A DNA stretch of 64,000 nucleotides from Blastocatellia bacterium (GCA_963765495.1 CAVXWP010000003.1:160001-224000), one strand, 5' to 3'. Counted from the first letter of the stretch, positions 1-64,000 are shown. Made by a program: numbers and translations. The notes: generated from the letters alone by a model not told the origin.

Positions 1-2
1 GA

Positions 3-149
3 GATATTGTTACGATTCGCCTTACGGAAAATAATCCAGAACCGATGTATAGTAAAGAAGTAATCGGTATTCGTAATCTTGCCGATCCAGATGATTACTC
101 TTCTGTCACAGGTATTAGGTTAGGCGGGGGAAGTAGCAACATCATCTGA
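3..149 (+). CDS. 3' end of a gene entering from the left, probably cas3 (partial)
   Basis: Open frame DIVTIRLTE...DDYSSVTGIRLGGGSSNII* ending TGA 147-149. Position upstream of cas4-cas1-cas2 and the Y..TG..NII ending resemble type I-B Cas3 C-termini. Confidence 0.45.
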   Translation, partial: DIVTIRLTENNPEPMYSKEVIGIRNLADPDDYSSVTGIRLGGGSSNII

Positions 150-186
150 AGATCTAGCAACTTCATAATACTGAGAGGAATAAATC

Positions 187-420
187 ATGGCTGGACTGAC
201 ATTGACCGCGATTTACGAAGAGGCCGAAGAGGGCGGATATATCGGCTATATTGCTGAACTCCCCGGCGCTAACACACAAGGTGAAACGCTTGAAGAAGTG
301 CGCGAGAATCTTATTGAAGCCGCACGGTTGATCCTTGAGGTTAATCGGGAAACAACAGAGAAACGTTTGACCGATCCGACAAAGGTTAAACGTGAGCCTT
401 TGACGCTCGAAGCGGCCTGA
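187..420 (+). CDS. hicB: HicB-family antitoxin (short form)
   Basis: 77 aa with EEGGYIGYIAELPGANTQGETLEEVRENLIEA, the HicB N-terminal signature. Confidence 0.9.
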   Translation: MAGLTLTAIYEEAEEGGYIGYIAELPGANTQGETLEEVRENLIEAARLILEVNRETTEKRLTDPTKVKREPLTLEAA

Positions 421-421
421 A

Positions 422-607
422 ATGAAGCGCACGGAATTGATTCGACACCTCGAACGACATGGTTGTTTGTTTGTGCGCGAGGGTGCTAAACATACGGTCT
501 AAACAAATCCTGCGAAGGCTTTGTTTACTACCGTGCCGCGACATCGGGTGATTAAGAAAAACCTTGCCCGCAAAATCTGTGATGATCTCGGTATACCGCG
601 TCCTTGA
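422..607 (+). pseudogene. hicA: HicA-family toxin with internal stop codon
   Basis: MKRTELIRHLERHGCLFVREGAKHTV*TNPAKALFTTVPRHRVIKKNLARKICDDLGIPRP*. In-frame TAA at 500-502 where HicA has an aromatic residue; HicA motifs G-x-KH and VPRH present. Confidence 0.85.
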
Positions 608-680
608 GAAGCACCGCTCCCAGATTTATCTCTGAGAGATGTTCAATTGAGCCGAATCCGTTTATTTACCGAAAGAGCTT

Positions 681-1202
681 ATGGATGACTCCGAGCAAAG
701 TGTTACGGACGAACTTCCCATCTTCACTGGTACGGAAGTCGGCTATTACTTTATCTGCCATAAAAAGCTCTGGTGGTTTGCGCATGGCATTCAGATGGAA
801 CACGAGCACGACCGTGTTAAACTCGGCAAGCTCGTTCACCAAGAGTCTTACTCGCGCCGACGCAAGGAGATTGATGTTGACGGAAAGATTGTAATGGACT
901 GGCGCGAAGACGGCATTATTCACGAAATCAAACTCACAGACAAAATGGAAGATGCCCATGAGATGCAACTTGTCTACTATCTCTACTATCTCAAGCTTAA
1001 AGGCGTCAAAGACCTGCGCGGGCAAATAGATTATCCGAAGCTACGTGAAACCAAATCGGTAGTTTTAGACGAAACCAATCAACAAAAAATCGAGCAGGCT
1101 CTCATTGACATAAAGCGCATCGTAGAATTGCCGCGTCCGCCTGAAGTGGAGTGGATGAAGATTTGCCGTTCGTGCAGCTATGCGGAATTGTGCTGGGGGT
1201 GA
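681..1202 (+). CDS. cas4: CRISPR-associated exonuclease Cas4
   Basis: TGTEVGYYFICHKKLWW, EIK, QLVYY and C-terminal CRSCSYAELC Fe-S motif. Confidence 0.95.
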   Translation: MDDSEQSVTDELPIFTGTEVGYYFICHKKLWWFAHGIQMEHEHDRVKLGKLVHQESYSRRRKEIDVDGKIVMDWREDGIIHEIKLTDKMEDAHEMQLVYYLYYLKLKGVKDLRGQIDYPKLRETKSVVLDETNQQKIEQALIDIKRIVELPRPPEVEWMKICRSCSYAELCWG

Positions 1203-1240
1203 GATGAGGCGGGCCGTTTAAATGTATTTGAGGTGAACAC

Positions 1241-2452
1241 ATGGCACGGCACTATTACCTGACGAGATCGGGCCGTCTCCGGCGCAAAGACAACACTCTT
1301 TGTTTCGAGCCGTCCGGTGAGATTACAGAAAATTCCTGCGATCAGGCCGTTACGTATGAACCGTCTTCGTCCGGCGATGTTGAATACGGCTTACCTGAAA
1401 CGGTAACCGACATGTTCAGCGGATCGGATGAGATGGGGGATTTATCTTTTGAGCCTGAGGCGGGGTCGGACAGTGAAGAGACTGCGCGATTGGAATCAGA
1501 GTTGTCTTTGGAAGAACAGGCCGCTCCGGTCAGAGTGGCTGATAGGCGCGTGATTCCGGTCGAGGACGTAGACGCACTCTGGGTCTTTGGCGAACTTGAT
1601 TTGAACTCGCGGGTGTTGAACTTTCTGGCTCAACACAAGATTCCTGCTCACTTCTTTAATTACTATGGATATTACGCGGGAACTTTTTACCCGCGTGAAT
1701 ACTTGAACGCGGGCTTTGTCCTAGTAAAGCAGGTTCGTCACTATGCTAATAGGCAGTTACGACTGGCTATTGCGCGCGAGTTTATCAATTCGGCTCTGCA
1801 CAATATTTTACGCAATCTGAGATACTACGGCGCGCGAGGGGTGGACCTACAGGCAGAAACAGAAGGCGTACAGGAAGAGGTGTTGCGCCTGGATTCGGTA
1901 AGAGACATAAATGAACTGATGGCCTGCGAAGGGCGTGCGCGGAGTTCCTATTATAAAGGATTTTCAAAGATATTTCGTGAGCGGGTGGAATTTACAAAGC
2001 GAGTGAGGCGTCCACCCGACAACCCCGTCAACACGCTCATCTCGTTTACGAATGGGATGGTTTATGCAGCGGCGCTGACTCAGATTTATCGAACTCAACT
2101 CAATCCGACTATCAGCTTTCTACATGAGCCGGGAGCGCGTCGCTTTTCACTCGCCTTAGACCTGGCCGAAGTATTCAAGCCTATATTGGCAGACAGGTTG
2201 ATATTCAAGCTGGTCAATAATCGGCAGTTGTGTGAACGGGACTTCTCGCAGGATTTGAACTGCTGTTATCTGAAAGATTCAGGCCGGAAAACGATCTTGA
2301 AGGAATGGGACGCGAGATTGCAGACGACGATAGAACACAGGCGGTTAAAGCGCAAAGTGAGTTATGAAAGGCTGATTAGATTAGAGTGTTACAAGCTGGT
2401 CAAGCACTTGACCGATACAGAGCGATATGTAGGATTTCGCGCATGGTGGTGA
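1241..2452 (+). CDS. cas1: CRISPR-associated integrase Cas1 (type I-B-like) with N-terminal acidic insertion
   Basis: GRLRRKDNTL, FFNYYGYYAGTFYPRE, PPDNPVNTLISF, ISFLHEP, LALDLAEVFKP, C-terminal ECYKLVKH...WW. Confidence 0.95.
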   Translation: MARHYYLTRSGRLRRKDNTLCFEPSGEITENSCDQAVTYEPSSSGDVEYGLPETVTDMFSGSDEMGDLSFEPEAGSDSEETARLESELSLEEQAAPVRVADRRVIPVEDVDALWVFGELDLNSRVLNFLAQHKIPAHFFNYYGYYAGTFYPREYLNAGFVLVKQVRHYANRQLRLAIAREFINSALHNILRNLRYYGARGVDLQAETEGVQEEVLRLDSVRDINELMACEGRARSSYYKGFSKIFRERVEFTKRVRRPPDNPVNTLISFTNGMVYAAALTQIYRTQLNPTISFLHEPGARRFSLALDLAEVFKPILADRLIFKLVNNRQLCERDFSQDLNCCYLKDSGRKTILKEWDARLQTTIEHRRLKRKVSYERLIRLECYKLVKHLTDTERYVGFRAWW

Positions 2453-2468
2453 TTTCAGGGGGGGTATA

Positions 2469-2735
2469 ATGTACGTGCTGATAGTTTATGACATAGAGGT
2501 TAAGAGGGTCAGCCGAGTGCACAAGTTTCTGAAGAGGTATCTGAACTGGGTGCAGAACTCTGTTTTTGAGGGAGAGCTAACCGAATCACAGATAGAAAAA
2601 GTTAAAGCGGGACTGTATAGAATACTGATAGAAGATGTAGATTCGGTGTTGATCTATACTGCGCGCGAAGAGCGGTGGTTGAATAAGGAAGTAATGGGAT
2701 GCGAACGCGGCCAAACAAGCAACCTGTTATTTTGA
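2469..2735 (+). CDS. cas2: CRISPR-associated Cas2
   Basis: MYVLIVYDI...YLNWVQNSVFEGELT. Confidence 0.95.
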   Translation: MYVLIVYDIEVKRVSRVHKFLKRYLNWVQNSVFEGELTESQIEKVKAGLYRILIEDVDSVLIYTAREERWLNKEVMGCERGQTSNLLF

Positions 2736-2975
2736 AAGAATTAGCCGTATCGGCCGTCGTCGGGCACCTGTCAAGGGAGGAATTTGGAAAGAAACTTGTG
2801 TGAATGAAAAGGGCATATTCCGATTAAATATTATCTTAAAAGCAGTTAACCCATGTCGTCAGGCATGGTGGGTTTAAGCACTATTGCCGCCCGACGACTT
2901 ACTCACAACAAAAATTGAAAAAATCTAATGCTAAATGATTGATTTAGCTATAACCTTTTTCATAGAATAGCCGGG
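2736..2975 (+). promoter_or_regulatory. CRISPR leader
   Basis: AT-rich non-coding segment between cas2 and the first repeat. Contains GTCGTC(G/A)GGC at 2756 and 2855 and its reverse complement at 2889. Confidence 0.85.
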
Positions 2976-5900
2976 GCTTGAATCGAACCATCGTGGAATT
3001 GAAACATCGATCAATGCGCAATCGGCATGCATAGTCGCAGATGGCTTGAATCGAACCATCGTGGAATTGAAACATGCTGAATCGTCGCACGTTGATCTGC
3101 GATCGTGACAGTGCTTGAATCGAACCATCGTGGAATTGAAACTACGATCTGCGCTAGTACGAGTCATCGCGACGTCACAGCGCTTGAATCGAACCATCGT
3201 GGAATTGAAACAGCTCGTACTGCGACTGTCACCGGTGCATGACGCAGCGCTTGAATCGAACCATCGTGGAATTGAAACATCGATAGTCAGCCGAGCGATC
3301 ATGATGTCGACGATCAGCTTGAATCGAACCATCGTGGAATTGAAACATCAGTAGCACTCGATCAGCTCGATCTGGCGATATTGCGCTTGAATCGAACCAT
3401 CGTGGAATTGAAACTAGTCATGACAGCTGCTCGATGTCAGCGTCGACTGCATCGGCTTGAATCGAACCATCGTGGAATTGAAACGAGCATCTACGCATGA
3501 CGGATAGTCGACTCGCACATGCTTGAATCGAACCATCGTGGAATTGAAACACGATGACCGCGAACGCTTGACAGTCGACGATGCGACGCTTGAATCGAAC
3601 CATCGTGGAATTGAAACGTCATATCGGCAGTCCGCAGCGCATCGGCGAGTCAGTGCTTGAATCGAACCATCGTGGAATTGAAACTGATCTCGAACTGACT
3701 GCCGACAGATCGCATAGCCGCAGCTTGAATCGAACCATCGTGGAATTGAAACCGATATTTCGGTCGCTCATCGCGCATGCAGCCGTATGCTTGAATCGAA
3801 CCATCGTGGAATTGAAACACTGCATCAGCCGCATGCTGCGCAGTCGACTGACGCGCTTGAATCGAACCATCGTGGAATTGAAACTATGACATGCAGCATC
3901 GATGCTGCATCGCGACATGACTGCTTGAATCGAACCATCGTGGAATTGAAACAGCAGTCGACAATGTCGCTGCATAGCGTGACAGCTACGACGCTTGAAT
4001 CGAACCATCGTGGAATTGAAACGCATTGATGCCGCGTACTGATAGTCAGCTGCTGATGACGGCTTGAATCGAACCATCGTGGAATTGAAACATGAATTCG
4101 CACGTGCAGCGAAACGATCAGCGATCGATGCTTGAATCGAACCATCGTGGAATTGAAACAGATCATGGCAGCTGTCGCGGCTAGCATGCAGTGCAGCTTG
4201 AATCGAACCATCGTGGAATTGAAACTGCATATGCAGCTGATCAGCTGCACGGTACAGCGCAGTGCTTGAATCGAACCATCGTGGAATTGAAACTATCGCT
4301 GAAGCGCTCGACGATCTGCGCATGTCAGTGCTTGAATCGAACCATCGTGGAATTGAAACACATGCTATGTCGCGCATGATCCGCATGCAGCATCGATGCT
4401 TGAATCGAACCATCGTGGAATTGAAACTACGCATCGTCGACTGCAATCGGCTCGCATCGATCGGCTTGAATCGAACCATCGTGGAATTGAAACAGTCAGA
4501 CTGCAGCGATATGCAAGTCGCGACAGCGACGCTTGAATCGAACCATCGTGGAATTGAAACCATAGCATTCGCGATGCTCGCTGAACGACTGCAGCTGAGC
4601 TTGAATCGAACCATCGTGGAATTGAAACGCTATGCAAGCCGTCGCGATCGAATCGCGCATGTGCAGCTTGAATCGAACCATCGTGGAATTGAAACAGATG
4701 CCGTCGATCGTGCTCGAAGTCGATCATCTGCACGGCTTGAATCGAACCATCGTGGAATTGAAACATCAGTAATCGATCGTCTGAGTCGACATCGCAGCGC
4801 AGCTTGAATCGAACCATCGTGGAATTGAAACATCACTCAGCATCCAGCACTGCGCGATCACGTGCATGCGCTTGAATCGAACCATCGTGGAATTGAAACA
4901 CGCATGAGCGCTCGCATCGAAATGGCGCAACTCGTGGCTTGAATCGAACCATCGTGGAATTGAAACGCAGTATGCAGCGTACTTGCAGATTCGCTGTCTT
5001 GACGTGCTTGAATCGAACCATCGTGGAATTGAAACAAGTCAATGACCGGCTGATCGCAACGCAGTGCGCGATGCTTGAATCGAACCATCGTGGAATTGAA
5101 ACTATCTAGATCGCGCCTGTAATGCTGAATCATCGCAGTGCTTGAATCGAACCATCGTGGAATTGAAACATGATCTGATCACTGCCGAGTGCGCTCGACG
5201 CATCGCGCTTGAATCGAACCATCGTGGAATTGAAACATCGATCACGCTGACCGTCATGACGCAATCGTGCAGGCTTGAATCGAACCATCGTGGAATTGAA
5301 ACATCAGATACGCGCATACTGCCGATTCGCTATCGAGTCAGCTTGAATCGAACCATCGTGGAATTGAAACTAGATCATTGCTGCACGATATTCGCATGAT
5401 CGGCAGCTGCTTGAATCGAACCATCGTGGAATTGAAACAGCTGCATCGACACGCGCTATGAGCGTCGCCATCGTCAGCTTGAATCGAACCATCGTGGAAT
5501 TGAAACTAGCTATCGCGGTCTCGTGCTCTGCATAGCCATCGTGCAGCTTGAATCGAACCATCGTGGAATTGAAACTTGATACATAGCTCGCTACGATATG
5601 CCGCATCGAGCGATGCTTGAATCGAACCATCGTGGAATTGAAACGATATCATCGACAGCTCGCTATCATGAGATGCTGCAGGCTTGAATCGAACCATCGT
5701 GGAATTGAAACAGTCATCATGAGTCGATGCGGCCGCAGTACGCGTCATGGCTTGAATCGAACCATCGTGGAATTGAAACGATATCTGCGTGCACGATCAG
5801 AGCTCGAGCATTGCAAGGCTTGAATCGAACCATCGTGGAATTGAAACTGCATGCCGTGCATGATCGCCTGCAGATTGCGACGCGTGCTTGAATCGAACCA

Positions 5901-8900
5901 TCGTGGAATTGAAACCACGTACGTAGCGCGGCAGTATCGCCGACTGCCGTCGCAGCTTGAATCGAACCATCGTGGAATTGAAACGCAGTACTGCGAGCGC
6001 ATCGATCGTGCACCGATTGCAGGCTTGAATCGAACCATCGTGGAATTGAAACGATTGAATCACGCTGCCTGCAGTGTCGAGATGCATGCATGCTTGAATC
6101 GAACCATCGTGGAATTGAAACAACTGATGCCATGGCGGCATTGCAGCGATGCGCTAGCAGGCTTGAATCGAACCATCGTGGAATTGAAACGCAGTTGAAT
6201 CGGCAATAGCGATTGCTGTCAGGTCGCAGCTTGAATCGAACCATCGTGGAATTGAAACCATGCACTACGGCATGCGTGTACGGCCGTGCTACTGAGGCTT
6301 GAATCGAACCATCGTGGAATTGAAACAAGCTCAGCTGAGCTCAGTCGAGCGGCTGCATTGCAGTAGCTTGAATCGAACCATCGTGGAATTGAAACACCAT
6401 GTCATCAGTCGTATGAGCTCTCGAGATAGCGAGCTTGAATCGAACCATCGTGGAATTGAAACATGCTCAAGCGACTCGATCGTACTCGAGCATTGCAGAG
6501 CTTGAATCGAACCATCGTGGAATTGAAACGATCTGCACAGCGATCTGGCTATGACGTGCCGATGCGTTGCTTGAATCGAACCATCGTGGAATTGAAACTA
6601 GCATCATGCACGCGATCATGGCTTAGACTGTCATCTGCTTGAATCGAACCATCGTGGAATTGAAACATGAGCATCAGGCTGTCACTGATCATCCTGCAGA
6701 TGCAGGCTTGAATCGAACCATCGTGGAATTGAAACTAGCATCATCGTGGCCGATGTTGACGATGCGTATCAGGCTTGAATCGAACCATCGTGGAATTGAA
6801 ACATCATGACAGCTCATGCCTTGCAGCGTTGCAGTCGCAGTGCTTGAATCGAACCATCGTGGAATTGAAACAACGCATCGAGCTCACTTGCTGCGAGCTC
6901 GCTAGCTCGCTTGAATCGAACCATCGTGGAATTGAAACAGCTATGCAGCTGATCGCTGTAATCGATTGCGGCATGCTGCTTGAATCGAACCATCGTGGAA
7001 TTGAAACGTTAATCCTGCGTCTGCGTATTGCGTCGATGCTGCTCAGGCTTGAATCGAACCATCGTGGAATTGAAACTGAGTCAAGCTGTACTGATCGCGC
7101 AGCGGTCAAGTCGAGCTTGAATCGAACCATCGTGGAATTGAAACCTGGATACATGCTCAGCAGATCGATGTCACGACTGCGGCTTGAATCGAACCATCGT
7201 GGAATTGAAACATCAGCTATGAGGCTTGATCGTAGCGATCAGCGATGCGCGCTTGAATCGAACCATCGTGGAATTGAAACTATAGCTTGTCAGCTGACGC
7301 AGTCGATGTCGGCGCATCGCTTGAATCGAACCATCGTGGAATTGAAACATAGCATATGAGCTCGATATGCATAGCGCTACATGCGATGCTTGAATCGAAC
7401 CATCGTGGAATTGAAACAGGCTTCAGCGATAGCCGCGTGGCGATCTGCAACGTGCTTGAATCGAACCATCGTGGAATTGAAACGCGCATACGTGGTACGA
7501 GATGCTGGCGGCTGTCTCATGCTTGAATCGAACCATCGTGGAATTGAAACTATCGATAGCTATTGCAGATGGCTCGATGCACTTCAGTGCTTGAATCGAA
7601 CCATCGTGGAATTGAAACCATAGTCGGATGACATTGCACGTGTTACGTCACGTGCTTGAATCGAACCATCGTGGAATTGAAACCATGCTACTGCAAGTCA
7701 TTCGGCGAGTCGTTACGTGCTGCTTGAATCGAACCATCGTGGAATTGAAACATGACATCCGACATGTCAACTGCGATAGATCGACGCGGCTTGAATCGAA
7801 CCATCGTGGAATTGAAACCTAGATCAGTAACGCTGATCTGAAGCGCTGACGACGACATGCTTGAATCGAACCATCGTGGAATTGAAACCATAAATCGACG
7901 GCTCAAGAACCTACAGGCGATGCAGTGCTTGAATCGAACCATCGTGGAATTGAAACACGTAATCGAGCAGCTCGTCGTTATTGACTTGCGATCGTGCTTG
8001 AATCGAACCATCGTGGAATTGAAACAAAGCATCGGCAGCGATCATGTGCAGCTCATCGGCAGGCTTGAATCGAACCATCGTGGAATTGAAACGATCGATA
8101 ATCAGCCATGCGCGTCGAAAGCATGCGCAGGCTTGAATCGAACCATCGTGGAATTGAAACCAGTCATAAGTCGAGCTGATCTGCGGTCGAGCTGCATGCT
8201 TGAATCGAACCATCGTGGAATTGAAACTTGCATTGACGATCGCAGAGTCGCAGTCGAGCATGCACGCTTGAATCGAACCATCGTGGAATTGAAACGATGC
8301 AAAGCGCATCGACGCTATGCATCGTGCAGTGCTTGAATCGAACCATCGTGGAATTGAAACATTGCATCTCGACTGCCTGTACGTCGCTGATGCCACGTTG
8401 CTTGAATCGAACCATCGTGGAATTGAAACATCGCATGCAGGTCACGGCTACGGCATGATGCGACTGCGCTTGAATCGAACCATCGTGGAATTGAAACATG
8501 TATTACCGGCTGCATTTGAATCGCTGAGCTTCCGCTTGAATCGAACCATCGTGGAATTGAAACAGCATCGAAGTCGCAGCATTGACCGCGTCGACATCGG
8601 CGCTTGAATCGAACCATCGTGGAATTGAAACTAGATTCGATCAGACGCGTTGTATGCATCTGGCATCACTGCTTGAATCGAACCATCGTGGAATTGAAAC
8701 CATGCATGACGTGCCCGATCGACGTGGTCATAGATTGTGCTTGAATCGAACCATCGTGGAATTGAAACCGATCCAGCGTGATCGCTCTAGCGCGATGGCG
8801 CGGCTTGAATCGAACCATCGTGGAATTGAAACGATGCAGATGCCGTACGCTGATGGCTTCGATGTTCGAGCTTGAATCGAACCATCGTGGAATTGAAACG

Positions 8901-11900
8901 CATGTGATACCGTCAGTGATGCTTCGATATCAACGTGCTTGAATCGAACCATCGTGGAATTGAAACAAGCATCGAATCGATCAGCGCGATGCCGGCTAGT
9001 GCGAAGCTTGAATCGAACCATCGTGGAATTGAAACATAGTCATAGCGCTTGCGATCAGCGATAGCATCGCTTAGCTTGAATCGAACCATCGTGGAATTGA
9101 AACTATGCCTAAGCCGCATCGCATAGTTGCGCAACTGCTAGGCTTGAATCGAACCATCGTGGAATTGAAACGTCAGATATGGATCGCCGGCCGATTACGG
9201 CATGAGCATGCTTGAATCGAACCATCGTGGAATTGAAACCGTAGACAGCCAGTGAATCGTGCTAGCAGTCATTGCGTGCTTGAATCGAACCATCGTGGAA
9301 TTGAAACTACGATCATGACGCAGACTGTAATGACGGTCAACGGTCGCGCTTGAATCGAACCATCGTGGAATTGAAACAGCATCGTAGACGCATCGAGCGC
9401 TAATCGGCTACAGTGCGGCTTGAATCGAACCATCGTGGAATTGAAACATAGATATGACGCGATTCGGCACCTTTACGATCGATGCTTGAATCGAACCATC
9501 GTGGAATTGAAACGTGGATACGTTCGAGCTACGACTGAAGCTTCAGATGCTTGAATCGAACCATCGTGGAATTGAAACAATCTGTCGATGCTTGCAGCCT
9601 TATCGCATAGTAGGCTTGAATCGAACCATCGTGGAATTGAAACGTGGTCTCATCTCGACTGGTTCGACTGCAGGATCAAGGCTTGAATCGAACCATCGTG
9701 GAATTGAAACGCGACGATGCGAACCTGTGTCTGATAGGCGCAGCTTGCTTGAATCGAACCATCGTGGAATTGAAACATGCATCAGATTCGTGGTCTCGGC
9801 ATGTTCAGTCTATGGCTTGAATCGAACCATCGTGGAATTGAAACAACGTCGAACCGGGCTAGAATGTGGCAATGACTCAGAGCTTGAATCGAACCATCGT
9901 GGAATTGAAACATCGATCATGGCAATCTTGTAGCTCGCGACGGTCAGTCTGCTTGAATCGAACCATCGTGGAATTGAAACACATGTATCTGCAGGCTTTG
10001 AAGCTTGCATCTGTACGAGCTTGAATCGAACCATCGTGGAATTGAAACCAATTGCTCGTGAGCCTCGCTATCGTTCGACTGCACAAGGCTTGAATCGAAC
10101 CATCGTGGAATTGAAACTCGGCATACCTTTGATGATGTCGAGCGATCAATGTGCTGGCTTGAATCGAACCATCGTGGAATTGAAACGACATCTGTTAGTG
10201 ATGCTATGACAGTCGATAAACATAGCTTGAATCGAACCATCGTGGAATTGAAACCTGCTCGTGATCCGTCGACCGATGAGCGTCTACAGTGATGCTTGAA
10301 TCGAACCATCGTGGAATTGAAACGACACTTGCGGGCTACTGCTATGACGTGATCAGTCAAGTGCTTGAATCGAACCATCGTGGAATTGAAACATCCGTGA
10401 CAGCGGCTACAGCAATCGACGTCTATGCTTGAATCGAACCATCGTGGAATTGAAACTTTCACTTACCTCGCTACTCAGCACTCAACGGAAGTCGAGCTTG
10501 AATCGAACCATCGTGGAATTGAAACATGCATGCTCGAGCTGCTCGCATGAATGACGTCCGAGTGCTTGAATCGAACCATCGTGGAATTGAAACATGCATT
10601 ACGCGTGCTACTGAGCATCGTCAGGTCAGGAGCTTGAATCGAACCATCGTGGAATTGAAACAGATTCATCGCTGATCACTTGAAACAGCTTGACAGTGGC
10701 GGCTTGAATCGAACCATCGTGGAATTGAAACACGATTTCACCTCACTGATTCGAGCTAAGCGCAGTCAGAGCTTGAATCGAACCATCGTGGAATTGAAAC
10801 GATGATCAGCGCAGCTGTCGCAGACTGTGATGTACATAGCTTGAATCGAACCATCGTGGAATTGAAACCGATGATCAGGCGAGCTTCACATCGCACTAGC
10901 GCATCGGCTTGAATCGAACCATCGTGGAATTGAAACGAGCATCACATGCACAGGTCGCAGATTAAGGCGAAGCTTGAATCGAACCATCGTGGAATTGAAA
11001 CTGATGCATCGACTCATGCTCACTGCTCAGGTTGCGCTTGAATCGAACCATCGTGGAATTGAAACTCGAGAAATATGCTGCAGATTGCAGCACAGGCACT
11101 CAGCTTGAATCGAACCATCGTGGAATTGAAACTGTTGCCAGTCGGCAGGGATCTAGCAGCTGAGGTGAGTGCTTGAATCGAACCATCGTGGAATTGAAAC
11201 AATATGCATGCCGCACGATCGTGCCTACGCAAGCAGGAGCTTGAATCGAACCATCGTGGAATTGAAACTGAGCGATCAATACCGACAAGCGGTTAGACTG
11301 ACGTCGCTTGAATCGAACCATCGTGGAATTGAAACTAATCAAGCTTATTTCACAGTGGACAGGCGAATCATGTGCTTGAATCGAACCATCGTGGAATTGA
11401 AACTGCATGCTTCTGCCAGTAGCTCGACTATCTCAGTCACGGCTTGAATCGAACCATCGTGGAATTGAAACGAGTTTGAAAGCGAGCTCGACTGATAGAC
11501 GAACTCGAAGCTTGAATCGAACCATCGTGGAATTGAAACTCGTAGCACAGCGCCCACTCCATCGTGCCAGATGCGAGCTTGAATCGAACCATCGTGGAAT
11601 TGAAACACAGCAACCGCATCAGTCCAGTTGACTGCATCGTCGCTTGAATCGAACCATCGTGGAATTGAAACCATCACCCTTCGCCTGCGTGGCGAGCCGA
11701 GTTGAGGGCTTGAATCGAACCATCGTGGAATTGAAACCAGATCGGCATAGTGCGCTAGCTTCGACATGCATGAGCTTGAATCGAACCATCGTGGAATTGA
11801 AACCGATGGTCATCAGACGCAGCTGATGCGACAAGAACGATGGCTTGAATCGAACCATCGTGGAATTGAAACCGGTATAAGTTCTCGAAGAACACGCCGA

Positions 11901-12339
11901 AGATGGATGGCTTGAATCGAACCATCGTGGAATTGAAACAATGACATCCCCTTGCTGTAGGGAACGCCCAAATCGCTTGAATCGAACCATCGTGGAATTG
12001 AAACGTGTTTGACCTGGCCAGTCGAGCGATATTCGGATTCAAGCTTGAATCGAACCATCGTGGAATTGAAACGCCACTTTGACCTTGCGCGCTGAATTCT
12101 GGCAGCCGGGCTTGAATCGAACCATCGTGGAATTGAAACACGAGCAGATAGCCGCAAGCCTACGCGACAGCTTGGAGCTTGAATCGAACCATCGTGGAAT
12201 TGAAACGATTATCGGCGCTTACTTCAAGCGTCTTTTTCCCGTGCTTGAATCGAACCATCGTGGAATTGAAACATGTTTGCCAGAGGCAGGGATTCTGGCA
12301 GTGGGTGAGGCTTGAATCGAACCATCGTGGAATTGAAAC
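2976..12339 (+). CRISPR. CRISPR array, 139 repeats by manual count; 30-bp repeat GCTTGAATCGAACCATCGTGGAATTGAAAC, spacers ~34-40 bp
   Basis: Invariant repeat at ~67.6-bp period. The 3' ATTGAAAC handle and the leader position indicate + strand transcription. Confidence 0.99.
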
Positions 12340-12357
12340 CAAATTATTAGCGCGCCG

Positions 12358-13563
12358 CTGAAGGATGGACACATTTGCTAATTGAACGAGTAGCAACAAG
12401 TTATAAACCTGTGGAAGATTTGTTTTGTGAAAAACCATCAATCTTCTGCTACTCGTTTGCGTGATTATATCACTGCGCTGCTGCCTTCGGCGCACGGACA
12501 TCAACTTAAAGCGATCTGTGATTTCGTCGCTGCGATCATTGAAAATCAAACTGCCAATCAGGCTGAGTTGGCTCGCTGTTTCGGCTCTCAGGAGGCTGCT
12601 GTTAAACGCCTATCTCGCTTGATTCATAACAAGCGCATCCATCCTGATGATCTTGCTGAGGGCGTTTTGCTTCAAGCCTTGTCTCAATTGCCTAGACGAG
12701 GCAAAATCCGTCTGGCAATTGATTGGACTATTGAAGGCGACCATCACCTGCTCGTTGTTTCGCTTGTGACTGGCTCTCGCGCTGTGCCCGTTTATTGGAG
12801 AGCTTACTCTCAGAGCCTGCTTAAGGGCCGTATGCGCCGCTATGAGGTTGCTGTAATCAAGCGCGTCGTCTCCGGCTTTAACAATCGCATTGGTCGCCGT
12901 CGCCTGATTGTCACAGCAGATCGTTGGTTTGCGGATGTCGCTTTAGCGCAACTGTTTGAAGATATGAAGCTTAGCTACATTATCCGAGTCAAAAACAGCA
13001 CGAAGATTTACTATGGTGGTCAATGGCAAAATCTCAAGCGAATGAGATTTTCAGGCAATGCGCGAGGTCGCAACTTTGGGCGCTGCAATTACAGAGAGGG
13101 TTCTCAGCACAAGTTGTATGTGAGTATGAGCCGAGCCAAAGACAAGGAAGGAAAGTGGGAGATATGGTATCTGATAAGCAACAACCGCTACAGTGCAAAG
13201 CAAGCAGCAAATGAATACAGCAGACGCTTCGGGTGCGAGCAGGGATTTAGAGATGTGAAATGGGAGAAGGGATTTTCTCGAGCGAGAATAGAGGATGTGA
13301 AAGCGTGGTCGAGGATGTTCGCACTGTTTGCGATAGCGTTGCTGGTAGTAGTAGTGCTAGGAATGAAGTTGTTAGCTAGAGGGAGAAAAGGAGCCAGGGA
13401 GTTGCTGAGGAGAGTAGCGAGGCGAAAAAAAGGAAGATGGGAATTGAGCATCGTGAGTGCAATGGTGAGCCTGCTGAGAATGGATAAAAGCTTGTTTGAG
13501 CATCTCACTCCTCAAGCGAAACTCAACCTCGAGGCTGCTTTATAAAATGTGTCCATCCTTCAG
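12358..13563 (+). mobile_element. IS4-family insertion sequence (~1.2 kb)
   Basis: Perfect terminal inverted repeats CTGAAGGATGGACACATTT (12358-12376) and AAATGTGTCCATCCTTCAG (13545-13563) around a single transposase; no target-site duplication. Confidence 0.9.
12427..13545 (+). CDS. DDE transposase (IS4-like)
   Basis: LAIDWT, IVTADRWF, and YSRRFGCEQGFRDVK (YREK-type motif). Confidence 0.9.
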   Translation: MKNHQSSATRLRDYITALLPSAHGHQLKAICDFVAAIIENQTANQAELARCFGSQEAAVKRLSRLIHNKRIHPDDLAEGVLLQALSQLPRRGKIRLAIDWTIEGDHHLLVVSLVTGSRAVPVYWRAYSQSLLKGRMRRYEVAVIKRVVSGFNNRIGRRRLIVTADRWFADVALAQLFEDMKLSYIIRVKNSTKIYYGGQWQNLKRMRFSGNARGRNFGRCNYREGSQHKLYVSMSRAKDKEGKWEIWYLISNNRYSAKQAANEYSRRFGCEQGFRDVKWEKGFSRARIEDVKAWSRMFALFAIALLVVVVLGMKLLARGRKGARELLRRVARRKKGRWELSIVSAMVSLLRMDKSLFEHLTPQAKLNLEAAL

Positions 13564-13895
13564 CTTGGAGGCAATAGACGGCTCGCGCTACCTATAAGGG
13601 AAAGGGGGGAAATGATGGGAGATGAATCCTCGGTGCAAGAAAACGCATCACGTCTCACCGGATACAGATGAAATCAGGCTGTAATGTAGTATAGGGAAAG
13701 GGAGGGCTTAATACAGCCCTAAGATGCTGATACGGAGCCATCCACATTTCTTCCTGATGCCATAGCAAATAGCGCTATTATTCAAGTCTGAGTAGTGATC
13801 GGCATAACAATTCAACGGATAGAATATGACAAAGGCGTTGACCTGCAAACAGTGGCATTGTGTAAGGGGGCAAGACGCCAGTTAGGAGGCAAAGA

Positions 13896-15283
13896 ATGTT
13901 CAAGGTGGTTCAAAGATGGAATGAAGTTATTAAAGTTCAGACTGGAAAAAGTAGAAAGCCGTCTTTCGGCTACGACTTTACAATAGAAGGAAAGCGGCAC
14001 CGTAATTCCGGCTTCCCAACAAAGGGCGGGGCCGAGGCAGCGGTCGGTAAGATTAAAGCGGCTATCCGATTTGGCGAGTCAAGCCAGATAACGTCTTTTG
14101 TACCTACCATATCGCAGTTGGCTGCGGCCTGTGTGAACCGTCAACGGCTGCGCGTGAGTCGAAAACGTGTGGCGCTCACAAAGCGTGTGACTAGACGTTT
14201 CTTAGAGTTCCTTCAAAACCCCAGCAAGCAGGGCAAGAGCATCTAAATTTCAATAATGCCGGGGATTTAGGAGTCATAGTGAAACTTTATCCTCCATATA
14301 GAGCGAAATCGTAAGGCTTAAGACTTGAAGGAGCGTTAAATCATCAGGAATCTATGATCGAAGTAGCCCAAACTTGAGATGCTTCGTTTTATAAATCAGC
14401 GATTATATGGAGTTTTTAGATGCTCTTGCCCTGCCCCAGCAAGCCGATAACAAAGATAACAAGTCATGATATGATAAGATTTCAACAGTATCTTTTAGAT
14501 GCTCCGTGGCTGGACGGGCGGACGCTACATCCGCACACGGTAAACGATCAAACGAGAGTTATTAGATCAATGTTTTTAGCCGCAGAAGTTTTATTTCCGC
14601 ATGTTCAGTTTAACCCGCCTCGCATCACTCCCCTGCCTGTACTACATCACGGGCGCGAGCGTGTATATCAAGACGATGAAATCATTAAAATGATTAATGC
14701 GCTACGCAACATGCCAAGCGCACGGCTACCCGACTACAAACGACAGGACGCGCATGATTTATTCGTACTCGGATGGCAAACCGCCGCCCGTATAGGTGAA
14801 CTACTCGCCTTGAAGGTGCAGGATTGCTCACTTACAGGCAAGCGGCCTTGTATCTATATCCGCACGTCAAAGACGAAACGTGCACGTACGATACTGCTTA
14901 CCTCTATAGCCGAAGACGTTATCCGCAGACGCATAGATGCGGCCACAAACGAAAAGCTGTTTCCACACGCCGGGCGGCCACAGGTTTATGGCGGCAATCT
15001 TTGTAAGATATATAAACGTGCCGCAGAGGTTGCAGGCGTAGAATGGGGCCGTGATTCACAATCAGGCGTCGTGTTTCATACCTTACGTCATACGGCGATT
15101 ACTCGTATGGTGCGGGAAGGCCACCCATTGCAAGTTATAGGCAAGTGGACGGGTCACGCAGCGCAGACTATGATTCTCAGGTATTCCCATGCATCCGACG
15201 AGGATATGGAAGCGATAGCAAGTCGCTTTGAAAAACTCGGCACTAAATTGACACCTGCTTTTTTGTCGTCTGCAAATGCTTGA
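13896..15283 (+). pseudogene. Phage-type tyrosine integrase interrupted by a MITE
   Basis: N-terminal arm-binding-like part (YDFTIEGKRHRNSGFPTK) plus catalytic part (AARIGE, SKT, HTLRH, TGH, LRYSH). Removing 14229-14443 restores one ~390-aa frame (...LQNPSK|PITKITS...). Confidence 0.9.
14229..14433. mobile_element. 205-bp non-autonomous MITE, ISAs1-like ends
   Basis: Perfect 19-bp TIRs CAGGGCAAGAGCATCTAAA / TTTAGATGCTCTTGCCCTG, flanked by 10-bp direct repeat CCCCAGCAAG (14219-14228, 14434-14443). Confidence 0.92.
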
Positions 15284-15305
15284 GAATATAGGGGTTATAA
15301 TTCTT

Positions 15306-16763
15306 ATGGAATTAAAGGCAGGTTTTGTATGTGACCGGGGGCTGAACCCGAAACGTCCGGTCAACCAGGACCGCTTTCTGGCTATTCCCGAACGCGGACT
15401 CTTTGCGGTCTTTGACGGTGTGGGAGGACAGCGAGCGGGCGAAGTCGCAAGCCAGACGGCGGCAGACACTATTGAAGAAGCGCTCACACACACACAGGCC
15501 GATTCTTCGAAAGAGTTGATAAGGCGCGCCATTCAGTTCGCAAACCGAGACATTTTTGAGATGGCCGAAAGCGACCCCACCTACAAGACCATGGCGACTA
15601 CGGTTGCGCTTGTTCACATAGACGGCGACCGCGCGACCATCGCTCACGTAGGCGACAGTCGCGTATACCGCCTCGCAGGCGGACGCCTTTACCGAGAGAC
15701 GATTGATCACACCGACCTCAATGACGACATCAGAGCCGGACTCGTAAGCAAGCAAAAAGCCGTCGAACAGGAAGACCGGAATGTCATCAATCGCGCGCTC
15801 GGCATCGAACCGGATGTGGAGGTCGAAATCAAGACGGTAAGCGTGAGCGACGGCACAAGGTTGTTGCTGTGCAGCGACGGCATCTATCGCCACCTATCCG
15901 ACGAGCAGATCGCGCGATTGCTTGCCGAAAACGAAGACCCGCAACGCGCCGCCGAAGAGTTTAAGAGAATCGTCTATGAACGCGGCGCTGACGATAACCT
16001 CACGGCCATAGTCGTGCAACTGGGCCGCGCCCGGCAGCCAAAGACCGTTGCCGTAGACTCTTCTCACGCGGCTTTTATGGGGTCAAGCGCCTCAAGACGG
16101 GCAAGCGCAAAACCGGCAGGCGGTCGCATTCACGTGAATTTCGGCCCCGATAGGGATAAAGCCACAGGCAAAGCCGCAAAGACCGAAGACAGGACGCAAT
16201 CCGGCTATGCAGAGCGAGCGCCAGGGTACGGCGCGGCAGCGGGGGGCTCTTTGCGAACCGCTTCGGAGCCGGGCGGAAAAGGCTCGTTCACACGGAAACT
16301 CGTCTACGTATTACTTGCGACAGTGATTGCTGCGGGAGCCTTTTATGCCGGGCTGCGCGCGTCAGATTATTTAAACGGGCAAACGTCTGAGCGGGACGCA
16401 AACGGCAACGCGCTGATGGATGGAGAGCAACCCGACCCGCTTCGGACCGGGCGCGAGGCTTTTCTCAAAGGCGATTACCAGAAAGCGATGACCGAATTTG
16501 ATTCCATATTGATGAGCGATCCTGAAAATGCGACGGCCCGCTACTGGCTCGGGCGGGCGCAACTCGAACAGCGCGATTACCAGAAGGCCGCGCAGAATTT
16601 CGAGCAGGTCATCACGACCCGCCCCCAGATGTATGACGCATATATCCAGGCGGCTGCCGCGTATGAAGCAGGTGGGGAAAAGATAAAATCGGCAAAGATG
16701 CTCTATCGCTACGGCGAAGAAAGGCGCAAACAGACAACCGCGCCCCCAACCGCGACGCAGTGA
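15306..16763 (+). CDS. PP2C-family Ser/Thr phosphatase with TM helix and C-terminal TPR domain
   Basis: NQD, AVFDGVGG, HVGDSRVY, LCSDG, DNLT motifs; hydrophobic helix; TPR-like repeats. Start chosen at ATG 15306. Confidence 0.9.
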   Translation: MELKAGFVCDRGLNPKRPVNQDRFLAIPERGLFAVFDGVGGQRAGEVASQTAADTIEEALTHTQADSSKELIRRAIQFANRDIFEMAESDPTYKTMATTVALVHIDGDRATIAHVGDSRVYRLAGGRLYRETIDHTDLNDDIRAGLVSKQKAVEQEDRNVINRALGIEPDVEVEIKTVSVSDGTRLLLCSDGIYRHLSDEQIARLLAENEDPQRAAEEFKRIVYERGADDNLTAIVVQLGRARQPKTVAVDSSHAAFMGSSASRRASAKPAGGRIHVNFGPDRDKATGKAAKTEDRTQSGYAERAPGYGAAAGGSLRTASEPGGKGSFTRKLVYVLLATVIAAGAFYAGLRASDYLNGQTSERDANGNALMDGEQPDPLRTGREAFLKGDYQKAMTEFDSILMSDPENATARYWLGRAQLEQRDYQKAAQNFEQVITTRPQMYDAYIQAAAAYEAGGEKIKSAKMLYRYGEERRKQTTAPPTATQ

Positions 16764-16782
16764 GACCAGAGACTATATCGAA

Positions 16783-18354
16783 GTGGGAGAACTGAGACTG
16801 GAAAACAGCATAGTCGACGACCGCTACCTGGCGGAGCGCTGCCTGGGCCGGGGCAGCTATGCCGAGATATTTCTGGCCTACGACCGCGAGCGCAATAACG
16901 GGACCGTCATAATCAAGGCGCTCAACACCTCGCTTCAGGGAACGCCCGATTACGAGCTTGAGCGCACGCTTGTTGAAAACTTTCAAAACGAAGCGATAGC
17001 GCTCGACAAGGTGCGCCATTCGCACATCATACGCCGGCTGGGTCACGGAACGGCGGCCGATCTTGAAGGGGTGATGTTTCATTACCTGCTGCTCGAATAC
17101 ATGGCGGGCGGCGATCTGCTCGAGCTATGCCGCAAGCGCAGGTTTGGTATCCCGGATACGCTCTTTTATTTCAAGCAGGTGGCCGAGGCGCTCGCCTACG
17201 CGCACAGCCAGAATGTCATACACCGCGACATCAAACCCAACAACCTTTTGTTGAACGCCGATCACACGATAATCAAGGTAGCCGATTTCGGCGTTGCAAA
17301 GATGGCGCTTGACGACAATACCGAAATCACTCGCGTGGGAACGAACGTTTACGCTCCGCCGGAGCATCATCCAGACAGTCCTTCCACGCAGCTCTATGAA
17401 AGGCTGACGCCGTCGGCCGACATCTATTCGCTTGCAAAGACGATCTACACTTCGATGACGGGCCGCGCCCCGCGCCAGTTCTCGCGTCATCCCATCACGG
17501 AGCTTCCCCCCGAGATTATGGCCGAGCCGTGGGGCGATCATTTGCTTCTGATATTGAACAAAGCCACCGCCTCGCGAGCCTCGGATCGCTATCAGTCAAT
17601 CCAGGAATTCTGGGATAATTTCGCCCGGCTCGAAAGATACACAATCGAAGAAGAGGCAACCGACCCGGAAGCCACCATAGTGCGTTCTCGCTTGAAAGGC
17701 ACGAGCCAGGTCGAGCGGGCGGCTGCCGTGCCGCATTTTCAAACGCTTGCGACCGCGCCTTATGAAAGCGGTGGGGTTCAAAAAGCGCGCATAGTCGTAG
17801 AGTTGCCTGAACGCGAGCATCAGGTCTCGCCTGCCGACCCTCAAATTTCACCCCATGTCGCCGCGCCTAACGGTCATCCCGCTTACGCGCAAAATGAAGT
17901 TGCACCTCGGGGCGAGTTGAGCCCGAAAGGGGCTGCCGTTCTTCCGACAAAGCGCGTGAGCGGCAATGAAGAGAGCGAGCGAAGCGTCTTTGATGACCTT
18001 CGCGCCATAATCGGTTCTGACTGGCTGCGCCGCATCTTTATAATCTTTTTAATAGCGGCGCTGGTCGGGCTTGTGGCCTCCACCTATTACTATTTTGCCG
18101 ACCGCAATCGCCGCCCCTCAACCATCAACGCGCCTCAATACAGAGACGGGGTGATCGCAAATGCGCTGAACGTCAATCTGCGCAAAGACCCCGGCGGACT
18201 GGTGCTTGTTCCGTTGCCTGCCGGCACTCGCGTTCGCGTATATGAGAATCAAAACGGATGGCTGAGAATCAAGATATTGGAGTGGGCGGGCGGAGCGCCC
18301 ACGGACAATTACGACAGCGGATGGATAGACGGGCGCTATGTTGATTATGATTGA
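16783..18354 (+). CDS. Hanks-type Ser/Thr protein kinase with TM helix and C-terminal SH3b-like domain
   Basis: LGRGSYAE, HRDIKPNN, DFG, GTNVYAPPE; TM helix; NVNLR...GW. Confidence 0.92.
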   Translation: MGELRLENSIVDDRYLAERCLGRGSYAEIFLAYDRERNNGTVIIKALNTSLQGTPDYELERTLVENFQNEAIALDKVRHSHIIRRLGHGTAADLEGVMFHYLLLEYMAGGDLLELCRKRRFGIPDTLFYFKQVAEALAYAHSQNVIHRDIKPNNLLLNADHTIIKVADFGVAKMALDDNTEITRVGTNVYAPPEHHPDSPSTQLYERLTPSADIYSLAKTIYTSMTGRAPRQFSRHPITELPPEIMAEPWGDHLLLILNKATASRASDRYQSIQEFWDNFARLERYTIEEEATDPEATIVRSRLKGTSQVERAAAVPHFQTLATAPYESGGVQKARIVVELPEREHQVSPADPQISPHVAAPNGHPAYAQNEVAPRGELSPKGAAVLPTKRVSGNEESERSVFDDLRAIIGSDWLRRIFIIFLIAALVGLVASTYYYFADRNRRPSTINAPQYRDGVIANALNVNLRKDPGGLVLVPLPAGTRVRVYENQNGWLRIKILEWAGGAPTDNYDSGWIDGRYVDYD

Positions 18355-18401
18355 TTCGATAGTCGGGAGAGAAAAACTATACTGAAAATTAGGAGAGAAA
18401 G

Positions 18402-19250
18402 ATGGGCTTTCAAGACTGGTTCGAGAGTCTCAGGAAGTGGATAGACGGCGAAGAAGATTTGGACGAAGAGGGTCAACCACGGCCCCGCTCCAAATGGGAC
18501 GATTTTCTTGTGTCAATCGCGCGCGAAGTGGAACAGACCATGCAACGCGAGATGTTCACGCCGCCCGGCGGCCCCACCTATGTGCCGCGCGAGTACATAG
18601 TCTTTCTCAGTTCCGACGACGATGCCGAGTGGCAGGGAGAAAAACGCGAGGGGCTCGAACGCGGGCTCTATCACGTGTTGTCGGAACGGGCGAAGGAGCT
18701 TGCGGGCGAAAACGATTTCCAGACCAAGACGCTCACGGTAGAGTTGCGCGTGGACCCCGGCCTCGAATCAAGCCATTTCCGCGTGCAGCACATCTGGGAC
18801 ACCGAAGCGCAGAAGACTATGGTACGCCCGCGCAAGCGGGCCGAGGCCAATTCGGAAGGGCTGGCTACGATAGCCGAAGAGCGAGAAGACGAAGCGACAA
18901 TCGTTCGCCCGCGCAAGCCCGCCGAGGCATCATTTTCAGTGGCGATGCGGCGTAATGCGCCGGGAGCCGATACCGCGCCTCCCGATGTTCGCCCCTTTTA
19001 CAAGGATGAAATCTCTATCGGTCGAGGCTCGCGCCAGGTTACGGTTGACCTCCGCCTGGAAGGCGATCTGGAAGTGAGTCGCAAACACGCTACGCTGGCC
19101 AAAGGCGATGACGGAACTTTCACGCTCACCTGCCACGGAGCAAATCCGATTATGATCGGAGACGACCGCGAGGTACCCGCAGGCGAAAGCGCCCCGGTCG
19201 GCAAGGGTGAAAAGATCACCATATGCAGCTATGAACTCACGATTCAATAA
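18402..19250 (+). CDS. FhaA-like protein (DUF3662-like N-terminus plus C-terminal FHA domain)
   Basis: YVPREYIVFLS; IGRG...VSRKHA...GAN FHA motifs. Confidence 0.85.
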   Translation: MGFQDWFESLRKWIDGEEDLDEEGQPRPRSKWDDFLVSIAREVEQTMQREMFTPPGGPTYVPREYIVFLSSDDDAEWQGEKREGLERGLYHVLSERAKELAGENDFQTKTLTVELRVDPGLESSHFRVQHIWDTEAQKTMVRPRKRAEANSEGLATIAEEREDEATIVRPRKPAEASFSVAMRRNAPGADTAPPDVRPFYKDEISIGRGSRQVTVDLRLEGDLEVSRKHATLAKGDDGTFTLTCHGANPIMIGDDREVPAGESAPVGKGEKITICSYELTIQ

Positions 19251-19273
19251 ACGTGAAAGCGGATGGAGCACGA

Positions 19274-19726
19274 ATGGAAAAAACCGAAGAGACGACCGCG
19301 AGATTCGGCGGCAGCCTGCCACAAAAGATAGCCCTCGGAGCGGCTCTGTTAATAGTCGTTTTCCTGATCGGGTATGTTCCGTCGTGTGTGAGCGCCCGCA
19401 GCGCCCAACAGCAAAGGGCGCAGCTTGAAAGCAGGTTGCGCCTGAGCGATTTGCGCGGGCGGCTCGGGATGGCAAGCTACGAGGCAAACAGAAACAACTA
19501 CGCCAACGCCATGCAGTTTTCAACGGAGTTTTACACGGGTTTGCGAGATTTGATTGAGGATACCGAAGATCAGACGGCGAAAAAGAAGATGCAGGATATG
19601 ATGACGCGCCGTGATGAGATCACAACAAATCTGGCGCAGGCCGATCCGGCAGTTAAGGAAAAGTTGTCCGCCATGTACGCCGAGTTTTATCAACTCAGCG
19701 CGGAAAAAGCCGACAAGCAGCAGTAA
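19274..19726 (+). CDS. Hypothetical membrane-anchored helical protein
   Basis: N-terminal TM segment, GGAG RBS, co-oriented with the cluster. Confidence 0.7.
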   Translation: MEKTEETTARFGGSLPQKIALGAALLIVVFLIGYVPSCVSARSAQQQRAQLESRLRLSDLRGRLGMASYEANRNNYANAMQFSTEFYTGLRDLIEDTEDQTAKKKMQDMMTRRDEITTNLAQADPAVKEKLSAMYAEFYQLSAEKADKQQ

Positions 19727-19853
19727 AAAGTAAGATCAGGATCAGGCTTCAACCCGCATTTCAGCGCCACAGAGACTGAGCACTTTCCCACACCCTTTGG
19801 GGAACTTTCCGCAAAATCAAAAGAGAAAAAGCCGGTCTATTGATTGTCGGCTG

Positions 19854-19869
19854 CGGCATCGGTATTGCT
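19854..19869 (+). promoter_or_regulatory. sigma54 (-24/-12) promoter of the PFOR operon
   Basis: CGGCATCGGTATTGCT (GG-N10-GC); TTTCCGCA-type sites upstream at 19783-19813. Confidence 0.7.
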
Positions 19870-20000
19870 CTGTCACTCTTTTATGAAGAGGCGTGAGAAT
19901 TTTTTACCGATGTCAGGCGAAGGTTGCGCCCCTCCGGGGTCGAGGATTTGCCTGACTTGAGTCGCTTATTACCAGAGTTTCTAAACAGAGAGATTTTCTT

Positions 20001-23000
20001 ATGACACACGAGCAAATTACGATAGACGGCAACGAAGCCGCCGCAATTGTGGCTTACAAGACAAATGAGGTAATCGCCATCTACCCTATCACCCCTTCTT
20101 CACCGATGGGTGAGTTGTCGGATGCGTGGGCCACGCTCAAAGAGAGAAACCTCTGGGGCATGTCGCCTGTTGTGCGCGAAATGCAATCGGAAGGCGGAGC
20201 CGCCGGAGTCGCGCACGGTACGCTCCAGACGGGCGCGCTTACGACCACCTTTACCGCGAGCCAGGGGTTGCTCCTGATGATCCCAAACATGTTCAAGATA
20301 GCGGGCGAGCTTACGAGCACGGTATTTCACATCGCGGCTCGCACGGTCGCCACGCACGCGCTGTCAATTTTCGGCGATCATAGCGATGTGATGGCCACGC
20401 GCTCTGCGGGCTGGGCGATGTTGTTTGCCGGCTCTGTTCAGGAGGTGATGGATTTTGCGCTGATAGCGCAGGCTTCCACATTGCGTGCGAGAGTCCCTTT
20501 CCTTCACATCTTTGACGGTTTCCGCACCTCGCACGAAGTGATGAAGATCGAAAAACTCAGCGACCAGATGATCGCCGCGATGATCGATTCTGAACTGGTC
20601 AGAGAGCATCGCGGTCGCGCCCTTTCGCCGGATCATCCCGTGATTCGGGGGACCGCTCAGAACCCGGATGTATTCTTTCAATCCCGCGAGCGAGCCAATA
20701 TTTATTATCAGCAGACCCCCGACATCGTAGAGGCCGCGATGGATAAATTCGCCTCTCTTACGGGCCGCCGCTATAGCCTGTTTGATTATATCGGCGCTGC
20801 GGATGCCGAGCGCGTGATAGTGATGATGGGATCGGGCGCAGAGACGGCGGAGGAGACGGTCAGGTATCTGGCGGAGCGGGGCGAGCCAGTAGGCTTGCTC
20901 AAGGTAAGACTTTACCGCCCGTTTTCAAACAAGCATCTGCTGGCCGCTTTGCCGAAGACCGCGCGCGCCATAGCCGTGCTCGACAGAACCAAAGAGCCGG
21001 GAAGCGCAGGCGAGCCGCTTTATCAGGATGTCGTCACAGCCATTGCCGAAAGCTTCGCAGATGGCGGCAATTCATTCGAGCGGGTGCCTCGCGTGATCGG
21101 AGGCCGCTACGGGCTTGCCTCAAAAGAATTCACCCCGGCGATGGTCAAGGCCGTATTTGACGAACTCGCTTCAGACAATCCGAAGAATCATTTCACCGTA
21201 GGCATCAACGACGATGTAACCTTCACAAGCATCGACTACGACGCAGACTTTGACACCGAGCGCGACGATGAAGTGCGGGCCGTATTCTGGGGACTTGGTT
21301 CGGACGGCACGGTGGGCGCAAACAAAAACTCCGTGAAGATCATCGGCGAAGAGACCTCAAATTACGCGCAGGGGTATTTCGTTTACGACTCAAAGAAAGC
21401 GGGCGCGGTAACGGTCTCGCATCTGAGGTTTGGCCCGCGCCCGATCCGAAGCAGTTATCTCATCCGGCGGGCAAACTTTGTCGCCGTCCATCAATTCAAT
21501 TTCCTCAACCGATACGACGTATTGGAGACGGCCGAGGAGGGCGCGATCTTTTTGCTGAATGCGCCTTACACTAAAGATGAAGTGTGGAATTATCTGCCCC
21601 GCTCGACGCAGGAACAGATCATCGGAAAGAAGCTGAAATTTTATACGATCAACGCAAATGAAGTCGCCAGGGCGGCGGGTCTTGGCGGGCGCATCAACAC
21701 CATCATGCAGACCTGCTTTTTCGCCATAAGCGGCGTCCTGCCGCGTGAAGAGGCCGTGACAAAGATCAAAGAATCGATCAAGAAGACTTATAGCAAACGA
21801 GGCGAAACGGTTCTCAAGCAGAATTACAGGGGGGTGGACGCGGCGCTCTCGCACCTTGAAGAAGTGATCGTGCCCGACAGCGTTACATCGGATTTCGACA
21901 GGGCGGCGACAGTCCCGCTCGATGCGCCCGAATTCGTTCGCAATATAACGGCTGCGCTTATGTCGGGCAAAGGCGACGCTTTGCCCGTCAGCGCCTTTCC
22001 CGCCGACGGAACCTATCCGACAGGCACCGCCGCGTGGGAGAAACGATCCATCGCGCAAGAGGTTCCCGTCTGGGAGACCGACCTTTGCATCCAATGCGGG
22101 AAGTGCGTGATGGTCTGCCCGCACTCGACCATCCGCGCCAAGGTCTTTGATGGCGACGGGGCAGAGAATGCGCCGGACGGATTCAAGTACATGCCCGCAA
22201 AATGGCGCGAGCTTACCGGCAAGCAGTACACGATTCAGGTAGCGGTAGAGGATTGCACCGGCTGCCGATTATGCGTAGAGATTTGCCCGGCGAAGGATAA
22301 GAGCAACGTCTCGCGCAAGGCTCTCAACATGCATCCGCAAGCGCCACTCGTCGAGCGCGAGCGCGACAACTGGCGGTACTTCCTCGATCTTGCCGAACCC
22401 GCTCAGAAACAGGCTCTGCATTTCAACACGGTAAAGAACGTGCAGTTGCTGGAGCCGCTGTTTGAATTTTCAGGAGCCTGCGCCGGTTGCGGCGAGACGC
22501 CTTACATAAGACTTGTGACGCAACTGTTTGGCGACCGCGCCATAATTGCAAACGCCACGGGTTGCTCAAGCATTTATGGCGGCAATCTTCCCACCACTCC
22601 CTACACGGTCAACGGTGAGGGGCGAGGCCCGGCCTGGAGCAATTCGCTATTTGAAGACAACGCCGAATTCGGCCTCGGGATGCGGATGGCTGTCGATCAA
22701 CGAACTGCCTATGCGAGGCAGTTGATCGAGCGGTTGCACCCGGAAATAGGGGACGCGCTTGCCGAGAGTCTGCTCTCTACGGATCAATCAACCGAAGCGG
22801 GGATAAACGCGCTTCGCCAGTGTGTAAACGCGCTCAAAGCGAAACTGCGCGGCAACACTGACCCGCAGGCGCGAGACTTACTGAGCGTAGCCGACTCGCT
22901 TGTCAAAAAGAGCGTATGGATAGTGGGCGGTGACGGCTGGGCCTACGATATAGGTTACGGCGGGCTCGATCACGTGCTTGCAAGCGGGCTGAATGTAAAC

Positions 23001-23561
23001 GTGCTCGTGCTCGACACAGAGGTCTATTCAAACACCGGAGGGCAGGCGTCGAAGGCCACTCCGCTCGGGGCTGTGGCAAAGTTTGCCGCGGGCGGCAAGC
23101 TCACGCCAAAAAAAGACCTGGGATTGATGGCTATTCGGTACGGCAATGTCTATATCGCGCAGGTGGCGATGGGGGCAAACGATCAGCAGACTCTCAAAGC
23201 CATCCTCGAAGCCGAATCGCACGACGGACCTTCGCTCATCATCGCCTATAGCCATTGCATAGCTCACGGAATCGACATGTCGAAAGGGATGACTCAACAG
23301 AAGCTTGCGGTAGAAAGCGGTTACTGGCCGCTATATCGCTTTGACCCGCGGCTTGCTTCGACCGACAGGAGCGCGTTTCAACTCGATTCGAAAGCACCGA
23401 CCATCCCGCTCAAAAACTATATCTACAACGAAGGGCGCTATCGCATACTTTTGCAAAGCGACCCGGCCTCGGCAAGCGTTCTGCTGGCTCTCGCCGAGCA
23501 AGCGGTGCAAGAGCGATGGAAGCATTACACGCGACTCGCGGAGATTTATAAGGGCGAGTAA
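20001..23561 (+). CDS. nifJ: Pyruvate:ferredoxin/flavodoxin oxidoreductase
   Basis: YPITPSS, MQSEGGAAG, two 4Fe-4S CxxCxxCxxxCP motifs, GACAGCGE, GGDGWAYDIG. Confidence 0.97.
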   Translation: MTHEQITIDGNEAAAIVAYKTNEVIAIYPITPSSPMGELSDAWATLKERNLWGMSPVVREMQSEGGAAGVAHGTLQTGALTTTFTASQGLLLMIPNMFKIAGELTSTVFHIAARTVATHALSIFGDHSDVMATRSAGWAMLFAGSVQEVMDFALIAQASTLRARVPFLHIFDGFRTSHEVMKIEKLSDQMIAAMIDSELVREHRGRALSPDHPVIRGTAQNPDVFFQSRERANIYYQQTPDIVEAAMDKFASLTGRRYSLFDYIGAADAERVIVMMGSGAETAEETVRYLAERGEPVGLLKVRLYRPFSNKHLLAALPKTARAIAVLDRTKEPGSAGEPLYQDVVTAIAESFADGGNSFERVPRVIGGRYGLASKEFTPAMVKAVFDELASDNPKNHFTVGINDDVTFTSIDYDADFDTERDDEVRAVFWGLGSDGTVGANKNSVKIIGEETSNYAQGYFVYDSKKAGAVTVSHLRFGPRPIRSSYLIRRANFVAVHQFNFLNRYDVLETAEEGAIFLLNAPYTKDEVWNYLPRSTQEQIIGKKLKFYTINANEVARAAGLGGRINTIMQTCFFAISGVLPREEAVTKIKESIKKTYSKRGETVLKQNYRGVDAALSHLEEVIVPDSVTSDFDRAATVPLDAPEFVRNITAALMSGKGDALPVSAFPADGTYPTGTAAWEKRSIAQEVPVWETDLCIQCGKCVMVCPHSTIRAKVFDGDGAENAPDGFKYMPAKWRELTGKQYTIQVAVEDCTGCRLCVEICPAKDKSNVSRKALNMHPQAPLVERERDNWRYFLDLAEPAQKQALHFNTVKNVQLLEPLFEFSGACAGCGETPYIRLVTQLFGDRAIIANATGCSSIYGGNLPTTPYTVNGEGRGPAWSNSLFEDNAEFGLGMRMAVDQRTAYARQLIERLHPEIGDALAESLLSTDQSTEAGINALRQCVNALKAKLRGNTDPQARDLLSVADSLVKKSVWIVGGDGWAYDIGYGGLDHVLASGLNVNVLVLDTEVYSNTGGQASKATPLGAVAKFAAGGKLTPKKDLGLMAIRYGNVYIAQVAMGANDQQTLKAILEAESHDGPSLIIAYSHCIAHGIDMSKGMTQQKLAVESGYWPLYRFDPRLASTDRSAFQLDSKAPTIPLKNYIYNEGRYRILLQSDPASASVLLALAEQAVQERWKHYTRLAEIYKGE

Positions 23562-23577
23562 CGCGAGGAGGTAAAAC

Positions 23578-24576
23578 ATGGACCTGAAGACCACCTACAT
23601 GGGATTGACATTAAAGAACCCGATTGTGCCTTCCGCCTCACCGCTTTCGCACACGACCGACAGCATCCGTCGGCTGGAAGACGCGGGAGCCGCTGCCGTA
23701 GTGATGTACTCGCTTTTTGAAGAACAGATCGCCGCCGAAAGCTCAAGCCTTGATTACTACCTGAGCCACGGCACGGACAGCTACGGCGAATCGTTAAGTT
23801 ATTTCCCCGAAATGCCCACCTATAATGTCGGGCCGGATGAATACCTGAACCTGATTCGCCGGGCGAAACGCGCCGTAGAGATTCCCATAATCGGAAGCCT
23901 CAACGGCATATCGACCGGCGGCTGGACCAGCTACGCTTCTCTGATCGAACAGGCGGGCGCAGATGCGCTTGAACTGAATGTCTATTACATCCCCACAAAT
24001 ATTTATGAGACAAGCGACGAGGTCGAGCAAATCTATCTGGATATACTCGGCGAAGTAAAGAGAGCCGTAAGCATTCCCGTAGCGATGAAACTCAGCCCGT
24101 ATTTCAGTTCCACGGCGGAAATGGCGCGGCGGCTCGAAGAGGCCGGAGCCGATGCGCTCGTCTTGTTTAATCGTTTCTATCAGCCCGACCTCGACATAGA
24201 GAATCTGGAAGTGATCCCGCGACTGACTCCGAGCAGTTCCGAAGAACTGCGGCTGCCGCTCAGATGGGTGGCGATACTCTATGGCCGGATTTCAACCGAT
24301 TTCGCCATCACCACCGGAGTGCATACGCATCAGGATGTGATCAAGGCGCTGATGGCCGGGGCGAGAGTGGCTATGATGGCCAGTGAGCTTTTGCACAACG
24401 GCATCCGCCGCATCTGGGAGATACTCGTAGAGCTTGAAAGATGGATGGTCGAGCACGAATATATTTCCATAGGGCAGATGATCGGCAGCATGAGCCAGAA
24501 ACACGTATTGGACCCGGCGGCATTTGAGAGAGCAAATTATATGAAGACGCTCGCGTCATATCGCTCATTGGTATGA
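23578..24576 (+). CDS. Dihydroorotate dehydrogenase-like flavoprotein (PFOR-associated)
   Basis: [38 protein letters not shown]. Confidence 0.9.
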
Positions 24577-24686
24577 TTCGTGATTTGTGATGCGTGATTC
24601 GTGATTCGTGATTCGTGACCGGAGAGTTGTGATGATCGTGTAAACAGCTATCTGCCTAAATATCACGCATCACGCATCACGCATTA
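24574..24686. repeat. Heptamer tandem repeats arranged as an inverted pair
   Basis: ~6 copies of (GTGATTC)-like units followed by (TCACGCA)x3. Confidence 0.8.
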
Positions 24687-24731
24687 GCAATTACCATGCG
24701 CATTCGTTGAATCGTTTGCACCGATCTTCGG

Positions 24732-24740
24732 TGGTATAAT
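24732..24740 (+). promoter_or_regulatory. Putative extended -10 sigma70 promoter
   Basis: TGGTATAAT ending 19 nt before ATG 24760. Confidence 0.4.
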
Positions 24741-24759
24741 TGGAAGAAAGCAGAAAGCT

Positions 24760-27504
24760 ATGAGCGTTGATTCCAGCCAGACAGAAATCCAGAAAAGCTA
24801 TAAACCATGTGATGTCGTTTTGCGCGATGGTTTGACCGTACACATTCGCCCGATTCAACCCGATGACGAATCGGGGCTGCTGGAGCTGTTCCGCTCGATG
24901 TCTCCTGAATCACGGTGGCTCAGGTTCTTTGCCCCTGTTAAAGAGAGTTCCCTTTCAGCCGAAGCGCACCGCGAAGCCAATATTGATTACGGCAACTCTT
25001 TCGGACTTGTGGCGACCACCGGGTTGCAGGGTCGCATCATAGGCCACGCCTTTTATTCGAGAATAGACGAGAAACGCCCGGAAGACGCCCGGCGCGCCGA
25101 AGTGGCTTTTTCTATCGCGAATGAATATCAGGGGCGCGGGCTTGGAACGATCCTTCTGGGGCAGCTGGCAAAGGTCGCCGCCGAAAATAATATAGGCGTA
25201 TTCGAAGCCGAGGTGATGTCGGCAAATCACAAGATGCTGGGAGTCTTCAGACAGTCGGGCTTCCATGTAGAGGTTAAAGTGGAGGCCGGGCAACTGAGCG
25301 TCAGTTTCCCCACCGAGTTTACGCGAGAGGCGATTGAAAGATTCGAGCACCGCGAACAGATCGCCGCCTCAGCCGCGTTGAAGCTCTTTCTCAGCCCGCG
25401 CTCTGTGGCCGTGATCGGCGCTTCGCGTAATCGAGATTCGATAGGCGGCACGATCTTTAATAACCTGTTGAGCTACGGCTTTGAAGGACTGGTCTACCCG
25501 GTCAACCCGTCGGCGGATGTGATTCAATGCATACGCGCCTATCCTTCGGTTGAAGATATTCCGGGCGATGTCGATCTTGCGGTCATAGTCGTGCCTGCCG
25601 CGCATGTGATCAAAACGGCGGAGCAGTGCGCGCTAAAAAAGGTCGGCGCGATTGTCGTCATCTCGGCTGATTTTGCCGAGACCGGAGAGGAAGGACGCGC
25701 TCGCCAGACCGAATTGTTGAAGGTTTGTCGAGCCTCGGGGATGCGGCTGATAGGACCCAACTGCATGGGCATAATGAATACCTCTTCAGCCGTGAGGCTC
25801 GACGCCACCTTTGCCAGAAGCGTGCCTCCGGCTGGGCGCGTAGGTTTTTCATCCCAGAGCGGGGCGCTTGGTCTTGCCATCATCGAGTATGCGGGAAAGC
25901 TGGGGCTGGGCATCTCTTCATTCGTCTCCGTGGGCAACAAGGCGGACATTTCAGGCAACGACCTCCTGTGTTACTGGGAAGATGACGCGGAAACGGATGT
26001 GATACTGCTTTATCTAGAATCGTTCGGAAGACCGAGAAAGTTCTCGCGGATAGCGCGAAGAGTCGGGCGCAAAAAACCTATAGTCGCTGTCAAAAGCGGG
26101 CGCTCGACGGCGGGCGCTCGCGCTACGTCGTCGCACACGGGCGCGCTTCTTGCCGCCTCAGACGTGACGGTTGACGCGCTGTTTCGGCAATCGGGCGTCA
26201 TCCGCACCGACGCTCTCGAAGAGCTCTTCGACGTGGCCGCGCTGCTTTCAAACCAGCCGCTTCCGGCAGGCAATCGTGTCGGGATACTTACAAACGGCGG
26301 CGGCCCCGCCATACTCTGCGCCGATGCCTGCGAAGCAGGTGACCTCGAAGTTCCGATGCTCGCCGATTCCACACGGGCGCGGCTGCGCGATTTCCTCCCC
26401 TCGGCGGCAGGCGTGTCGAATCCCGTTGACATGATCGCTTCGGCCACGGCTGACGATTACAAACGGGCGATTCGCGTTATGGCCGATGATCCAAACATCG
26501 ATTCTCTGATAGTGATCTTCATCCCGCCGCTTGGAACAAAGGCGGAAGACGCGAGCCGCGCTATCCTCGACGCGGTCCGCGAGATCGAAGGAAGCAAACC
26601 CGTTCTTGCGGTCTTTATGTCTGCCCATGGGCTGCCCGAAGAGTTGAAGGCGGCAGATATTTGCGTTCCTTCATACACTTTCCCGGAAAGCGCGGCAAGG
26701 GCGCTCTCTCAAGTTTCACGTTACGCCTCGTGGCGCAAGCGCCCTGAGACCACCCCGCCTCAATTCGACAACATTCGCAGGGATGAAGCCGCCGCTATAG
26801 TTGCAACCGCGCTCCTCAGAGAAGACGGGTGGCTTACGCCGGAAGAGACCTCCTCGCTGCTTTCCTGTTACGGAGTGCCGCTTGTCGAGCAGAGATTTGT
26901 TCAGAACGCGGAAGAAGCGCGCCTTGCCGCCGATGATATAAAAAGCAGAGTGGTATTGAAGGCCGTAGCGCCGGACCTCTTACATAAATCCGAGATGGGC
27001 GCTGTGCGACTCAACCTTCAGGGAGGCGAGCAGACGCGCGCGGCCGCTTTAGAGATGGCCGAAAGATTGAAATCATATGGACAGACGCCTACCGGCTACA
27101 TCGTTCAGCAACAGGTCGAAGGGGGTGTCGAGATGATAGTCGGCGTCGTTCACGATTCGCAGTTTGGCCCCGTGGTGGCAGTGGGCGCGGGCGGCGTGCA
27201 GGTCGAACTGATGCGAGACCTGTCGGTGCGACTCACACCCATCACAAGAGAAGACGCTTCTCAGATGATCAGAGAGTTGAAGACCTTTCCGCTTCTGACC
27301 GGGTTTCGCGGCAGCGCAGAGTGCGATTTGCAGGCGCTCGAAGACGGGGTTCTTCGCATAAGCGCGATGGTTGAAGATCTGCCGGAAATCGCAGAACTCG
27401 ACTGTAATCCTTTTATCGTACACCGAAACGGCGCGGTAGTCCTCGATGCCCGAATTAGAGTCTCGTCCGCAGGGCCGCCCGAGCTATTGGGCGCGCGCAG
27501 GTAA
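24760..27504 (+). CDS. GNAT plus NDP-forming acyl-CoA synthetase-like fusion (Pat-type protein lysine acetyltransferase)
   Basis: N-terminal GNAT (QGRGLGT), CoA-binding domain (VAVIGAS, GPNCMG), SHTGAL, C-terminal ATP-grasp-like domain. Confidence 0.9.
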   Translation: MSVDSSQTEIQKSYKPCDVVLRDGLTVHIRPIQPDDESGLLELFRSMSPESRWLRFFAPVKESSLSAEAHREANIDYGNSFGLVATTGLQGRIIGHAFYSRIDEKRPEDARRAEVAFSIANEYQGRGLGTILLGQLAKVAAENNIGVFEAEVMSANHKMLGVFRQSGFHVEVKVEAGQLSVSFPTEFTREAIERFEHREQIAASAALKLFLSPRSVAVIGASRNRDSIGGTIFNNLLSYGFEGLVYPVNPSADVIQCIRAYPSVEDIPGDVDLAVIVVPAAHVIKTAEQCALKKVGAIVVISADFAETGEEGRARQTELLKVCRASGMRLIGPNCMGIMNTSSAVRLDATFARSVPPAGRVGFSSQSGALGLAIIEYAGKLGLGISSFVSVGNKADISGNDLLCYWEDDAETDVILLYLESFGRPRKFSRIARRVGRKKPIVAVKSGRSTAGARATSSHTGALLAASDVTVDALFRQSGVIRTDALEELFDVAALLSNQPLPAGNRVGILTNGGGPAILCADACEAGDLEVPMLADSTRARLRDFLPSAAGVSNPVDMIASATADDYKRAIRVMADDPNIDSLIVIFIPPLGTKAEDASRAILDAVREIEGSKPVLAVFMSAHGLPEELKAADICVPSYTFPESAARALSQVSRYASWRKRPETTPPQFDNIRRDEAAAIVATALLREDGWLTPEETSSLLSCYGVPLVEQRFVQNAEEARLAADDIKSRVVLKAVAPDLLHKSEMGAVRLNLQGGEQTRAAALEMAERLKSYGQTPTGYIVQQQVEGGVEMIVGVVHDSQFGPVVAVGAGGVQVELMRDLSVRLTPITREDASQMIRELKTFPLLTGFRGSAECDLQALEDGVLRISAMVEDLPEIAELDCNPFIVHRNGAVVLDARIRVSSAGPPELLGARR

Positions 27505-27510
27505 ATTTAA

Positions 27511-27588
27511 GTGATTCGTGATTCGCGATCTTAAGGAGAGTCGCTTCTTACCGGGAAATTCAAACTTTACGAATCCCGAATCGCGCGC
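27511..27588. repeat. Heptamer inverted-repeat element between convergent genes (possible terminator)
   Basis: GTGATTCGTGATTCGCGA ... TACGAATCCCGAATCGCG. Confidence 0.6.
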
Positions 27589-27593
27589 GGTAT

Positions 27594-28499
27594 TCAGAAT
27601 CGGAAAGTCGCCCCCCGGTGACATTTATTGCAATCGGAAAAATCATCGCCGCCAAAGGCTCGCTCGTTATCGTGACAGGTCCTGCAACTCTGCCCGCGAG
27701 CGGGCGGGAAATGCTCGGTCGCTACAGGAGAACTGACCTGACCCGTTCTACTCATCCCGGCCCTGATCTTATGACACTCATTGCAACTGAGCCGCTTTCG
27801 CGTGTGAGTTGCGTGGCTGAAGTTTACCCGGAAAGCCTTGGCCCATTCCGACGCGCGAACAAACCTGCCCGGCAGGTGGCATACGTTGCACGAAGAGATG
27901 TCCCGCCCGTTTGATTTAGCGCCCGGAGCGTGACACTCAAAGCACGTCTTATGAGCGCCCTCTCCGGCAGGGATCGAGAAGGCTGTGCCGCCTTTCGTCT
28001 GTTTATGACACGTGGCGCAGTTTGTCAGGCGGTTGTGACGCGCGTGATCGAACCTCACACTAAATGTCTCAAGCGCCGGGAATGATTTCAACTGCGGGTT
28101 GCTCGCCCCTGTCTGAGTGTGACAGATACCGCAAAGGGGGCTGTTTGCATCCTGAAACTGTTTCGTGTGACAACCGGCGCAAGGGCTATGGCCCGTCGAG
28201 CGCACAGGCACAGGAGAGTTATCCGAGCGCCTATGGCACAACAGACAGGGAAGACGAGAGTGTGCGGATACGGAGTGCTTGAAGGTCGAATAATCCCGCG
28301 CCCCCTGCGCGCTCGCAAGTTCTGAGCTCTTATCAAAAGAAGTTTCTCGAAATGAAGCCGATGATCGGGCGTTTGAAAAGAGTGTGAGTGTCAGCCATAA
28401 CCCTGCGGACAGAACGATCAAAAAGAGAGCCGCCCGGCGCAAAGCGATGCTCCTTCCAGCCTCGATCCTATCAAGCTTCTTCTCAGGTGTTTCAGGCAT
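27594..28499 (-). CDS. Multiheme c-type cytochrome (c3/c7-like, 9 CxxCH)
   Basis: N-terminal hydrophobic anchor; 9 CxxCH in triheme modules preceded by F-x-H. Start placed at ATG 28499 to avoid overlap. Confidence 0.9.
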   Translation of the reverse strand: MPETPEKKLDRIEAGRSIALRRAALFLIVLSAGLWLTLTLFSNARSSASFRETSFDKSSELASAQGARDYSTFKHSVSAHSRLPCLLCHRRSDNSPVPVRSTGHSPCAGCHTKQFQDANSPLCGICHTQTGASNPQLKSFPALETFSVRFDHARHNRLTNCATCHKQTKGGTAFSIPAGEGAHKTCFECHAPGAKSNGRDISSCNVCHLPGRFVRASEWAKAFRVNFSHATHTRKRLSCNECHKIRAGMSRTGQVSSPVATEHFPPARGQSCRTCHDNERAFGGDDFSDCNKCHRGATFRF

Positions 28500-28513
28500 A
28501 TTATTATGACCGC

Positions 28514-29749
28514 TCACTTCGTCTGATTTATTTGGATCGCGCTCAGATGACTTTCCGGTATTGGTTTTTGACCGTTTCGGATGTGGCATTTCGTACACTC
28601 GAAAGCCGCGTTCGCTTTCTTTTGCGCGACTTCAAAATTAAGCGCGCCTTCAAGAGTCGCTTCAATGTGACAGCCCGTTCCCGCCCCTCCACAGGATTTC
28701 ACCTCTACCCGTGTGCTCTTATCGAGAGTATTGAGCGCCGAGGCATTATGACAGGCGGCGCAATCGAGATCGGCGTGAGGCAGCCATTCGTGCCTGAATT
28801 TTGCCGTCTCGCGCCTGCTCCACAATTTCAAGGCGGTTCGATCCTGCACTTTCATCATCGCCGCAAGTTTCGGGTCAAAGTCTCCGTGCGCGCTCGTCAA
28901 GTCGGTCTGTTTATCCGGCGGCAAGAGATTATGGCACACATTGCAATCGCCCGGGCCGGGTGTCAGACCGCTATCTTCGGAGTGACAGGTAAAACAGATC
29001 GTGTGGCCCGACGGCGGCGTCTTGAATGTTCCTTTCTTTAACCAGAATGCGTCTTCTGCCAGGTCTTTCGGGGGCGCAGTCACATACTCATCATCAGAAT
29101 CCCCCTGCGGCATGTAGGTCTTATGGCAAACCGCGCAGCTTGCCGACTGGCTCTCTTCATAGCCCGGTCTTGCCTTGCGAACAAATGACGCGAGGATGAA
29201 GGGGCTCGATAATCGCGTCGGGCGATCAACCGGGTTCTGCCCGACAATTTCAATATGTTTATCGTGAGGAAAGCTGATGCCGTATTCCGAGGTAAAGCTC
29301 TCTGCCGTTTTCGCTTGATCGAATATCTCTTCCGGGTTTGGGAAAGGATGACGCGAGCTATCGCGCGGCGACGGATTCGTGTGACAGATAAAACAGATGG
29401 CAGGCCGAGCGCCGGTAAAAAACTGCTTGCGATGGCACGGGAGGCAGGAAGCGTGTTCCGGATAATCGGTAATGTCGGGGAAGGCATCTTCCGCCTTGCG
29501 GACCTCTTTCCAGTTTGCGGAAGGAAACTTGTGGCACGCGCTGCACGCCTGTTTCCGGTGATCCGGCACGCGATGAGTGAAGCTGGAATAGTCTGCGCGC
29601 TGCTCTGGATTGCTCGATGGCGCTTTGCGTTTTTGTTTCTTTGACCTCGTTTGAGGGTCCGCGTCGGTCTTTGCAGACGGGCGCGCACTCACCCCCAGAA
29701 AGACGGTGAGCGACAGGATTATTATCAGCTTCGTGATTCGATGATTCAT
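28514..29749 (-). CDS. Exported multiheme c-type cytochrome (8 CxxCH plus one CX6CH)
   Basis: Signal peptide; CSACH, CLPCH, CFICH, CAVCH, CFTCH, CNVCH, CAACH, CTKCH, and CGGAGTGCH. Confidence 0.9.
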   Translation of the reverse strand: MNHRITKLIIILSLTVFLGVSARPSAKTDADPQTRSKKQKRKAPSSNPEQRADYSSFTHRVPDHRKQACSACHKFPSANWKEVRKAEDAFPDITDYPEHASCLPCHRKQFFTGARPAICFICHTNPSPRDSSRHPFPNPEEIFDQAKTAESFTSEYGISFPHDKHIEIVGQNPVDRPTRLSSPFILASFVRKARPGYEESQSASCAVCHKTYMPQGDSDDEYVTAPPKDLAEDAFWLKKGTFKTPPSGHTICFTCHSEDSGLTPGPGDCNVCHNLLPPDKQTDLTSAHGDFDPKLAAMMKVQDRTALKLWSRRETAKFRHEWLPHADLDCAACHNASALNTLDKSTRVEVKSCGGAGTGCHIEATLEGALNFEVAQKKANAAFECTKCHIRNGQKPIPESHLSAIQINQTK

Positions 29750-30007
29750 CTGCCTCTGATCCGATTGCCGTCATTTGTCTATTGTAATCAAGTCTTATGC
29801 CATCTCTCTCGATTTTGCAACGATTGCCGAGAGGGGCGCGATTTTGAGGCTGATTGAGCGGCAGAGGCGGTTTCGCAACTCTAAAGGGATGCTCGCATGT
29901 GGAAACTCACCCATTGATTTGCGTAAAAGCTCGCATATCACCCGCCCGCCAAAACGAATTGCCCGCTTATTCTTTGAAAAACAGGCTGCTCAAGTTTAGA
30001 GTTGAAA

Positions 30008-30023
30008 TGGAACGGTCGTTGCT
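30008..30023 (+). promoter_or_regulatory. sigma54 promoter of the cytochrome c operon
   Basis: TGGAACGGTCGTTGCT (GG-N10-GC). Confidence 0.7.
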
Positions 30024-30061
30024 CTTGAAATAGATTTGAAAGTCCAGTAAGAGGTAAGGAT

Positions 30062-30379
30062 ATGAAAAAGATAAAACTCCTGATCGCCACTATAGTTCTC
30101 TCGATGACAGCGATCACAGGGTTTGGCCTGACGGCTCCGAAAACGAGCGCGACCCGTGATGATTTTGATGCCGCGACATTTTTCAAGGCCAAGTGCGCGA
30201 TGTGTCACGGCCAGAAGGCCGAGAAGAAATTCGACGCGTCGCTGCCGGATGAGGAACTGGTGCAGATAGTTCTAAAGGGCAAGGAAGGAACGCCGAAAAT
30301 GCCGGAATACGGATCGAAGGGCATTGACGCGGAGAAGGCAGCGGCGCTTATAGCTCATATGAAATCGTTGAAGCAATAA
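30062..30379 (+). CDS. Monoheme class I cytochrome c
   Basis: Signal peptide, CAMCHG, KMP axial Met. Confidence 0.9.
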   Translation: MKKIKLLIATIVLSMTAITGFGLTAPKTSATRDDFDAATFFKAKCAMCHGQKAEKKFDASLPDEELVQIVLKGKEGTPKMPEYGSKGIDAEKAAALIAHMKSLKQ

Positions 30380-30495
30380 TCTCTTTCCCTTGCCGGCGAT
30401 CCGGGTTGTTTTTCACCTATTTCAGACGCGGGGTCTGAAGCGCGAAGTGTTGCGCTTCGGACTCCGCGATCATCAACCGGCGGAGCAAGCCTGTC

Positions 30496-32109
30496 ATGAG
30501 AATGATCCTTCGGCCAGCGCGACGGGCCTCCGGTCTGCTTCGCAACTATATAAGCCTGTCGGGCGCGGCCATTGTAGTCGCAAGCTGTATAAGCATTCTT
30601 TTCTTCTTTGTCGCGGAATCGTTTGGCTCCAGAGACAATCCATATCTGGGAATGTTCACCTACATAATCTTTCCCGTCTTCCTTGTAGCGGGACTGGTCG
30701 TTATGGGAATCGGCGCGCTTCGGGAGCGGCGCAGGCGAATCCATGAGGGCGAATCGGAGATTGCGCCTTACCCCACGTTTGATTTGAACGACCCGGCAAA
30801 GCGACGCAGGTTTTTTGTATTCGCCGCTGTGTCATTGATCTTTATTTTTGTAAGTCTGATGGGCAGTTATCGGGCTTATGAATATATGGATTCGGTAGAG
30901 TTTTGCGGACAGGCGTGCCACACGCCTATGAATCCAGAATTCACCGCCTACAAGGTATCGCCTCACGCGCGCGTTCGCTGTACAGAGTGCCACGTAGGGT
31001 CGGGGGCCGAGTGGTATCTTCGGGCAAAATTTTCCGGCGTGCGGCGACTTTACGCCGAACTGCTCAATAACTATTCCAGACCGATACCCTCGCCTGTACA
31101 CGATTTGCGCCCGGCAAAGGATACCTGCGAGCAATGTCACTGGCCAAAGAAATTCTTTGGTTCCAGGTTAAAGACCTTCTCGCACTTTGGCTATGACGAG
31201 ACCAACACTCAGAGGGATTTTCGGTTGCTGATAAATATCGGAGGCGGCGACGAAACCACCGGCCCGGTCACAGGCATTCACTGGCACATGAATCTTGCAA
31301 ACCAGATCACCTTTGTCTCGACCGACGATCAACGTCAGGTAATTCCCTGGGTCAGGCTCAAGGACGGGAACGGAAAGGTGACGGATTACATTGCCGATGG
31401 CGCGGCTTTGACGAGCGACGAAATCGAGCACGCAACAAAGCGACAGATGGATTGCACCGATTGCCATAATCGCCCGACCCATATTTTTCTTTCCCCCGAC
31501 AGGGCAGTCAATGAATCCCTTGCGGCAGGCAGGCTCGATGCTTCGCTCCCTTATCTGAAACGGCAGGCGGTCGAGCTTCTGTCAAAATCTTACGCATCGA
31601 AGGGCGAAGCGATGCGGGCAATCGCTTCGGGGCTGAGTGATTATTACCGCGCAAACCACGCCGATCTGTACCTCGCCAAACAGGGTTCGATCAATCAAGC
31701 GGTCGCTGAAATTCAGCGTATCTTTGACACATACTTCTTCCCCGAGATGAAGACCGACTGGCAGGCTCATCCGGATAACATAGGCCATTTCAATACCGAA
31801 GGCTGCTTCAGGTGCCACGACGGTCGCCACACGAGCAGCGACGGGAAAGTTATCAGAAAGGATTGCGACCTCTGTCACACGATGCTGGATCAGAAGGAGG
31901 AGGGGGCCGCCGTCGCCTTAGAAAACGGGGCCTTCCGCCACCCGGTCAATCTCGGAAATGTCGAGCGGTTCAAATGCGCCGAGTGCCACAGCGGAAAGGG
32001 GTTGAGTTTCAAACATCCGGTCGATCTGGGAGACATCTCTCAATTCAAGTGCTCCGCGTGCCACACGGGAATCAATTATCTGAACGGCCCACAAAGCAAG
32101 AGTAAGTGA
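30496..32109 (+). CDS. Membrane-anchored NapC/NirT-family multiheme cytochrome
   Basis: 3 TM helices, FCGQACH, then 7 CxxCH. Confidence 0.88.
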   Translation: MRMILRPARRASGLLRNYISLSGAAIVVASCISILFFFVAESFGSRDNPYLGMFTYIIFPVFLVAGLVVMGIGALRERRRRIHEGESEIAPYPTFDLNDPAKRRRFFVFAAVSLIFIFVSLMGSYRAYEYMDSVEFCGQACHTPMNPEFTAYKVSPHARVRCTECHVGSGAEWYLRAKFSGVRRLYAELLNNYSRPIPSPVHDLRPAKDTCEQCHWPKKFFGSRLKTFSHFGYDETNTQRDFRLLINIGGGDETTGPVTGIHWHMNLANQITFVSTDDQRQVIPWVRLKDGNGKVTDYIADGAALTSDEIEHATKRQMDCTDCHNRPTHIFLSPDRAVNESLAAGRLDASLPYLKRQAVELLSKSYASKGEAMRAIASGLSDYYRANHADLYLAKQGSINQAVAEIQRIFDTYFFPEMKTDWQAHPDNIGHFNTEGCFRCHDGRHTSSDGKVIRKDCDLCHTMLDQKEEGAAVALENGAFRHPVNLGNVERFKCAECHSGKGLSFKHPVDLGDISQFKCSACHTGINYLNGPQSKSK

Positions 32110-32167
32110 TGCGTGACCTTCAGGCCCAGGCCATTCAGTTTTCTAAAATGTAGGATAGGAAAATAGA

Positions 32168-32249
32168 AATAGCCCACGGATGACGCGGATCGGGCGGATC
32201 TACGCGGATCTGACCTTATATGATTTAATCCGCGCAAATCCGCCGCATC
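32168..32249. repeat. Palindromic REP-like element, partial copy 1
   Basis: CCACGGATGACGCGGAT...ATCCGCG...ATCCGCCGCATC; homologous to 43161 and 47720. Confidence 0.75.
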
Positions 32250-32389
32250 ATTCCTGATGCCGATTGCTGTAACTCAAGGACTGAATGGCCCTGCCTTCAG
32301 TTTGAGCAATTCTCCTGACAGGAGCGAAATTTTCCGCAATCTTCTGCCCGTCCAGACGCCAATACCGCCTGTTTACGCCGGAAAATCAC

Positions 32390-32405
32390 GGGAATGCTTA
32401 TTGCT
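32390..32405 (+). promoter_or_regulatory. sigma54 promoter of hemN
   Basis: GGGAATGCTTATTGCT (GG-N10-GC); AGCGAAATTTTCCGCA at 32323-32338. Confidence 0.6.
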
Positions 32406-32464
32406 TAATGATTATCGCCTGCTGAAACACTGGCGATACTTTACCGATTCCGACGGATGAGATT

Positions 32465-33886
32465 ATGAAGGAAAACGAATCGTTTGAAATTCTGATAGGA
32501 AGAGAACATCTGACAGTGTCAGGGGCGACGCTTGAGAAGTACAACCGGCCCGGCCCGCGTTACACCAGCTATCCGACCGCGCCCGAATGGACGGATGACC
32601 GTGACGGCGCGCGGTGGCGCGAAGCTCTAAAGCGACCCCGCGCGGCAACAGACCTCGCGCCGATGTCGCTCTATTTTCACATTCCCTTTTGCCAGTCTCT
32701 GTGTCTTTACTGCGGCTGCAATGTTTTCATCAGCAAAAATCACGATGTCAGCCGCCCGTACCTCGATCACCTGAAACGAGAGATAACCTGGGTGAGCGAG
32801 GAACTCGACCGGGCGCGAAGAGTAGAGCAGTTGCACTGGGGGGGCGGTACGCCTACCTATCTTTCCCCGGCAGAGATCGAAGACCTCTACGGCCACATCA
32901 GCGAGCGTTTTACTTTCGCCCCGGACGCCGAAATCAGCGTGGAAATAGATCCGCGCGCGACATCGGTCGAGCAATTGCAGGTGATGCGGCGACTGGGTTT
33001 CAATCGCGTCAGTCTCGGGATTCAGGATTTTGACCCCGTAGTTCAAAAGACCATTCGCCGCGTGCAGCCCTTCGAGATGACAAAGGATCTATTTGATTAC
33101 TGTCGCGAGCTTGGTTTTGAAAGCATCAATGTAGACTTGATTTACGGATTGCCTCATCAGACGGTCGAAAGCTTCCGCGATTCAATCGCTAAAATCATTT
33201 TTCTGAACCCGGATCGCATAGCCCTTTTCAGCTACGCGCACGTTCCGTGGATGAAGAAACAACAGGGGAGTTTTGCGCGGTTTCTTCCAGAAAGCGCAGA
33301 GAAGTTTCGCATCCTTGTGCGCGCAATCGAAGAGTTTACCGACGGAGGGTATCGCTATATTGGGCTGGATCATTTCGCCCGTCCCGATGATGAAATATGT
33401 CGCGCCCAGGACGAGCGCACGCTGCACAGAAATTTTCAAGGCTACACGACAAAGGCGGGATGCGACCTCTTCGGGATGGGCGTGAGCGCGATAAGCGCGA
33501 CCCGAGACGCCTACGCGCAGAACTGGCGCGAGTTGCCGAGCTATTACGAAGCCATAGATGGAGCGCGGTGGCCTGTGATGCGCGGGGTGCAACTCACGGA
33601 GGAAGACAGGTTGCGCCGCTCGGTGATCAACCGCATTCTCTGTCACTGTCTTGTAGAAAAGGACGAAATTGAAAGCGAGTTCGGGATCGGCTTTGACGAA
33701 CATTTCGCAAACGAACTCGACAGGCTCTTAGATCTTGAGCGTGACGGGCTTGTCAGTCTCTTTGACGACCGCATTGAAGTCCGGGCCCTGGGCCGCATCT
33801 TTATTCGCAATATCGCCATGCAATTTGACGCGTATCTGAACAGACCGGAGGTTGAACATAAACAGGTATTCTCTAAAACGCTTTAG
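32465..33886 (+). CDS. hemN: Oxygen-independent coproporphyrinogen III oxidase
   Basis: GPRYTSYPTA, HIPFCQSLCLYCGC radical SAM motif, GGGTP, RNFQGY. Confidence 0.96.
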   Translation: MKENESFEILIGREHLTVSGATLEKYNRPGPRYTSYPTAPEWTDDRDGARWREALKRPRAATDLAPMSLYFHIPFCQSLCLYCGCNVFISKNHDVSRPYLDHLKREITWVSEELDRARRVEQLHWGGGTPTYLSPAEIEDLYGHISERFTFAPDAEISVEIDPRATSVEQLQVMRRLGFNRVSLGIQDFDPVVQKTIRRVQPFEMTKDLFDYCRELGFESINVDLIYGLPHQTVESFRDSIAKIIFLNPDRIALFSYAHVPWMKKQQGSFARFLPESAEKFRILVRAIEEFTDGGYRYIGLDHFARPDDEICRAQDERTLHRNFQGYTTKAGCDLFGMGVSAISATRDAYAQNWRELPSYYEAIDGARWPVMRGVQLTEEDRLRRSVINRILCHCLVEKDEIESEFGIGFDEHFANELDRLLDLERDGLVSLFDDRIEVRALGRIFIRNIAMQFDAYLNRPEVEHKQVFSKTL

Positions 33887-33950
33887 AGAGCGCGACAACA
33901 GCTTCGCATCAAGGGTCCTGAAAGGAGAGCGACAGAAAGGAGAGCCCCCG

Positions 33951-34505
33951 ATGATCGGACCATTACATACACTCAAACATGAGCATCGCGTCATAGAGCG
34001 AACCCTGCGCGCGCTTGACGGAATGTGTAAGAGGCTACTCTGGGGCGAGCATGTTTCAGCCGATGCGCTGGCCCAGGTAGTCGATTTTATCAGCGCCTAT
34101 GCGGACGGCTTCCATCACAAAAAAGAGGAAGAATATCTCTTCCCGGCCCTTGCCGAACAGGGAATCGCTATCGAAGGCGGGCCTCTTGGCGTGATGAATC
34201 GCCAGCACGAATGCGAGCGCGAGCTTACATCTGAAATGATCGCGGCCATTGAAGCTTACAGAAGCCTCGACACTCACGCGAGCAGCCGCTTTGTGGAGGC
34301 CGCAATCAAATACATAGATTTTCTCATCGCTCATATGGAAAAAGAAGACAGCATGTTGTTCCGGCTCGCCGACGAGTTGCTGGAGGATGAGGAGAAGACC
34401 GCGCTCGGCGAGGCGTTCAAACAGGCCGAGCAACTCTTAACCCGTCGCACGGTTCAGGAATATGAGCAGATAGCATCCGCTCTGGAAGAGAGATGGGGCG
34501 TTTAG
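33951..34505 (+). CDS. Hemerythrin-like domain protein
   Basis: LKHEHRVI, HHKKEEEYLFP, H..KED..LF. Confidence 0.88.
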   Translation: MIGPLHTLKHEHRVIERTLRALDGMCKRLLWGEHVSADALAQVVDFISAYADGFHHKKEEEYLFPALAEQGIAIEGGPLGVMNRQHECERELTSEMIAAIEAYRSLDTHASSRFVEAAIKYIDFLIAHMEKEDSMLFRLADELLEDEEKTALGEAFKQAEQLLTRRTVQEYEQIASALEERWGV

Positions 34506-34607
34506 TGAAGTATGGATTGATGAGCGATGCGAGGACAGCCTCGCATCCGGGATTTCAAATCTCAAATTTCAAGTCTCAGATTTAATAAGTGCATGGAGAA
34601 AACAATC

Positions 34608-34802
34608 ATGATAGAAGCTACTTTAGTGCGTGAATGGGATTCAGACGCGTTTCATAATCGGGTACGGGAGCTGGAGAGTCAGGGTTTTGACGCGATACAG
34701 GAGACCTATCGCATCATACCTGAGATGAATCCCGAAAACGGGCAGATCATTCATCTATACTCTATCGAGATGCAAAAGCCCTACGAGGTGGAATCAGAAT
34801 GA
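34608..34802 (+). CDS. Small hypothetical protein (64 aa)
   Basis: GGAG RBS, protein-like composition. Confidence 0.55.
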   Translation: MIEATLVREWDSDAFHNRVRELESQGFDAIQETYRIIPEMNPENGQIIHLYSIEMQKPYEVESE

Positions 34803-34832
34803 TACCTTGTCGCGCTCGCCTTTATGACCGGC

Positions 34833-35876
34833 TCAGTAACCTTCTCCCTCTTCGAGCGAGACCTTGCCTCTGAAAGAGCGGTACAGGTAAACGAAATAAC
34901 CTGTGGCCATGATTATTCCGATCAGCCACCATACAAGCCCGACCGACAGCCCGTACTGATTGCTCGCCGTATTGTAAATCGTCAGGCTGTACTGGTCGCC
35001 CGTGCTCGCGGGCAACACATAAGGGTAAAGCCCAAAGGCCGCGCCGCAAAGCATCCCCGCGATATAGGCCGTTGAGGAGAGAAAGGCTGCAAAGTCGCGG
35101 CCTCGGGCTCGGAAGAGATGCATCGCAGCAAGCGAGCCGACTACAACGAGTGGGAATACCGCGCCCCACACTCGCGTTTTGTAGTTATCGAGCATCTGCG
35201 GGCGCACGTAAAGGGTTGCTATCAGGCTGAGAATCGTCAGCGCGACAAGCAAGGATGACGAAAAGGCCGCCACGCGCCTAGCCCGAAGATTTATATCGCC
35301 TTCGGTCTTTGTGGCAATGTAATGCGCGCCATGTGTAGTGAGCGTTGCGAGAGCCACTACCCCTGTCAGCACCGTGTACCAGTCGAGTATGCCCGGCTGA
35401 TCGGTGACGGTAAAAGTCGTCCAGAGAGCCTCAAAGAAGTACCCTTCCGCGTTTAGCGGCACGCCACGGATGACGTTTCCAATTGCCGCGCCGAAAAAGA
35501 TCGCAAGCAACAGGCTCGAACCCGTAAAGATAAAATCATAAAATGACCGCCACAGATTATCGTCTATATGAGAACGCAATTCGATCCCGACGGCGCGAAG
35601 CATCAAAAGCCACAGCACCATCATTAAAGGCAGATAAAACCCGCTGAAACTCGAAGCGTAAAGCAGAGGAAAGGCAAAATAGAGAGCGCCGCCTGCGGCA
35701 AGCAGCCAGACTTCGTTGCCGTCCCACACAGGCCCGATTGCTCTCAGAACGCTTCGGCGTTCCTCATCCGTTTTTGCTACGAGCGGGTGGATTATCCCCG
35801 CGCCCAGATCGAAACCGTCCAGCACCACGTAACAGGCCAGCATGAAAGCTACTAAGATAAACCATAGAGTCGCCAT
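34833..35876 (-). CDS. cydB: Cytochrome bd ubiquinol oxidase subunit II
   Basis: LDGFDLGAG, GPVWDGNEVWL. Confidence 0.96.
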   Translation of the reverse strand: MATLWFILVAFMLACYVVLDGFDLGAGIIHPLVAKTDEERRSVLRAIGPVWDGNEVWLLAAGGALYFAFPLLYASSFSGFYLPLMMVLWLLMLRAVGIELRSHIDDNLWRSFYDFIFTGSSLLLAIFFGAAIGNVIRGVPLNAEGYFFEALWTTFTVTDQPGILDWYTVLTGVVALATLTTHGAHYIATKTEGDINLRARRVAAFSSSLLVALTILSLIATLYVRPQMLDNYKTRVWGAVFPLVVVGSLAAMHLFRARGRDFAAFLSSTAYIAGMLCGAAFGLYPYVLPASTGDQYSLTIYNTASNQYGLSVGLVWWLIGIIMATGYFVYLYRSFRGKVSLEEGEGY

Positions 35877-35889
35877 CGCTTTTCTCCTT

Positions 35890-37269
35890 TCACTTTCCCG
35901 CGGGTTCGGGCGCGTATTTTGATTCCGGCGCATCTGCCGCTTCCGTCTGAGCAGGACCGGGGCCGTGCGCGACCTCGCGCATAATCAGGTAGAGAAACAG
36001 AACCCCGAGCACCAGATACATCCCCATAAATCCGAGCAGCGTAAACAACCCGTTGCCCGCCGACACGGTAGGCGAAAACCCGTGCTCGGTTCTCATCAAT
36101 CCATAAACGAGCCACGGCTGGCGGCCTACTTCGGCGGTGATCCACCCGGCTGTGTTTGCGATGTAAGGAAATGGAAAACTCAACATCAGAATCCATAACA
36201 TCCATCGGGTATCAAACAATTTTTTGCGCCAGAGCAGAAAGCCTGAAACGACCATGACGGCTATAAAGATCGTGCCGAGGCCGACCATTATGTGATAGCT
36301 GTAGTAGATGAGCGAGATATTATCGGGCCACTGGTCGCGCGGAAAATCGTTCAATCCCTTCACCTCGGCATCCCACCTGCGATGGGTCATAAAACTTAGC
36401 ATGTGCGGTACGGCGAGCGGGTTATCCAGATGCTGGGTCTCAACGTTTGGCTGCCCTATGATGACTATCGGCGCGCCCCGTTCGGTGTCGAAATGGCCTT
36501 CCATCGCCGCAAAGGTTACAGGCTGATAATTTGCGACCATCTTCGAGTGTGAATCGCCTGTGGGGAATGATTGAATCACAGAAGCCGCAAGCCCCGCGAT
36601 CACGCCCATCTTCAAGAAGAGACGGCCCAATTCTTCGTGCTTCTTTGAAAGCACATAGAAGGCTCCGACCGCCGCCATCACGAATGCTCCTGTGATGAGA
36701 GCGCCGATCATATTGTGAGCATACTGCCAGCCAGCCCACGGATTGAGCAACAACCCCCAGAAGCTTGTCAGATAAGCCGTGCCGTCGCTTGCGATGGCGT
36801 ATGCTACCGGGTGCTGCATCCACGCGTCCGTGGCTATGATGAAATACCCTGAAAGCCACGAGCCCGCAAAGACCAGGAAAGCGGCGACCCAGTGAAGTTT
36901 CGGCCCGAGCCGTTTCTCGCCGAAAAGGAATAGCCCCAGAAAAGATGATTCAAGAAAGAAGGCAAATACGCCTTCCATAGCCAGAGTCGTTGCGATGACT
37001 CCGCCGGAGTAATGCGAAAACCTCGCCCAGTTGGTTCCGAATTGAAACTCCATAGGTATGCCGGTGATGACGCCGAACAGAAAATTGACGCCGAATATCT
37101 TTGCCCAGAAACGGGCGGCGCGGTTGTAGCGATCATCTTTTTTCCACATGGCGAGCGTTTTAAACAGGACGATCAGCGGGGCAAGCCCCATGGTCAGTTG
37201 GGGGAAGAGGTAATGAAACGTGATGGTGAAAGCAAAGTGCAGCCTGTCTATGATTAAAGCGCTATCCAC
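35890..37269 (-). CDS. cydA: Cytochrome bd ubiquinol oxidase subunit I
   Basis: FHYLF, MEFQFGTNW, EVGRQPW. Confidence 0.96.
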   Translation of the reverse strand: MDSALIIDRLHFAFTITFHYLFPQLTMGLAPLIVLFKTLAMWKKDDRYNRAARFWAKIFGVNFLFGVITGIPMEFQFGTNWARFSHYSGGVIATTLAMEGVFAFFLESSFLGLFLFGEKRLGPKLHWVAAFLVFAGSWLSGYFIIATDAWMQHPVAYAIASDGTAYLTSFWGLLLNPWAGWQYAHNMIGALITGAFVMAAVGAFYVLSKKHEELGRLFLKMGVIAGLAASVIQSFPTGDSHSKMVANYQPVTFAAMEGHFDTERGAPIVIIGQPNVETQHLDNPLAVPHMLSFMTHRRWDAEVKGLNDFPRDQWPDNISLIYYSYHIMVGLGTIFIAVMVVSGFLLWRKKLFDTRWMLWILMLSFPFPYIANTAGWITAEVGRQPWLVYGLMRTEHGFSPTVSAGNGLFTLLGFMGMYLVLGVLFLYLIMREVAHGPGPAQTEAADAPESKYAPEPAGK

Positions 37270-37386
37270 AATTTTTCCTCCCGGCGGGCGCGGTGATTTC
37301 TCGCGCCTTATTCTTGATTGCTCTTAATTTTCCTTGATCTTCTGTTTGATCGGGCCGGTTATAAAGATTCAAACAACCGTCAGAAC

Positions 37387-39375
37387 CTAATGGAGCATCT
37401 CGGCAAGCGCCTTTAAAAGCTTCTCGCCCGAGTAGGGCTTTGACAAAAAGATTTTCACACCTGTGCCGCGCGCGTCACTCATTCTGGCATTTTCGGCGAG
37501 CCCGCTGCTTGCGATGATCTTAACCTGAGGGTCCATTTTTTGCAGGGCGCGAATCGTGGCCGGCCCGTCCATATAAGGCATCATCATGTCGGTAATCACC
37601 ACTTTGATCTCGTCCCGGTGCTGGGCATAAACCGCAATGGCTTCTGTGCCGTCGCTCGCCGTGACCACTCGATAACCGTAAGTTTCGAGCGTCGCCTTTG
37701 CGATTTCACGGATGGCAGCCTCGTCATCGACTATGAGTATCAACTCGCCATTGCCTCGCGGCAGATCAGACGAACCCCCTTCACCCTGCGATGCTTTTGA
37801 GATACGGACCGCCGGGATATGAATCTTGAACTGGGTCCCGCGTCCCACCTCGCTATAGACGGTAATAAATCCCCCGTGGCCTTTGACAATTCCCGTAGCC
37901 GTAGACAGCCCCAGCCCCGTCCCCTTGCTGTGCTCTTTGGTCGTAAAGAAAGGCTCGAATATTTTATTTATGATCTCGGGCGGAATGCCCGTTCCCGTGT
38001 CTGAAATGGAGAGCGCCACATAAGGGCCGGGGCTCGCTTCCAGATTCATGCGAGCATAATTGGCGTCTATGGCGGTGTTTTCGGCCCTGATCGTGAGTTT
38101 GCCGCCGTGCGGCATGGAATCGCGCGCGTTCACGCAGAAATTCATCAAAACCTGATGCAATTGCGTAGGGTCGCCCGCGACCACCCATAAATCTTCCGGC
38201 ACTTCGCAACCGACTTCGATTGATCTGGGGATCGTGTCTTTCAATATCTTCACAATCTCGAGAATAAGGTGTCGGGGTTGGAGCGTTACACGCTGTCCTT
38301 CTGCGCCTCTGGCAAACGAGAGCACCTGTTTGACCAGCCCCGCCCCCCGCTCTGCGCTTGCCCTGAGCAAAGCGAGCAGTCGCTGACTGTCCTCGTCGGT
38401 GTAGCGCTCCTCAAGCATGCGGATCGCCATGATGATAGGCGAAAGCAGATTGTTAAAATCGTGCGCTATGCCGCTTGCCAGCGTGCCTATGCTCTCCATT
38501 CGTTGTGCGCGCAGGAACTGGGATTCGATCTTTTTCTTATCAGTAATATCCGTATTTATCACCAGCACCGAAACAGGGGTTTTGCCTTCATCGCGCACAA
38601 GCGTCCAGCGGCTTTCGACGATGATCTCGGTGTTGTTTCTGGTCAACTGTCTAAGCTCGCCTTTCCACTTCCCGCTTTCGAGGAGTTCCTGCTTTGCCCT
38701 GTCAAAGTGCTCAAGGTTTTCTCCGAAGATTTCCTGCGCCGATCTGCCCGTTACCTCCGAAGCATGCCAGCCATAGATTCGTTCGGCGCTACGATTCCAG
38801 TACAAAATCTGGTCTTCCAGATCGCGCACTAAAATCGCATCCTGCGCGTTGTCGAGCAGGGCCGCCTGCTGGCGCAACCGCTCTTCGGCCTGCTTGCGCT
38901 CGGTGATGTCATTGCGGATCGCTACATACTGATAGGGCTTTCCATCATCGTTCAGGAAAGGCACAATCGTCGTATCCACCCAGTAAATGGTTCCGTCCTT
39001 TGCCAGATTTCTGATCTCGCCTTTCCACACCCTGCCGCCTGCGATAGTGACCCAGAGATTTCTGATAAACTCTTTCGGGTGATAACCGGAGTTGATTATG
39101 CGATGATCCTGTCCGAGCAATTCTTCTCTGGAATATTTGGAGATTTCGCAGAACTTGTCGTTTACAAATTTGATTATGCCTGTCTGATCGGTTATCGCTA
39201 CAATCGAGGATTCATCGAGCGCAAACTTCAGATCGGCAAGCTCCTTGAGCGATCTCTTTAATACCTCCGATGAAGCAGACTCCATCTCGCGGGCCAGGTC
39301 CGTCCCATTGGATTGAGTTGAGGGTGATTCGTCTTTTTCAGTCTTAATCATTCGAGATTCGAGCGGCTTGTCCAA
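37387..39375 (-). CDS. PAS-PAS hybrid sensor histidine kinase with C-terminal receiver
   Basis: Two PAS/PAC domains, H-box IAHDFNNLL, GTGLGL, receiver IVDDE...DMMMP. Start may be ATG 39351. Confidence 0.92.
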   Translation of the reverse strand: MDKPLESRMIKTEKDESPSTQSNGTDLAREMESASSEVLKRSLKELADLKFALDESSIVAITDQTGIIKFVNDKFCEISKYSREELLGQDHRIINSGYHPKEFIRNLWVTIAGGRVWKGEIRNLAKDGTIYWVDTTIVPFLNDDGKPYQYVAIRNDITERKQAEERLRQQAALLDNAQDAILVRDLEDQILYWNRSAERIYGWHASEVTGRSAQEIFGENLEHFDRAKQELLESGKWKGELRQLTRNNTEIIVESRWTLVRDEGKTPVSVLVINTDITDKKKIESQFLRAQRMESIGTLASGIAHDFNNLLSPIIMAIRMLEERYTDEDSQRLLALLRASAERGAGLVKQVLSFARGAEGQRVTLQPRHLILEIVKILKDTIPRSIEVGCEVPEDLWVVAGDPTQLHQVLMNFCVNARDSMPHGGKLTIRAENTAIDANYARMNLEASPGPYVALSISDTGTGIPPEIINKIFEPFFTTKEHSKGTGLGLSTATGIVKGHGGFITVYSEVGRGTQFKIHIPAVRISKASQGEGGSSDLPRGNGELILIVDDEAAIREIAKATLETYGYRVVTASDGTEAIAVYAQHRDEIKVVITDMMMPYMDGPATIRALQKMDPQVKIIASSGLAENARMSDARGTGVKIFLSKPYSGEKLLKALAEMLH

Positions 39376-39479
39376 ACTTCGCCTTAGCGACTTCAGTATA
39401 TAAGGCCGGATGCCGATTTTATACTACAAACCTGATATTGATTAAACAAGCATCAAAGCAGGCAGGAGTTCATCAATAG

Positions 39480-39545
39480 CCACAGGGGCGCAGCAGGCAC
39501 AGAGAAAAGATTATAAAAAACTCTGTGTCTGCTGTGTCTCTGTGG
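39480..39545. repeat. Imperfect palindrome built from 9-bp units
   Basis: CCACAGGGGCGCAGCAGGCACAGAG ... CTCTGTGTCTGCTGTGTCTCTGTGG. Confidence 0.65.
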
Positions 39546-39565
39546 TAAATTTTCTACCTTTCTTT

Positions 39566-39985
39566 CTATTTCTCTTCAACGCCAGTCATCTCTGTGACGC
39601 GGATGCGAAAGATGATTACGGAAGACTGACCATCGTGCACGGGAACCGATTCGACGGGCGTCAGTTGAGGAAAGCGCGAAAGCAGGCGACGCGCAGCCCA
39701 TCTGCGTTCGGCATCATCGGTTATCTCTTCATAAAGGCCAAAGGCTATCGCGCTTTTCCAGTGAAGATCATCCTGAACATCTTCGATTTGAAAACAGGCG
39801 CGCGGGTTGGCGCGCAACGCGCGGACCTTGCGCCCTACCAGCGAGTGGATATAAATATCGCCGTCGTGAAAGACGTAATTGACCGGGACTATGTATGGTC
39901 CGTCTTCTACGACGCAGCCGAGTCGTCCCGTGCGAGCCTGGCCAAACATCTTTCGCGTTTCATCCTTGCTCAAGGGCCTGATCAA
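39566..39985 (-). CDS. Pyridoxamine 5'-phosphate oxidase-like (NimA-like) flavin-binding protein
   Basis: GRLGC...PYIVPVNY...GRK...NPRACF...WKS. TTG start follows GAGGAGG. Confidence 0.85.
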   Translation of the reverse strand: MIRPLSKDETRKMFGQARTGRLGCVVEDGPYIVPVNYVFHDGDIYIHSLVGRKVRALRANPRACFQIEDVQDDLHWKSAIAFGLYEEITDDAERRWAARRLLSRFPQLTPVESVPVHDGQSSVIIFRIRVTEMTGVEEK

Positions 39986-40009
39986 AACGAATCCTCCTCT
40001 CAACCCAGT

Positions 40010-40065
40010 TTAATACAGAGGGCTTAATACAAAGGGCTTAATACAAAGGGCTTAATACAAAGGCC
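40010..40065. repeat. 14-bp tandem repeat x4 (TTAATACAAAGGGC)
   Basis: Unit corresponds to the stop-codon end of the upstream usp gene. Confidence 0.85.
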
Positions 40066-40522
40066 GAGACGCGAGATCGCGAGCGCGCACTATTTCGACC
40101 GAGCACCGGGCGTGTGAGGCGACGGCTTGCGATACGGAGCCAAGCCATAATTTCGTAAGCCCGCGATAGCCGTGCGAGCCTACGACAATCAAATCGGCCT
40201 CCCAGCGGTTCGCCTCATCCGTTATTACATGCTTTGGATAACCCGAAAGCACTTCGGTGGTAATTTTCAGATTTTCTCCCTGTTCCCGGCGCAGCTTTTC
40301 AGCCGCCTTGTTTACCGCCTGATTCGCCTGATTTTCGATAAACTGTTCCATCTCTTCGAAGTAAGAGTTATTTGGAACCCACCCTTCGACCACCGGAATC
40401 ACCGGAACCTCCATTACCGAAACAATCTTCACCTCGGTCTCTTTTGGCCAGGGTTTGTTTGCCACTTCATCCACCGCCGCTTCGCTGAATTTGGAACCGT
40501 CAGTAGCCAGTAAGATTTTCAT
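40052..40522 (-). CDS. Universal stress protein
   Basis: MKILLATDGS, DLIVVGSHG, LGSVS. Confidence 0.93.
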   Translation of the reverse strand: MKILLATDGSKFSEAAVDEVANKPWPKETEVKIVSVMEVPVIPVVEGWVPNNSYFEEMEQFIENQANQAVNKAAEKLRREQGENLKITTEVLSGYPKHVITDEANRWEADLIVVGSHGYRGLTKLWLGSVSQAVASHARCSVEIVRARDLASRPLY

Positions 40523-41487
40523 CTCAAACCTCCTTTCATCGCGTCGACGCGGGTCGCTGAAGCATATCCATCCTCCCGCCCGGCCATATTCGGTTTGAGC
40601 GGTCTTGCTATCAAAACAGGGCAGGGAGCCTGTCTGAGTACGCGGTCCGCGTTTGAGCCGAAGAGCGCCCGCATGCCAAACCCGGTGCCGCTTGCGCCCA
40701 GACAGATCAAGTCTACCCTCTGATCTTCGGCGTGATTCAGGATCTCTCTGTAGGGGTGTCCTTCGACCACGTGTTGTTTAACATCGCACCATAACCGCGC
40801 TTCATCCGAGACGGCCAGGTTCAATCTTTTCATTACCTCGTCAAAAGATGCGCTGGTGCTTGTGGGAAGAAAAGTTATTTCGGGTGATTCCCCCTTTGCG
40901 CGAGGCGGCATGATATGGAGTATCTGAAGTTCGGCCTGATACTCTTGCGCGAGCGACAGTCCGTAGGCAAGCGCCAGTTCGGAATCAATCGAAAAGTCAT
41001 ATCCAACGAGCAGGCGTTTCAAACCCACTTCATTTGTTTCAATGCCTTCCCACGCTTGCTCGCGTGGGTGAGTGACCATCACGGGACAGGGCGCTGTCCG
41101 GCATACGGCTTCGGCGGTCGAGCCGAGCAGGGCAGCCGCAAGCGGTCGCCTGCGAGATCGCATAACGATCAAATCTATTGCCCGTTTAGCCGCTTCCTGC
41201 GGGATGGCTGTCTGCGGGTTGCCTTCGACAATGATGACCTCGGAATCAACGGCTGTAAGGGCAGGAAGGCAGGTTTGCTTCTCGATCTGGTCTTTAAGAC
41301 CCTCCCTGAGGTGGTGGTAATCTATGCCGCTCACTATCTCATCTTCGGTGATGGAATGTATCACCGTAAGCTTTGCTTCGTAAGCCCTCGAAAGAGCTAT
41401 GGCGTAGCGTAAAGCTTCGTCAGAGTCGGGGATCAATCCTATAGGACATAATATGCGCTTGAAGTTGATTCGCTTATCAGTTTTCAT
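40519..41487 (-). CDS. Tandem-domain universal stress protein
   Basis: Two USP domains (LGSTAEAV..APCPV; FGSNADRV..APCPV). Confidence 0.92.
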   Translation of the reverse strand: MKTDKRINFKRILCPIGLIPDSDEALRYAIALSRAYEAKLTVIHSITEDEIVSGIDYHHLREGLKDQIEKQTCLPALTAVDSEVIIVEGNPQTAIPQEAAKRAIDLIVMRSRRRPLAAALLGSTAEAVCRTAPCPVMVTHPREQAWEGIETNEVGLKRLLVGYDFSIDSELALAYGLSLAQEYQAELQILHIMPPRAKGESPEITFLPTSTSASFDEVMKRLNLAVSDEARLWCDVKQHVVEGHPYREILNHAEDQRVDLICLGASGTGFGMRALFGSNADRVLRQAPCPVLIARPLKPNMAGREDGYASATRVDAMKGGLR

Positions 41488-41535
41488 GGATTATATCGCT
41501 GCGAAAGGCAGCGCCCTCCTTCCAGCCGTTCAAGA

Positions 41536-41551
41536 AGCAACGTATGTGCCG
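41536..41551 (-). promoter_or_regulatory. sigma54 promoter of the usp operon
   Basis: Minus strand CGGCACATACGTTGCT, near consensus; upstream sites at 41592-41630. Confidence 0.75.
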
Positions 41552-41629
41552 CTAAGAAACGCCCGGAACTGAAAGCGGAATCAATGTCGGTTGCGGAATA
41601 TGACCTATCAGACAGCGGATAATTTCGCA

Positions 41630-43063
41630 CTAACCGGCGTGGGAATCAGAGGCTTCTTCGAGCTTTTTCAAACGGTAGCGCAACTGGTCGCGCGATATGC
41701 CAAGCAATTCGGCGGCGCGTGTTTGATTGCCGCCGCTCATCTCAAGGGCCTGAGCGACAAGCGACATCTCCATCTCATCTAACACGATTCCGCTTTGAGG
41801 AAGGCGAAAGCCGTATGATTGCCCTAATTCCTGCGACCCCACAGACGCAGGAGCGGTGGTCTGTCTGATCTCGTCTTCGGAGGCGAGCCCGCGCGGCAGA
41901 TAGGTGTCGGTTATCAGGTCTTCATCTTCGAGAATCATTACGCGCTCAATCACGTTGCGAAGTTCACGGACATTTCCCGGCCAGTTGTAGCGCAGAAAAA
42001 TCTTTGAGACTTCGGGGCTGAGACCGGCGACCCGTCTTCGCAATCGCTCGTTGAAATATTTTATGTAGTGCTCGGCAAGCAGGAGGACATCCTCGGCCCT
42101 CTCTCTGAGCGGCGGAATATCTATTTGAATCACAGAGAGCCTGTAATACAGGTCCACGCGGAAGCGGGCGGCTTCGCTTTCGCTCTTGAGGTCTTTGTTT
42201 GAAGCGGCGATTACGCGCACATCAAGCGGGATGTCCTTTAGCCCTCCGACGCGGCGGAAGGCTCCTTCCTCAAGTACGCGAAGCAGCTTTGCCTGCAAGC
42301 CAAGCTCAAGCTCGCCGATCTCATCAAGGAAGAGCGAGCCCTCTTCGGCCTGCTCAAACAGACCCTCCTTTCGCGCCTTCGCGTCGGTGAATGCTCCCTT
42401 TTCATAGCCGAAGAGTTCCGATTCGATCAGGTTGGCAGGGATCGCGGCGCAATTTATGGCGACGAAGGGAGAGTCGGCGCGGCGCGAACTGTAGTGGATT
42501 GCCTTCGCCACCATATCCTTGCCGGTCCCGGATTCGCCCTGAAGCAGGACGGAGGAGGCTTCGCTTTCAGCCACCTTGCGCGCAAGGTGAAGCATGGCGC
42601 GCATCCCTGGCGATTCGCCTATGATCTGGTCAAAGCTGAACTGCCGGGCGCGCTCGCCTCTAAGGACGCGGACCTCTTTGCGAAGCGATTGAGCTTCGAT
42701 GCCGTTGCGAATCGTCACCTGAAGCTCTTCAAGATTGATGGGCTTGCCTATAAAGTCGTAAGCGCCTCCGCGCAACGCGGCTATTGTGTCGGAGACCTGT
42801 ACATTGCCGGTTATCATTATCACTACCGCGTCGGGCTGGCGTCGTTTTATCTCAAGCAGTATATCGAGGCCGGAGCTATCTGGCAGATTTATGTCAAGCA
42901 ACACGGCCGAAGGCTGTTCGGAATCGAAGGCCGCAAGCCCCGCCCCGCCCGAACTCGCTTCGACGGAATTATATCTCCAGTTTCGGAGGGCTTCCGTGAG
43001 CGACCATCGAACCAGCGGATCATCATCCACAATGAGGATTGTCTCTTTTGTCATTTTCTTCAT
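41630..43063 (-). CDS. sigma54-dependent response regulator (NtrC/AtoC/ZraR family)
   Basis: Receiver domain, [21 protein letters not shown], Fis-type HTH. Confidence 0.95.
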
Positions 43064-43160
43064 GGAATATAAATACGCGGACGCTTTTTCGCAAACATCT
43101 CAGGCGTTCAGCCCGGGGCAACTATTCAGTTTTCCGCAAAAAACCGAGCAGGGCAGCAGA

Positions 43161-43263
43161 AATAGGCCACGGATGACGCGGATGCGACGGATTTTCGCGG
43201 ATCTGACTCTTTATGAGCTAATCCGCGTAGACCCGCCAAAATCCGCGTTCGTCCCGGCCTATT
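43161..43263. repeat. Palindromic REP-like element, copy 2
   Basis: AATAGGCC...(CGGAT units)...(ATCCG units)...GGCCTATT. Confidence 0.8.
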
Positions 43264-43330
43264 ATCGTTTAGCTTGCGCTCAAAATCACCATCACCATTG
43301 TTTGGGGAGAATGCAGTTTCTGAAATCGCG

Positions 43331-46300
43331 CTAGAACGATTTCCACTGAATATGCAACTCGACCTCTTCGGCCTCGCCGCTCTGCCAGGGAAGCGCGATG
43401 TAGCCGTCCGAGCAGTAACGCCTGAACTCTTTTAACATCATCGAATCAAGCAGGGTTCGTTTGTCGGTCGGCACTACGTTCAAGACCTGTTCGGAACAAA
43501 AGACTACAACCTTCTTCTGCGCTCTTGTGACCGAGACATTGAACCGATTGCTGCTTAAGAGGAACTCCGCCTCGGCCATCGCGTACTCAGCGTCGGCTAC
43601 GCCGTAAGAGACAAATATCACCTCTCGCTCTTTGCCCTGCAACTTGTCAACCGTGTCTACAAGCGGCAAGGGTTTGCCCTGCGAGCCGAACCCGAATTTC
43701 CGTAACGCCTGTCTGATGGCGCTGTTTTGCGCGCGGTGCGGAGAGAGCACCGCAAGCCCCCGCCGCGCAAAATCCTGAGACGTGTAAACGAGGTTGTCAC
43801 CCTTGAGGTCGTCTCGCAGGATACGGCTCAACCGTTCGGTCATCTGCGCTATAAGCTCGGCTTCAATCGGATTGCGCGCCGTAAAGCTGCGGGGAGCCGA
43901 GTACCAGCACAAAACGACCGGGCGCGCAGGAAGCAGAAGCGTATCAATCACATCCGCGCCCGTTTCATCAATCGCCGGATCGGTAACGATGCAATTTTTT
44001 GGGAAGATCGAGTTGAACCGCCCGCGATAAAGCACGTCGCGGGGATAGGCCGTGAGCGGCTCGTTCATTCGAAAGTTGTCTTCAAGCTGGAACAGTCGCC
44101 GCTCTTCGGTTTGCGGCTCATCAATCTGCAACCGCTCGATCTGGCTGCGAACGAAGGCAAAGACCGAAGTCAACATGTGTTCGTGCTCTTCGGGGTAGAC
44201 GCCGTGAATGATCGGGGGAAGCTGCTGATCGTCCCCGGCGAGGATGATATTTGAATCGGCCTTGCTCGCGCTGAAGGCAATCAACGCATCGGGCAGCTTC
44301 ATCTGCGAGGCTTCATCAATCAGCACCACATCGAACCACTGCCGAACGGCCCCGCCCGCCTCTTTCATCGCCTTGTAAATGCTCCAGACGGTCGAGCCTG
44401 AAACAAAGCACAGGCTGTCGCTGTTGATATGTGACTCAAGCGATTTGTCATTGATCAACTCGACTCGCTCAGGCAGTTCAAGGTGTGCCGGATTGCCGCT
44501 GCCCTCCATCTGTTTGAGTTCAATGGCTTGCTCATTCAGCCCGTACTCGTCGGCAAGTTCCGCGACTTTCTTCATCACATTGACTATCGCGTGATGAGTG
44601 AAAGCCGAAACCAGTAATCTGATCTTGCGCCCGGTCAATTGCGCGGCCAGAGCGTAACCTAGGAGGATGTATGCGAGCGTATGGGTCTTGCCCGTTCCGG
44701 GTGGCCCCCAGACGAGCGTGAGCGGGTGGGAAAAGACTCCGTGAAAGGCTCGCCATTGCCCCGCGTTCAACAGCCTGTCGCCGTCCCTGCCCGCGTCCGT
44801 CACGATCAGGCGAAGACGCTCTTCAAGCGCATTCGAATCTGAAACTACAGGCCGCCAGTCTGCCGCGCGTCCATCTTTCAGCAGGTCATGGATGTGACGC
44901 GATGCAGAAGGATCGCCGTGCAAACGGCTGAGCACGTCCATTATTTTCGGCGTGTTATAGTCGGAATAAATCTGATCGAGCGCGCACGGGCGGCTGAGGT
45001 CCACCGCCTGTTGAAACTTCTCAGGGCTATCGGGCAGAAGCCTGATGCGCGGCGGATTGCTTGCGAGATCGAACTCCTCGATTCTGACCCTGTAATATCC
45101 AAGCCACCAGTTGGTAGTCTTATCAAAGAGCTTGCCGTCTATTTTGCCTACGAGCGCATCGGGCTCGTCCTCGTTTGTCACTACCAGATTGTAATCGCCC
45201 ACCTCAAACTTTGCGTCGCGCGAGAATGAATCGAATCGAAACCACAGTGAGGGGTCCGGTTGATCGCTTTGGGGTTCGTATTCGAGGCCGCGAATACAGA
45301 TGAATTTATTTGTGCGATCCTCGACCGGCAGTGTGTGGGTGTGCTTGACAGCCAGTTCATCGAGCGAGTTCTCCATCATCGCGAAGACTCGCAAAGCTTC
45401 AAGCATCTGAAAATCCAGCGGATTGAAATCACCATAAAGCTGAAACGGCTCTTTCCTGAGCCGCAGGCCGTCTCTGTACTCTTGCTTGAGCCTTCTGATA
45501 ACCGAATCGGTTGCCCGCAGTTTTGCAAGCAGGGTCTTTTCGATCTGCTCAAGTATCTCGGTCGCCGTCAGATCGAACTGCCCTTCTACCGAATAGCTAT
45601 TTCCTTCCCATACATCGTGAATGCGCTCGAATGCCACCTGATTGGATGAGTCCCAGGCAAAACCGTATTTATAGCGGAACGTGTAGCCGTTATCTTCGCC
45701 GGTCTTGCTGCGAGGCTGGAAGGCTTCGGACACCGATCTCAGATCGAACTGGTAGGGCGTTGGAAGGGCAACGAGCGCGCCGAGCGTCTGGGTCACTACA
45801 GTGCCGGGTACGGAACGAAATGTAGAGGCGTCGGGAATAAGCGATTCGGTCGGAAAGATGCGGATGAGTCGCGTCAGTTCGGCGAGCAGATCAGGGCGCT
45901 CGTCATTGAAAAGATTGCGCTCGACAAGACCTCGCAGATTCTTCAGATCTATACTGTCATACAGATAGAAATGGAGTTTTTTCAAGTTACGCCTGAACGC
46001 CCGCAACGCATCATCCTCTGCGACCTTTACGGATTTCTGCGCCTGTTTGTGCGCCTCTTTCAACGCTTCGCGCTGGCTGGTCAACTCTTCGTAATTGGGG
46101 TTTGTTCTTCGCAGAGGTTGATGCTCGGCCTTGAAATCATCGAGCGTTTTTTTTGCCGTTTCCGCCTTCTGTCGGGCGGCGATTACCTGCGGGTCGCTTT
46201 CGACTGAAAAACTCTCGATAAGTGCGCGATTATCGCCGTCCACACGCTCAAGAATCTCGTTCAACACATGCAGAAATCGGAAGAGGACGTCGGCTTCCGT

Positions 46301-47548
46301 GCCTTTCTGTTTTGCGATAAAGATATGCTCGGAACCGATTGGGCGATTTTTTGCGGCGTCCCAGCCTTCGAATGTTTTCAGCCCGAGCGCGAAACAGGTG
46401 TTTGTGACCGGGTCGTGTTCAACCGCGAGCGTGATGCGAATGTCCTCCTTTTGCGGCATCAAAAGCGTCATCGAATCGAGCGACCTCGGCAGCCCGTCTT
46501 CAAGCGCATGCGCGCGGGCTACGTAGCGGTCGAGATTGACCGTCAGATCATAGCCCGCCGTCCTGACTCGATTGAGCAGGTCGGCATCATCTACGCGGGC
46601 AAGTTCCCGATGAGTGCGGATACCTGCGTGCCGTAATTGCCTGCGCGATTCCGATGTCATATAGGCGATGCGCGAAAGATCGAAACCGGCGTCGGCTTCC
46701 GCTCGGCAATGGTCGGCGTATTCGCACGTCATGCACCCTGACGAAACGTGGAAATGCGCGTCGGCTGCCGACGTGTTGAGCAGTTTCGGAATCTGCTCGC
46801 TCAGGAATTCCGCCACTGCCAGCCGATATGGAGCCAGTTCAAATACTTCCGGTTCAGGCTCGCGCGAACGGATCACGGCATAATCCAGATCAACCGCGAC
46901 ACCGGCAACCCCCGTATCTCTAGCTCTCGCGTCTCGAAGCGCGAAATCGAGCAGGTATGAGTAGTATGCGACCTGTATGAAGTGTTCGTGGCGCGCAGCG
47001 GCGGCGGCCTTGTAATCCCAGATGCGGAGTTTGTAGGGGTCGCCTTTTGTCGAGGGCGATATAAGTTCCAGCAGGTCGGGCCGCCCCGGACTGAGCATAA
47101 CCAGATCAGGATCGAGCCCAAAGCCCTTTATGAAATTCTCTTGCTGTTCTGCGTTCAGCAGGATTTCAAGTTGCGCGATAAAGAGCGGAAAGGGCTGCTG
47201 TTTGAATGCCACAAGGAACCGGTCAAACGGCAGATCGCGCACCGTGCGCCGGGACTTTTGCTCGTCGAATCCGGCAAACAGTACGCTACCCGCGCCGTGC
47301 AGATCAATAAGACCCTGTATGCTATCCGCCTCGAAATTGTATCCCGCGTTCATCAGCCGCACGACACCGGGGCGGGTGTTCTTCTTGATTCTGCGCGATA
47401 CCCCCCAGCCAATGCCGGGACGCTCGCGCAGATCGCCGGGCACGGTGTTCCATCTGAAGTTGCGGTCGCAGCGATGGCGAAACCATGCGGCAATGTCGGT
47501 CGGTCTGAGTCTGAATCTCTGTAAGCTTGAAGCGGATTCGCCTGTCAT
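43331..47548 (-). CDS. Dna2/TM0106-like nuclease-helicase (PD-(D/E)XK Fe-S nuclease plus SF1 helicase)
   Basis: GRPDLL, DYK, QVAYY, CMTCEYADHC; GPPGTGKT, DEASQ, GDDQQLPP, TVDKLQGKE, RFNVSVTRA; GGAGG before ATG 47548. Confidence 0.85.
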   Translation of the reverse strand: MTGESASSLQRFRLRPTDIAAWFRHRCDRNFRWNTVPGDLRERPGIGWGVSRRIKKNTRPGVVRLMNAGYNFEADSIQGLIDLHGAGSVLFAGFDEQKSRRTVRDLPFDRFLVAFKQQPFPLFIAQLEILLNAEQQENFIKGFGLDPDLVMLSPGRPDLLELISPSTKGDPYKLRIWDYKAAAAARHEHFIQVAYYSYLLDFALRDARARDTGVAGVAVDLDYAVIRSREPEPEVFELAPYRLAVAEFLSEQIPKLLNTSAADAHFHVSSGCMTCEYADHCRAEADAGFDLSRIAYMTSESRRQLRHAGIRTHRELARVDDADLLNRVRTAGYDLTVNLDRYVARAHALEDGLPRSLDSMTLLMPQKEDIRITLAVEHDPVTNTCFALGLKTFEGWDAAKNRPIGSEHIFIAKQKGTEADVLFRFLHVLNEILERVDGDNRALIESFSVESDPQVIAARQKAETAKKTLDDFKAEHQPLRRTNPNYEELTSQREALKEAHKQAQKSVKVAEDDALRAFRRNLKKLHFYLYDSIDLKNLRGLVERNLFNDERPDLLAELTRLIRIFPTESLIPDASTFRSVPGTVVTQTLGALVALPTPYQFDLRSVSEAFQPRSKTGEDNGYTFRYKYGFAWDSSNQVAFERIHDVWEGNSYSVEGQFDLTATEILEQIEKTLLAKLRATDSVIRRLKQEYRDGLRLRKEPFQLYGDFNPLDFQMLEALRVFAMMENSLDELAVKHTHTLPVEDRTNKFICIRGLEYEPQSDQPDPSLWFRFDSFSRDAKFEVGDYNLVVTNEDEPDALVGKIDGKLFDKTTNWWLGYYRVRIEEFDLASNPPRIRLLPDSPEKFQQAVDLSRPCALDQIYSDYNTPKIMDVLSRLHGDPSASRHIHDLLKDGRAADWRPVVSDSNALEERLRLIVTDAGRDGDRLLNAGQWRAFHGVFSHPLTLVWGPPGTGKTHTLAYILLGYALAAQLTGRKIRLLVSAFTHHAIVNVMKKVAELADEYGLNEQAIELKQMEGSGNPAHLELPERVELINDKSLESHINSDSLCFVSGSTVWSIYKAMKEAGGAVRQWFDVVLIDEASQMKLPDALIAFSASKADSNIILAGDDQQLPPIIHGVYPEEHEHMLTSVFAFVRSQIERLQIDEPQTEERRLFQLEDNFRMNEPLTAYPRDVLYRGRFNSIFPKNCIVTDPAIDETGADVIDTLLLPARPVVLCWYSAPRSFTARNPIEAELIAQMTERLSRILRDDLKGDNLVYTSQDFARRGLAVLSPHRAQNSAIRQALRKFGFGSQGKPLPLVDTVDKLQGKEREVIFVSYGVADAEYAMAEAEFLLSSNRFNVSVTRAQKKVVVFCSEQVLNVVPTDKRTLLDSMMLKEFRRYCSDGYIALPWQSGEAEEVELHIQWKSF

Positions 47549-47719
47549 AGCTTGCCTCCCCGAGGTTCGATGGAACAAAAGATATTCTCAGATGCGCTCT
47601 GAGGGCAAGGCCATTTCACTCCAAAGCATTCGGCCCTTTGACAGAGTTAATACCAAATCTCCTCAGATAGAGACGATAAAGATCACATAGCCCCATAATT
47701 TGAGCGGGAGGCTTGCTTT

Positions 47720-47822
47720 AATAGGCCGCGGACGGACGCGGATGCGGCGGATTTTCGCGGATTAGATCAAATAGGATCAGATCCGCGTAGATCCGCCGCA
47801 TCCGCGTCCGTCCCGGCCTATT
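47720..47822. repeat. Palindromic REP-like element, copy 3
   Basis: AATAGGCCGCGGACGGACGCGGATGCGGCGGAT...ATCCGCCGCATCCGCGTCCGTCCCGGCCTATT. Confidence 0.8.
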
Positions 47823-47959
47823 TCAAATATTCTAACCAGCATGTTGAAAATCTTTATGATTTTACGAATTCGAGCGTTAAACCTCATCTTCTAAATAGAT
47901 TTGGTATAACTGGACTTAGAGAGACTCGACTGGATTTGCTTTAATCTCGTGAAATCCAC

Positions 47960-48196
47960 TGTAACAACTGTAACAGGCTGTGACCCGGCGCTGTTACAGT
48001 TGTTTATTGCTTTATAAACATAAGAAACAGGGGGGAACGAAAACCCGCCTGTCCGGCTCGTGTAACATTTGCCTGTTACACTCTGCTTCTTCAAGGAGCC
48101 CGGCCCGCATCTGAGGAATTTCTCTGATCGCTTTTGGTTTGAGTCGTTTATGAGCCTGCCGAAACACCCGGGATCGGTCGGGAACAAATCGTGCAT
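47960..48196 (+). promoter_or_regulatory. Putative eCIS control region: TGTAACA palindromes plus sigma54-like promoter
   Basis: 14-bp inverted repeat 47963-47976/47991-48004; GTGTAACA-N6-TGTTACAC 48060-48081; GG-N10-GC at 48181-48194. Confidence 0.55.
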
Positions 48197-48225
48197 ATTG
48201 AAAGCCCGCCAAAGGAGACATCAAA

Positions 48226-49014
48226 ATGCCAGATGCAACCTCACTGACTCCCGCAGAGGAGTTGAAACAATTACAGGATAAATTGGATAAGGCAAAGGCC
48301 CAGATTGCGGCGCTATCAAAAGAGACGGACCAGTTGAACAGCAAAGTAACCGATCTAGGCAAGACCGTGAAAGAGATCGAAGCCAACGGCAGTTCATGGG
48401 AAGCGGATCGCAAAGGCATTCAGGAGAGCAAAGATAAGGAAATAAAATTCCACGATGACCGACTGGCCACGCTCAAATGCCACTTGAGCGAAGAGGAGAG
48501 CCAGAGTGTCAATGACAAGAAGAAGGCCGTCGAAGATGAGATCAATCAACTCGCAGAAGAGATCCAAAAACTTCAGGGGGAAATAAAAGAGTTACAAGAA
48601 GCCTACGGCCAGGCGCAGGGCGATACCTCCGATAAGAGAAAGAACTACGAGAGACAGAGGGACCTGGCAAAGAATGACAAAGCGATATTGACCGATCTGG
48701 CCGCATTGCGCGCGCTTGTCGAAGGCGACTATGCAAAGGGCAACTACGAGCGCATGTATTTCTATATTCTCGAAATAGGCGATGACCTGAGCGGTCTGGA
48801 TGTTCCTGATTCGAAGGAATACGAGCTACGGTTGAACGAGGCGGCGGCGGCGGTCTCGGTTGCGACGGGTGCCGAGGCAAAGGCAAAGGCCGATCTGGAT
48901 GCTTCGGTCGCAGAACTCGCAAGCAAACAAAAGGCATTTAGCGAGAAGATAGCCGCCAGGCGCAAGGATGTCCTCGATTCGATAGGGCAGACCGTAGCGG
49001 CATCACCGGCCTGA
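48226..49014 (+). CDS. Coiled-coil hypothetical protein, first gene of the eCIS operon
   Basis: Heptad-rich E/K/Q/L sequence, AAGGAG RBS. Confidence 0.75.
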   Translation: MPDATSLTPAEELKQLQDKLDKAKAQIAALSKETDQLNSKVTDLGKTVKEIEANGSSWEADRKGIQESKDKEIKFHDDRLATLKCHLSEEESQSVNDKKKAVEDEINQLAEEIQKLQGEIKELQEAYGQAQGDTSDKRKNYERQRDLAKNDKAILTDLAALRALVEGDYAKGNYERMYFYILEIGDDLSGLDVPDSKEYELRLNEAAAAVSVATGAEAKAKADLDASVAELASKQKAFSEKIAARRKDVLDSIGQTVAASPA

Positions 49015-49056
49015 ATTGACCGAGAAGGCCCCTCAAAAAAGTGGAACTCGAACCTC

Positions 49057-49305
49057 ATGGAAATACGGGAAACAGATCGCTCCGAACTCGGTGAGGGCAG
49101 ATATGCGAATTATTTCGAGATAGGCCATAACGCATTTGAATTCCTGCTTGATCTGGGTCAACTGGGTGTTGAGACCGACACCGCGCGCATATATATGCGG
49201 GTCATCACATCACCTCTGGGCGCGAGAAACCTGTGCCATCTGCTAAACGAAGCACTGGCCGAATACCGAAAGTCGTTTGGGCCGATACGACACGAAGACG
49301 AATGA
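49057..49305 (+). CDS. DUF3467-like small protein
   Basis: GRYANYFEIGHNAFEFLLDLGQ...RVITSP...L..Y...FG.I. Confidence 0.7.
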   Translation: MEIRETDRSELGEGRYANYFEIGHNAFEFLLDLGQLGVETDTARIYMRVITSPLGARNLCHLLNEALAEYRKSFGPIRHEDE

Positions 49306-49317
49306 CGGGAGTGAGAT

Positions 49318-49917
49318 TTGGGGAGCTACAAGATCATCTCGGAGGTGAGCAAGTTACTTCATAAGACGCTGTGGAACGGCTTCAAGGACGATGAAGTACT
49401 GACTCAGTACGTGCCCGGCGAAGGCTCCATCGTGTTGCTCAACCCGGCCGATACCGTAGATAACGAGGATCGTCGGCTTTCGCTGTGGCTTTATCAGGTA
49501 CAGGAAAACGGCTTCATGCGCAATCAGCCTCCATCGCGCATCCCTCAACAGGACGACACGGTGCGGTTCCCGCCGTTGATCTTGAATCTTTATTACCTGC
49601 TCACGCCTTCGACAAAGAACGTGGAAGGCGACCAGATGGTGCTCGGGCGCTCGATGCAAATCTTTCACGACAACTCGATCCTGCTGCTCGAAAGCGTAGA
49701 GCAGCCCGACACGTCCGAAGAGTTGCACCTAGGCATGTGTCAGCGCGATTTGCGCGAGCTTGCCGAGGTGTGGGAAGCCTTGCAGCAACCTTATCACCTT
49801 TCGGTTTGCTATGAAGTGCGAGTGACCAGAATAGATTCGGAGCGCACCGAACAGACCGGACGCATTCAGGAACGCGCGACCGATTTCCAACAGAACCAGG
49901 CCGGGGCTTCGGGGTAG
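49318..49917 (+). CDS. eCIS cap/tail terminator (DUF4255, Afp16/Pvc16-like)
   Basis: LSLWLYQVQEN..MRN, LNLYYLLTP, LGRSMQIFHD, LSVCYEV. Confidence 0.85.
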   Translation: MGSYKIISEVSKLLHKTLWNGFKDDEVLTQYVPGEGSIVLLNPADTVDNEDRRLSLWLYQVQENGFMRNQPPSRIPQQDDTVRFPPLILNLYYLLTPSTKNVEGDQMVLGRSMQIFHDNSILLLESVEQPDTSEELHLGMCQRDLRELAEVWEALQQPYHLSVCYEVRVTRIDSERTEQTGRIQERATDFQQNQAGASG

Positions 49918-49921
49918 AGAG

Positions 49922-50851
49922 ATGGCTTTGATCTTCGAGAGATTCACAAACGCACCCATAGGCGCGATCACGCTCATAGATCAGTTCGCGAAAGTTCGCG
50001 GCACGCGCGGAGCCTTTCCTACGGTGATGGGTGGAATCCAGTTTCTTCTGGTGGCCCAGATTCTCGGAGGCAACACTTTGACCTTTGACCCGCCGCTTCG
50101 CGTGGAGGCCCGGCCCAATCCGAGCGGAGTCTACCTCTTTGCAAACGAGGTTAAGATAGACGGAGGGCCGATTATCTCCTTCCCCCTGGGCCGCTACCGC
50201 CTGCTTATAGAAAGCGATTTCTATCAGTCTCTGGAACAGGACCTGGACTTTCCTCTCGACTTCGCAAATATGCCTGTTTTCGATTTGCTGCCCGGCCCGG
50301 CCTACCCGTTCCCGGACCTGACGCCAAAGCAAAACCGCTTGACGCTCTTGCGTGGCAGCCTGTTTGAAACCGGGGGCGGTAGACCCATAGCCGGGGCGAC
50401 GGTGACGATCACAGCCTCCGCAGATGACTGGTCTTTTAAGAGTTGTTTGACCGGCAAGACCGGCGACTGGGTGCTGGCAACGAGCCTCGACCCGACCGAA
50501 CAGCCCCGCGCGCTCAGGCTCCGCTTTACGTTACCCGACGAGAGTTCGTTCGAAGTTGAAAACGTCGTGGTGCGTCCGGGTGCTGACAACAGCCTGCCGC
50601 AGACGGCGCTGCGCGGGTCTGTGCTTGACGCTCGGGGGACGCCGATTCCGCGCTCGATTATTTCAGTCTCGGCCCAGCCCGGCAATTCAATTACTGCCGC
50701 CAACGGGCAATGGTTTTTCTACCTGAGCATGCTCCAGCCCGACACGCAAGCGCGTGTCACCGCGCGCGTCCCCGACGGCCGCACGCAGGAGCAGGACGTG
50801 CAAATACGAAGCCGCGCGACGGTCGTCGTTCCGACCTTCGAATTGCCATGA
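49922..50851 (+). CDS. eCIS-associated protein with carboxypeptidase-regulatory-like beta domains
   Basis: LLPGPAYPFP, LRGSL...PIAGATVTI, and a second LRGSVLD...PI module. Confidence 0.65.
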   Translation: MALIFERFTNAPIGAITLIDQFAKVRGTRGAFPTVMGGIQFLLVAQILGGNTLTFDPPLRVEARPNPSGVYLFANEVKIDGGPIISFPLGRYRLLIESDFYQSLEQDLDFPLDFANMPVFDLLPGPAYPFPDLTPKQNRLTLLRGSLFETGGGRPIAGATVTITASADDWSFKSCLTGKTGDWVLATSLDPTEQPRALRLRFTLPDESSFEVENVVVRPGADNSLPQTALRGSVLDARGTPIPRSIISVSAQPGNSITAANGQWFFYLSMLQPDTQARVTARVPDGRTQEQDVQIRSRATVVVPTFELP

Positions 50852-50866
50852 ATTAAGGAGATCACA

Positions 50867-52477
50867 ATGCCTGAGTATCTCGCGCCTGGAGTTTACGTAG
50901 AGGAAATCAGCACTGGGGCTCGACCCATCGAAGGTGTCAGCACCAGCACTGCCGGCTTCGTCGGGCAGACCGAGCGCGGCCCAACAGTGCCGCGTCTCGT
51001 GACAAGCTGGGAAGAGTACTATCGCTGGTTCGGCGGCTATATTGACCGCGTGCCCGGCGGCACAAACCAGAAGTATCTGCCGTATGCCGTGCGAGGCTTT
51101 TTTGATAACGGAGGGCAGCGGCTGTTTGTGGCCCGCATCACCCCGCCCGGAGCCACCCCTGCATCGGCCGATCTTGGGAACAACACTACGGCAACCGCCA
51201 TCGGACCCGGTTTATCGGGCAATAATATCTTCGTCCGGGTCAGAAACGCCTCGCTGCAAGCGGATAACTCTCCCACAGCAGACTGGTTTCGCCTGACGCT
51301 GATTTATTATCGTCAGGACCGTCTCCCCGACCCTGCGAATTTCGTTGATCCCACGGCCCTCGAAAATATCGGTAATCCAAACAGAGTCGAGCCCGATGTC
51401 ATAGAGGATTACGACAACCTCTCGATATTGCCGACCGACAGCAATTTCGCGCAGACGGTTGTGAACGCGGGTTCGCGTCTTGTCAGCCTCGCAGTGGGCG
51501 GCAGACCTGCCGATGTGGAGTTCCCCGCCCAGAAACGTCTCGAAAACGGGACCGCCGGAAACGGCGAGCCGGGCAGAGATCAGTACTTTGGCTCGCCCGC
51601 AGACCCGCTCCCGAGACAGACGGGGCTGCTTGGCCTTTCGGCCATCCGTGACATATCGCTTCTGGCAATACCGGATGAGGTCGCGGTGCCCGATGTGAGG
51701 GCAGACATGCTGATACAGTGCGAAACCCTGAAAGACCGCTTTGCGATCTTCAGCGCCAGCGACGCCGAGCAGGATGGGAACATCGCCGGGCTCAGACCGC
51801 CACAGGACAGCACCTACGGCGCGTTCTATCTGCCCTGGGTGCGGGTCTCTGCCTCGCACACGCCCGAAGGCCATCTGCTTGTGCCGCCCACAGGCCACAT
51901 AGCCGGGATTTACGCCCGCGTGGATATCGAACGCGGCGTGCACAAGGCCCCCGCCAACGAGGTCATTCGCGGGATTATCACACGCGATCTGAGCGGCGAA
52001 AACAAACCGCTCAAGTATCTGCTCAACAAACAGCAGCAGGACATACTAAATCCAAAGGGCGTAAACGTGATACGCGACTTCCGGCCCGACGGACGCGGTA
52101 TAAGGGTCTGGGGCGCGCGCACAATGTCATCCGACCCGATGTGGAAATACATCAATGTCCGCCGTCTGTTTATCTTTGTCGAGCAATCCATAGATCGAGG
52201 AACGCAGTGGTCGGTCTTCGAGCCGAACTACGAATCTACATGGGCGGCAATACGACTTTCAATAACGGCATTCTTAAGGACCGTCTGGCGCAACGGAGCG
52301 CTTGCCGGAGTCACACAGGACGAGGCGTTTTTTGTTAAGTGCGACCGCACGACGATGACGCAGGATGACTGGGACAACGGGCGGCTGATCTGTCTGATCG
52401 GCATCGCGCCCGTCAAGCCCGCCGAATTCGTGATCTTCCGCATCTCGCAGAAGACCGTCGAGGCGGTGCAGCAATAA
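50867..52477 (+). CDS. Contractile tail sheath protein 1
   Basis: MPEYLAPGVYVEE, GVHKAPANE, VWGART, YINVRR, APVKPAEFV. Confidence 0.95.
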   Translation: MPEYLAPGVYVEEISTGARPIEGVSTSTAGFVGQTERGPTVPRLVTSWEEYYRWFGGYIDRVPGGTNQKYLPYAVRGFFDNGGQRLFVARITPPGATPASADLGNNTTATAIGPGLSGNNIFVRVRNASLQADNSPTADWFRLTLIYYRQDRLPDPANFVDPTALENIGNPNRVEPDVIEDYDNLSILPTDSNFAQTVVNAGSRLVSLAVGGRPADVEFPAQKRLENGTAGNGEPGRDQYFGSPADPLPRQTGLLGLSAIRDISLLAIPDEVAVPDVRADMLIQCETLKDRFAIFSASDAEQDGNIAGLRPPQDSTYGAFYLPWVRVSASHTPEGHLLVPPTGHIAGIYARVDIERGVHKAPANEVIRGIITRDLSGENKPLKYLLNKQQQDILNPKGVNVIRDFRPDGRGIRVWGARTMSSDPMWKYINVRRLFIFVEQSIDRGTQWSVFEPNYESTWAAIRLSITAFLRTVWRNGALAGVTQDEAFFVKCDRTTMTQDDWDNGRLICLIGIAPVKPAEFVIFRISQKTVEAVQQ

Positions 52478-52488
52478 GGAGCTAAGAT

Positions 52489-52923
52489 ATGGCCGGGAGC
52501 GGAGATAGAGACGACCCCTTCACCTCCTTCAATTTTATTGTAGACATTCAAGGCATGCGGGCCGGATTCGCAGAGGTCGGCGGCCTGACTACCGAGACGG
52601 ATATCGTTGAGTACCGCGAGGGCAACGAGGACATTACCGTCCGCAAGATTCCGGGCAAGCGCAAGTATACCCAGATCAGCCTCAAGCGCGGGTTCACAAA
52701 CAGCAAGGACCTGTGGGAGTGGCGAAAGAAGGTGATCGAGGGACAGACGCAGAGGCTGTCGGGCACGATAACGCTTCTCGACGAATCGCGAAAGCCTGCG
52801 CTTGTGTGGCGCTTCTTCGAGGGCTGGCCGTCGAAGTGGGAAGGCCCGGCCCTGAACGCGAAGAATAACGACATAGCCATTGAAACGCTTGAGATCGCCC
52901 ACGAAGGTCTTGAACTCGAATAG
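52489..52923 (+). CDS. Tail tube protein 1 (T4 gp19-like)
   Basis: DPFTSFNF, EYREG, PG..KY..ISLKRG, WPSKW, AIETLEI. Confidence 0.93.
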   Translation: MAGSGDRDDPFTSFNFIVDIQGMRAGFAEVGGLTTETDIVEYREGNEDITVRKIPGKRKYTQISLKRGFTNSKDLWEWRKKVIEGQTQRLSGTITLLDESRKPALVWRFFEGWPSKWEGPALNAKNNDIAIETLEIAHEGLELE

Positions 52924-52939
52924 CCATTGAGTCTGTCTT

Positions 52940-54682
52940 ATGCAAACCTACCGAACACCGGGGGTCTACTTTGAGCGGCAGGACGCAGCCCCGCCGCTCA
53001 TCGCCCCCCTGCGAACCGACATCGCAGGCTTTGTGGGGATAGCCGAACGCGGCCCCCTCAATACGCCTGTGAAGATCGAATCGCTCACGCAGTTTGCAAA
53101 CGTCTTTGGCAGAAAGATCGCTCAGGGCTATCTGGCTTACGCCGTGGACGGCTTCTTCAAAAACGGCGGAGAGACCTGCTGGGTGGTTCGCGTGGCGAGT
53201 CTCGAACAATCCGAGTCGCCGAAGATCACGGCGAGGCTCGACATCTTTGACGACCTCCGTACCCCCGTGCTGCGGCTGATCGCGGGCAGTCCCGGCGCGT
53301 GGGGAAACGATATAGTTGCGCGCTGGATAATTCGGGAGGACCGCATAATTTCGCTCACGCTGCACTTCCCCGACGGAACCGAACAACTCGTACGCGAGCC
53401 GCTCGATCTTGCCCTCAAAAAGGGTCAGAAAAAAGCGCCCGACGAAACCTCATCCGAGTTGAACGCGCTCCCGGCGAGCCTGCTCACGCCGCTTGTCAGA
53501 ATCGAGTTGCCGCCTGCGGGAACGGTCTTTGAATCCGAGTCCGATCCCGAGTCTAAAATGCAGACTTCAATTCGCGCGCTCGAAGCGCGGCTCGCGGGTG
53601 GAGCCGATGCGCTCAAGGATCTGAAGCCGCAACATTTCAGCGGAGTAGATTCTGAGCCGAACAGACCCCGTGGTCTTGCCGCGCTCGAACAGATCAAGGA
53701 AGTATCGGTCATCGCCATACCCGATCTGATGCCGAAGCTCCCCATAACGGCGAAACAAAAGCCTCTGCCTCTTGATTGTGAAAGGCTCGATGTAGTTCCG
53801 CCGCCACAACGAATCGCCGAACCGGAGGTCGAGTTTCCTCCGAGCTTCGGCGATGACGAGATATTTTTATTGCAGCAGGCGATGATAAACCATTGCGAGA
53901 GGCTCGGCTATCGCGTGGCGATACTCGATTCGCCCGATACGCTGAATTCATCCGATGACCCGGAATCATTGAGCGCCTTCCTGCCGGAACAGGCGATCAA
54001 GTGGGGCGCGGACCTCGGACAGACAAGCTTCGCAGCGCTCTACTATCCGTGGATCGTGGTAGATGATCCGCTGCTTTTGACCGGCCTTGCGAGGGCGGTT
54101 CCGCCAAGCGGGCATCTGGCCGGAATCTACGCCCGCAGCGACCGCGCGCGAGGCGTTCACAAGCCCCCGGCAAACGAGGTGATCGAAGGGGCGGTCGATC
54201 TGCGTTTTTCTGTCAACGAGATTCTCCACGGCGCTTTGAATGACAACGGGGTAAACGCGCTGCGCTCGTTTGCCGGGCGCGGCATACGAGTATACGGCGC
54301 GCGGACGCTCGATTCTGAAATCCGTTTTGTCAACGTGCGCCGCCTGCTTTCGATGATCGAAAAGGCGATAGATCAAAGCACTCAATGGACGGTCTTCGAA
54401 CCAAACGACAGACTGCTCAGACGAGAGATAGACAGAGTGGCGCGCACATTTTTGCAGACGCTTTTTCGCAAGGGGATGCTCGACGGGGCGACCCCAGACG
54501 AAGCGTTCTTTGTGCAGTGCGACGATTCGATAAATCCCCCGGAACAGATTGACCTGGGGCAGGTCGTCTGCCGGATAGGCGTGCAACCGCCTTACCCGGC
54601 AGAGTTCGTGGTCGTCGTCATCGGCAAGACTCAGGACGCCATCGAGGTCTTGCAGGAACAGGGGGCTGGTCAAAATGGCTGA
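52940..54682 (+). CDS. Contractile tail sheath protein 2
   Basis: YRTPGVYFE, GVHKPPANE, VYGART, FVNVRR, PAEFV. Confidence 0.93.
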   Translation: MQTYRTPGVYFERQDAAPPLIAPLRTDIAGFVGIAERGPLNTPVKIESLTQFANVFGRKIAQGYLAYAVDGFFKNGGETCWVVRVASLEQSESPKITARLDIFDDLRTPVLRLIAGSPGAWGNDIVARWIIREDRIISLTLHFPDGTEQLVREPLDLALKKGQKKAPDETSSELNALPASLLTPLVRIELPPAGTVFESESDPESKMQTSIRALEARLAGGADALKDLKPQHFSGVDSEPNRPRGLAALEQIKEVSVIAIPDLMPKLPITAKQKPLPLDCERLDVVPPPQRIAEPEVEFPPSFGDDEIFLLQQAMINHCERLGYRVAILDSPDTLNSSDDPESLSAFLPEQAIKWGADLGQTSFAALYYPWIVVDDPLLLTGLARAVPPSGHLAGIYARSDRARGVHKPPANEVIEGAVDLRFSVNEILHGALNDNGVNALRSFAGRGIRVYGARTLDSEIRFVNVRRLLSMIEKAIDQSTQWTVFEPNDRLLRREIDRVARTFLQTLFRKGMLDGATPDEAFFVQCDDSINPPEQIDLGQVVCRIGVQPPYPAEFVVVVIGKTQDAIEVLQEQGAGQNG

Positions 54683-55115
54683 TTCGAATGCCAGAAAAGA
54701 TCCCATCCCTTCCTTTCGCTTCACGGTGCGATTTGATGATTTGCCGCCCGGCGGGTTCAGCGATTGCTCGGGCTTGCAGATGGAGACCGAGGTGCAGGAC
54801 TTTCATGAAGGCGGGCTCAATACGCATACGTGGAAGTTTGTAACGCGCACAAAACAGGCGAATCTGACGCTCAAGCGGGGAATAGTCAACAAGTCGCTGT
54901 GGGACTGGTATCAGGAACTGGTACAGGGAAAGATGCGATTTCGCAATGCCACGATCATCGTCCACGACCCGTCGGGGGCCGAAGATGTGCTCGAATTTCA
55001 GATCAATCAGGCCTTTCCTATCAAATGGGTGGGACCGGAATTGAGCGCGGCTCAAAACAATATCGCCGTAGAGATGGTTGAGTTCGCTCATCAGGGGCTT
55101 GAACGGCTCAAATGA
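54675..55115 (+). CDS. Tail tube protein 2 (gp19-like)
   Basis: DP...FRF, EGG.N, NLTLKRG, FPIKWVGP. Confidence 0.92.
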   Translation: MADSNARKDPIPSFRFTVRFDDLPPGGFSDCSGLQMETEVQDFHEGGLNTHTWKFVTRTKQANLTLKRGIVNKSLWDWYQELVQGKMRFRNATIIVHDPSGAEDVLEFQINQAFPIKWVGPELSAAQNNIAVEMVEFAHQGLERLK

Positions 55116-55145
55116 AATCGGCTCAACCGGAGATGACAAAAGGAT

Positions 55146-55343
55146 ATGCCGGTGTTTGTAGAAGAGATGACAAGCGAAGTCGCGGTGGCCGAAGGTGAAT
55201 TGCCTCTCAGCCCGTCGCAGGTCGAAAAACTCGTCGAACTGGTCTTGAAAAGACTGGCCGAAAAACAGCAGGACGACAAACGCACGCGCGATGCGACCCG
55301 GCTCCGCAGGGGCGCGTCCGAGCCGTTCGAGCCGGGTTATTGA
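55146..55343 (+). CDS. Small eCIS protein (Afp6-like position)
   Basis: 65 aa, AAGGA RBS, lies between tube 2 and the LysM gene. Confidence 0.6.
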   Translation: MPVFVEEMTSEVAVAEGELPLSPSQVEKLVELVLKRLAEKQQDDKRTRDATRLRRGASEPFEPGY

Positions 55344-55352
55344 GGACACCCT

Positions 55353-56051
55353 ATGCCGCTTATAAAAGCAGCCATAGTAGTAGACCCCGCCGACAGGGGA
55401 CCAGGTTTGCAGCCGATAATCGTCGTGCAATTCAACCCTGCGGAATACACTCTGTCGAAGGGCGCGCAAATAGCAGAGATCGCGATTCCCGGAATAGACT
55501 CGCCTATACTCCAATTCGTGCGCGGACAAAATGAGAAGCTCACGCTCGAACTTTTCTTTGACACCACGCAATTCGGGATGGGCGCGCTTGCGGTGCTCGA
55601 TGTGCGCTTGCTTACAAATCCTGTATATCAACTCGTCAAGATACAATCGAAGACGCACGCGCCGCCGCGTGTTCGTTTTATCTGGGGCAGGGGACTTTCG
55701 TTTCGCGCCATCGTCGAAAGCGTTCAGCAGAAATTCACCGTCTTTAACCCGGAAGGAGTCCCGCTGCGCGCCGCGCTTTCGGTCACATTCCGCGAATACA
55801 AGACGCTCGAAGAACAGCTAAAGGAACTCAACCTGCAATCGTCCGACCACACAAAGCGCCGGGTGGTCCGTCAGGGCGATACCCTCGCTCAGATCGCGTT
55901 TGAAGAATACAGGGACGCGTCACAGTGGCGGCACATAGCCGAAGCGCCCGCTAATGCCGCAGTCCTTAAAGACCCGCGCCGCCTCGTTCCCGGCACGGAG
56001 CTTGAAATTCCGGCGCTCGATGTATTCAACGCCCCAAACCGGAGGTCCTGA
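55353..56051 (+). CDS. CIS tube initiator with LysM domain (Afp7-like)
   Basis: VQFNPAEYTL, LFFDT, PPRVRFIWG, GVPLRA, VRQGDTLAQIA LysM. Confidence 0.9.
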   Translation: MPLIKAAIVVDPADRGPGLQPIIVVQFNPAEYTLSKGAQIAEIAIPGIDSPILQFVRGQNEKLTLELFFDTTQFGMGALAVLDVRLLTNPVYQLVKIQSKTHAPPRVRFIWGRGLSFRAIVESVQQKFTVFNPEGVPLRAALSVTFREYKTLEEQLKELNLQSSDHTKRRVVRQGDTLAQIAFEEYRDASQWRHIAEAPANAAVLKDPRRLVPGTELEIPALDVFNAPNRRS

Positions 56052-57172
56052 TGTCATCTGACGCCATTCCAATTTATCAGGGTCAGGATTTTTACGTCCC
56101 GCAATTTCAGGTCAAGGTCGCGGGCCGCCCGCAGGGGCAGGACGTTATACACGACATCCTTCAGGTCAGTTATAAGGACAGCATTCAAGATATAGACAGT
56201 TTCGAAATCACGATAAACAACTGGGACGCGCAAGAGCGAGCTTTCAAGTACAGCGATAGCGAACTGTTCGATCCGGGCAAGGAGCTGGATCTCTGGATGG
56301 GCTATTTCGGCAAAGACAGTTTACGGTTGATGATACGCGGCCAGATCACGGCCCTTCGCCCGGCCTTTCCTTCGGGCAGCTCTTCGACCCTCGTCATCAG
56401 CGGCCTCAACGTGCTGCACAAACTTCGCACACAGCAGGAGTCTCACGCTTATGAAGACATGACAGACACTCAGATCGCGCAGCAGGTAGGCTCGCGGCTC
56501 AGCGTCAAAATCGTCCCGGGCAGTGGCGCGGGAGAGCAGAAATACAAATACATCTTTCAGGATAATCAGTACGACATCATCTTTCTGATGGAGCGCGCCC
56601 GTCGCATAGGCTACGAACTTGTAGCCGAAGAACAGGGCCAGAACGGGCAGGCGGCAGAGACCGTGCTTCGATTCGCGCCTTCGGTAAACAATCGCAAGGT
56701 CACCTATCGCCTCACCTACGGCCGCTCGCTGATAGAGTTCAAACCCGATCTGACGACCGCAAATCAGGTAGGCGAAGTGACCGTTCGGGGATGGGATGCG
56801 CTCAACAAGAAAAAGATCGAGGCCACGGCAAAGCGCAGCGACATCACTACAAAGGGTGTGGGGACGAAAGGAAACCAGAAGGCCATCGAGCAGTCGTTCA
56901 ATCAGCGCAAGGAAGTCCTCGCTACCCAGAGCGTGGAAAGCGAAGCCGAGGCGAAGACGCTCGCCATCCAGACGCTCGAAAAGATAGCCAAAGACATGGT
57001 GAAGGGAAGCGGCTCAACCGTGGGACTGCCCGACCTGCGCGCGGGCAGCGTCGTCGAGATAGACGGTCTCGGCAATCGCTTCAGCGGAAGGTACTTCATA
57101 ACATCCACGACCCACGCCATAGGTGACAGCGGCTACACGACGCAGTTTGAATGCCGCCGCGAGGAGATATGA
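56051..57172 (+). CDS. Baseplate hub (phage late control D / gp27-like)
   Basis: Q.NQYDIIFLMERARRIGYE, VTVRGWD, GLPDLRAG, FSGRYFIT. Confidence 0.9.
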   Translation: MSSDAIPIYQGQDFYVPQFQVKVAGRPQGQDVIHDILQVSYKDSIQDIDSFEITINNWDAQERAFKYSDSELFDPGKELDLWMGYFGKDSLRLMIRGQITALRPAFPSGSSSTLVISGLNVLHKLRTQQESHAYEDMTDTQIAQQVGSRLSVKIVPGSGAGEQKYKYIFQDNQYDIIFLMERARRIGYELVAEEQGQNGQAAETVLRFAPSVNNRKVTYRLTYGRSLIEFKPDLTTANQVGEVTVRGWDALNKKKIEATAKRSDITTKGVGTKGNQKAIEQSFNQRKEVLATQSVESEAEAKTLAIQTLEKIAKDMVKGSGSTVGLPDLRAGSVVEIDGLGNRFSGRYFITSTTHAIGDSGYTTQFECRREEI

Positions 57173-57750
57173 GGCAACGAGAAAACGGCATAGTGATCGG
57201 CACGGTCCTCGACCTCGAAGACCCCGAAAAACTTGGGCGCGTGAAGGTGCGGCTCGCGCAATACAACGACGAGCAGAGTTGCTGGGCGCGTATCGTCGCT
57301 CCGATGGCGGGAAAAGATCGCGGCTTCTTTTTCAGGCCGGAAAAGGAAGATGAAGTCCTGGTCGCATTTGAAAACGGAGACCCGCGCCGCGCCTATGTGA
57401 TGGGCGCGCTCTGGAGCAAGGTGGACACCCCGCCGCCTGATGACGGCAAACAGGCAGACAACAACTGGCGTTTTATCGTTTCGCGTTCGGGTCACATACT
57501 CCGCTTCGATGATACGAGCGGGGCCGAAAAGATCGAGGTGATTGATAAGACCGGCAAGCACAGGATCATCGTTGACGCATCGGGCGACAAGCTCCAGATC
57601 ATCTGCGACAGCGGCGATGTGGAAGTAAAGGCCCCGGCAGGCTCGATAAAAGTCGAGGCGAAATCAATCGAGATAACCGCCTCGGCCGATATGACGGTCA
57701 AGGCCGGAACCCAGATGAAGATTCAAGGCGCGAAGGTAGACATCAACTGA
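57169..57750 (+). CDS. Spike protein (gpV/gp5 OB-fold)
   Basis: DPEKLGRVKV, WARI, GFFFRPE..DEVLVAFENGD, beta-helix tail. Confidence 0.92.
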   Translation: MRQRENGIVIGTVLDLEDPEKLGRVKVRLAQYNDEQSCWARIVAPMAGKDRGFFFRPEKEDEVLVAFENGDPRRAYVMGALWSKVDTPPPDDGKQADNNWRFIVSRSGHILRFDDTSGAEKIEVIDKTGKHRIIVDASGDKLQIICDSGDVEVKAPAGSIKVEAKSIEITASADMTVKAGTQMKIQGAKVDIN

Positions 57751-57793
57751 TGGTTGACATCAACTGATGGTTGACACAACCGAAGGAGGCGAC

Positions 57794-58183
57794 ATGGGAC
57801 AGCCCGCAGCAAAGCAGGGAGATCGCATCACGGCTCTTAACATGCATCTGATACAGCCGCCCGGACCGACTTCGCCCGTGCTCACGCCTCACCCGTTTAG
57901 CGGGATAATCGACGGAAGTCTCAGCGCGGATGTCAACATCGAAGGTCGTGCGGCGGCGACCACGGGCAGCACGGCGACCAATACGCCTCCCCACATTCCG
58001 CAGGGCGGGTCGTTTGTAAATCCTCCGACAAATCGCGCCACGATCATAAAGGGGAGTCTCACGGTTTCGATAAACGGGAAACCGGCGGCGCGCGCAGGCG
58101 ATACGGCGCTTACGTGCAACGACCCGGTGGACGCGCCCGTAGGCACCGTGGTGGCGCAAGGGACGGTGACGATAGGTGGCTGA
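57794..58183 (+). CDS. PAAR spike-tip protein
   Basis: QPAAKQGD, RAAA, KPAARAGD. Confidence 0.92.
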   Translation: MGQPAAKQGDRITALNMHLIQPPGPTSPVLTPHPFSGIIDGSLSADVNIEGRAAATTGSTATNTPPHIPQGGSFVNPPTNRATIIKGSLTVSINGKPAARAGDTALTCNDPVDAPVGTVVAQGTVTIGG

Positions 58184-58583
58184 CGCAACACAAAATTTCA
58201 TAGGTCAGGGCTGGTGGTTTCCGGTCAAGCCAGATTCTCAGGGCAGGTTGAGATGGGTATCGGGCGATGAAGAGATACGCCAGAGCATCTGGCTGATCCT
58301 GACGACCGCGCCCGGTGAACGACAGATGAGGCCGGAATTCGGATGCGGAATTTACGATCTGGTCTTTGACGCAAACACGGCCATGCTGCACGGGCTTGTG
58401 CAGGAAAACGTACGGGTAGCCCTGACGAAATGGGAGCCTCGCATCGACGTTCTGGATGTGCGAGTGGAATCCCCGCCCGAACAGCGCAACCTGCTGTTGA
58501 TCCACGTTGATTATCGCATCCGCGCCAACAACGCGTTTTTCAATCTGGTCTACCCGTTCTTCCTGATTGAAGGCGCAGGGTAA
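58176..58583 (+). CDS. gp25/GPW baseplate wedge protein
   Basis: GW.FP, PGERQMRPEFGC, WEPRI, NLVYPF. Confidence 0.93.
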   Translation: MADATQNFIGQGWWFPVKPDSQGRLRWVSGDEEIRQSIWLILTTAPGERQMRPEFGCGIYDLVFDANTAMLHGLVQENVRVALTKWEPRIDVLDVRVESPPEQRNLLLIHVDYRIRANNAFFNLVYPFFLIEGAG

Positions 58584-58587
58584 CGAT

Positions 58588-60531
58588 ATGCCTCTTGAAG
58601 AACCAAAACTCGACGACAGAAATTTCGAACAACTGGTTCGGGACCTGCGATTGCGCATTCCGCGCTACACAAAGGAATGGACCAATTTCAACGACAGCGA
58701 CCCGGGGATAACGCTGCTACAACTCTTTGCGTGGCTTTCGGAGATGATGCTCTTCCGAATGAATCAGGTCCCGCTCAAGAACTACGTAAAATTCCTGAAA
58801 CTGCTCGGTCAGGAACTCCGGCCCGCAAGACCCGCCCGAGCGCGCCTGACCTTTACCGCGACTCCCGGCGCTGCGGTCGAGCCGGTACCGGCGCGGGCGC
58901 AGGTCTCCGCGCAGATTGATGACGGGGGCGAGCCTCTGACATTCGAAACCGAAAGAGGGCTGGACGTGATCCCCGTCCCGCTCGAAACCGTAGGCGTCTT
59001 TGACGGCGCGGCGTTTATAAATGTCACCGAAGCAAACAAGACTCCCGGCACGAAATTCCACCCGTTCGGCTGGGCACCAGACATCGGCAACGCGCTTTAT
59101 CTGGGCTTCAAACCGCCCGACCCCATACCGCCGGGTCAATTGTCTCCGTTCCCGCAAGAGATGACTTTTTGCGCGTTTTTGCCGCCGGAAATCACCGCCG
59201 GAATACCGCAGAAATGTACGGGCGAATCGCGCCCGCCCGTGCCGCCCGTGAATCTCGTCTGGGAGTTTCGCCCCGACGCAAACGACCCGAACTGGCAACG
59301 GTTGAATGTGTTCGAAGACGAGACCGCCGCTTTCACACGCGAAGGCTACATTCGCGTGGAAGGACCGCGAGAGATAAAGCCTTCAAGCGAACCTCGCCTG
59401 AGCCAGGAGCCCCGTTACTGGATTCGAACGCGGCTTTCCGACCCCGTGACTTACCCGGCGGGCCGGGTTCCGCAGATCGATTTTCTGCGCCCGAATACGG
59501 TTGATGCCGTAAATCTCAACACCGTCCGCGAAGAGATTCTGGGGATAAGCGAGGGGCAGCCGCGCGAGCAATTTCAACTCTTGCGAAAACCGGTCCAAAA
59601 AACATCGCTGAAGTTGAGGACCGAGTTGCCCGATACTGAACCCGAGACGTGGATACAGGTAGAAGATTTTCTTTCCTCAAAACCCGATGATCCGCATTAC
59701 ACGCTCAACGCCACAGCCGCGATCATCGAATTCGGCGATGGGGACCGGGGCCGCATCCCGGAAGCCGGAGCTACGGTACTCGCGACCGAATACAGATACG
59801 GCGGCGGCGCGCGAGGCAACAAGGCGGGCATCGGGTCTATAAAAAATCCGCAGAGCGTTCTTGTAGGCATAGACAAGATATTCAACGAGCGCCCCGCCGT
59901 CGGTGGAGTCGATGAGCAGACGCTCGATGATATAAAGCTCGAAGCGGCTTCGCTGCTCAGGCGGCGCGACCGCGCGGTGACGCCCGAGGATTTTAAATCT
60001 TTCGCCGAAGAGATCGGCGGCGTAGCAAAAGCAAAGGCGCTGGCCTTGTTTCACCCCGATCATCCCGGTGTCGAGGTTCCCGGGGCTATCACCGTGGTTG
60101 TCGTCCCCGACAACGAAGACAAACCTCCAAAGCCTTCCGCCGATCTCATCCGCGAAATCTGCGCCCACCTCGATGAGAAGCGTCTGCTTACAACCGAGGT
60201 CTTTGTGAAAGGCCCCGAGTATCAGGAAATCCGCGTAGAGGCGCGCGTGACGGCGCAGCCCTATGCTTCATTCAATGCCGTGACAATCGCCGTCATCAAG
60301 GCGATTGATAGGCTGCTGGACCCCCGCCGCAGAGAATTCGGAGAGGAACTGTTCCCGACCAGTTTGTATAGCGTCATCTTGACTGTGGTGGATGTAGTGG
60401 CCGTGTTGTCACTGAACATCTTTGTTGACGGCAGGAGACAGGAAGACCTAAAGCCGGTTGATGTGCCCCTCGATGGTCTGATCTTCGGGCGCAATCACAT
60501 CATCTCGGTCGAACCGGCTCAGGATAGATAG
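58588..60531 (+). CDS. Baseplate J/gp6-like assembly protein (Afp11-like)
   Basis: LDDRNF, WTNFNDSDPGITL, FGDG.RGRIP, RAVTPED. Confidence 0.92.
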   Translation: MPLEEPKLDDRNFEQLVRDLRLRIPRYTKEWTNFNDSDPGITLLQLFAWLSEMMLFRMNQVPLKNYVKFLKLLGQELRPARPARARLTFTATPGAAVEPVPARAQVSAQIDDGGEPLTFETERGLDVIPVPLETVGVFDGAAFINVTEANKTPGTKFHPFGWAPDIGNALYLGFKPPDPIPPGQLSPFPQEMTFCAFLPPEITAGIPQKCTGESRPPVPPVNLVWEFRPDANDPNWQRLNVFEDETAAFTREGYIRVEGPREIKPSSEPRLSQEPRYWIRTRLSDPVTYPAGRVPQIDFLRPNTVDAVNLNTVREEILGISEGQPREQFQLLRKPVQKTSLKLRTELPDTEPETWIQVEDFLSSKPDDPHYTLNATAAIIEFGDGDRGRIPEAGATVLATEYRYGGGARGNKAGIGSIKNPQSVLVGIDKIFNERPAVGGVDEQTLDDIKLEAASLLRRRDRAVTPEDFKSFAEEIGGVAKAKALALFHPDHPGVEVPGAITVVVVPDNEDKPPKPSADLIREICAHLDEKRLLTTEVFVKGPEYQEIRVEARVTAQPYASFNAVTIAVIKAIDRLLDPRRREFGEELFPTSLYSVILTVVDVVAVLSLNIFVDGRRQEDLKPVDVPLDGLIFGRNHIISVEPAQDR

Positions 60532-60539
60532 GACCCCGT

Positions 60540-63212
60540 ATGCGACTCGAACCAAAAGGCTCGACATTCTGGCTGATCGGAGGCCAAAGCGGCGGCTGGG
60601 TCAAGCGAACTGCCGATGGTGCTCAGTCGGCCGTAAGCGACACCGACGGCGTTCGCCTGAATGCCGCGCCCGACGGACCGCTTTCGCTCGTCTCATCAGA
60701 CGGCAGCCTCGGAGGGCTGATCCTTCCTCGCGGTTTTGCGCTCGACCGAGGGAATACCCTGTATCTGTTGAGCGATGAAGAACTCTCGATCAAGCGCTTC
60801 GATTCGGAATCGCGCACATTCAAACGACTGCCGGAAATCGGTTCGGCAGGGTCGGCGCCGCGCCGGTTTTCCAGTCCCTCAAACATCGCCATCACAGGCA
60901 AATGGCTCTATGTGGCCGACACGGGAAACCGTAGAGTTCAAGTATTTGATCTGGATAACCTCGCGCTTGTCGAACTCTGGGAGCCGAATCAGGAGCGCGC
61001 CAGGTGGAGGCCGGTTGATGTCGCCGAGCACAGGGGGAGCGTATACATACTCGATTCAGAGGGACCGCGCATCTATCGCCACACGCCAGGGAGCGAGATT
61101 GTCGAGTATCTGAAATGCCAACCCCCGAAGGGTCAATGGACCAGAATCGCCATAGATCGGGAAGGTCGCATCTATCTGCTGGGCTCGATGGAAAAAAGCG
61201 AGGCAAACGCGCCCGCGCTTGTCGAGATTTCCAGTTGCGACCCCGTCTCCTTTACAGACGCGGGCGCGCTTCGAGACCGATTCGATCCACCCGCGATAAG
61301 GCTCGATGATCGCAATCGGTTCTGTCTTCCCGCGTCGCTTGCGAGGGTCTGCGGACGGCGAAAGCCCGAGCCCGCTCCGGCCCCGGAGACACAGTTAGGA
61401 TTATGCGCGCCGTTCGACAAGGCAGCCGGAAGATGCGATGAACCGACCGCGCCGCGAACGATAAGAACGGCGGCTGGGGCTTTTCTGCTCTATGTGCTTG
61501 AGCGCGAGCGGCGTCGCGTTCGCGCTTACACAAATGACGGGCGGAGGTTGCGTCACAGTTGGGGCGACGGACTCGATTGGAAGCCTGTTGATGTGGCCGC
61601 GCGCGGTTTGATTGCCTGCGTGCTCGACGAAGACGGGACGATTTACCTGCACAGGGCCGGGCGCGATTCTGTACGTGTGATCGTGTCGGCAGACGCGTCT
61701 TCAAATGCGCCGTCGCAAGTCGCCATCGATGAAGGCGGATTGATCCTCACACACGCGCCGGGGGAGGCGAAGGTTGCGGTTTATAACTGCGGAGGGAGTC
61801 CCTGCGGAGAGAAGCGCTACAGCCAGGTCGCGGCCCTCTTCGAAACAGCCGGTCCGAATGAAGCGGCGGCGCTCGGCAGCGGCCTGATCTTTAACAGACG
61901 GGGCGAGGCGATTGAATCCGTTTATGCGAGCGATCAAACGGGGCCGACGCTGTATGAACGGGTGGGAAGGTGGCGCGGCAACCCGCTCGACAGTTCTATC
62001 TACAAGTGTCAGTGGCATCGACTGGAGCTTGGAGTCTCGGAACTGCCTCCGGGCAGCCGCATAGAAGTCAGCACTTATGCGCACGAGACAAAGGATGGCG
62101 TGCTTGGCGTGCCGGATGAGCAATGGCAACACGCCTATACGATCCTCGCTCCGATCGAGCCGCCGCGCTGCGATGAAGAGGAGATTCGCAGGTTTGAATT
62201 TCTGGTGCAGAGCGGCAACGGGCGATACCTGTCGATTCGGATGAATCTCTACGGCGACGGCTTCAGCACGCCGGTCGTGCGATCAATCAAGGCGCACTAC
62301 CCGCGAGAGCCATATCTTCAATATCTTCCCGATGCGTGGTCGTCTGATGACGAGAGCCGCGTCTTTTTAGAGCATTTCCTTGCGATCTTTCAGACCGAGT
62401 GGGACGACCTTGACCGACAGATAAACGAAGTCGAGCGGTACTTCGATCCCGACGCCGTGCCCGGCGGCCCTTTTCTCGAATATCTGGCGAAGCAGTGGCT
62501 TGCGCTTCCGCTCGAAGGCGACTGGAATCAGGATCAGAAACGACGATTGCTCTCCGAGGCTCCGAAGATTTATCCGCACCGGGGCAAACCCGGCGGCCTG
62601 CGCCGCTTTATCGCCGTTTATCTGGCAAACATGGCCAACCTGCCCGCCGATGACGTGACGAGCGCCGGGTTCCCCGTAATAGTCGAAGGATTTCGCGAGC
62701 GTAGACACCTGTTTCTCGCAGCCGATAAGACCGGCAGGCTCGGCAAATCCGGCTCGCTCTGGAGCGCAAGCGTAGTCAGGCGATTGCAAATCGGGGTCTT
62801 TTCTCGCGAGGGAGAGGTAGAGCTTGTAAGCACGGGCGACCCTTCGCACGACGTTTTTCACCAGTATGCCCATCGCTTTCGGGTAATGGTTCCCGCAAGC
62901 TGGGTGCGCACAGCCCGCGACGAACGCATGATCCGGCGCGCCATCGAAGCTGAAAAGCCCGCGCAGACGCGCTATGACCTGTGCCTTGTCGATGCAAGGT
63001 TCCGAATCGGCGTTCAGTCAACCGTAGGCATAGACACGATCATCGGCGAGACGCCACAGACGGCGCTCAATTGCCCGCACAAAACCGACACGCCGCCGAG
63101 TCTGCCCGCAAGCGGGCGACTCGGGTTAGACACGGTTTTGACTTCCGGCCCAGACGAGGTGATGCAACTCAAACCGGGCACTACTATCGGCAAGAGTTCG
63201 CTGCTTGCTTGA
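60540..63212 (+). CDS. Baseplate/tail protein: NHL beta-propeller N-terminus plus P2 gpI-like C-terminus
   Basis: LYVADTGNRRVQVFD NHL repeat; YLQYLP...FLEHFLAIF...FDPDAVP..FL, EKPA. Confidence 0.8.
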   Translation: MRLEPKGSTFWLIGGQSGGWVKRTADGAQSAVSDTDGVRLNAAPDGPLSLVSSDGSLGGLILPRGFALDRGNTLYLLSDEELSIKRFDSESRTFKRLPEIGSAGSAPRRFSSPSNIAITGKWLYVADTGNRRVQVFDLDNLALVELWEPNQERARWRPVDVAEHRGSVYILDSEGPRIYRHTPGSEIVEYLKCQPPKGQWTRIAIDREGRIYLLGSMEKSEANAPALVEISSCDPVSFTDAGALRDRFDPPAIRLDDRNRFCLPASLARVCGRRKPEPAPAPETQLGLCAPFDKAAGRCDEPTAPRTIRTAAGAFLLYVLERERRRVRAYTNDGRRLRHSWGDGLDWKPVDVAARGLIACVLDEDGTIYLHRAGRDSVRVIVSADASSNAPSQVAIDEGGLILTHAPGEAKVAVYNCGGSPCGEKRYSQVAALFETAGPNEAAALGSGLIFNRRGEAIESVYASDQTGPTLYERVGRWRGNPLDSSIYKCQWHRLELGVSELPPGSRIEVSTYAHETKDGVLGVPDEQWQHAYTILAPIEPPRCDEEEIRRFEFLVQSGNGRYLSIRMNLYGDGFSTPVVRSIKAHYPREPYLQYLPDAWSSDDESRVFLEHFLAIFQTEWDDLDRQINEVERYFDPDAVPGGPFLEYLAKQWLALPLEGDWNQDQKRRLLSEAPKIYPHRGKPGGLRRFIAVYLANMANLPADDVTSAGFPVIVEGFRERRHLFLAADKTGRLGKSGSLWSASVVRRLQIGVFSREGEVELVSTGDPSHDVFHQYAHRFRVMVPASWVRTARDERMIRRAIEAEKPAQTRYDLCLVDARFRIGVQSTVGIDTIIGETPQTALNCPHKTDTPPSLPASGRLGLDTVLTSGPDEVMQLKPGTTIGKSSLLA

Positions 63213-63228
63213 AAAGGAGAGGACCGAA

Positions 63229-64000: not shown

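Follow-up and report, generated by a model that had tools for sequence, protein, structure and literature searches.

Type I-B CRISPR-Cas loci carry genes for Cas6, Cas8b, Cas7/Csh2, Cas5b, Cas3, Cas4, Cas1b and Cas2, followed by a leader and an array in which 30-nt repeats ending in ATTGAAAC alternate with spacers of ~37 nt. In natural populations, including acid-mine-drainage reconstructions, arrays show diversity at the leader end and clonality at the trailer end [described in parts of Weinberger et al. 2012, PMC3330103]. One procedure for consensus polishing, as set out in a portion of the ABruijn preprint (10.1101/048413), uses solid landmarks to divide the alignment into pieces of ~35 nt. 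Pr(Segments|Consensus) is then maximised, as in Quiver, by repeatedly applying whichever single insertion, deletion or substitution improves it most, until the search converges, and the lengths of homonucleotide runs are fixed in a separate step.

The locus considered here lies in the window, a 64,000-nt stretch of contig C3 of a Blastocatellia bacterium genome (7.3 Mb in 17 contigs), and it matches type I-B loci in gene content and order, in its 30-nt repeat with the same terminal motif and in its spacer length (Table 1). The cas3 gene begins upstream of the window, at G000:C3:157738, and is an 803-aa ORF (L019:11738-14149, where L019 14149 is window position 149) with a Cas3 core helicase (166 bits) and an HD domain (59 bits) in profile searches. 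Among the other type I-B genes, profile searches recognize Cas6 (121.8 bits), Cas7/Csh2 (203.6 bits, cut-off 171.55) and a Cas5 domain, whose Cas5b score of 70.6 is under the curated cut-off of 97; the gene that occupies the Cas8b position (579 aa) gave 0 NCBIfam matches. Another Cas6-like gene, belonging to the Cmx6 type, is present 5' of cas6. Cas1 contains an acidic insertion of ~70 residues after its N-terminal strand. By these profile assignments, the cas locus is an ordinary type I-B locus. The A+T-rich segment between cas2 and the first repeat presumably serves as the leader. It lies on the same strand as the cas operon and downstream of it, and this placement, together with the ATTGAAAC end of the repeat, sets the orientation of the array. 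The insertion sequence next to the array has a second copy of 1206 bp, 99.75% identical, at C1:178045-179250. The resolution of both this copy and the 9.4-kb array within contigs, in a genome of 17 contigs, would be indirect evidence for long reads. Contig C9 of the same assembly carries a 497-nt poly(A) run, a gross artefact-like feature.

Table 1. Features of the type I-B region, with positions counted from the first letter of the window
Feature	Position	Strand	Basis or remark
cas3, 3' end	1..149	+	gene start upstream of window
cas4	681..1202	+	Pfam Cas_Cas4 175.5 bits; NCBIfam cas4 70.8 bits, cut-off 65
cas1, type I-B (Cas1b), 403 aa	1241..2452	+	NCBIfam TIGR03641 cas1_HMARI 431 bits, cut-off 304.1
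cas2	2469..2735	+	Pfam CRISPR_Cas2 81.8 bits; NCBIfam cas2 52.8 bits
presumed leader, A+T-rich, spacer-free, from cas2 to first repeat	2736..2975	+	sequence inspection
CRISPR array, 139 identical 30-nt repeats and 138 spacers	2976..12339	+	repeat counting
spacers 1-128, consensus-like composition	3006..11641	+	392/4698 identical neighbour pairs
spacers 129-138, trailer end, mostly ordinary composition	11672..12309	+	identical fraction 0.218
DDE transposase of insertion sequence, directly past last repeat	12427..13545	+	Pfam DDE_Tnp_1 46 bits

The window holds 139 exact copies of a 29-nt repeat core, bearing out the original prediction that the repeats are perfect throughout; a search that allowed up to 5 substitutions added none on either strand. 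In 138 of 138 cases a G stands immediately 5' of the core, which makes the repeat 30 nt long and the array one that spans 2976-12339. Spacers are 34-40 nt when this trailing G is counted as repeat; the pair counts given earlier for individual spacers are reproduced with that assignment. All 139 copies occupy one place in the genome. The Rfam family CRISPR-DR2 scores 27.8 bits against the repeat, under its gathering score of 37. Arrays built on near-identical repeats occur in 6 of 52 other genomes, all of the same family, with up to 264 repeats per array. A search for the exact 30-nt repeat found 0 matches in metagenome contigs and 0 in genome contigs, and neither collection yielded an independent copy of the array of this population.

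The spacers between these repeats have an unusual composition. The fraction of neighbouring bases that are identical is 0.072 in spacers 1-95, 0.117 in spacers 96-128 and 0.218 in spacers 129-138, compared with 0.253 in the rest of the window and 0.249-0.263 across the 17 contigs. For spacers 1-128 together, the count of 392 in 4698 pairs has a binomial p of 3e-199 against 0.255, and the bases fall into 4066 singles, 344 doubles and 24 triples, with no run of more than 3 bases. A fraction of 0.11 or less is found in 82 of spacers 1-95 and in 12 of the 33 spacers 96-128. Thus, the avoidance of identical neighbours described originally was reproduced, down to its examples (3/37 in spacer 1, 0/38 in spacer 3 and 12/34 at 11940-11974). 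So was the richness in palindromes: palindromic 4-mers make up 0.128 of spacer 4-mers versus 0.061 in random 36-40-mers of the genome. The excess of 4-mers composed of four different bases (0.289 versus 0.078 in the same random sequences) is the more basic property. Base use by position at the spacer ends, compared with that in related arrays, gave nothing interpretable.

The composition changes along the array. Spacer index and identical fraction are correlated (Spearman 0.59, p = 2e-14), and the fraction per block of ten spacers is 0.050, 0.053, 0.061, 0.061, 0.096, 0.073 and 0.072 in the first seven blocks and 0.095, 0.104, 0.123, 0.121, 0.101, 0.140 and 0.243 in the later seven. The grading into normal DNA that had been noted is therefore present, although these blocks make it more gradual than first described. 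Position 11640, originally given as the end of the feature, holds as the end of the zone of odd composition; the array itself continues to 12339. In spacers 129-138, four-different-base 4-mers have a frequency of 0.101, and two of these ten spacers (130 and 131) are still consensus-like. Since spacers 1-128 are consensus-like, most of them probably match the sequence of no real spacer; spacers 129-138, being mostly ordinary, are probably real and common to a large share of the population.

Related arrays do not share this composition. In three relatives whose repeats differ by 1-4 bases, the identical fraction over 345 spacers is 0.262 and the four-different-base 4-mer frequency 0.076, so that the neighbour statistics of spacers 1-95 (0.072) are unlike both ordinary DNA and related arrays. 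Not one of the 345 falls at or below 0.11. This comparison bears on the suggestion that the spacers are real, derived from a donor of bizarre composition, from template-free synthesis or from scrambling after acquisition, possibly through an unusual Cas1. The ~70-residue acidic insertion in Cas1 would fit such an origin, and the perfect repeats (139/139) indicate that the region is not generally noisy. However, Cas1 passes the Cas1b cut-off, and the Cas1 of the relative G005 has the same architecture, including the insertion (76% identity over residues 1-403), beside an array of 18 spacers with a normal identical fraction of 0.252. An atypical Cas1 was therefore rejected as the cause. A smooth gradient along the array also has no basis in the biology of acquisition.

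Only two true CRISPR arrays were found in the 7.3-Mb genome. The second, at G000:C2:65679-67808, is a type I-E array accompanied by Cas1e (383.9 bits) and a full Cascade gene set. Its spacers have 122 identical pairs in 1081 (0.113) and a four-different-base 4-mer frequency of 0.187, with lengths of 30-36 nt and repeat periods of 59 to 65. Its polarity is unclear, with identical fractions of 0.144 in the five leader-side spacers, 0.100 in the middle and 0.143 in the five trailer-side spacers. Enrichment of four-different-base 4-mers on the kilobase scale occurs at the C3 array only; outside it, the threshold is reached in 25 isolated windows of 120-195 bp. Both arrays of the assembly, which are served by unrelated adaptation modules, show the anomaly, and no other kilobase-scale region resembles them. 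A depletion of the same kind in an array with its own, unrelated Cas1e is a further argument against real spacers made by an unusual type I-B Cas1. Type I-E Cas1-Cas2 acts as a fixed-length ruler for spacers, with which lengths of 30-36 nt do not fit. A type I-E control array for this comparison was not found in the family (single repeat-like matches, with one spacer each, in 2 of the 52 other genomes). Together with the 4-mer spectrum discussed below, these observations make real spacers very unlikely.

In favour of a synthetic origin, oligonucleotides are commonly designed without homopolymers and with balanced G+C. Designed DNA recorded in the array, such as homopolymer-free barcodes or data-storage oligonucleotides, is nevertheless hardly credible. 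The locus belongs to a 7.3-Mb genome of environmental type whose type I-B and type I-E systems are native, both arrays are affected, and the dinucleotide preferences are those of the host genome. In addition, a graded shift to normal DNA is unlike design, as is the presence of 368 runs longer than one base among 4434.

The reading preferred here, with a probability of roughly 0.87, is that the odd spacers are a consensus artefact arising from a heterogeneous array. In this case, an ordinary type I-B locus with an array of ~138 units would have been sampled from a mixed population: its cells or strains would differ in their spacers over most of the array, and only the oldest, trailer-end spacers would be shared. 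A long-read assembler would stack all reads on a single backbone, the identical repeats acting as firm anchors, and each spacer interval would be polished separately from mutually unrelated read segments. A polisher that seeks the best summed alignment likelihood, with cheap insertions and deletions, would then arrive at a "median string" that is not any one real spacer. Because it maximises chance matches to all inputs, such a string would be locally as varied as possible. It would have few repeated neighbours, many four-different-base 4-mers and an exaggeration of the dinucleotides favoured by the genome (AT, CG, GC, TC, CA and TG). Most likely, then, the spacers are false sequences, and not a new kind of immune memory, because a polisher averaged many real spacers.

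Support for this reading as consensus averages, which the original prediction had favoured, comes from four independent lines: the depletion is found in the unrelated type I-E array and not in the 345 spacers of relatives, G005 combines the same Cas1 architecture with normal spacers, and a simulated likelihood-type consensus matches the composition. In the simulation, a median string was obtained by greedy single-edit minimisation of the summed edit distance to 30 unrelated 36-40-mers of the genome (120 replicates). The identical fraction was 0.073 (observed, 0.072), the four-different-base 4-mer frequency 0.264 (observed, 0.289) and the palindromic 4-mer frequency 0.128 in both, with 8 of the top 15 4-mers in common. 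The simulated 4-mer spectrum has a Spearman correlation of 0.86 with the observed one, compared with 0.29 for raw genome sequence; a spectrum like that of a consensus of the genome's own composition also argues against a foreign or scrambled origin of the spacers. Depletion persisted with each of the 5 cost sets tried (0.043-0.085). Median strings at unit cost were ~5 nt short (33.2 versus 37.8), and a match in length required an asymmetric cost, picked after the data had been seen: with unmatched consensus bases at a cost of 7 rather than 10, the length was 36.4, the identical fraction 0.049 and the four-different-base 4-mer frequency 0.286. Within these models, a likelihood-type consensus suffices to give the observed composition.

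Other consensus procedures, tried as models, fell short of the full effect. Column-plurality voting that started from a draft read left this read in place (0.21-0.24) in 4 of 5 scoring schemes; with subsequence-like scoring, and under that scheme only, the identical fraction fell to 0.101. MAFFT column plurality gave 0.266, with no depletion, and the heaviest path of a partial-order alignment (POA) gave a partial effect of 0.195-0.21 that six iterations did not deepen. Among the procedures modelled, likelihood or edit-distance optimisation gives the signature, which is not general to consensus methods.

The composition of the simulated consensus depends on how common the commonest spacer is. 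At shares of 0, 10, 20, 30, 40 and 50%, the identical fraction was 0.078, 0.099, 0.141, 0.196, 0.242 and 0.265, respectively, so that values like those on the leader side require a commonest spacer in less than ~10% of the stacked reads. Exact survival of the commonest spacer was seen in 23 of 30 trials for a 40% share and in 30 of 30 for 50%. Survival of a real spacer present in ~35-40% or more of the reads would thus account for the gradient to normal DNA at the trailer. The same experiments bear on the proposal that the sample was clonal, with reads out of register on a 68-bp periodic array, or that a polisher failed at poor coverage. Under register slip, different spacers of one array would have been averaged together. 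The type I-E array, degraded most in the middle and less at its anchored ends, follows what slippage between anchors predicts, and the 497-nt poly(A) run in C9 is another artefact-like feature of the assembly. However, with clonal input the optimum is stable at the true spacer, which was returned in 6 of 6 trials at 12% read error, and a spacer present in at least 40% of reads tends to survive in simulation. In the type I-B array, moreover, degradation is worst beside the unique cas2/leader flank (0.050), and normal composition is reached only at the opposite end (0.243). If reads had slipped between two unique anchors, both ends ought to look normal, so this polarity counts against register slip. 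Such a failure on a clonal sample is therefore improbable, if less so than real or designed spacers.

Protospacer searches do not discriminate between these explanations, because normal and odd spacers alike are without a match: blastn against a phage database gave none for the trailer spacers or for spacers 1-117, and a plasmid database gave two repeat-level matches only (72-74%). In the absence of a protospacer match, it is composition that speaks for the reality of the normal-looking trailer spacers.

The consensus reading would imply that this assembly was polished with a likelihood-type polisher and that its reads differ among themselves. The "extreme clonal diversification" proposed originally may follow from it; a moderate number of array haplotypes would produce an identical stack if their reads had been aligned to the repeats in arbitrary register. 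A joint reading, in which the diversity is real and deep, with no haplotype above ~10-20% over ~128 of 138 positions (9 kb) and the oldest 8-10 spacers common, is tentative and falls somewhat short of an even chance. If it is true, ten or more array lineages co-exist in one population of a 7.3-Mb bacterium, the type I-E array has diversified in parallel, more weakly, and the identical-neighbour fraction of a collapsed array could be used to estimate spacer diversity, position by position and without recourse to reads, in public long-read assemblies.

With the biology of the locus being that of an ordinary type I-B system, its importance is practical. Probably ~128 type I-B spacers and most of the 34 type I-E spacers are false, in a genome that is the sole representative of its species in a one-genome-per-species reference collection. 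Spacer catalogues and spacer-based virus-host prediction would accept such spacers as real, and they would never match any target. Assemblies can be screened for spacers with an identical-neighbour fraction below ~0.12, a four-different-base 4-mer frequency above ~0.2 and no run of more than 3 bases. A positive assembly also flags a population with a heterogeneous array, in which extraction of spacers from individual reads is worthwhile. No description of this averaging artefact in CRISPR arrays was found in full-text literature searches or in the parts consulted of the main texts of PMC9426551, PMC11529989, PMC8813620 and PMC7540712.

The polarity of the array agrees with spacer addition at one end and with the populations described in parts of PMC3330103, where old trailer spacers are common and newer ones vary between cells; on that pattern, the trailer would be the only portion that a consensus can resolve. 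The extent differs. The example given there is clonal except for the four newest positions, whereas here ~128 of 138 look unresolved, which, if taken at face value, would be an unusually deep diversity as judged from composition. Quiver and the "necklaces" of ABruijn/Flye, as far as the available portion of the preprint describes them, carry out a greedy single-edit likelihood search, and it is the simulation of that class that gives the observed composition. Their premise is a single underlying sequence of which every segment is a noisy copy, whereas here the segments would be unrelated sequences. From type I-B loci themselves, there is no biological difference; what sets this locus apart is that most of its spacers, as assembled, are probably not real sequences.

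The window (G000:C3:160001-224000) comes from a genome of 7.30 Mb (17 contigs, completeness 97.9%) and carries an ordinary CRISPR-Cas system of type I-B. Within the operon, the 579-aa gene in the Cas8b position is without a family match. The leader is placed on the left because of the position of the operon and the repeat end ATTGAAAC; therefore, spacer age would increase from spacer 1 (newest) to spacer 138 (oldest). The genome contains no further copies of the array's repeat, and the exact repeat yielded zero matches to metagenome and genome collections. The adjoining insertion sequence may have cut the trailer of the array when it inserted. It recurs with 99.75% identity at C1:178045-179250 and in more divergent copies (75-87%) in contigs C5, C9, and C2. 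The operon is headed, upstream of the window, by two adjacent Cas6-type genes (6848-7519 and 7509-8264 of stretch L019; G000:C3:152848-154264 of the source genome), which are assigned to different models: type I-MYXAN Cas6/Cmx6 (174 bits) and general Cas6 (122 bits).

Features of the type I-B locus and of a tail-like gene cluster (window coordinates)
Feature	Position	Strand	Remarks
Type I-B operon		same as array	5' of array; Cmx6-like Cas6, Cas6, 579-aa gene, Cas7/Csh2, Cas5, Cas3, Cas4, Cas1, Cas2
cas3	ends at 149
cas4	681-1202
cas1	1241-2452
cas2	2469-2735
A+T-rich stretch	2736-2975		240 bp, between cas2 and first repeat
CRISPR array	2976-12339		139 identical 30-nt repeats, 138 spacers
Insertion sequence	12341-13900		DDE transposase 12427-13545; adjoins last repeat
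Sheath gene	52940-54682	+
Baseplate J-like gene	58567-60531	+
Tail_P2_I-like gene	60540-63212	+

Most of the spacers have a highly unusual composition. The share of neighbouring positions with the same base (the identical fraction) is 0.072, 0.117, and 0.218 in three zones of the array (spacers 1-95, 96-128, and 129-138, respectively), compared with 0.253 in the remainder of the window and 0.249-0.263 across the contigs. Within spacers 1-128, only 392 of 4698 pairs are identical (binomial p = 3e-199), and the longest run of one base is three. The identical fraction climbs gradually along the array (Spearman 0.59 against spacer index, p = 2e-14): the first ten spacers are at 0.050 and the last eight at 0.243. 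The counts of identical pairs in the original prediction agree with our recount, and the richness in palindromes that it reported is borne out by a doubling of palindromic 4-mers (0.128 versus 0.061). 4-mers composed of four different bases are enriched nearly fourfold (0.289 versus 0.078), and this excess is the more basic property. The enriched dinucleotides (AT, GC, CA, CG, TG, and TC) are mostly ones that the genome already favours. A search of a phage database returned zero matches for either the odd spacers (1-117 searched) or the normal-looking ones at the trailer, and a plasmid database gave repeat-level matches only.

One explanation holds that the spacers are real and were acquired beside an atypical Cas1. 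Against the curated model for type I-B Cas1b (cut-off 304.1), this Cas1 reaches 431 bits, and its extra length consists of an acidic, low-complexity insertion of ~70 residues (roughly 27-100) after the conserved N-terminal strand. The Cas1 of a relative, G005, has the same architecture, including the insertion, with 76% identity over all 403 residues; thus, the insertion is a lineage trait. In the array adjoining that Cas1, 18 sampled spacers are normal (identical fraction 0.252). Of 52 other genomes in the family, six have arrays whose repeats deviate by 1-4 bases, and 345 control spacers from three of these six have an identical fraction of 0.262, with four-different-base 4-mers at 0.076. 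An identical fraction of ≤0.11 is found in none of the 345 controls, versus 82/95, 12/33, and 2/10 spacers in zones 1-95, 96-128, and 129-138, respectively. The odd composition, then, does not belong to this CRISPR system as such.

A simple repeat scan of the genome revealed one other true array, a type I-E array of 35 repeats outside the window (C2:65679-67808), which belongs to a complete system that has a Cas1e (383.9 bits) and a Cas2e of its own. Its 34 spacers are also depleted, with 122 identical pairs out of 1081 (0.113) and four-different-base 4-mers at 0.187. Their lengths are irregular (30-36 nt; repeat periods 59-65), and there is no clear polarity (identical fraction 0.144 at the leader, 0.100 in the middle, and 0.143 at the trailer), a profile that register shifts between two anchors fit at least as well as leader-end acquisition. 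No other kilobase-scale region with this signature was seen in the genome outside the C3 array. Two unrelated adaptation machines thus share one odd composition within a single assembly and nowhere in relatives, which implicates the way in which the sequence was produced, a property of this assembly. The type I-E cas3 is seemingly split (L023:6074-8900, a stretch of the genome at G000:C2:73874-76700, outside the window): the match of a 641-aa ORF to the Cas3 model stops at position 606 of 878, having begun at the model's start, and this ORF overlaps one of 356 aa in a different frame. The split reflects a frameshift error or, alternatively, a pseudogene.

Consensus formation was simulated by several methods using unrelated, repeat-flanked 36-40-mers drawn from this genome. 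When summed edit distance was minimised by greedy single edits (30 inputs, 120 replicates), the output had four-different-base 4-mers at 0.264, palindromic 4-mers at 0.128, and 0.073 as its identical fraction. It had 8 of the 15 commonest 4-mers in common with the observed spacers, and its 4-mer Spearman correlation with them was 0.86, versus 0.29 for the raw inputs. Uniform random inputs behaved similarly. Depletion occurred under all five cost sets (0.043-0.085), and making unmatched consensus bases cheaper gave a consensus length of 36.4, near the observed 37.8. Noise alone is not the cause: the true spacer was recovered in 6/6 trials when the input was clonal and carried 12% read error. 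Column-plurality voting on a draft retained the draft read in four of five scoring schemes (0.21-0.24); the sole scheme to drop, with subsequence-like scoring, reached 0.101. MAFFT column plurality gave 0.266, and the heaviest path of our own partial-order alignment (POA) gave 0.195-0.21, with no deepening over six rounds. Because voting, MAFFT, and POA fall short, the signature implies an optimum-seeking, indel-tolerant polisher.

A polisher of this type is outlined in the ABruijn preprint (10.1101/048413). There, the read alignment is cut at solid landmarks into segments of ~35 nt; the best single insertion, deletion, or substitution raising Pr(Segments|Consensus) is then applied repeatedly to convergence, like Quiver, and the lengths of homonucleotide runs are set afterwards, separately. 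With such a procedure, the perfect repeats would serve as landmarks and each spacer as one segment. We infer that the optimiser would drift towards a locally varied string because such a string maximises the opportunities for gapped matching to each of the unrelated inputs. A full-text literature search yielded no description of this artefact. Spacers 1-128 as assembled are very likely (probability close to 0.87) a median-string consensus of mutually unrelated real spacers. Their anomalous composition is therefore most likely absent from the organism's actual DNA, whereas the final eight to ten spacers of the array are probably genuine.

Several other features of the genome were observed. Outside the window, 497 consecutive A residues with ordinary flanks occur within a 910-kb contig (G000:C9:32828-33324), probably another assembly artefact, and a purine-rich, low-complexity stretch at G000:C2:165751-166301 contains A runs of 13-18 bases, six in all. 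Within the window, a pyruvate:ferredoxin oxidoreductase gene (20001-23561) has two multihaem cytochrome c genes in its vicinity (28514-32109; domains Cytochrome_C7, MtrC/MtrF-like, and NapC/NirT-like). The contractile-tail-like cluster on the + strand (52940-63212) may encode the tail of a prophage or else a contractile injection system.

In the simulations, the identical fraction rose with the share of a common spacer, from 0.078 (0%) through 0.099 (10%), 0.141 (20%), and 0.196 (30%) to 0.242 (40%), thresholds that are a property of the model and not of the real polisher. At a 40% share, the common spacer was recovered exactly in 23 of 30 trials. With equal lineages, the fraction fell from 0.25 (2) to 0.19 (3), 0.17 (5), 0.12 (10), and 0.08 (30). 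Taken at face value, the model would allow no spacer more than about 10% of the stack in the leader-side two thirds of the array, would give the commonest spacer ~10-20% at roughly spacers 91-130, and would confine a plurality spacer to the final eight to ten positions. What is counted in each column of the stack is distinct sequences rather than clones, and reads wholly inside the array that mismatch the backbone can take any register, multiplying the apparent diversity. Depth aside, heterogeneity of the array in the population is implied, and the odd composition can be used as a quality flag. One-way spacer addition with clonality at the trailer end has been described for natural populations (PMC3330103), and the polarity of the type I-B array fits this pattern.
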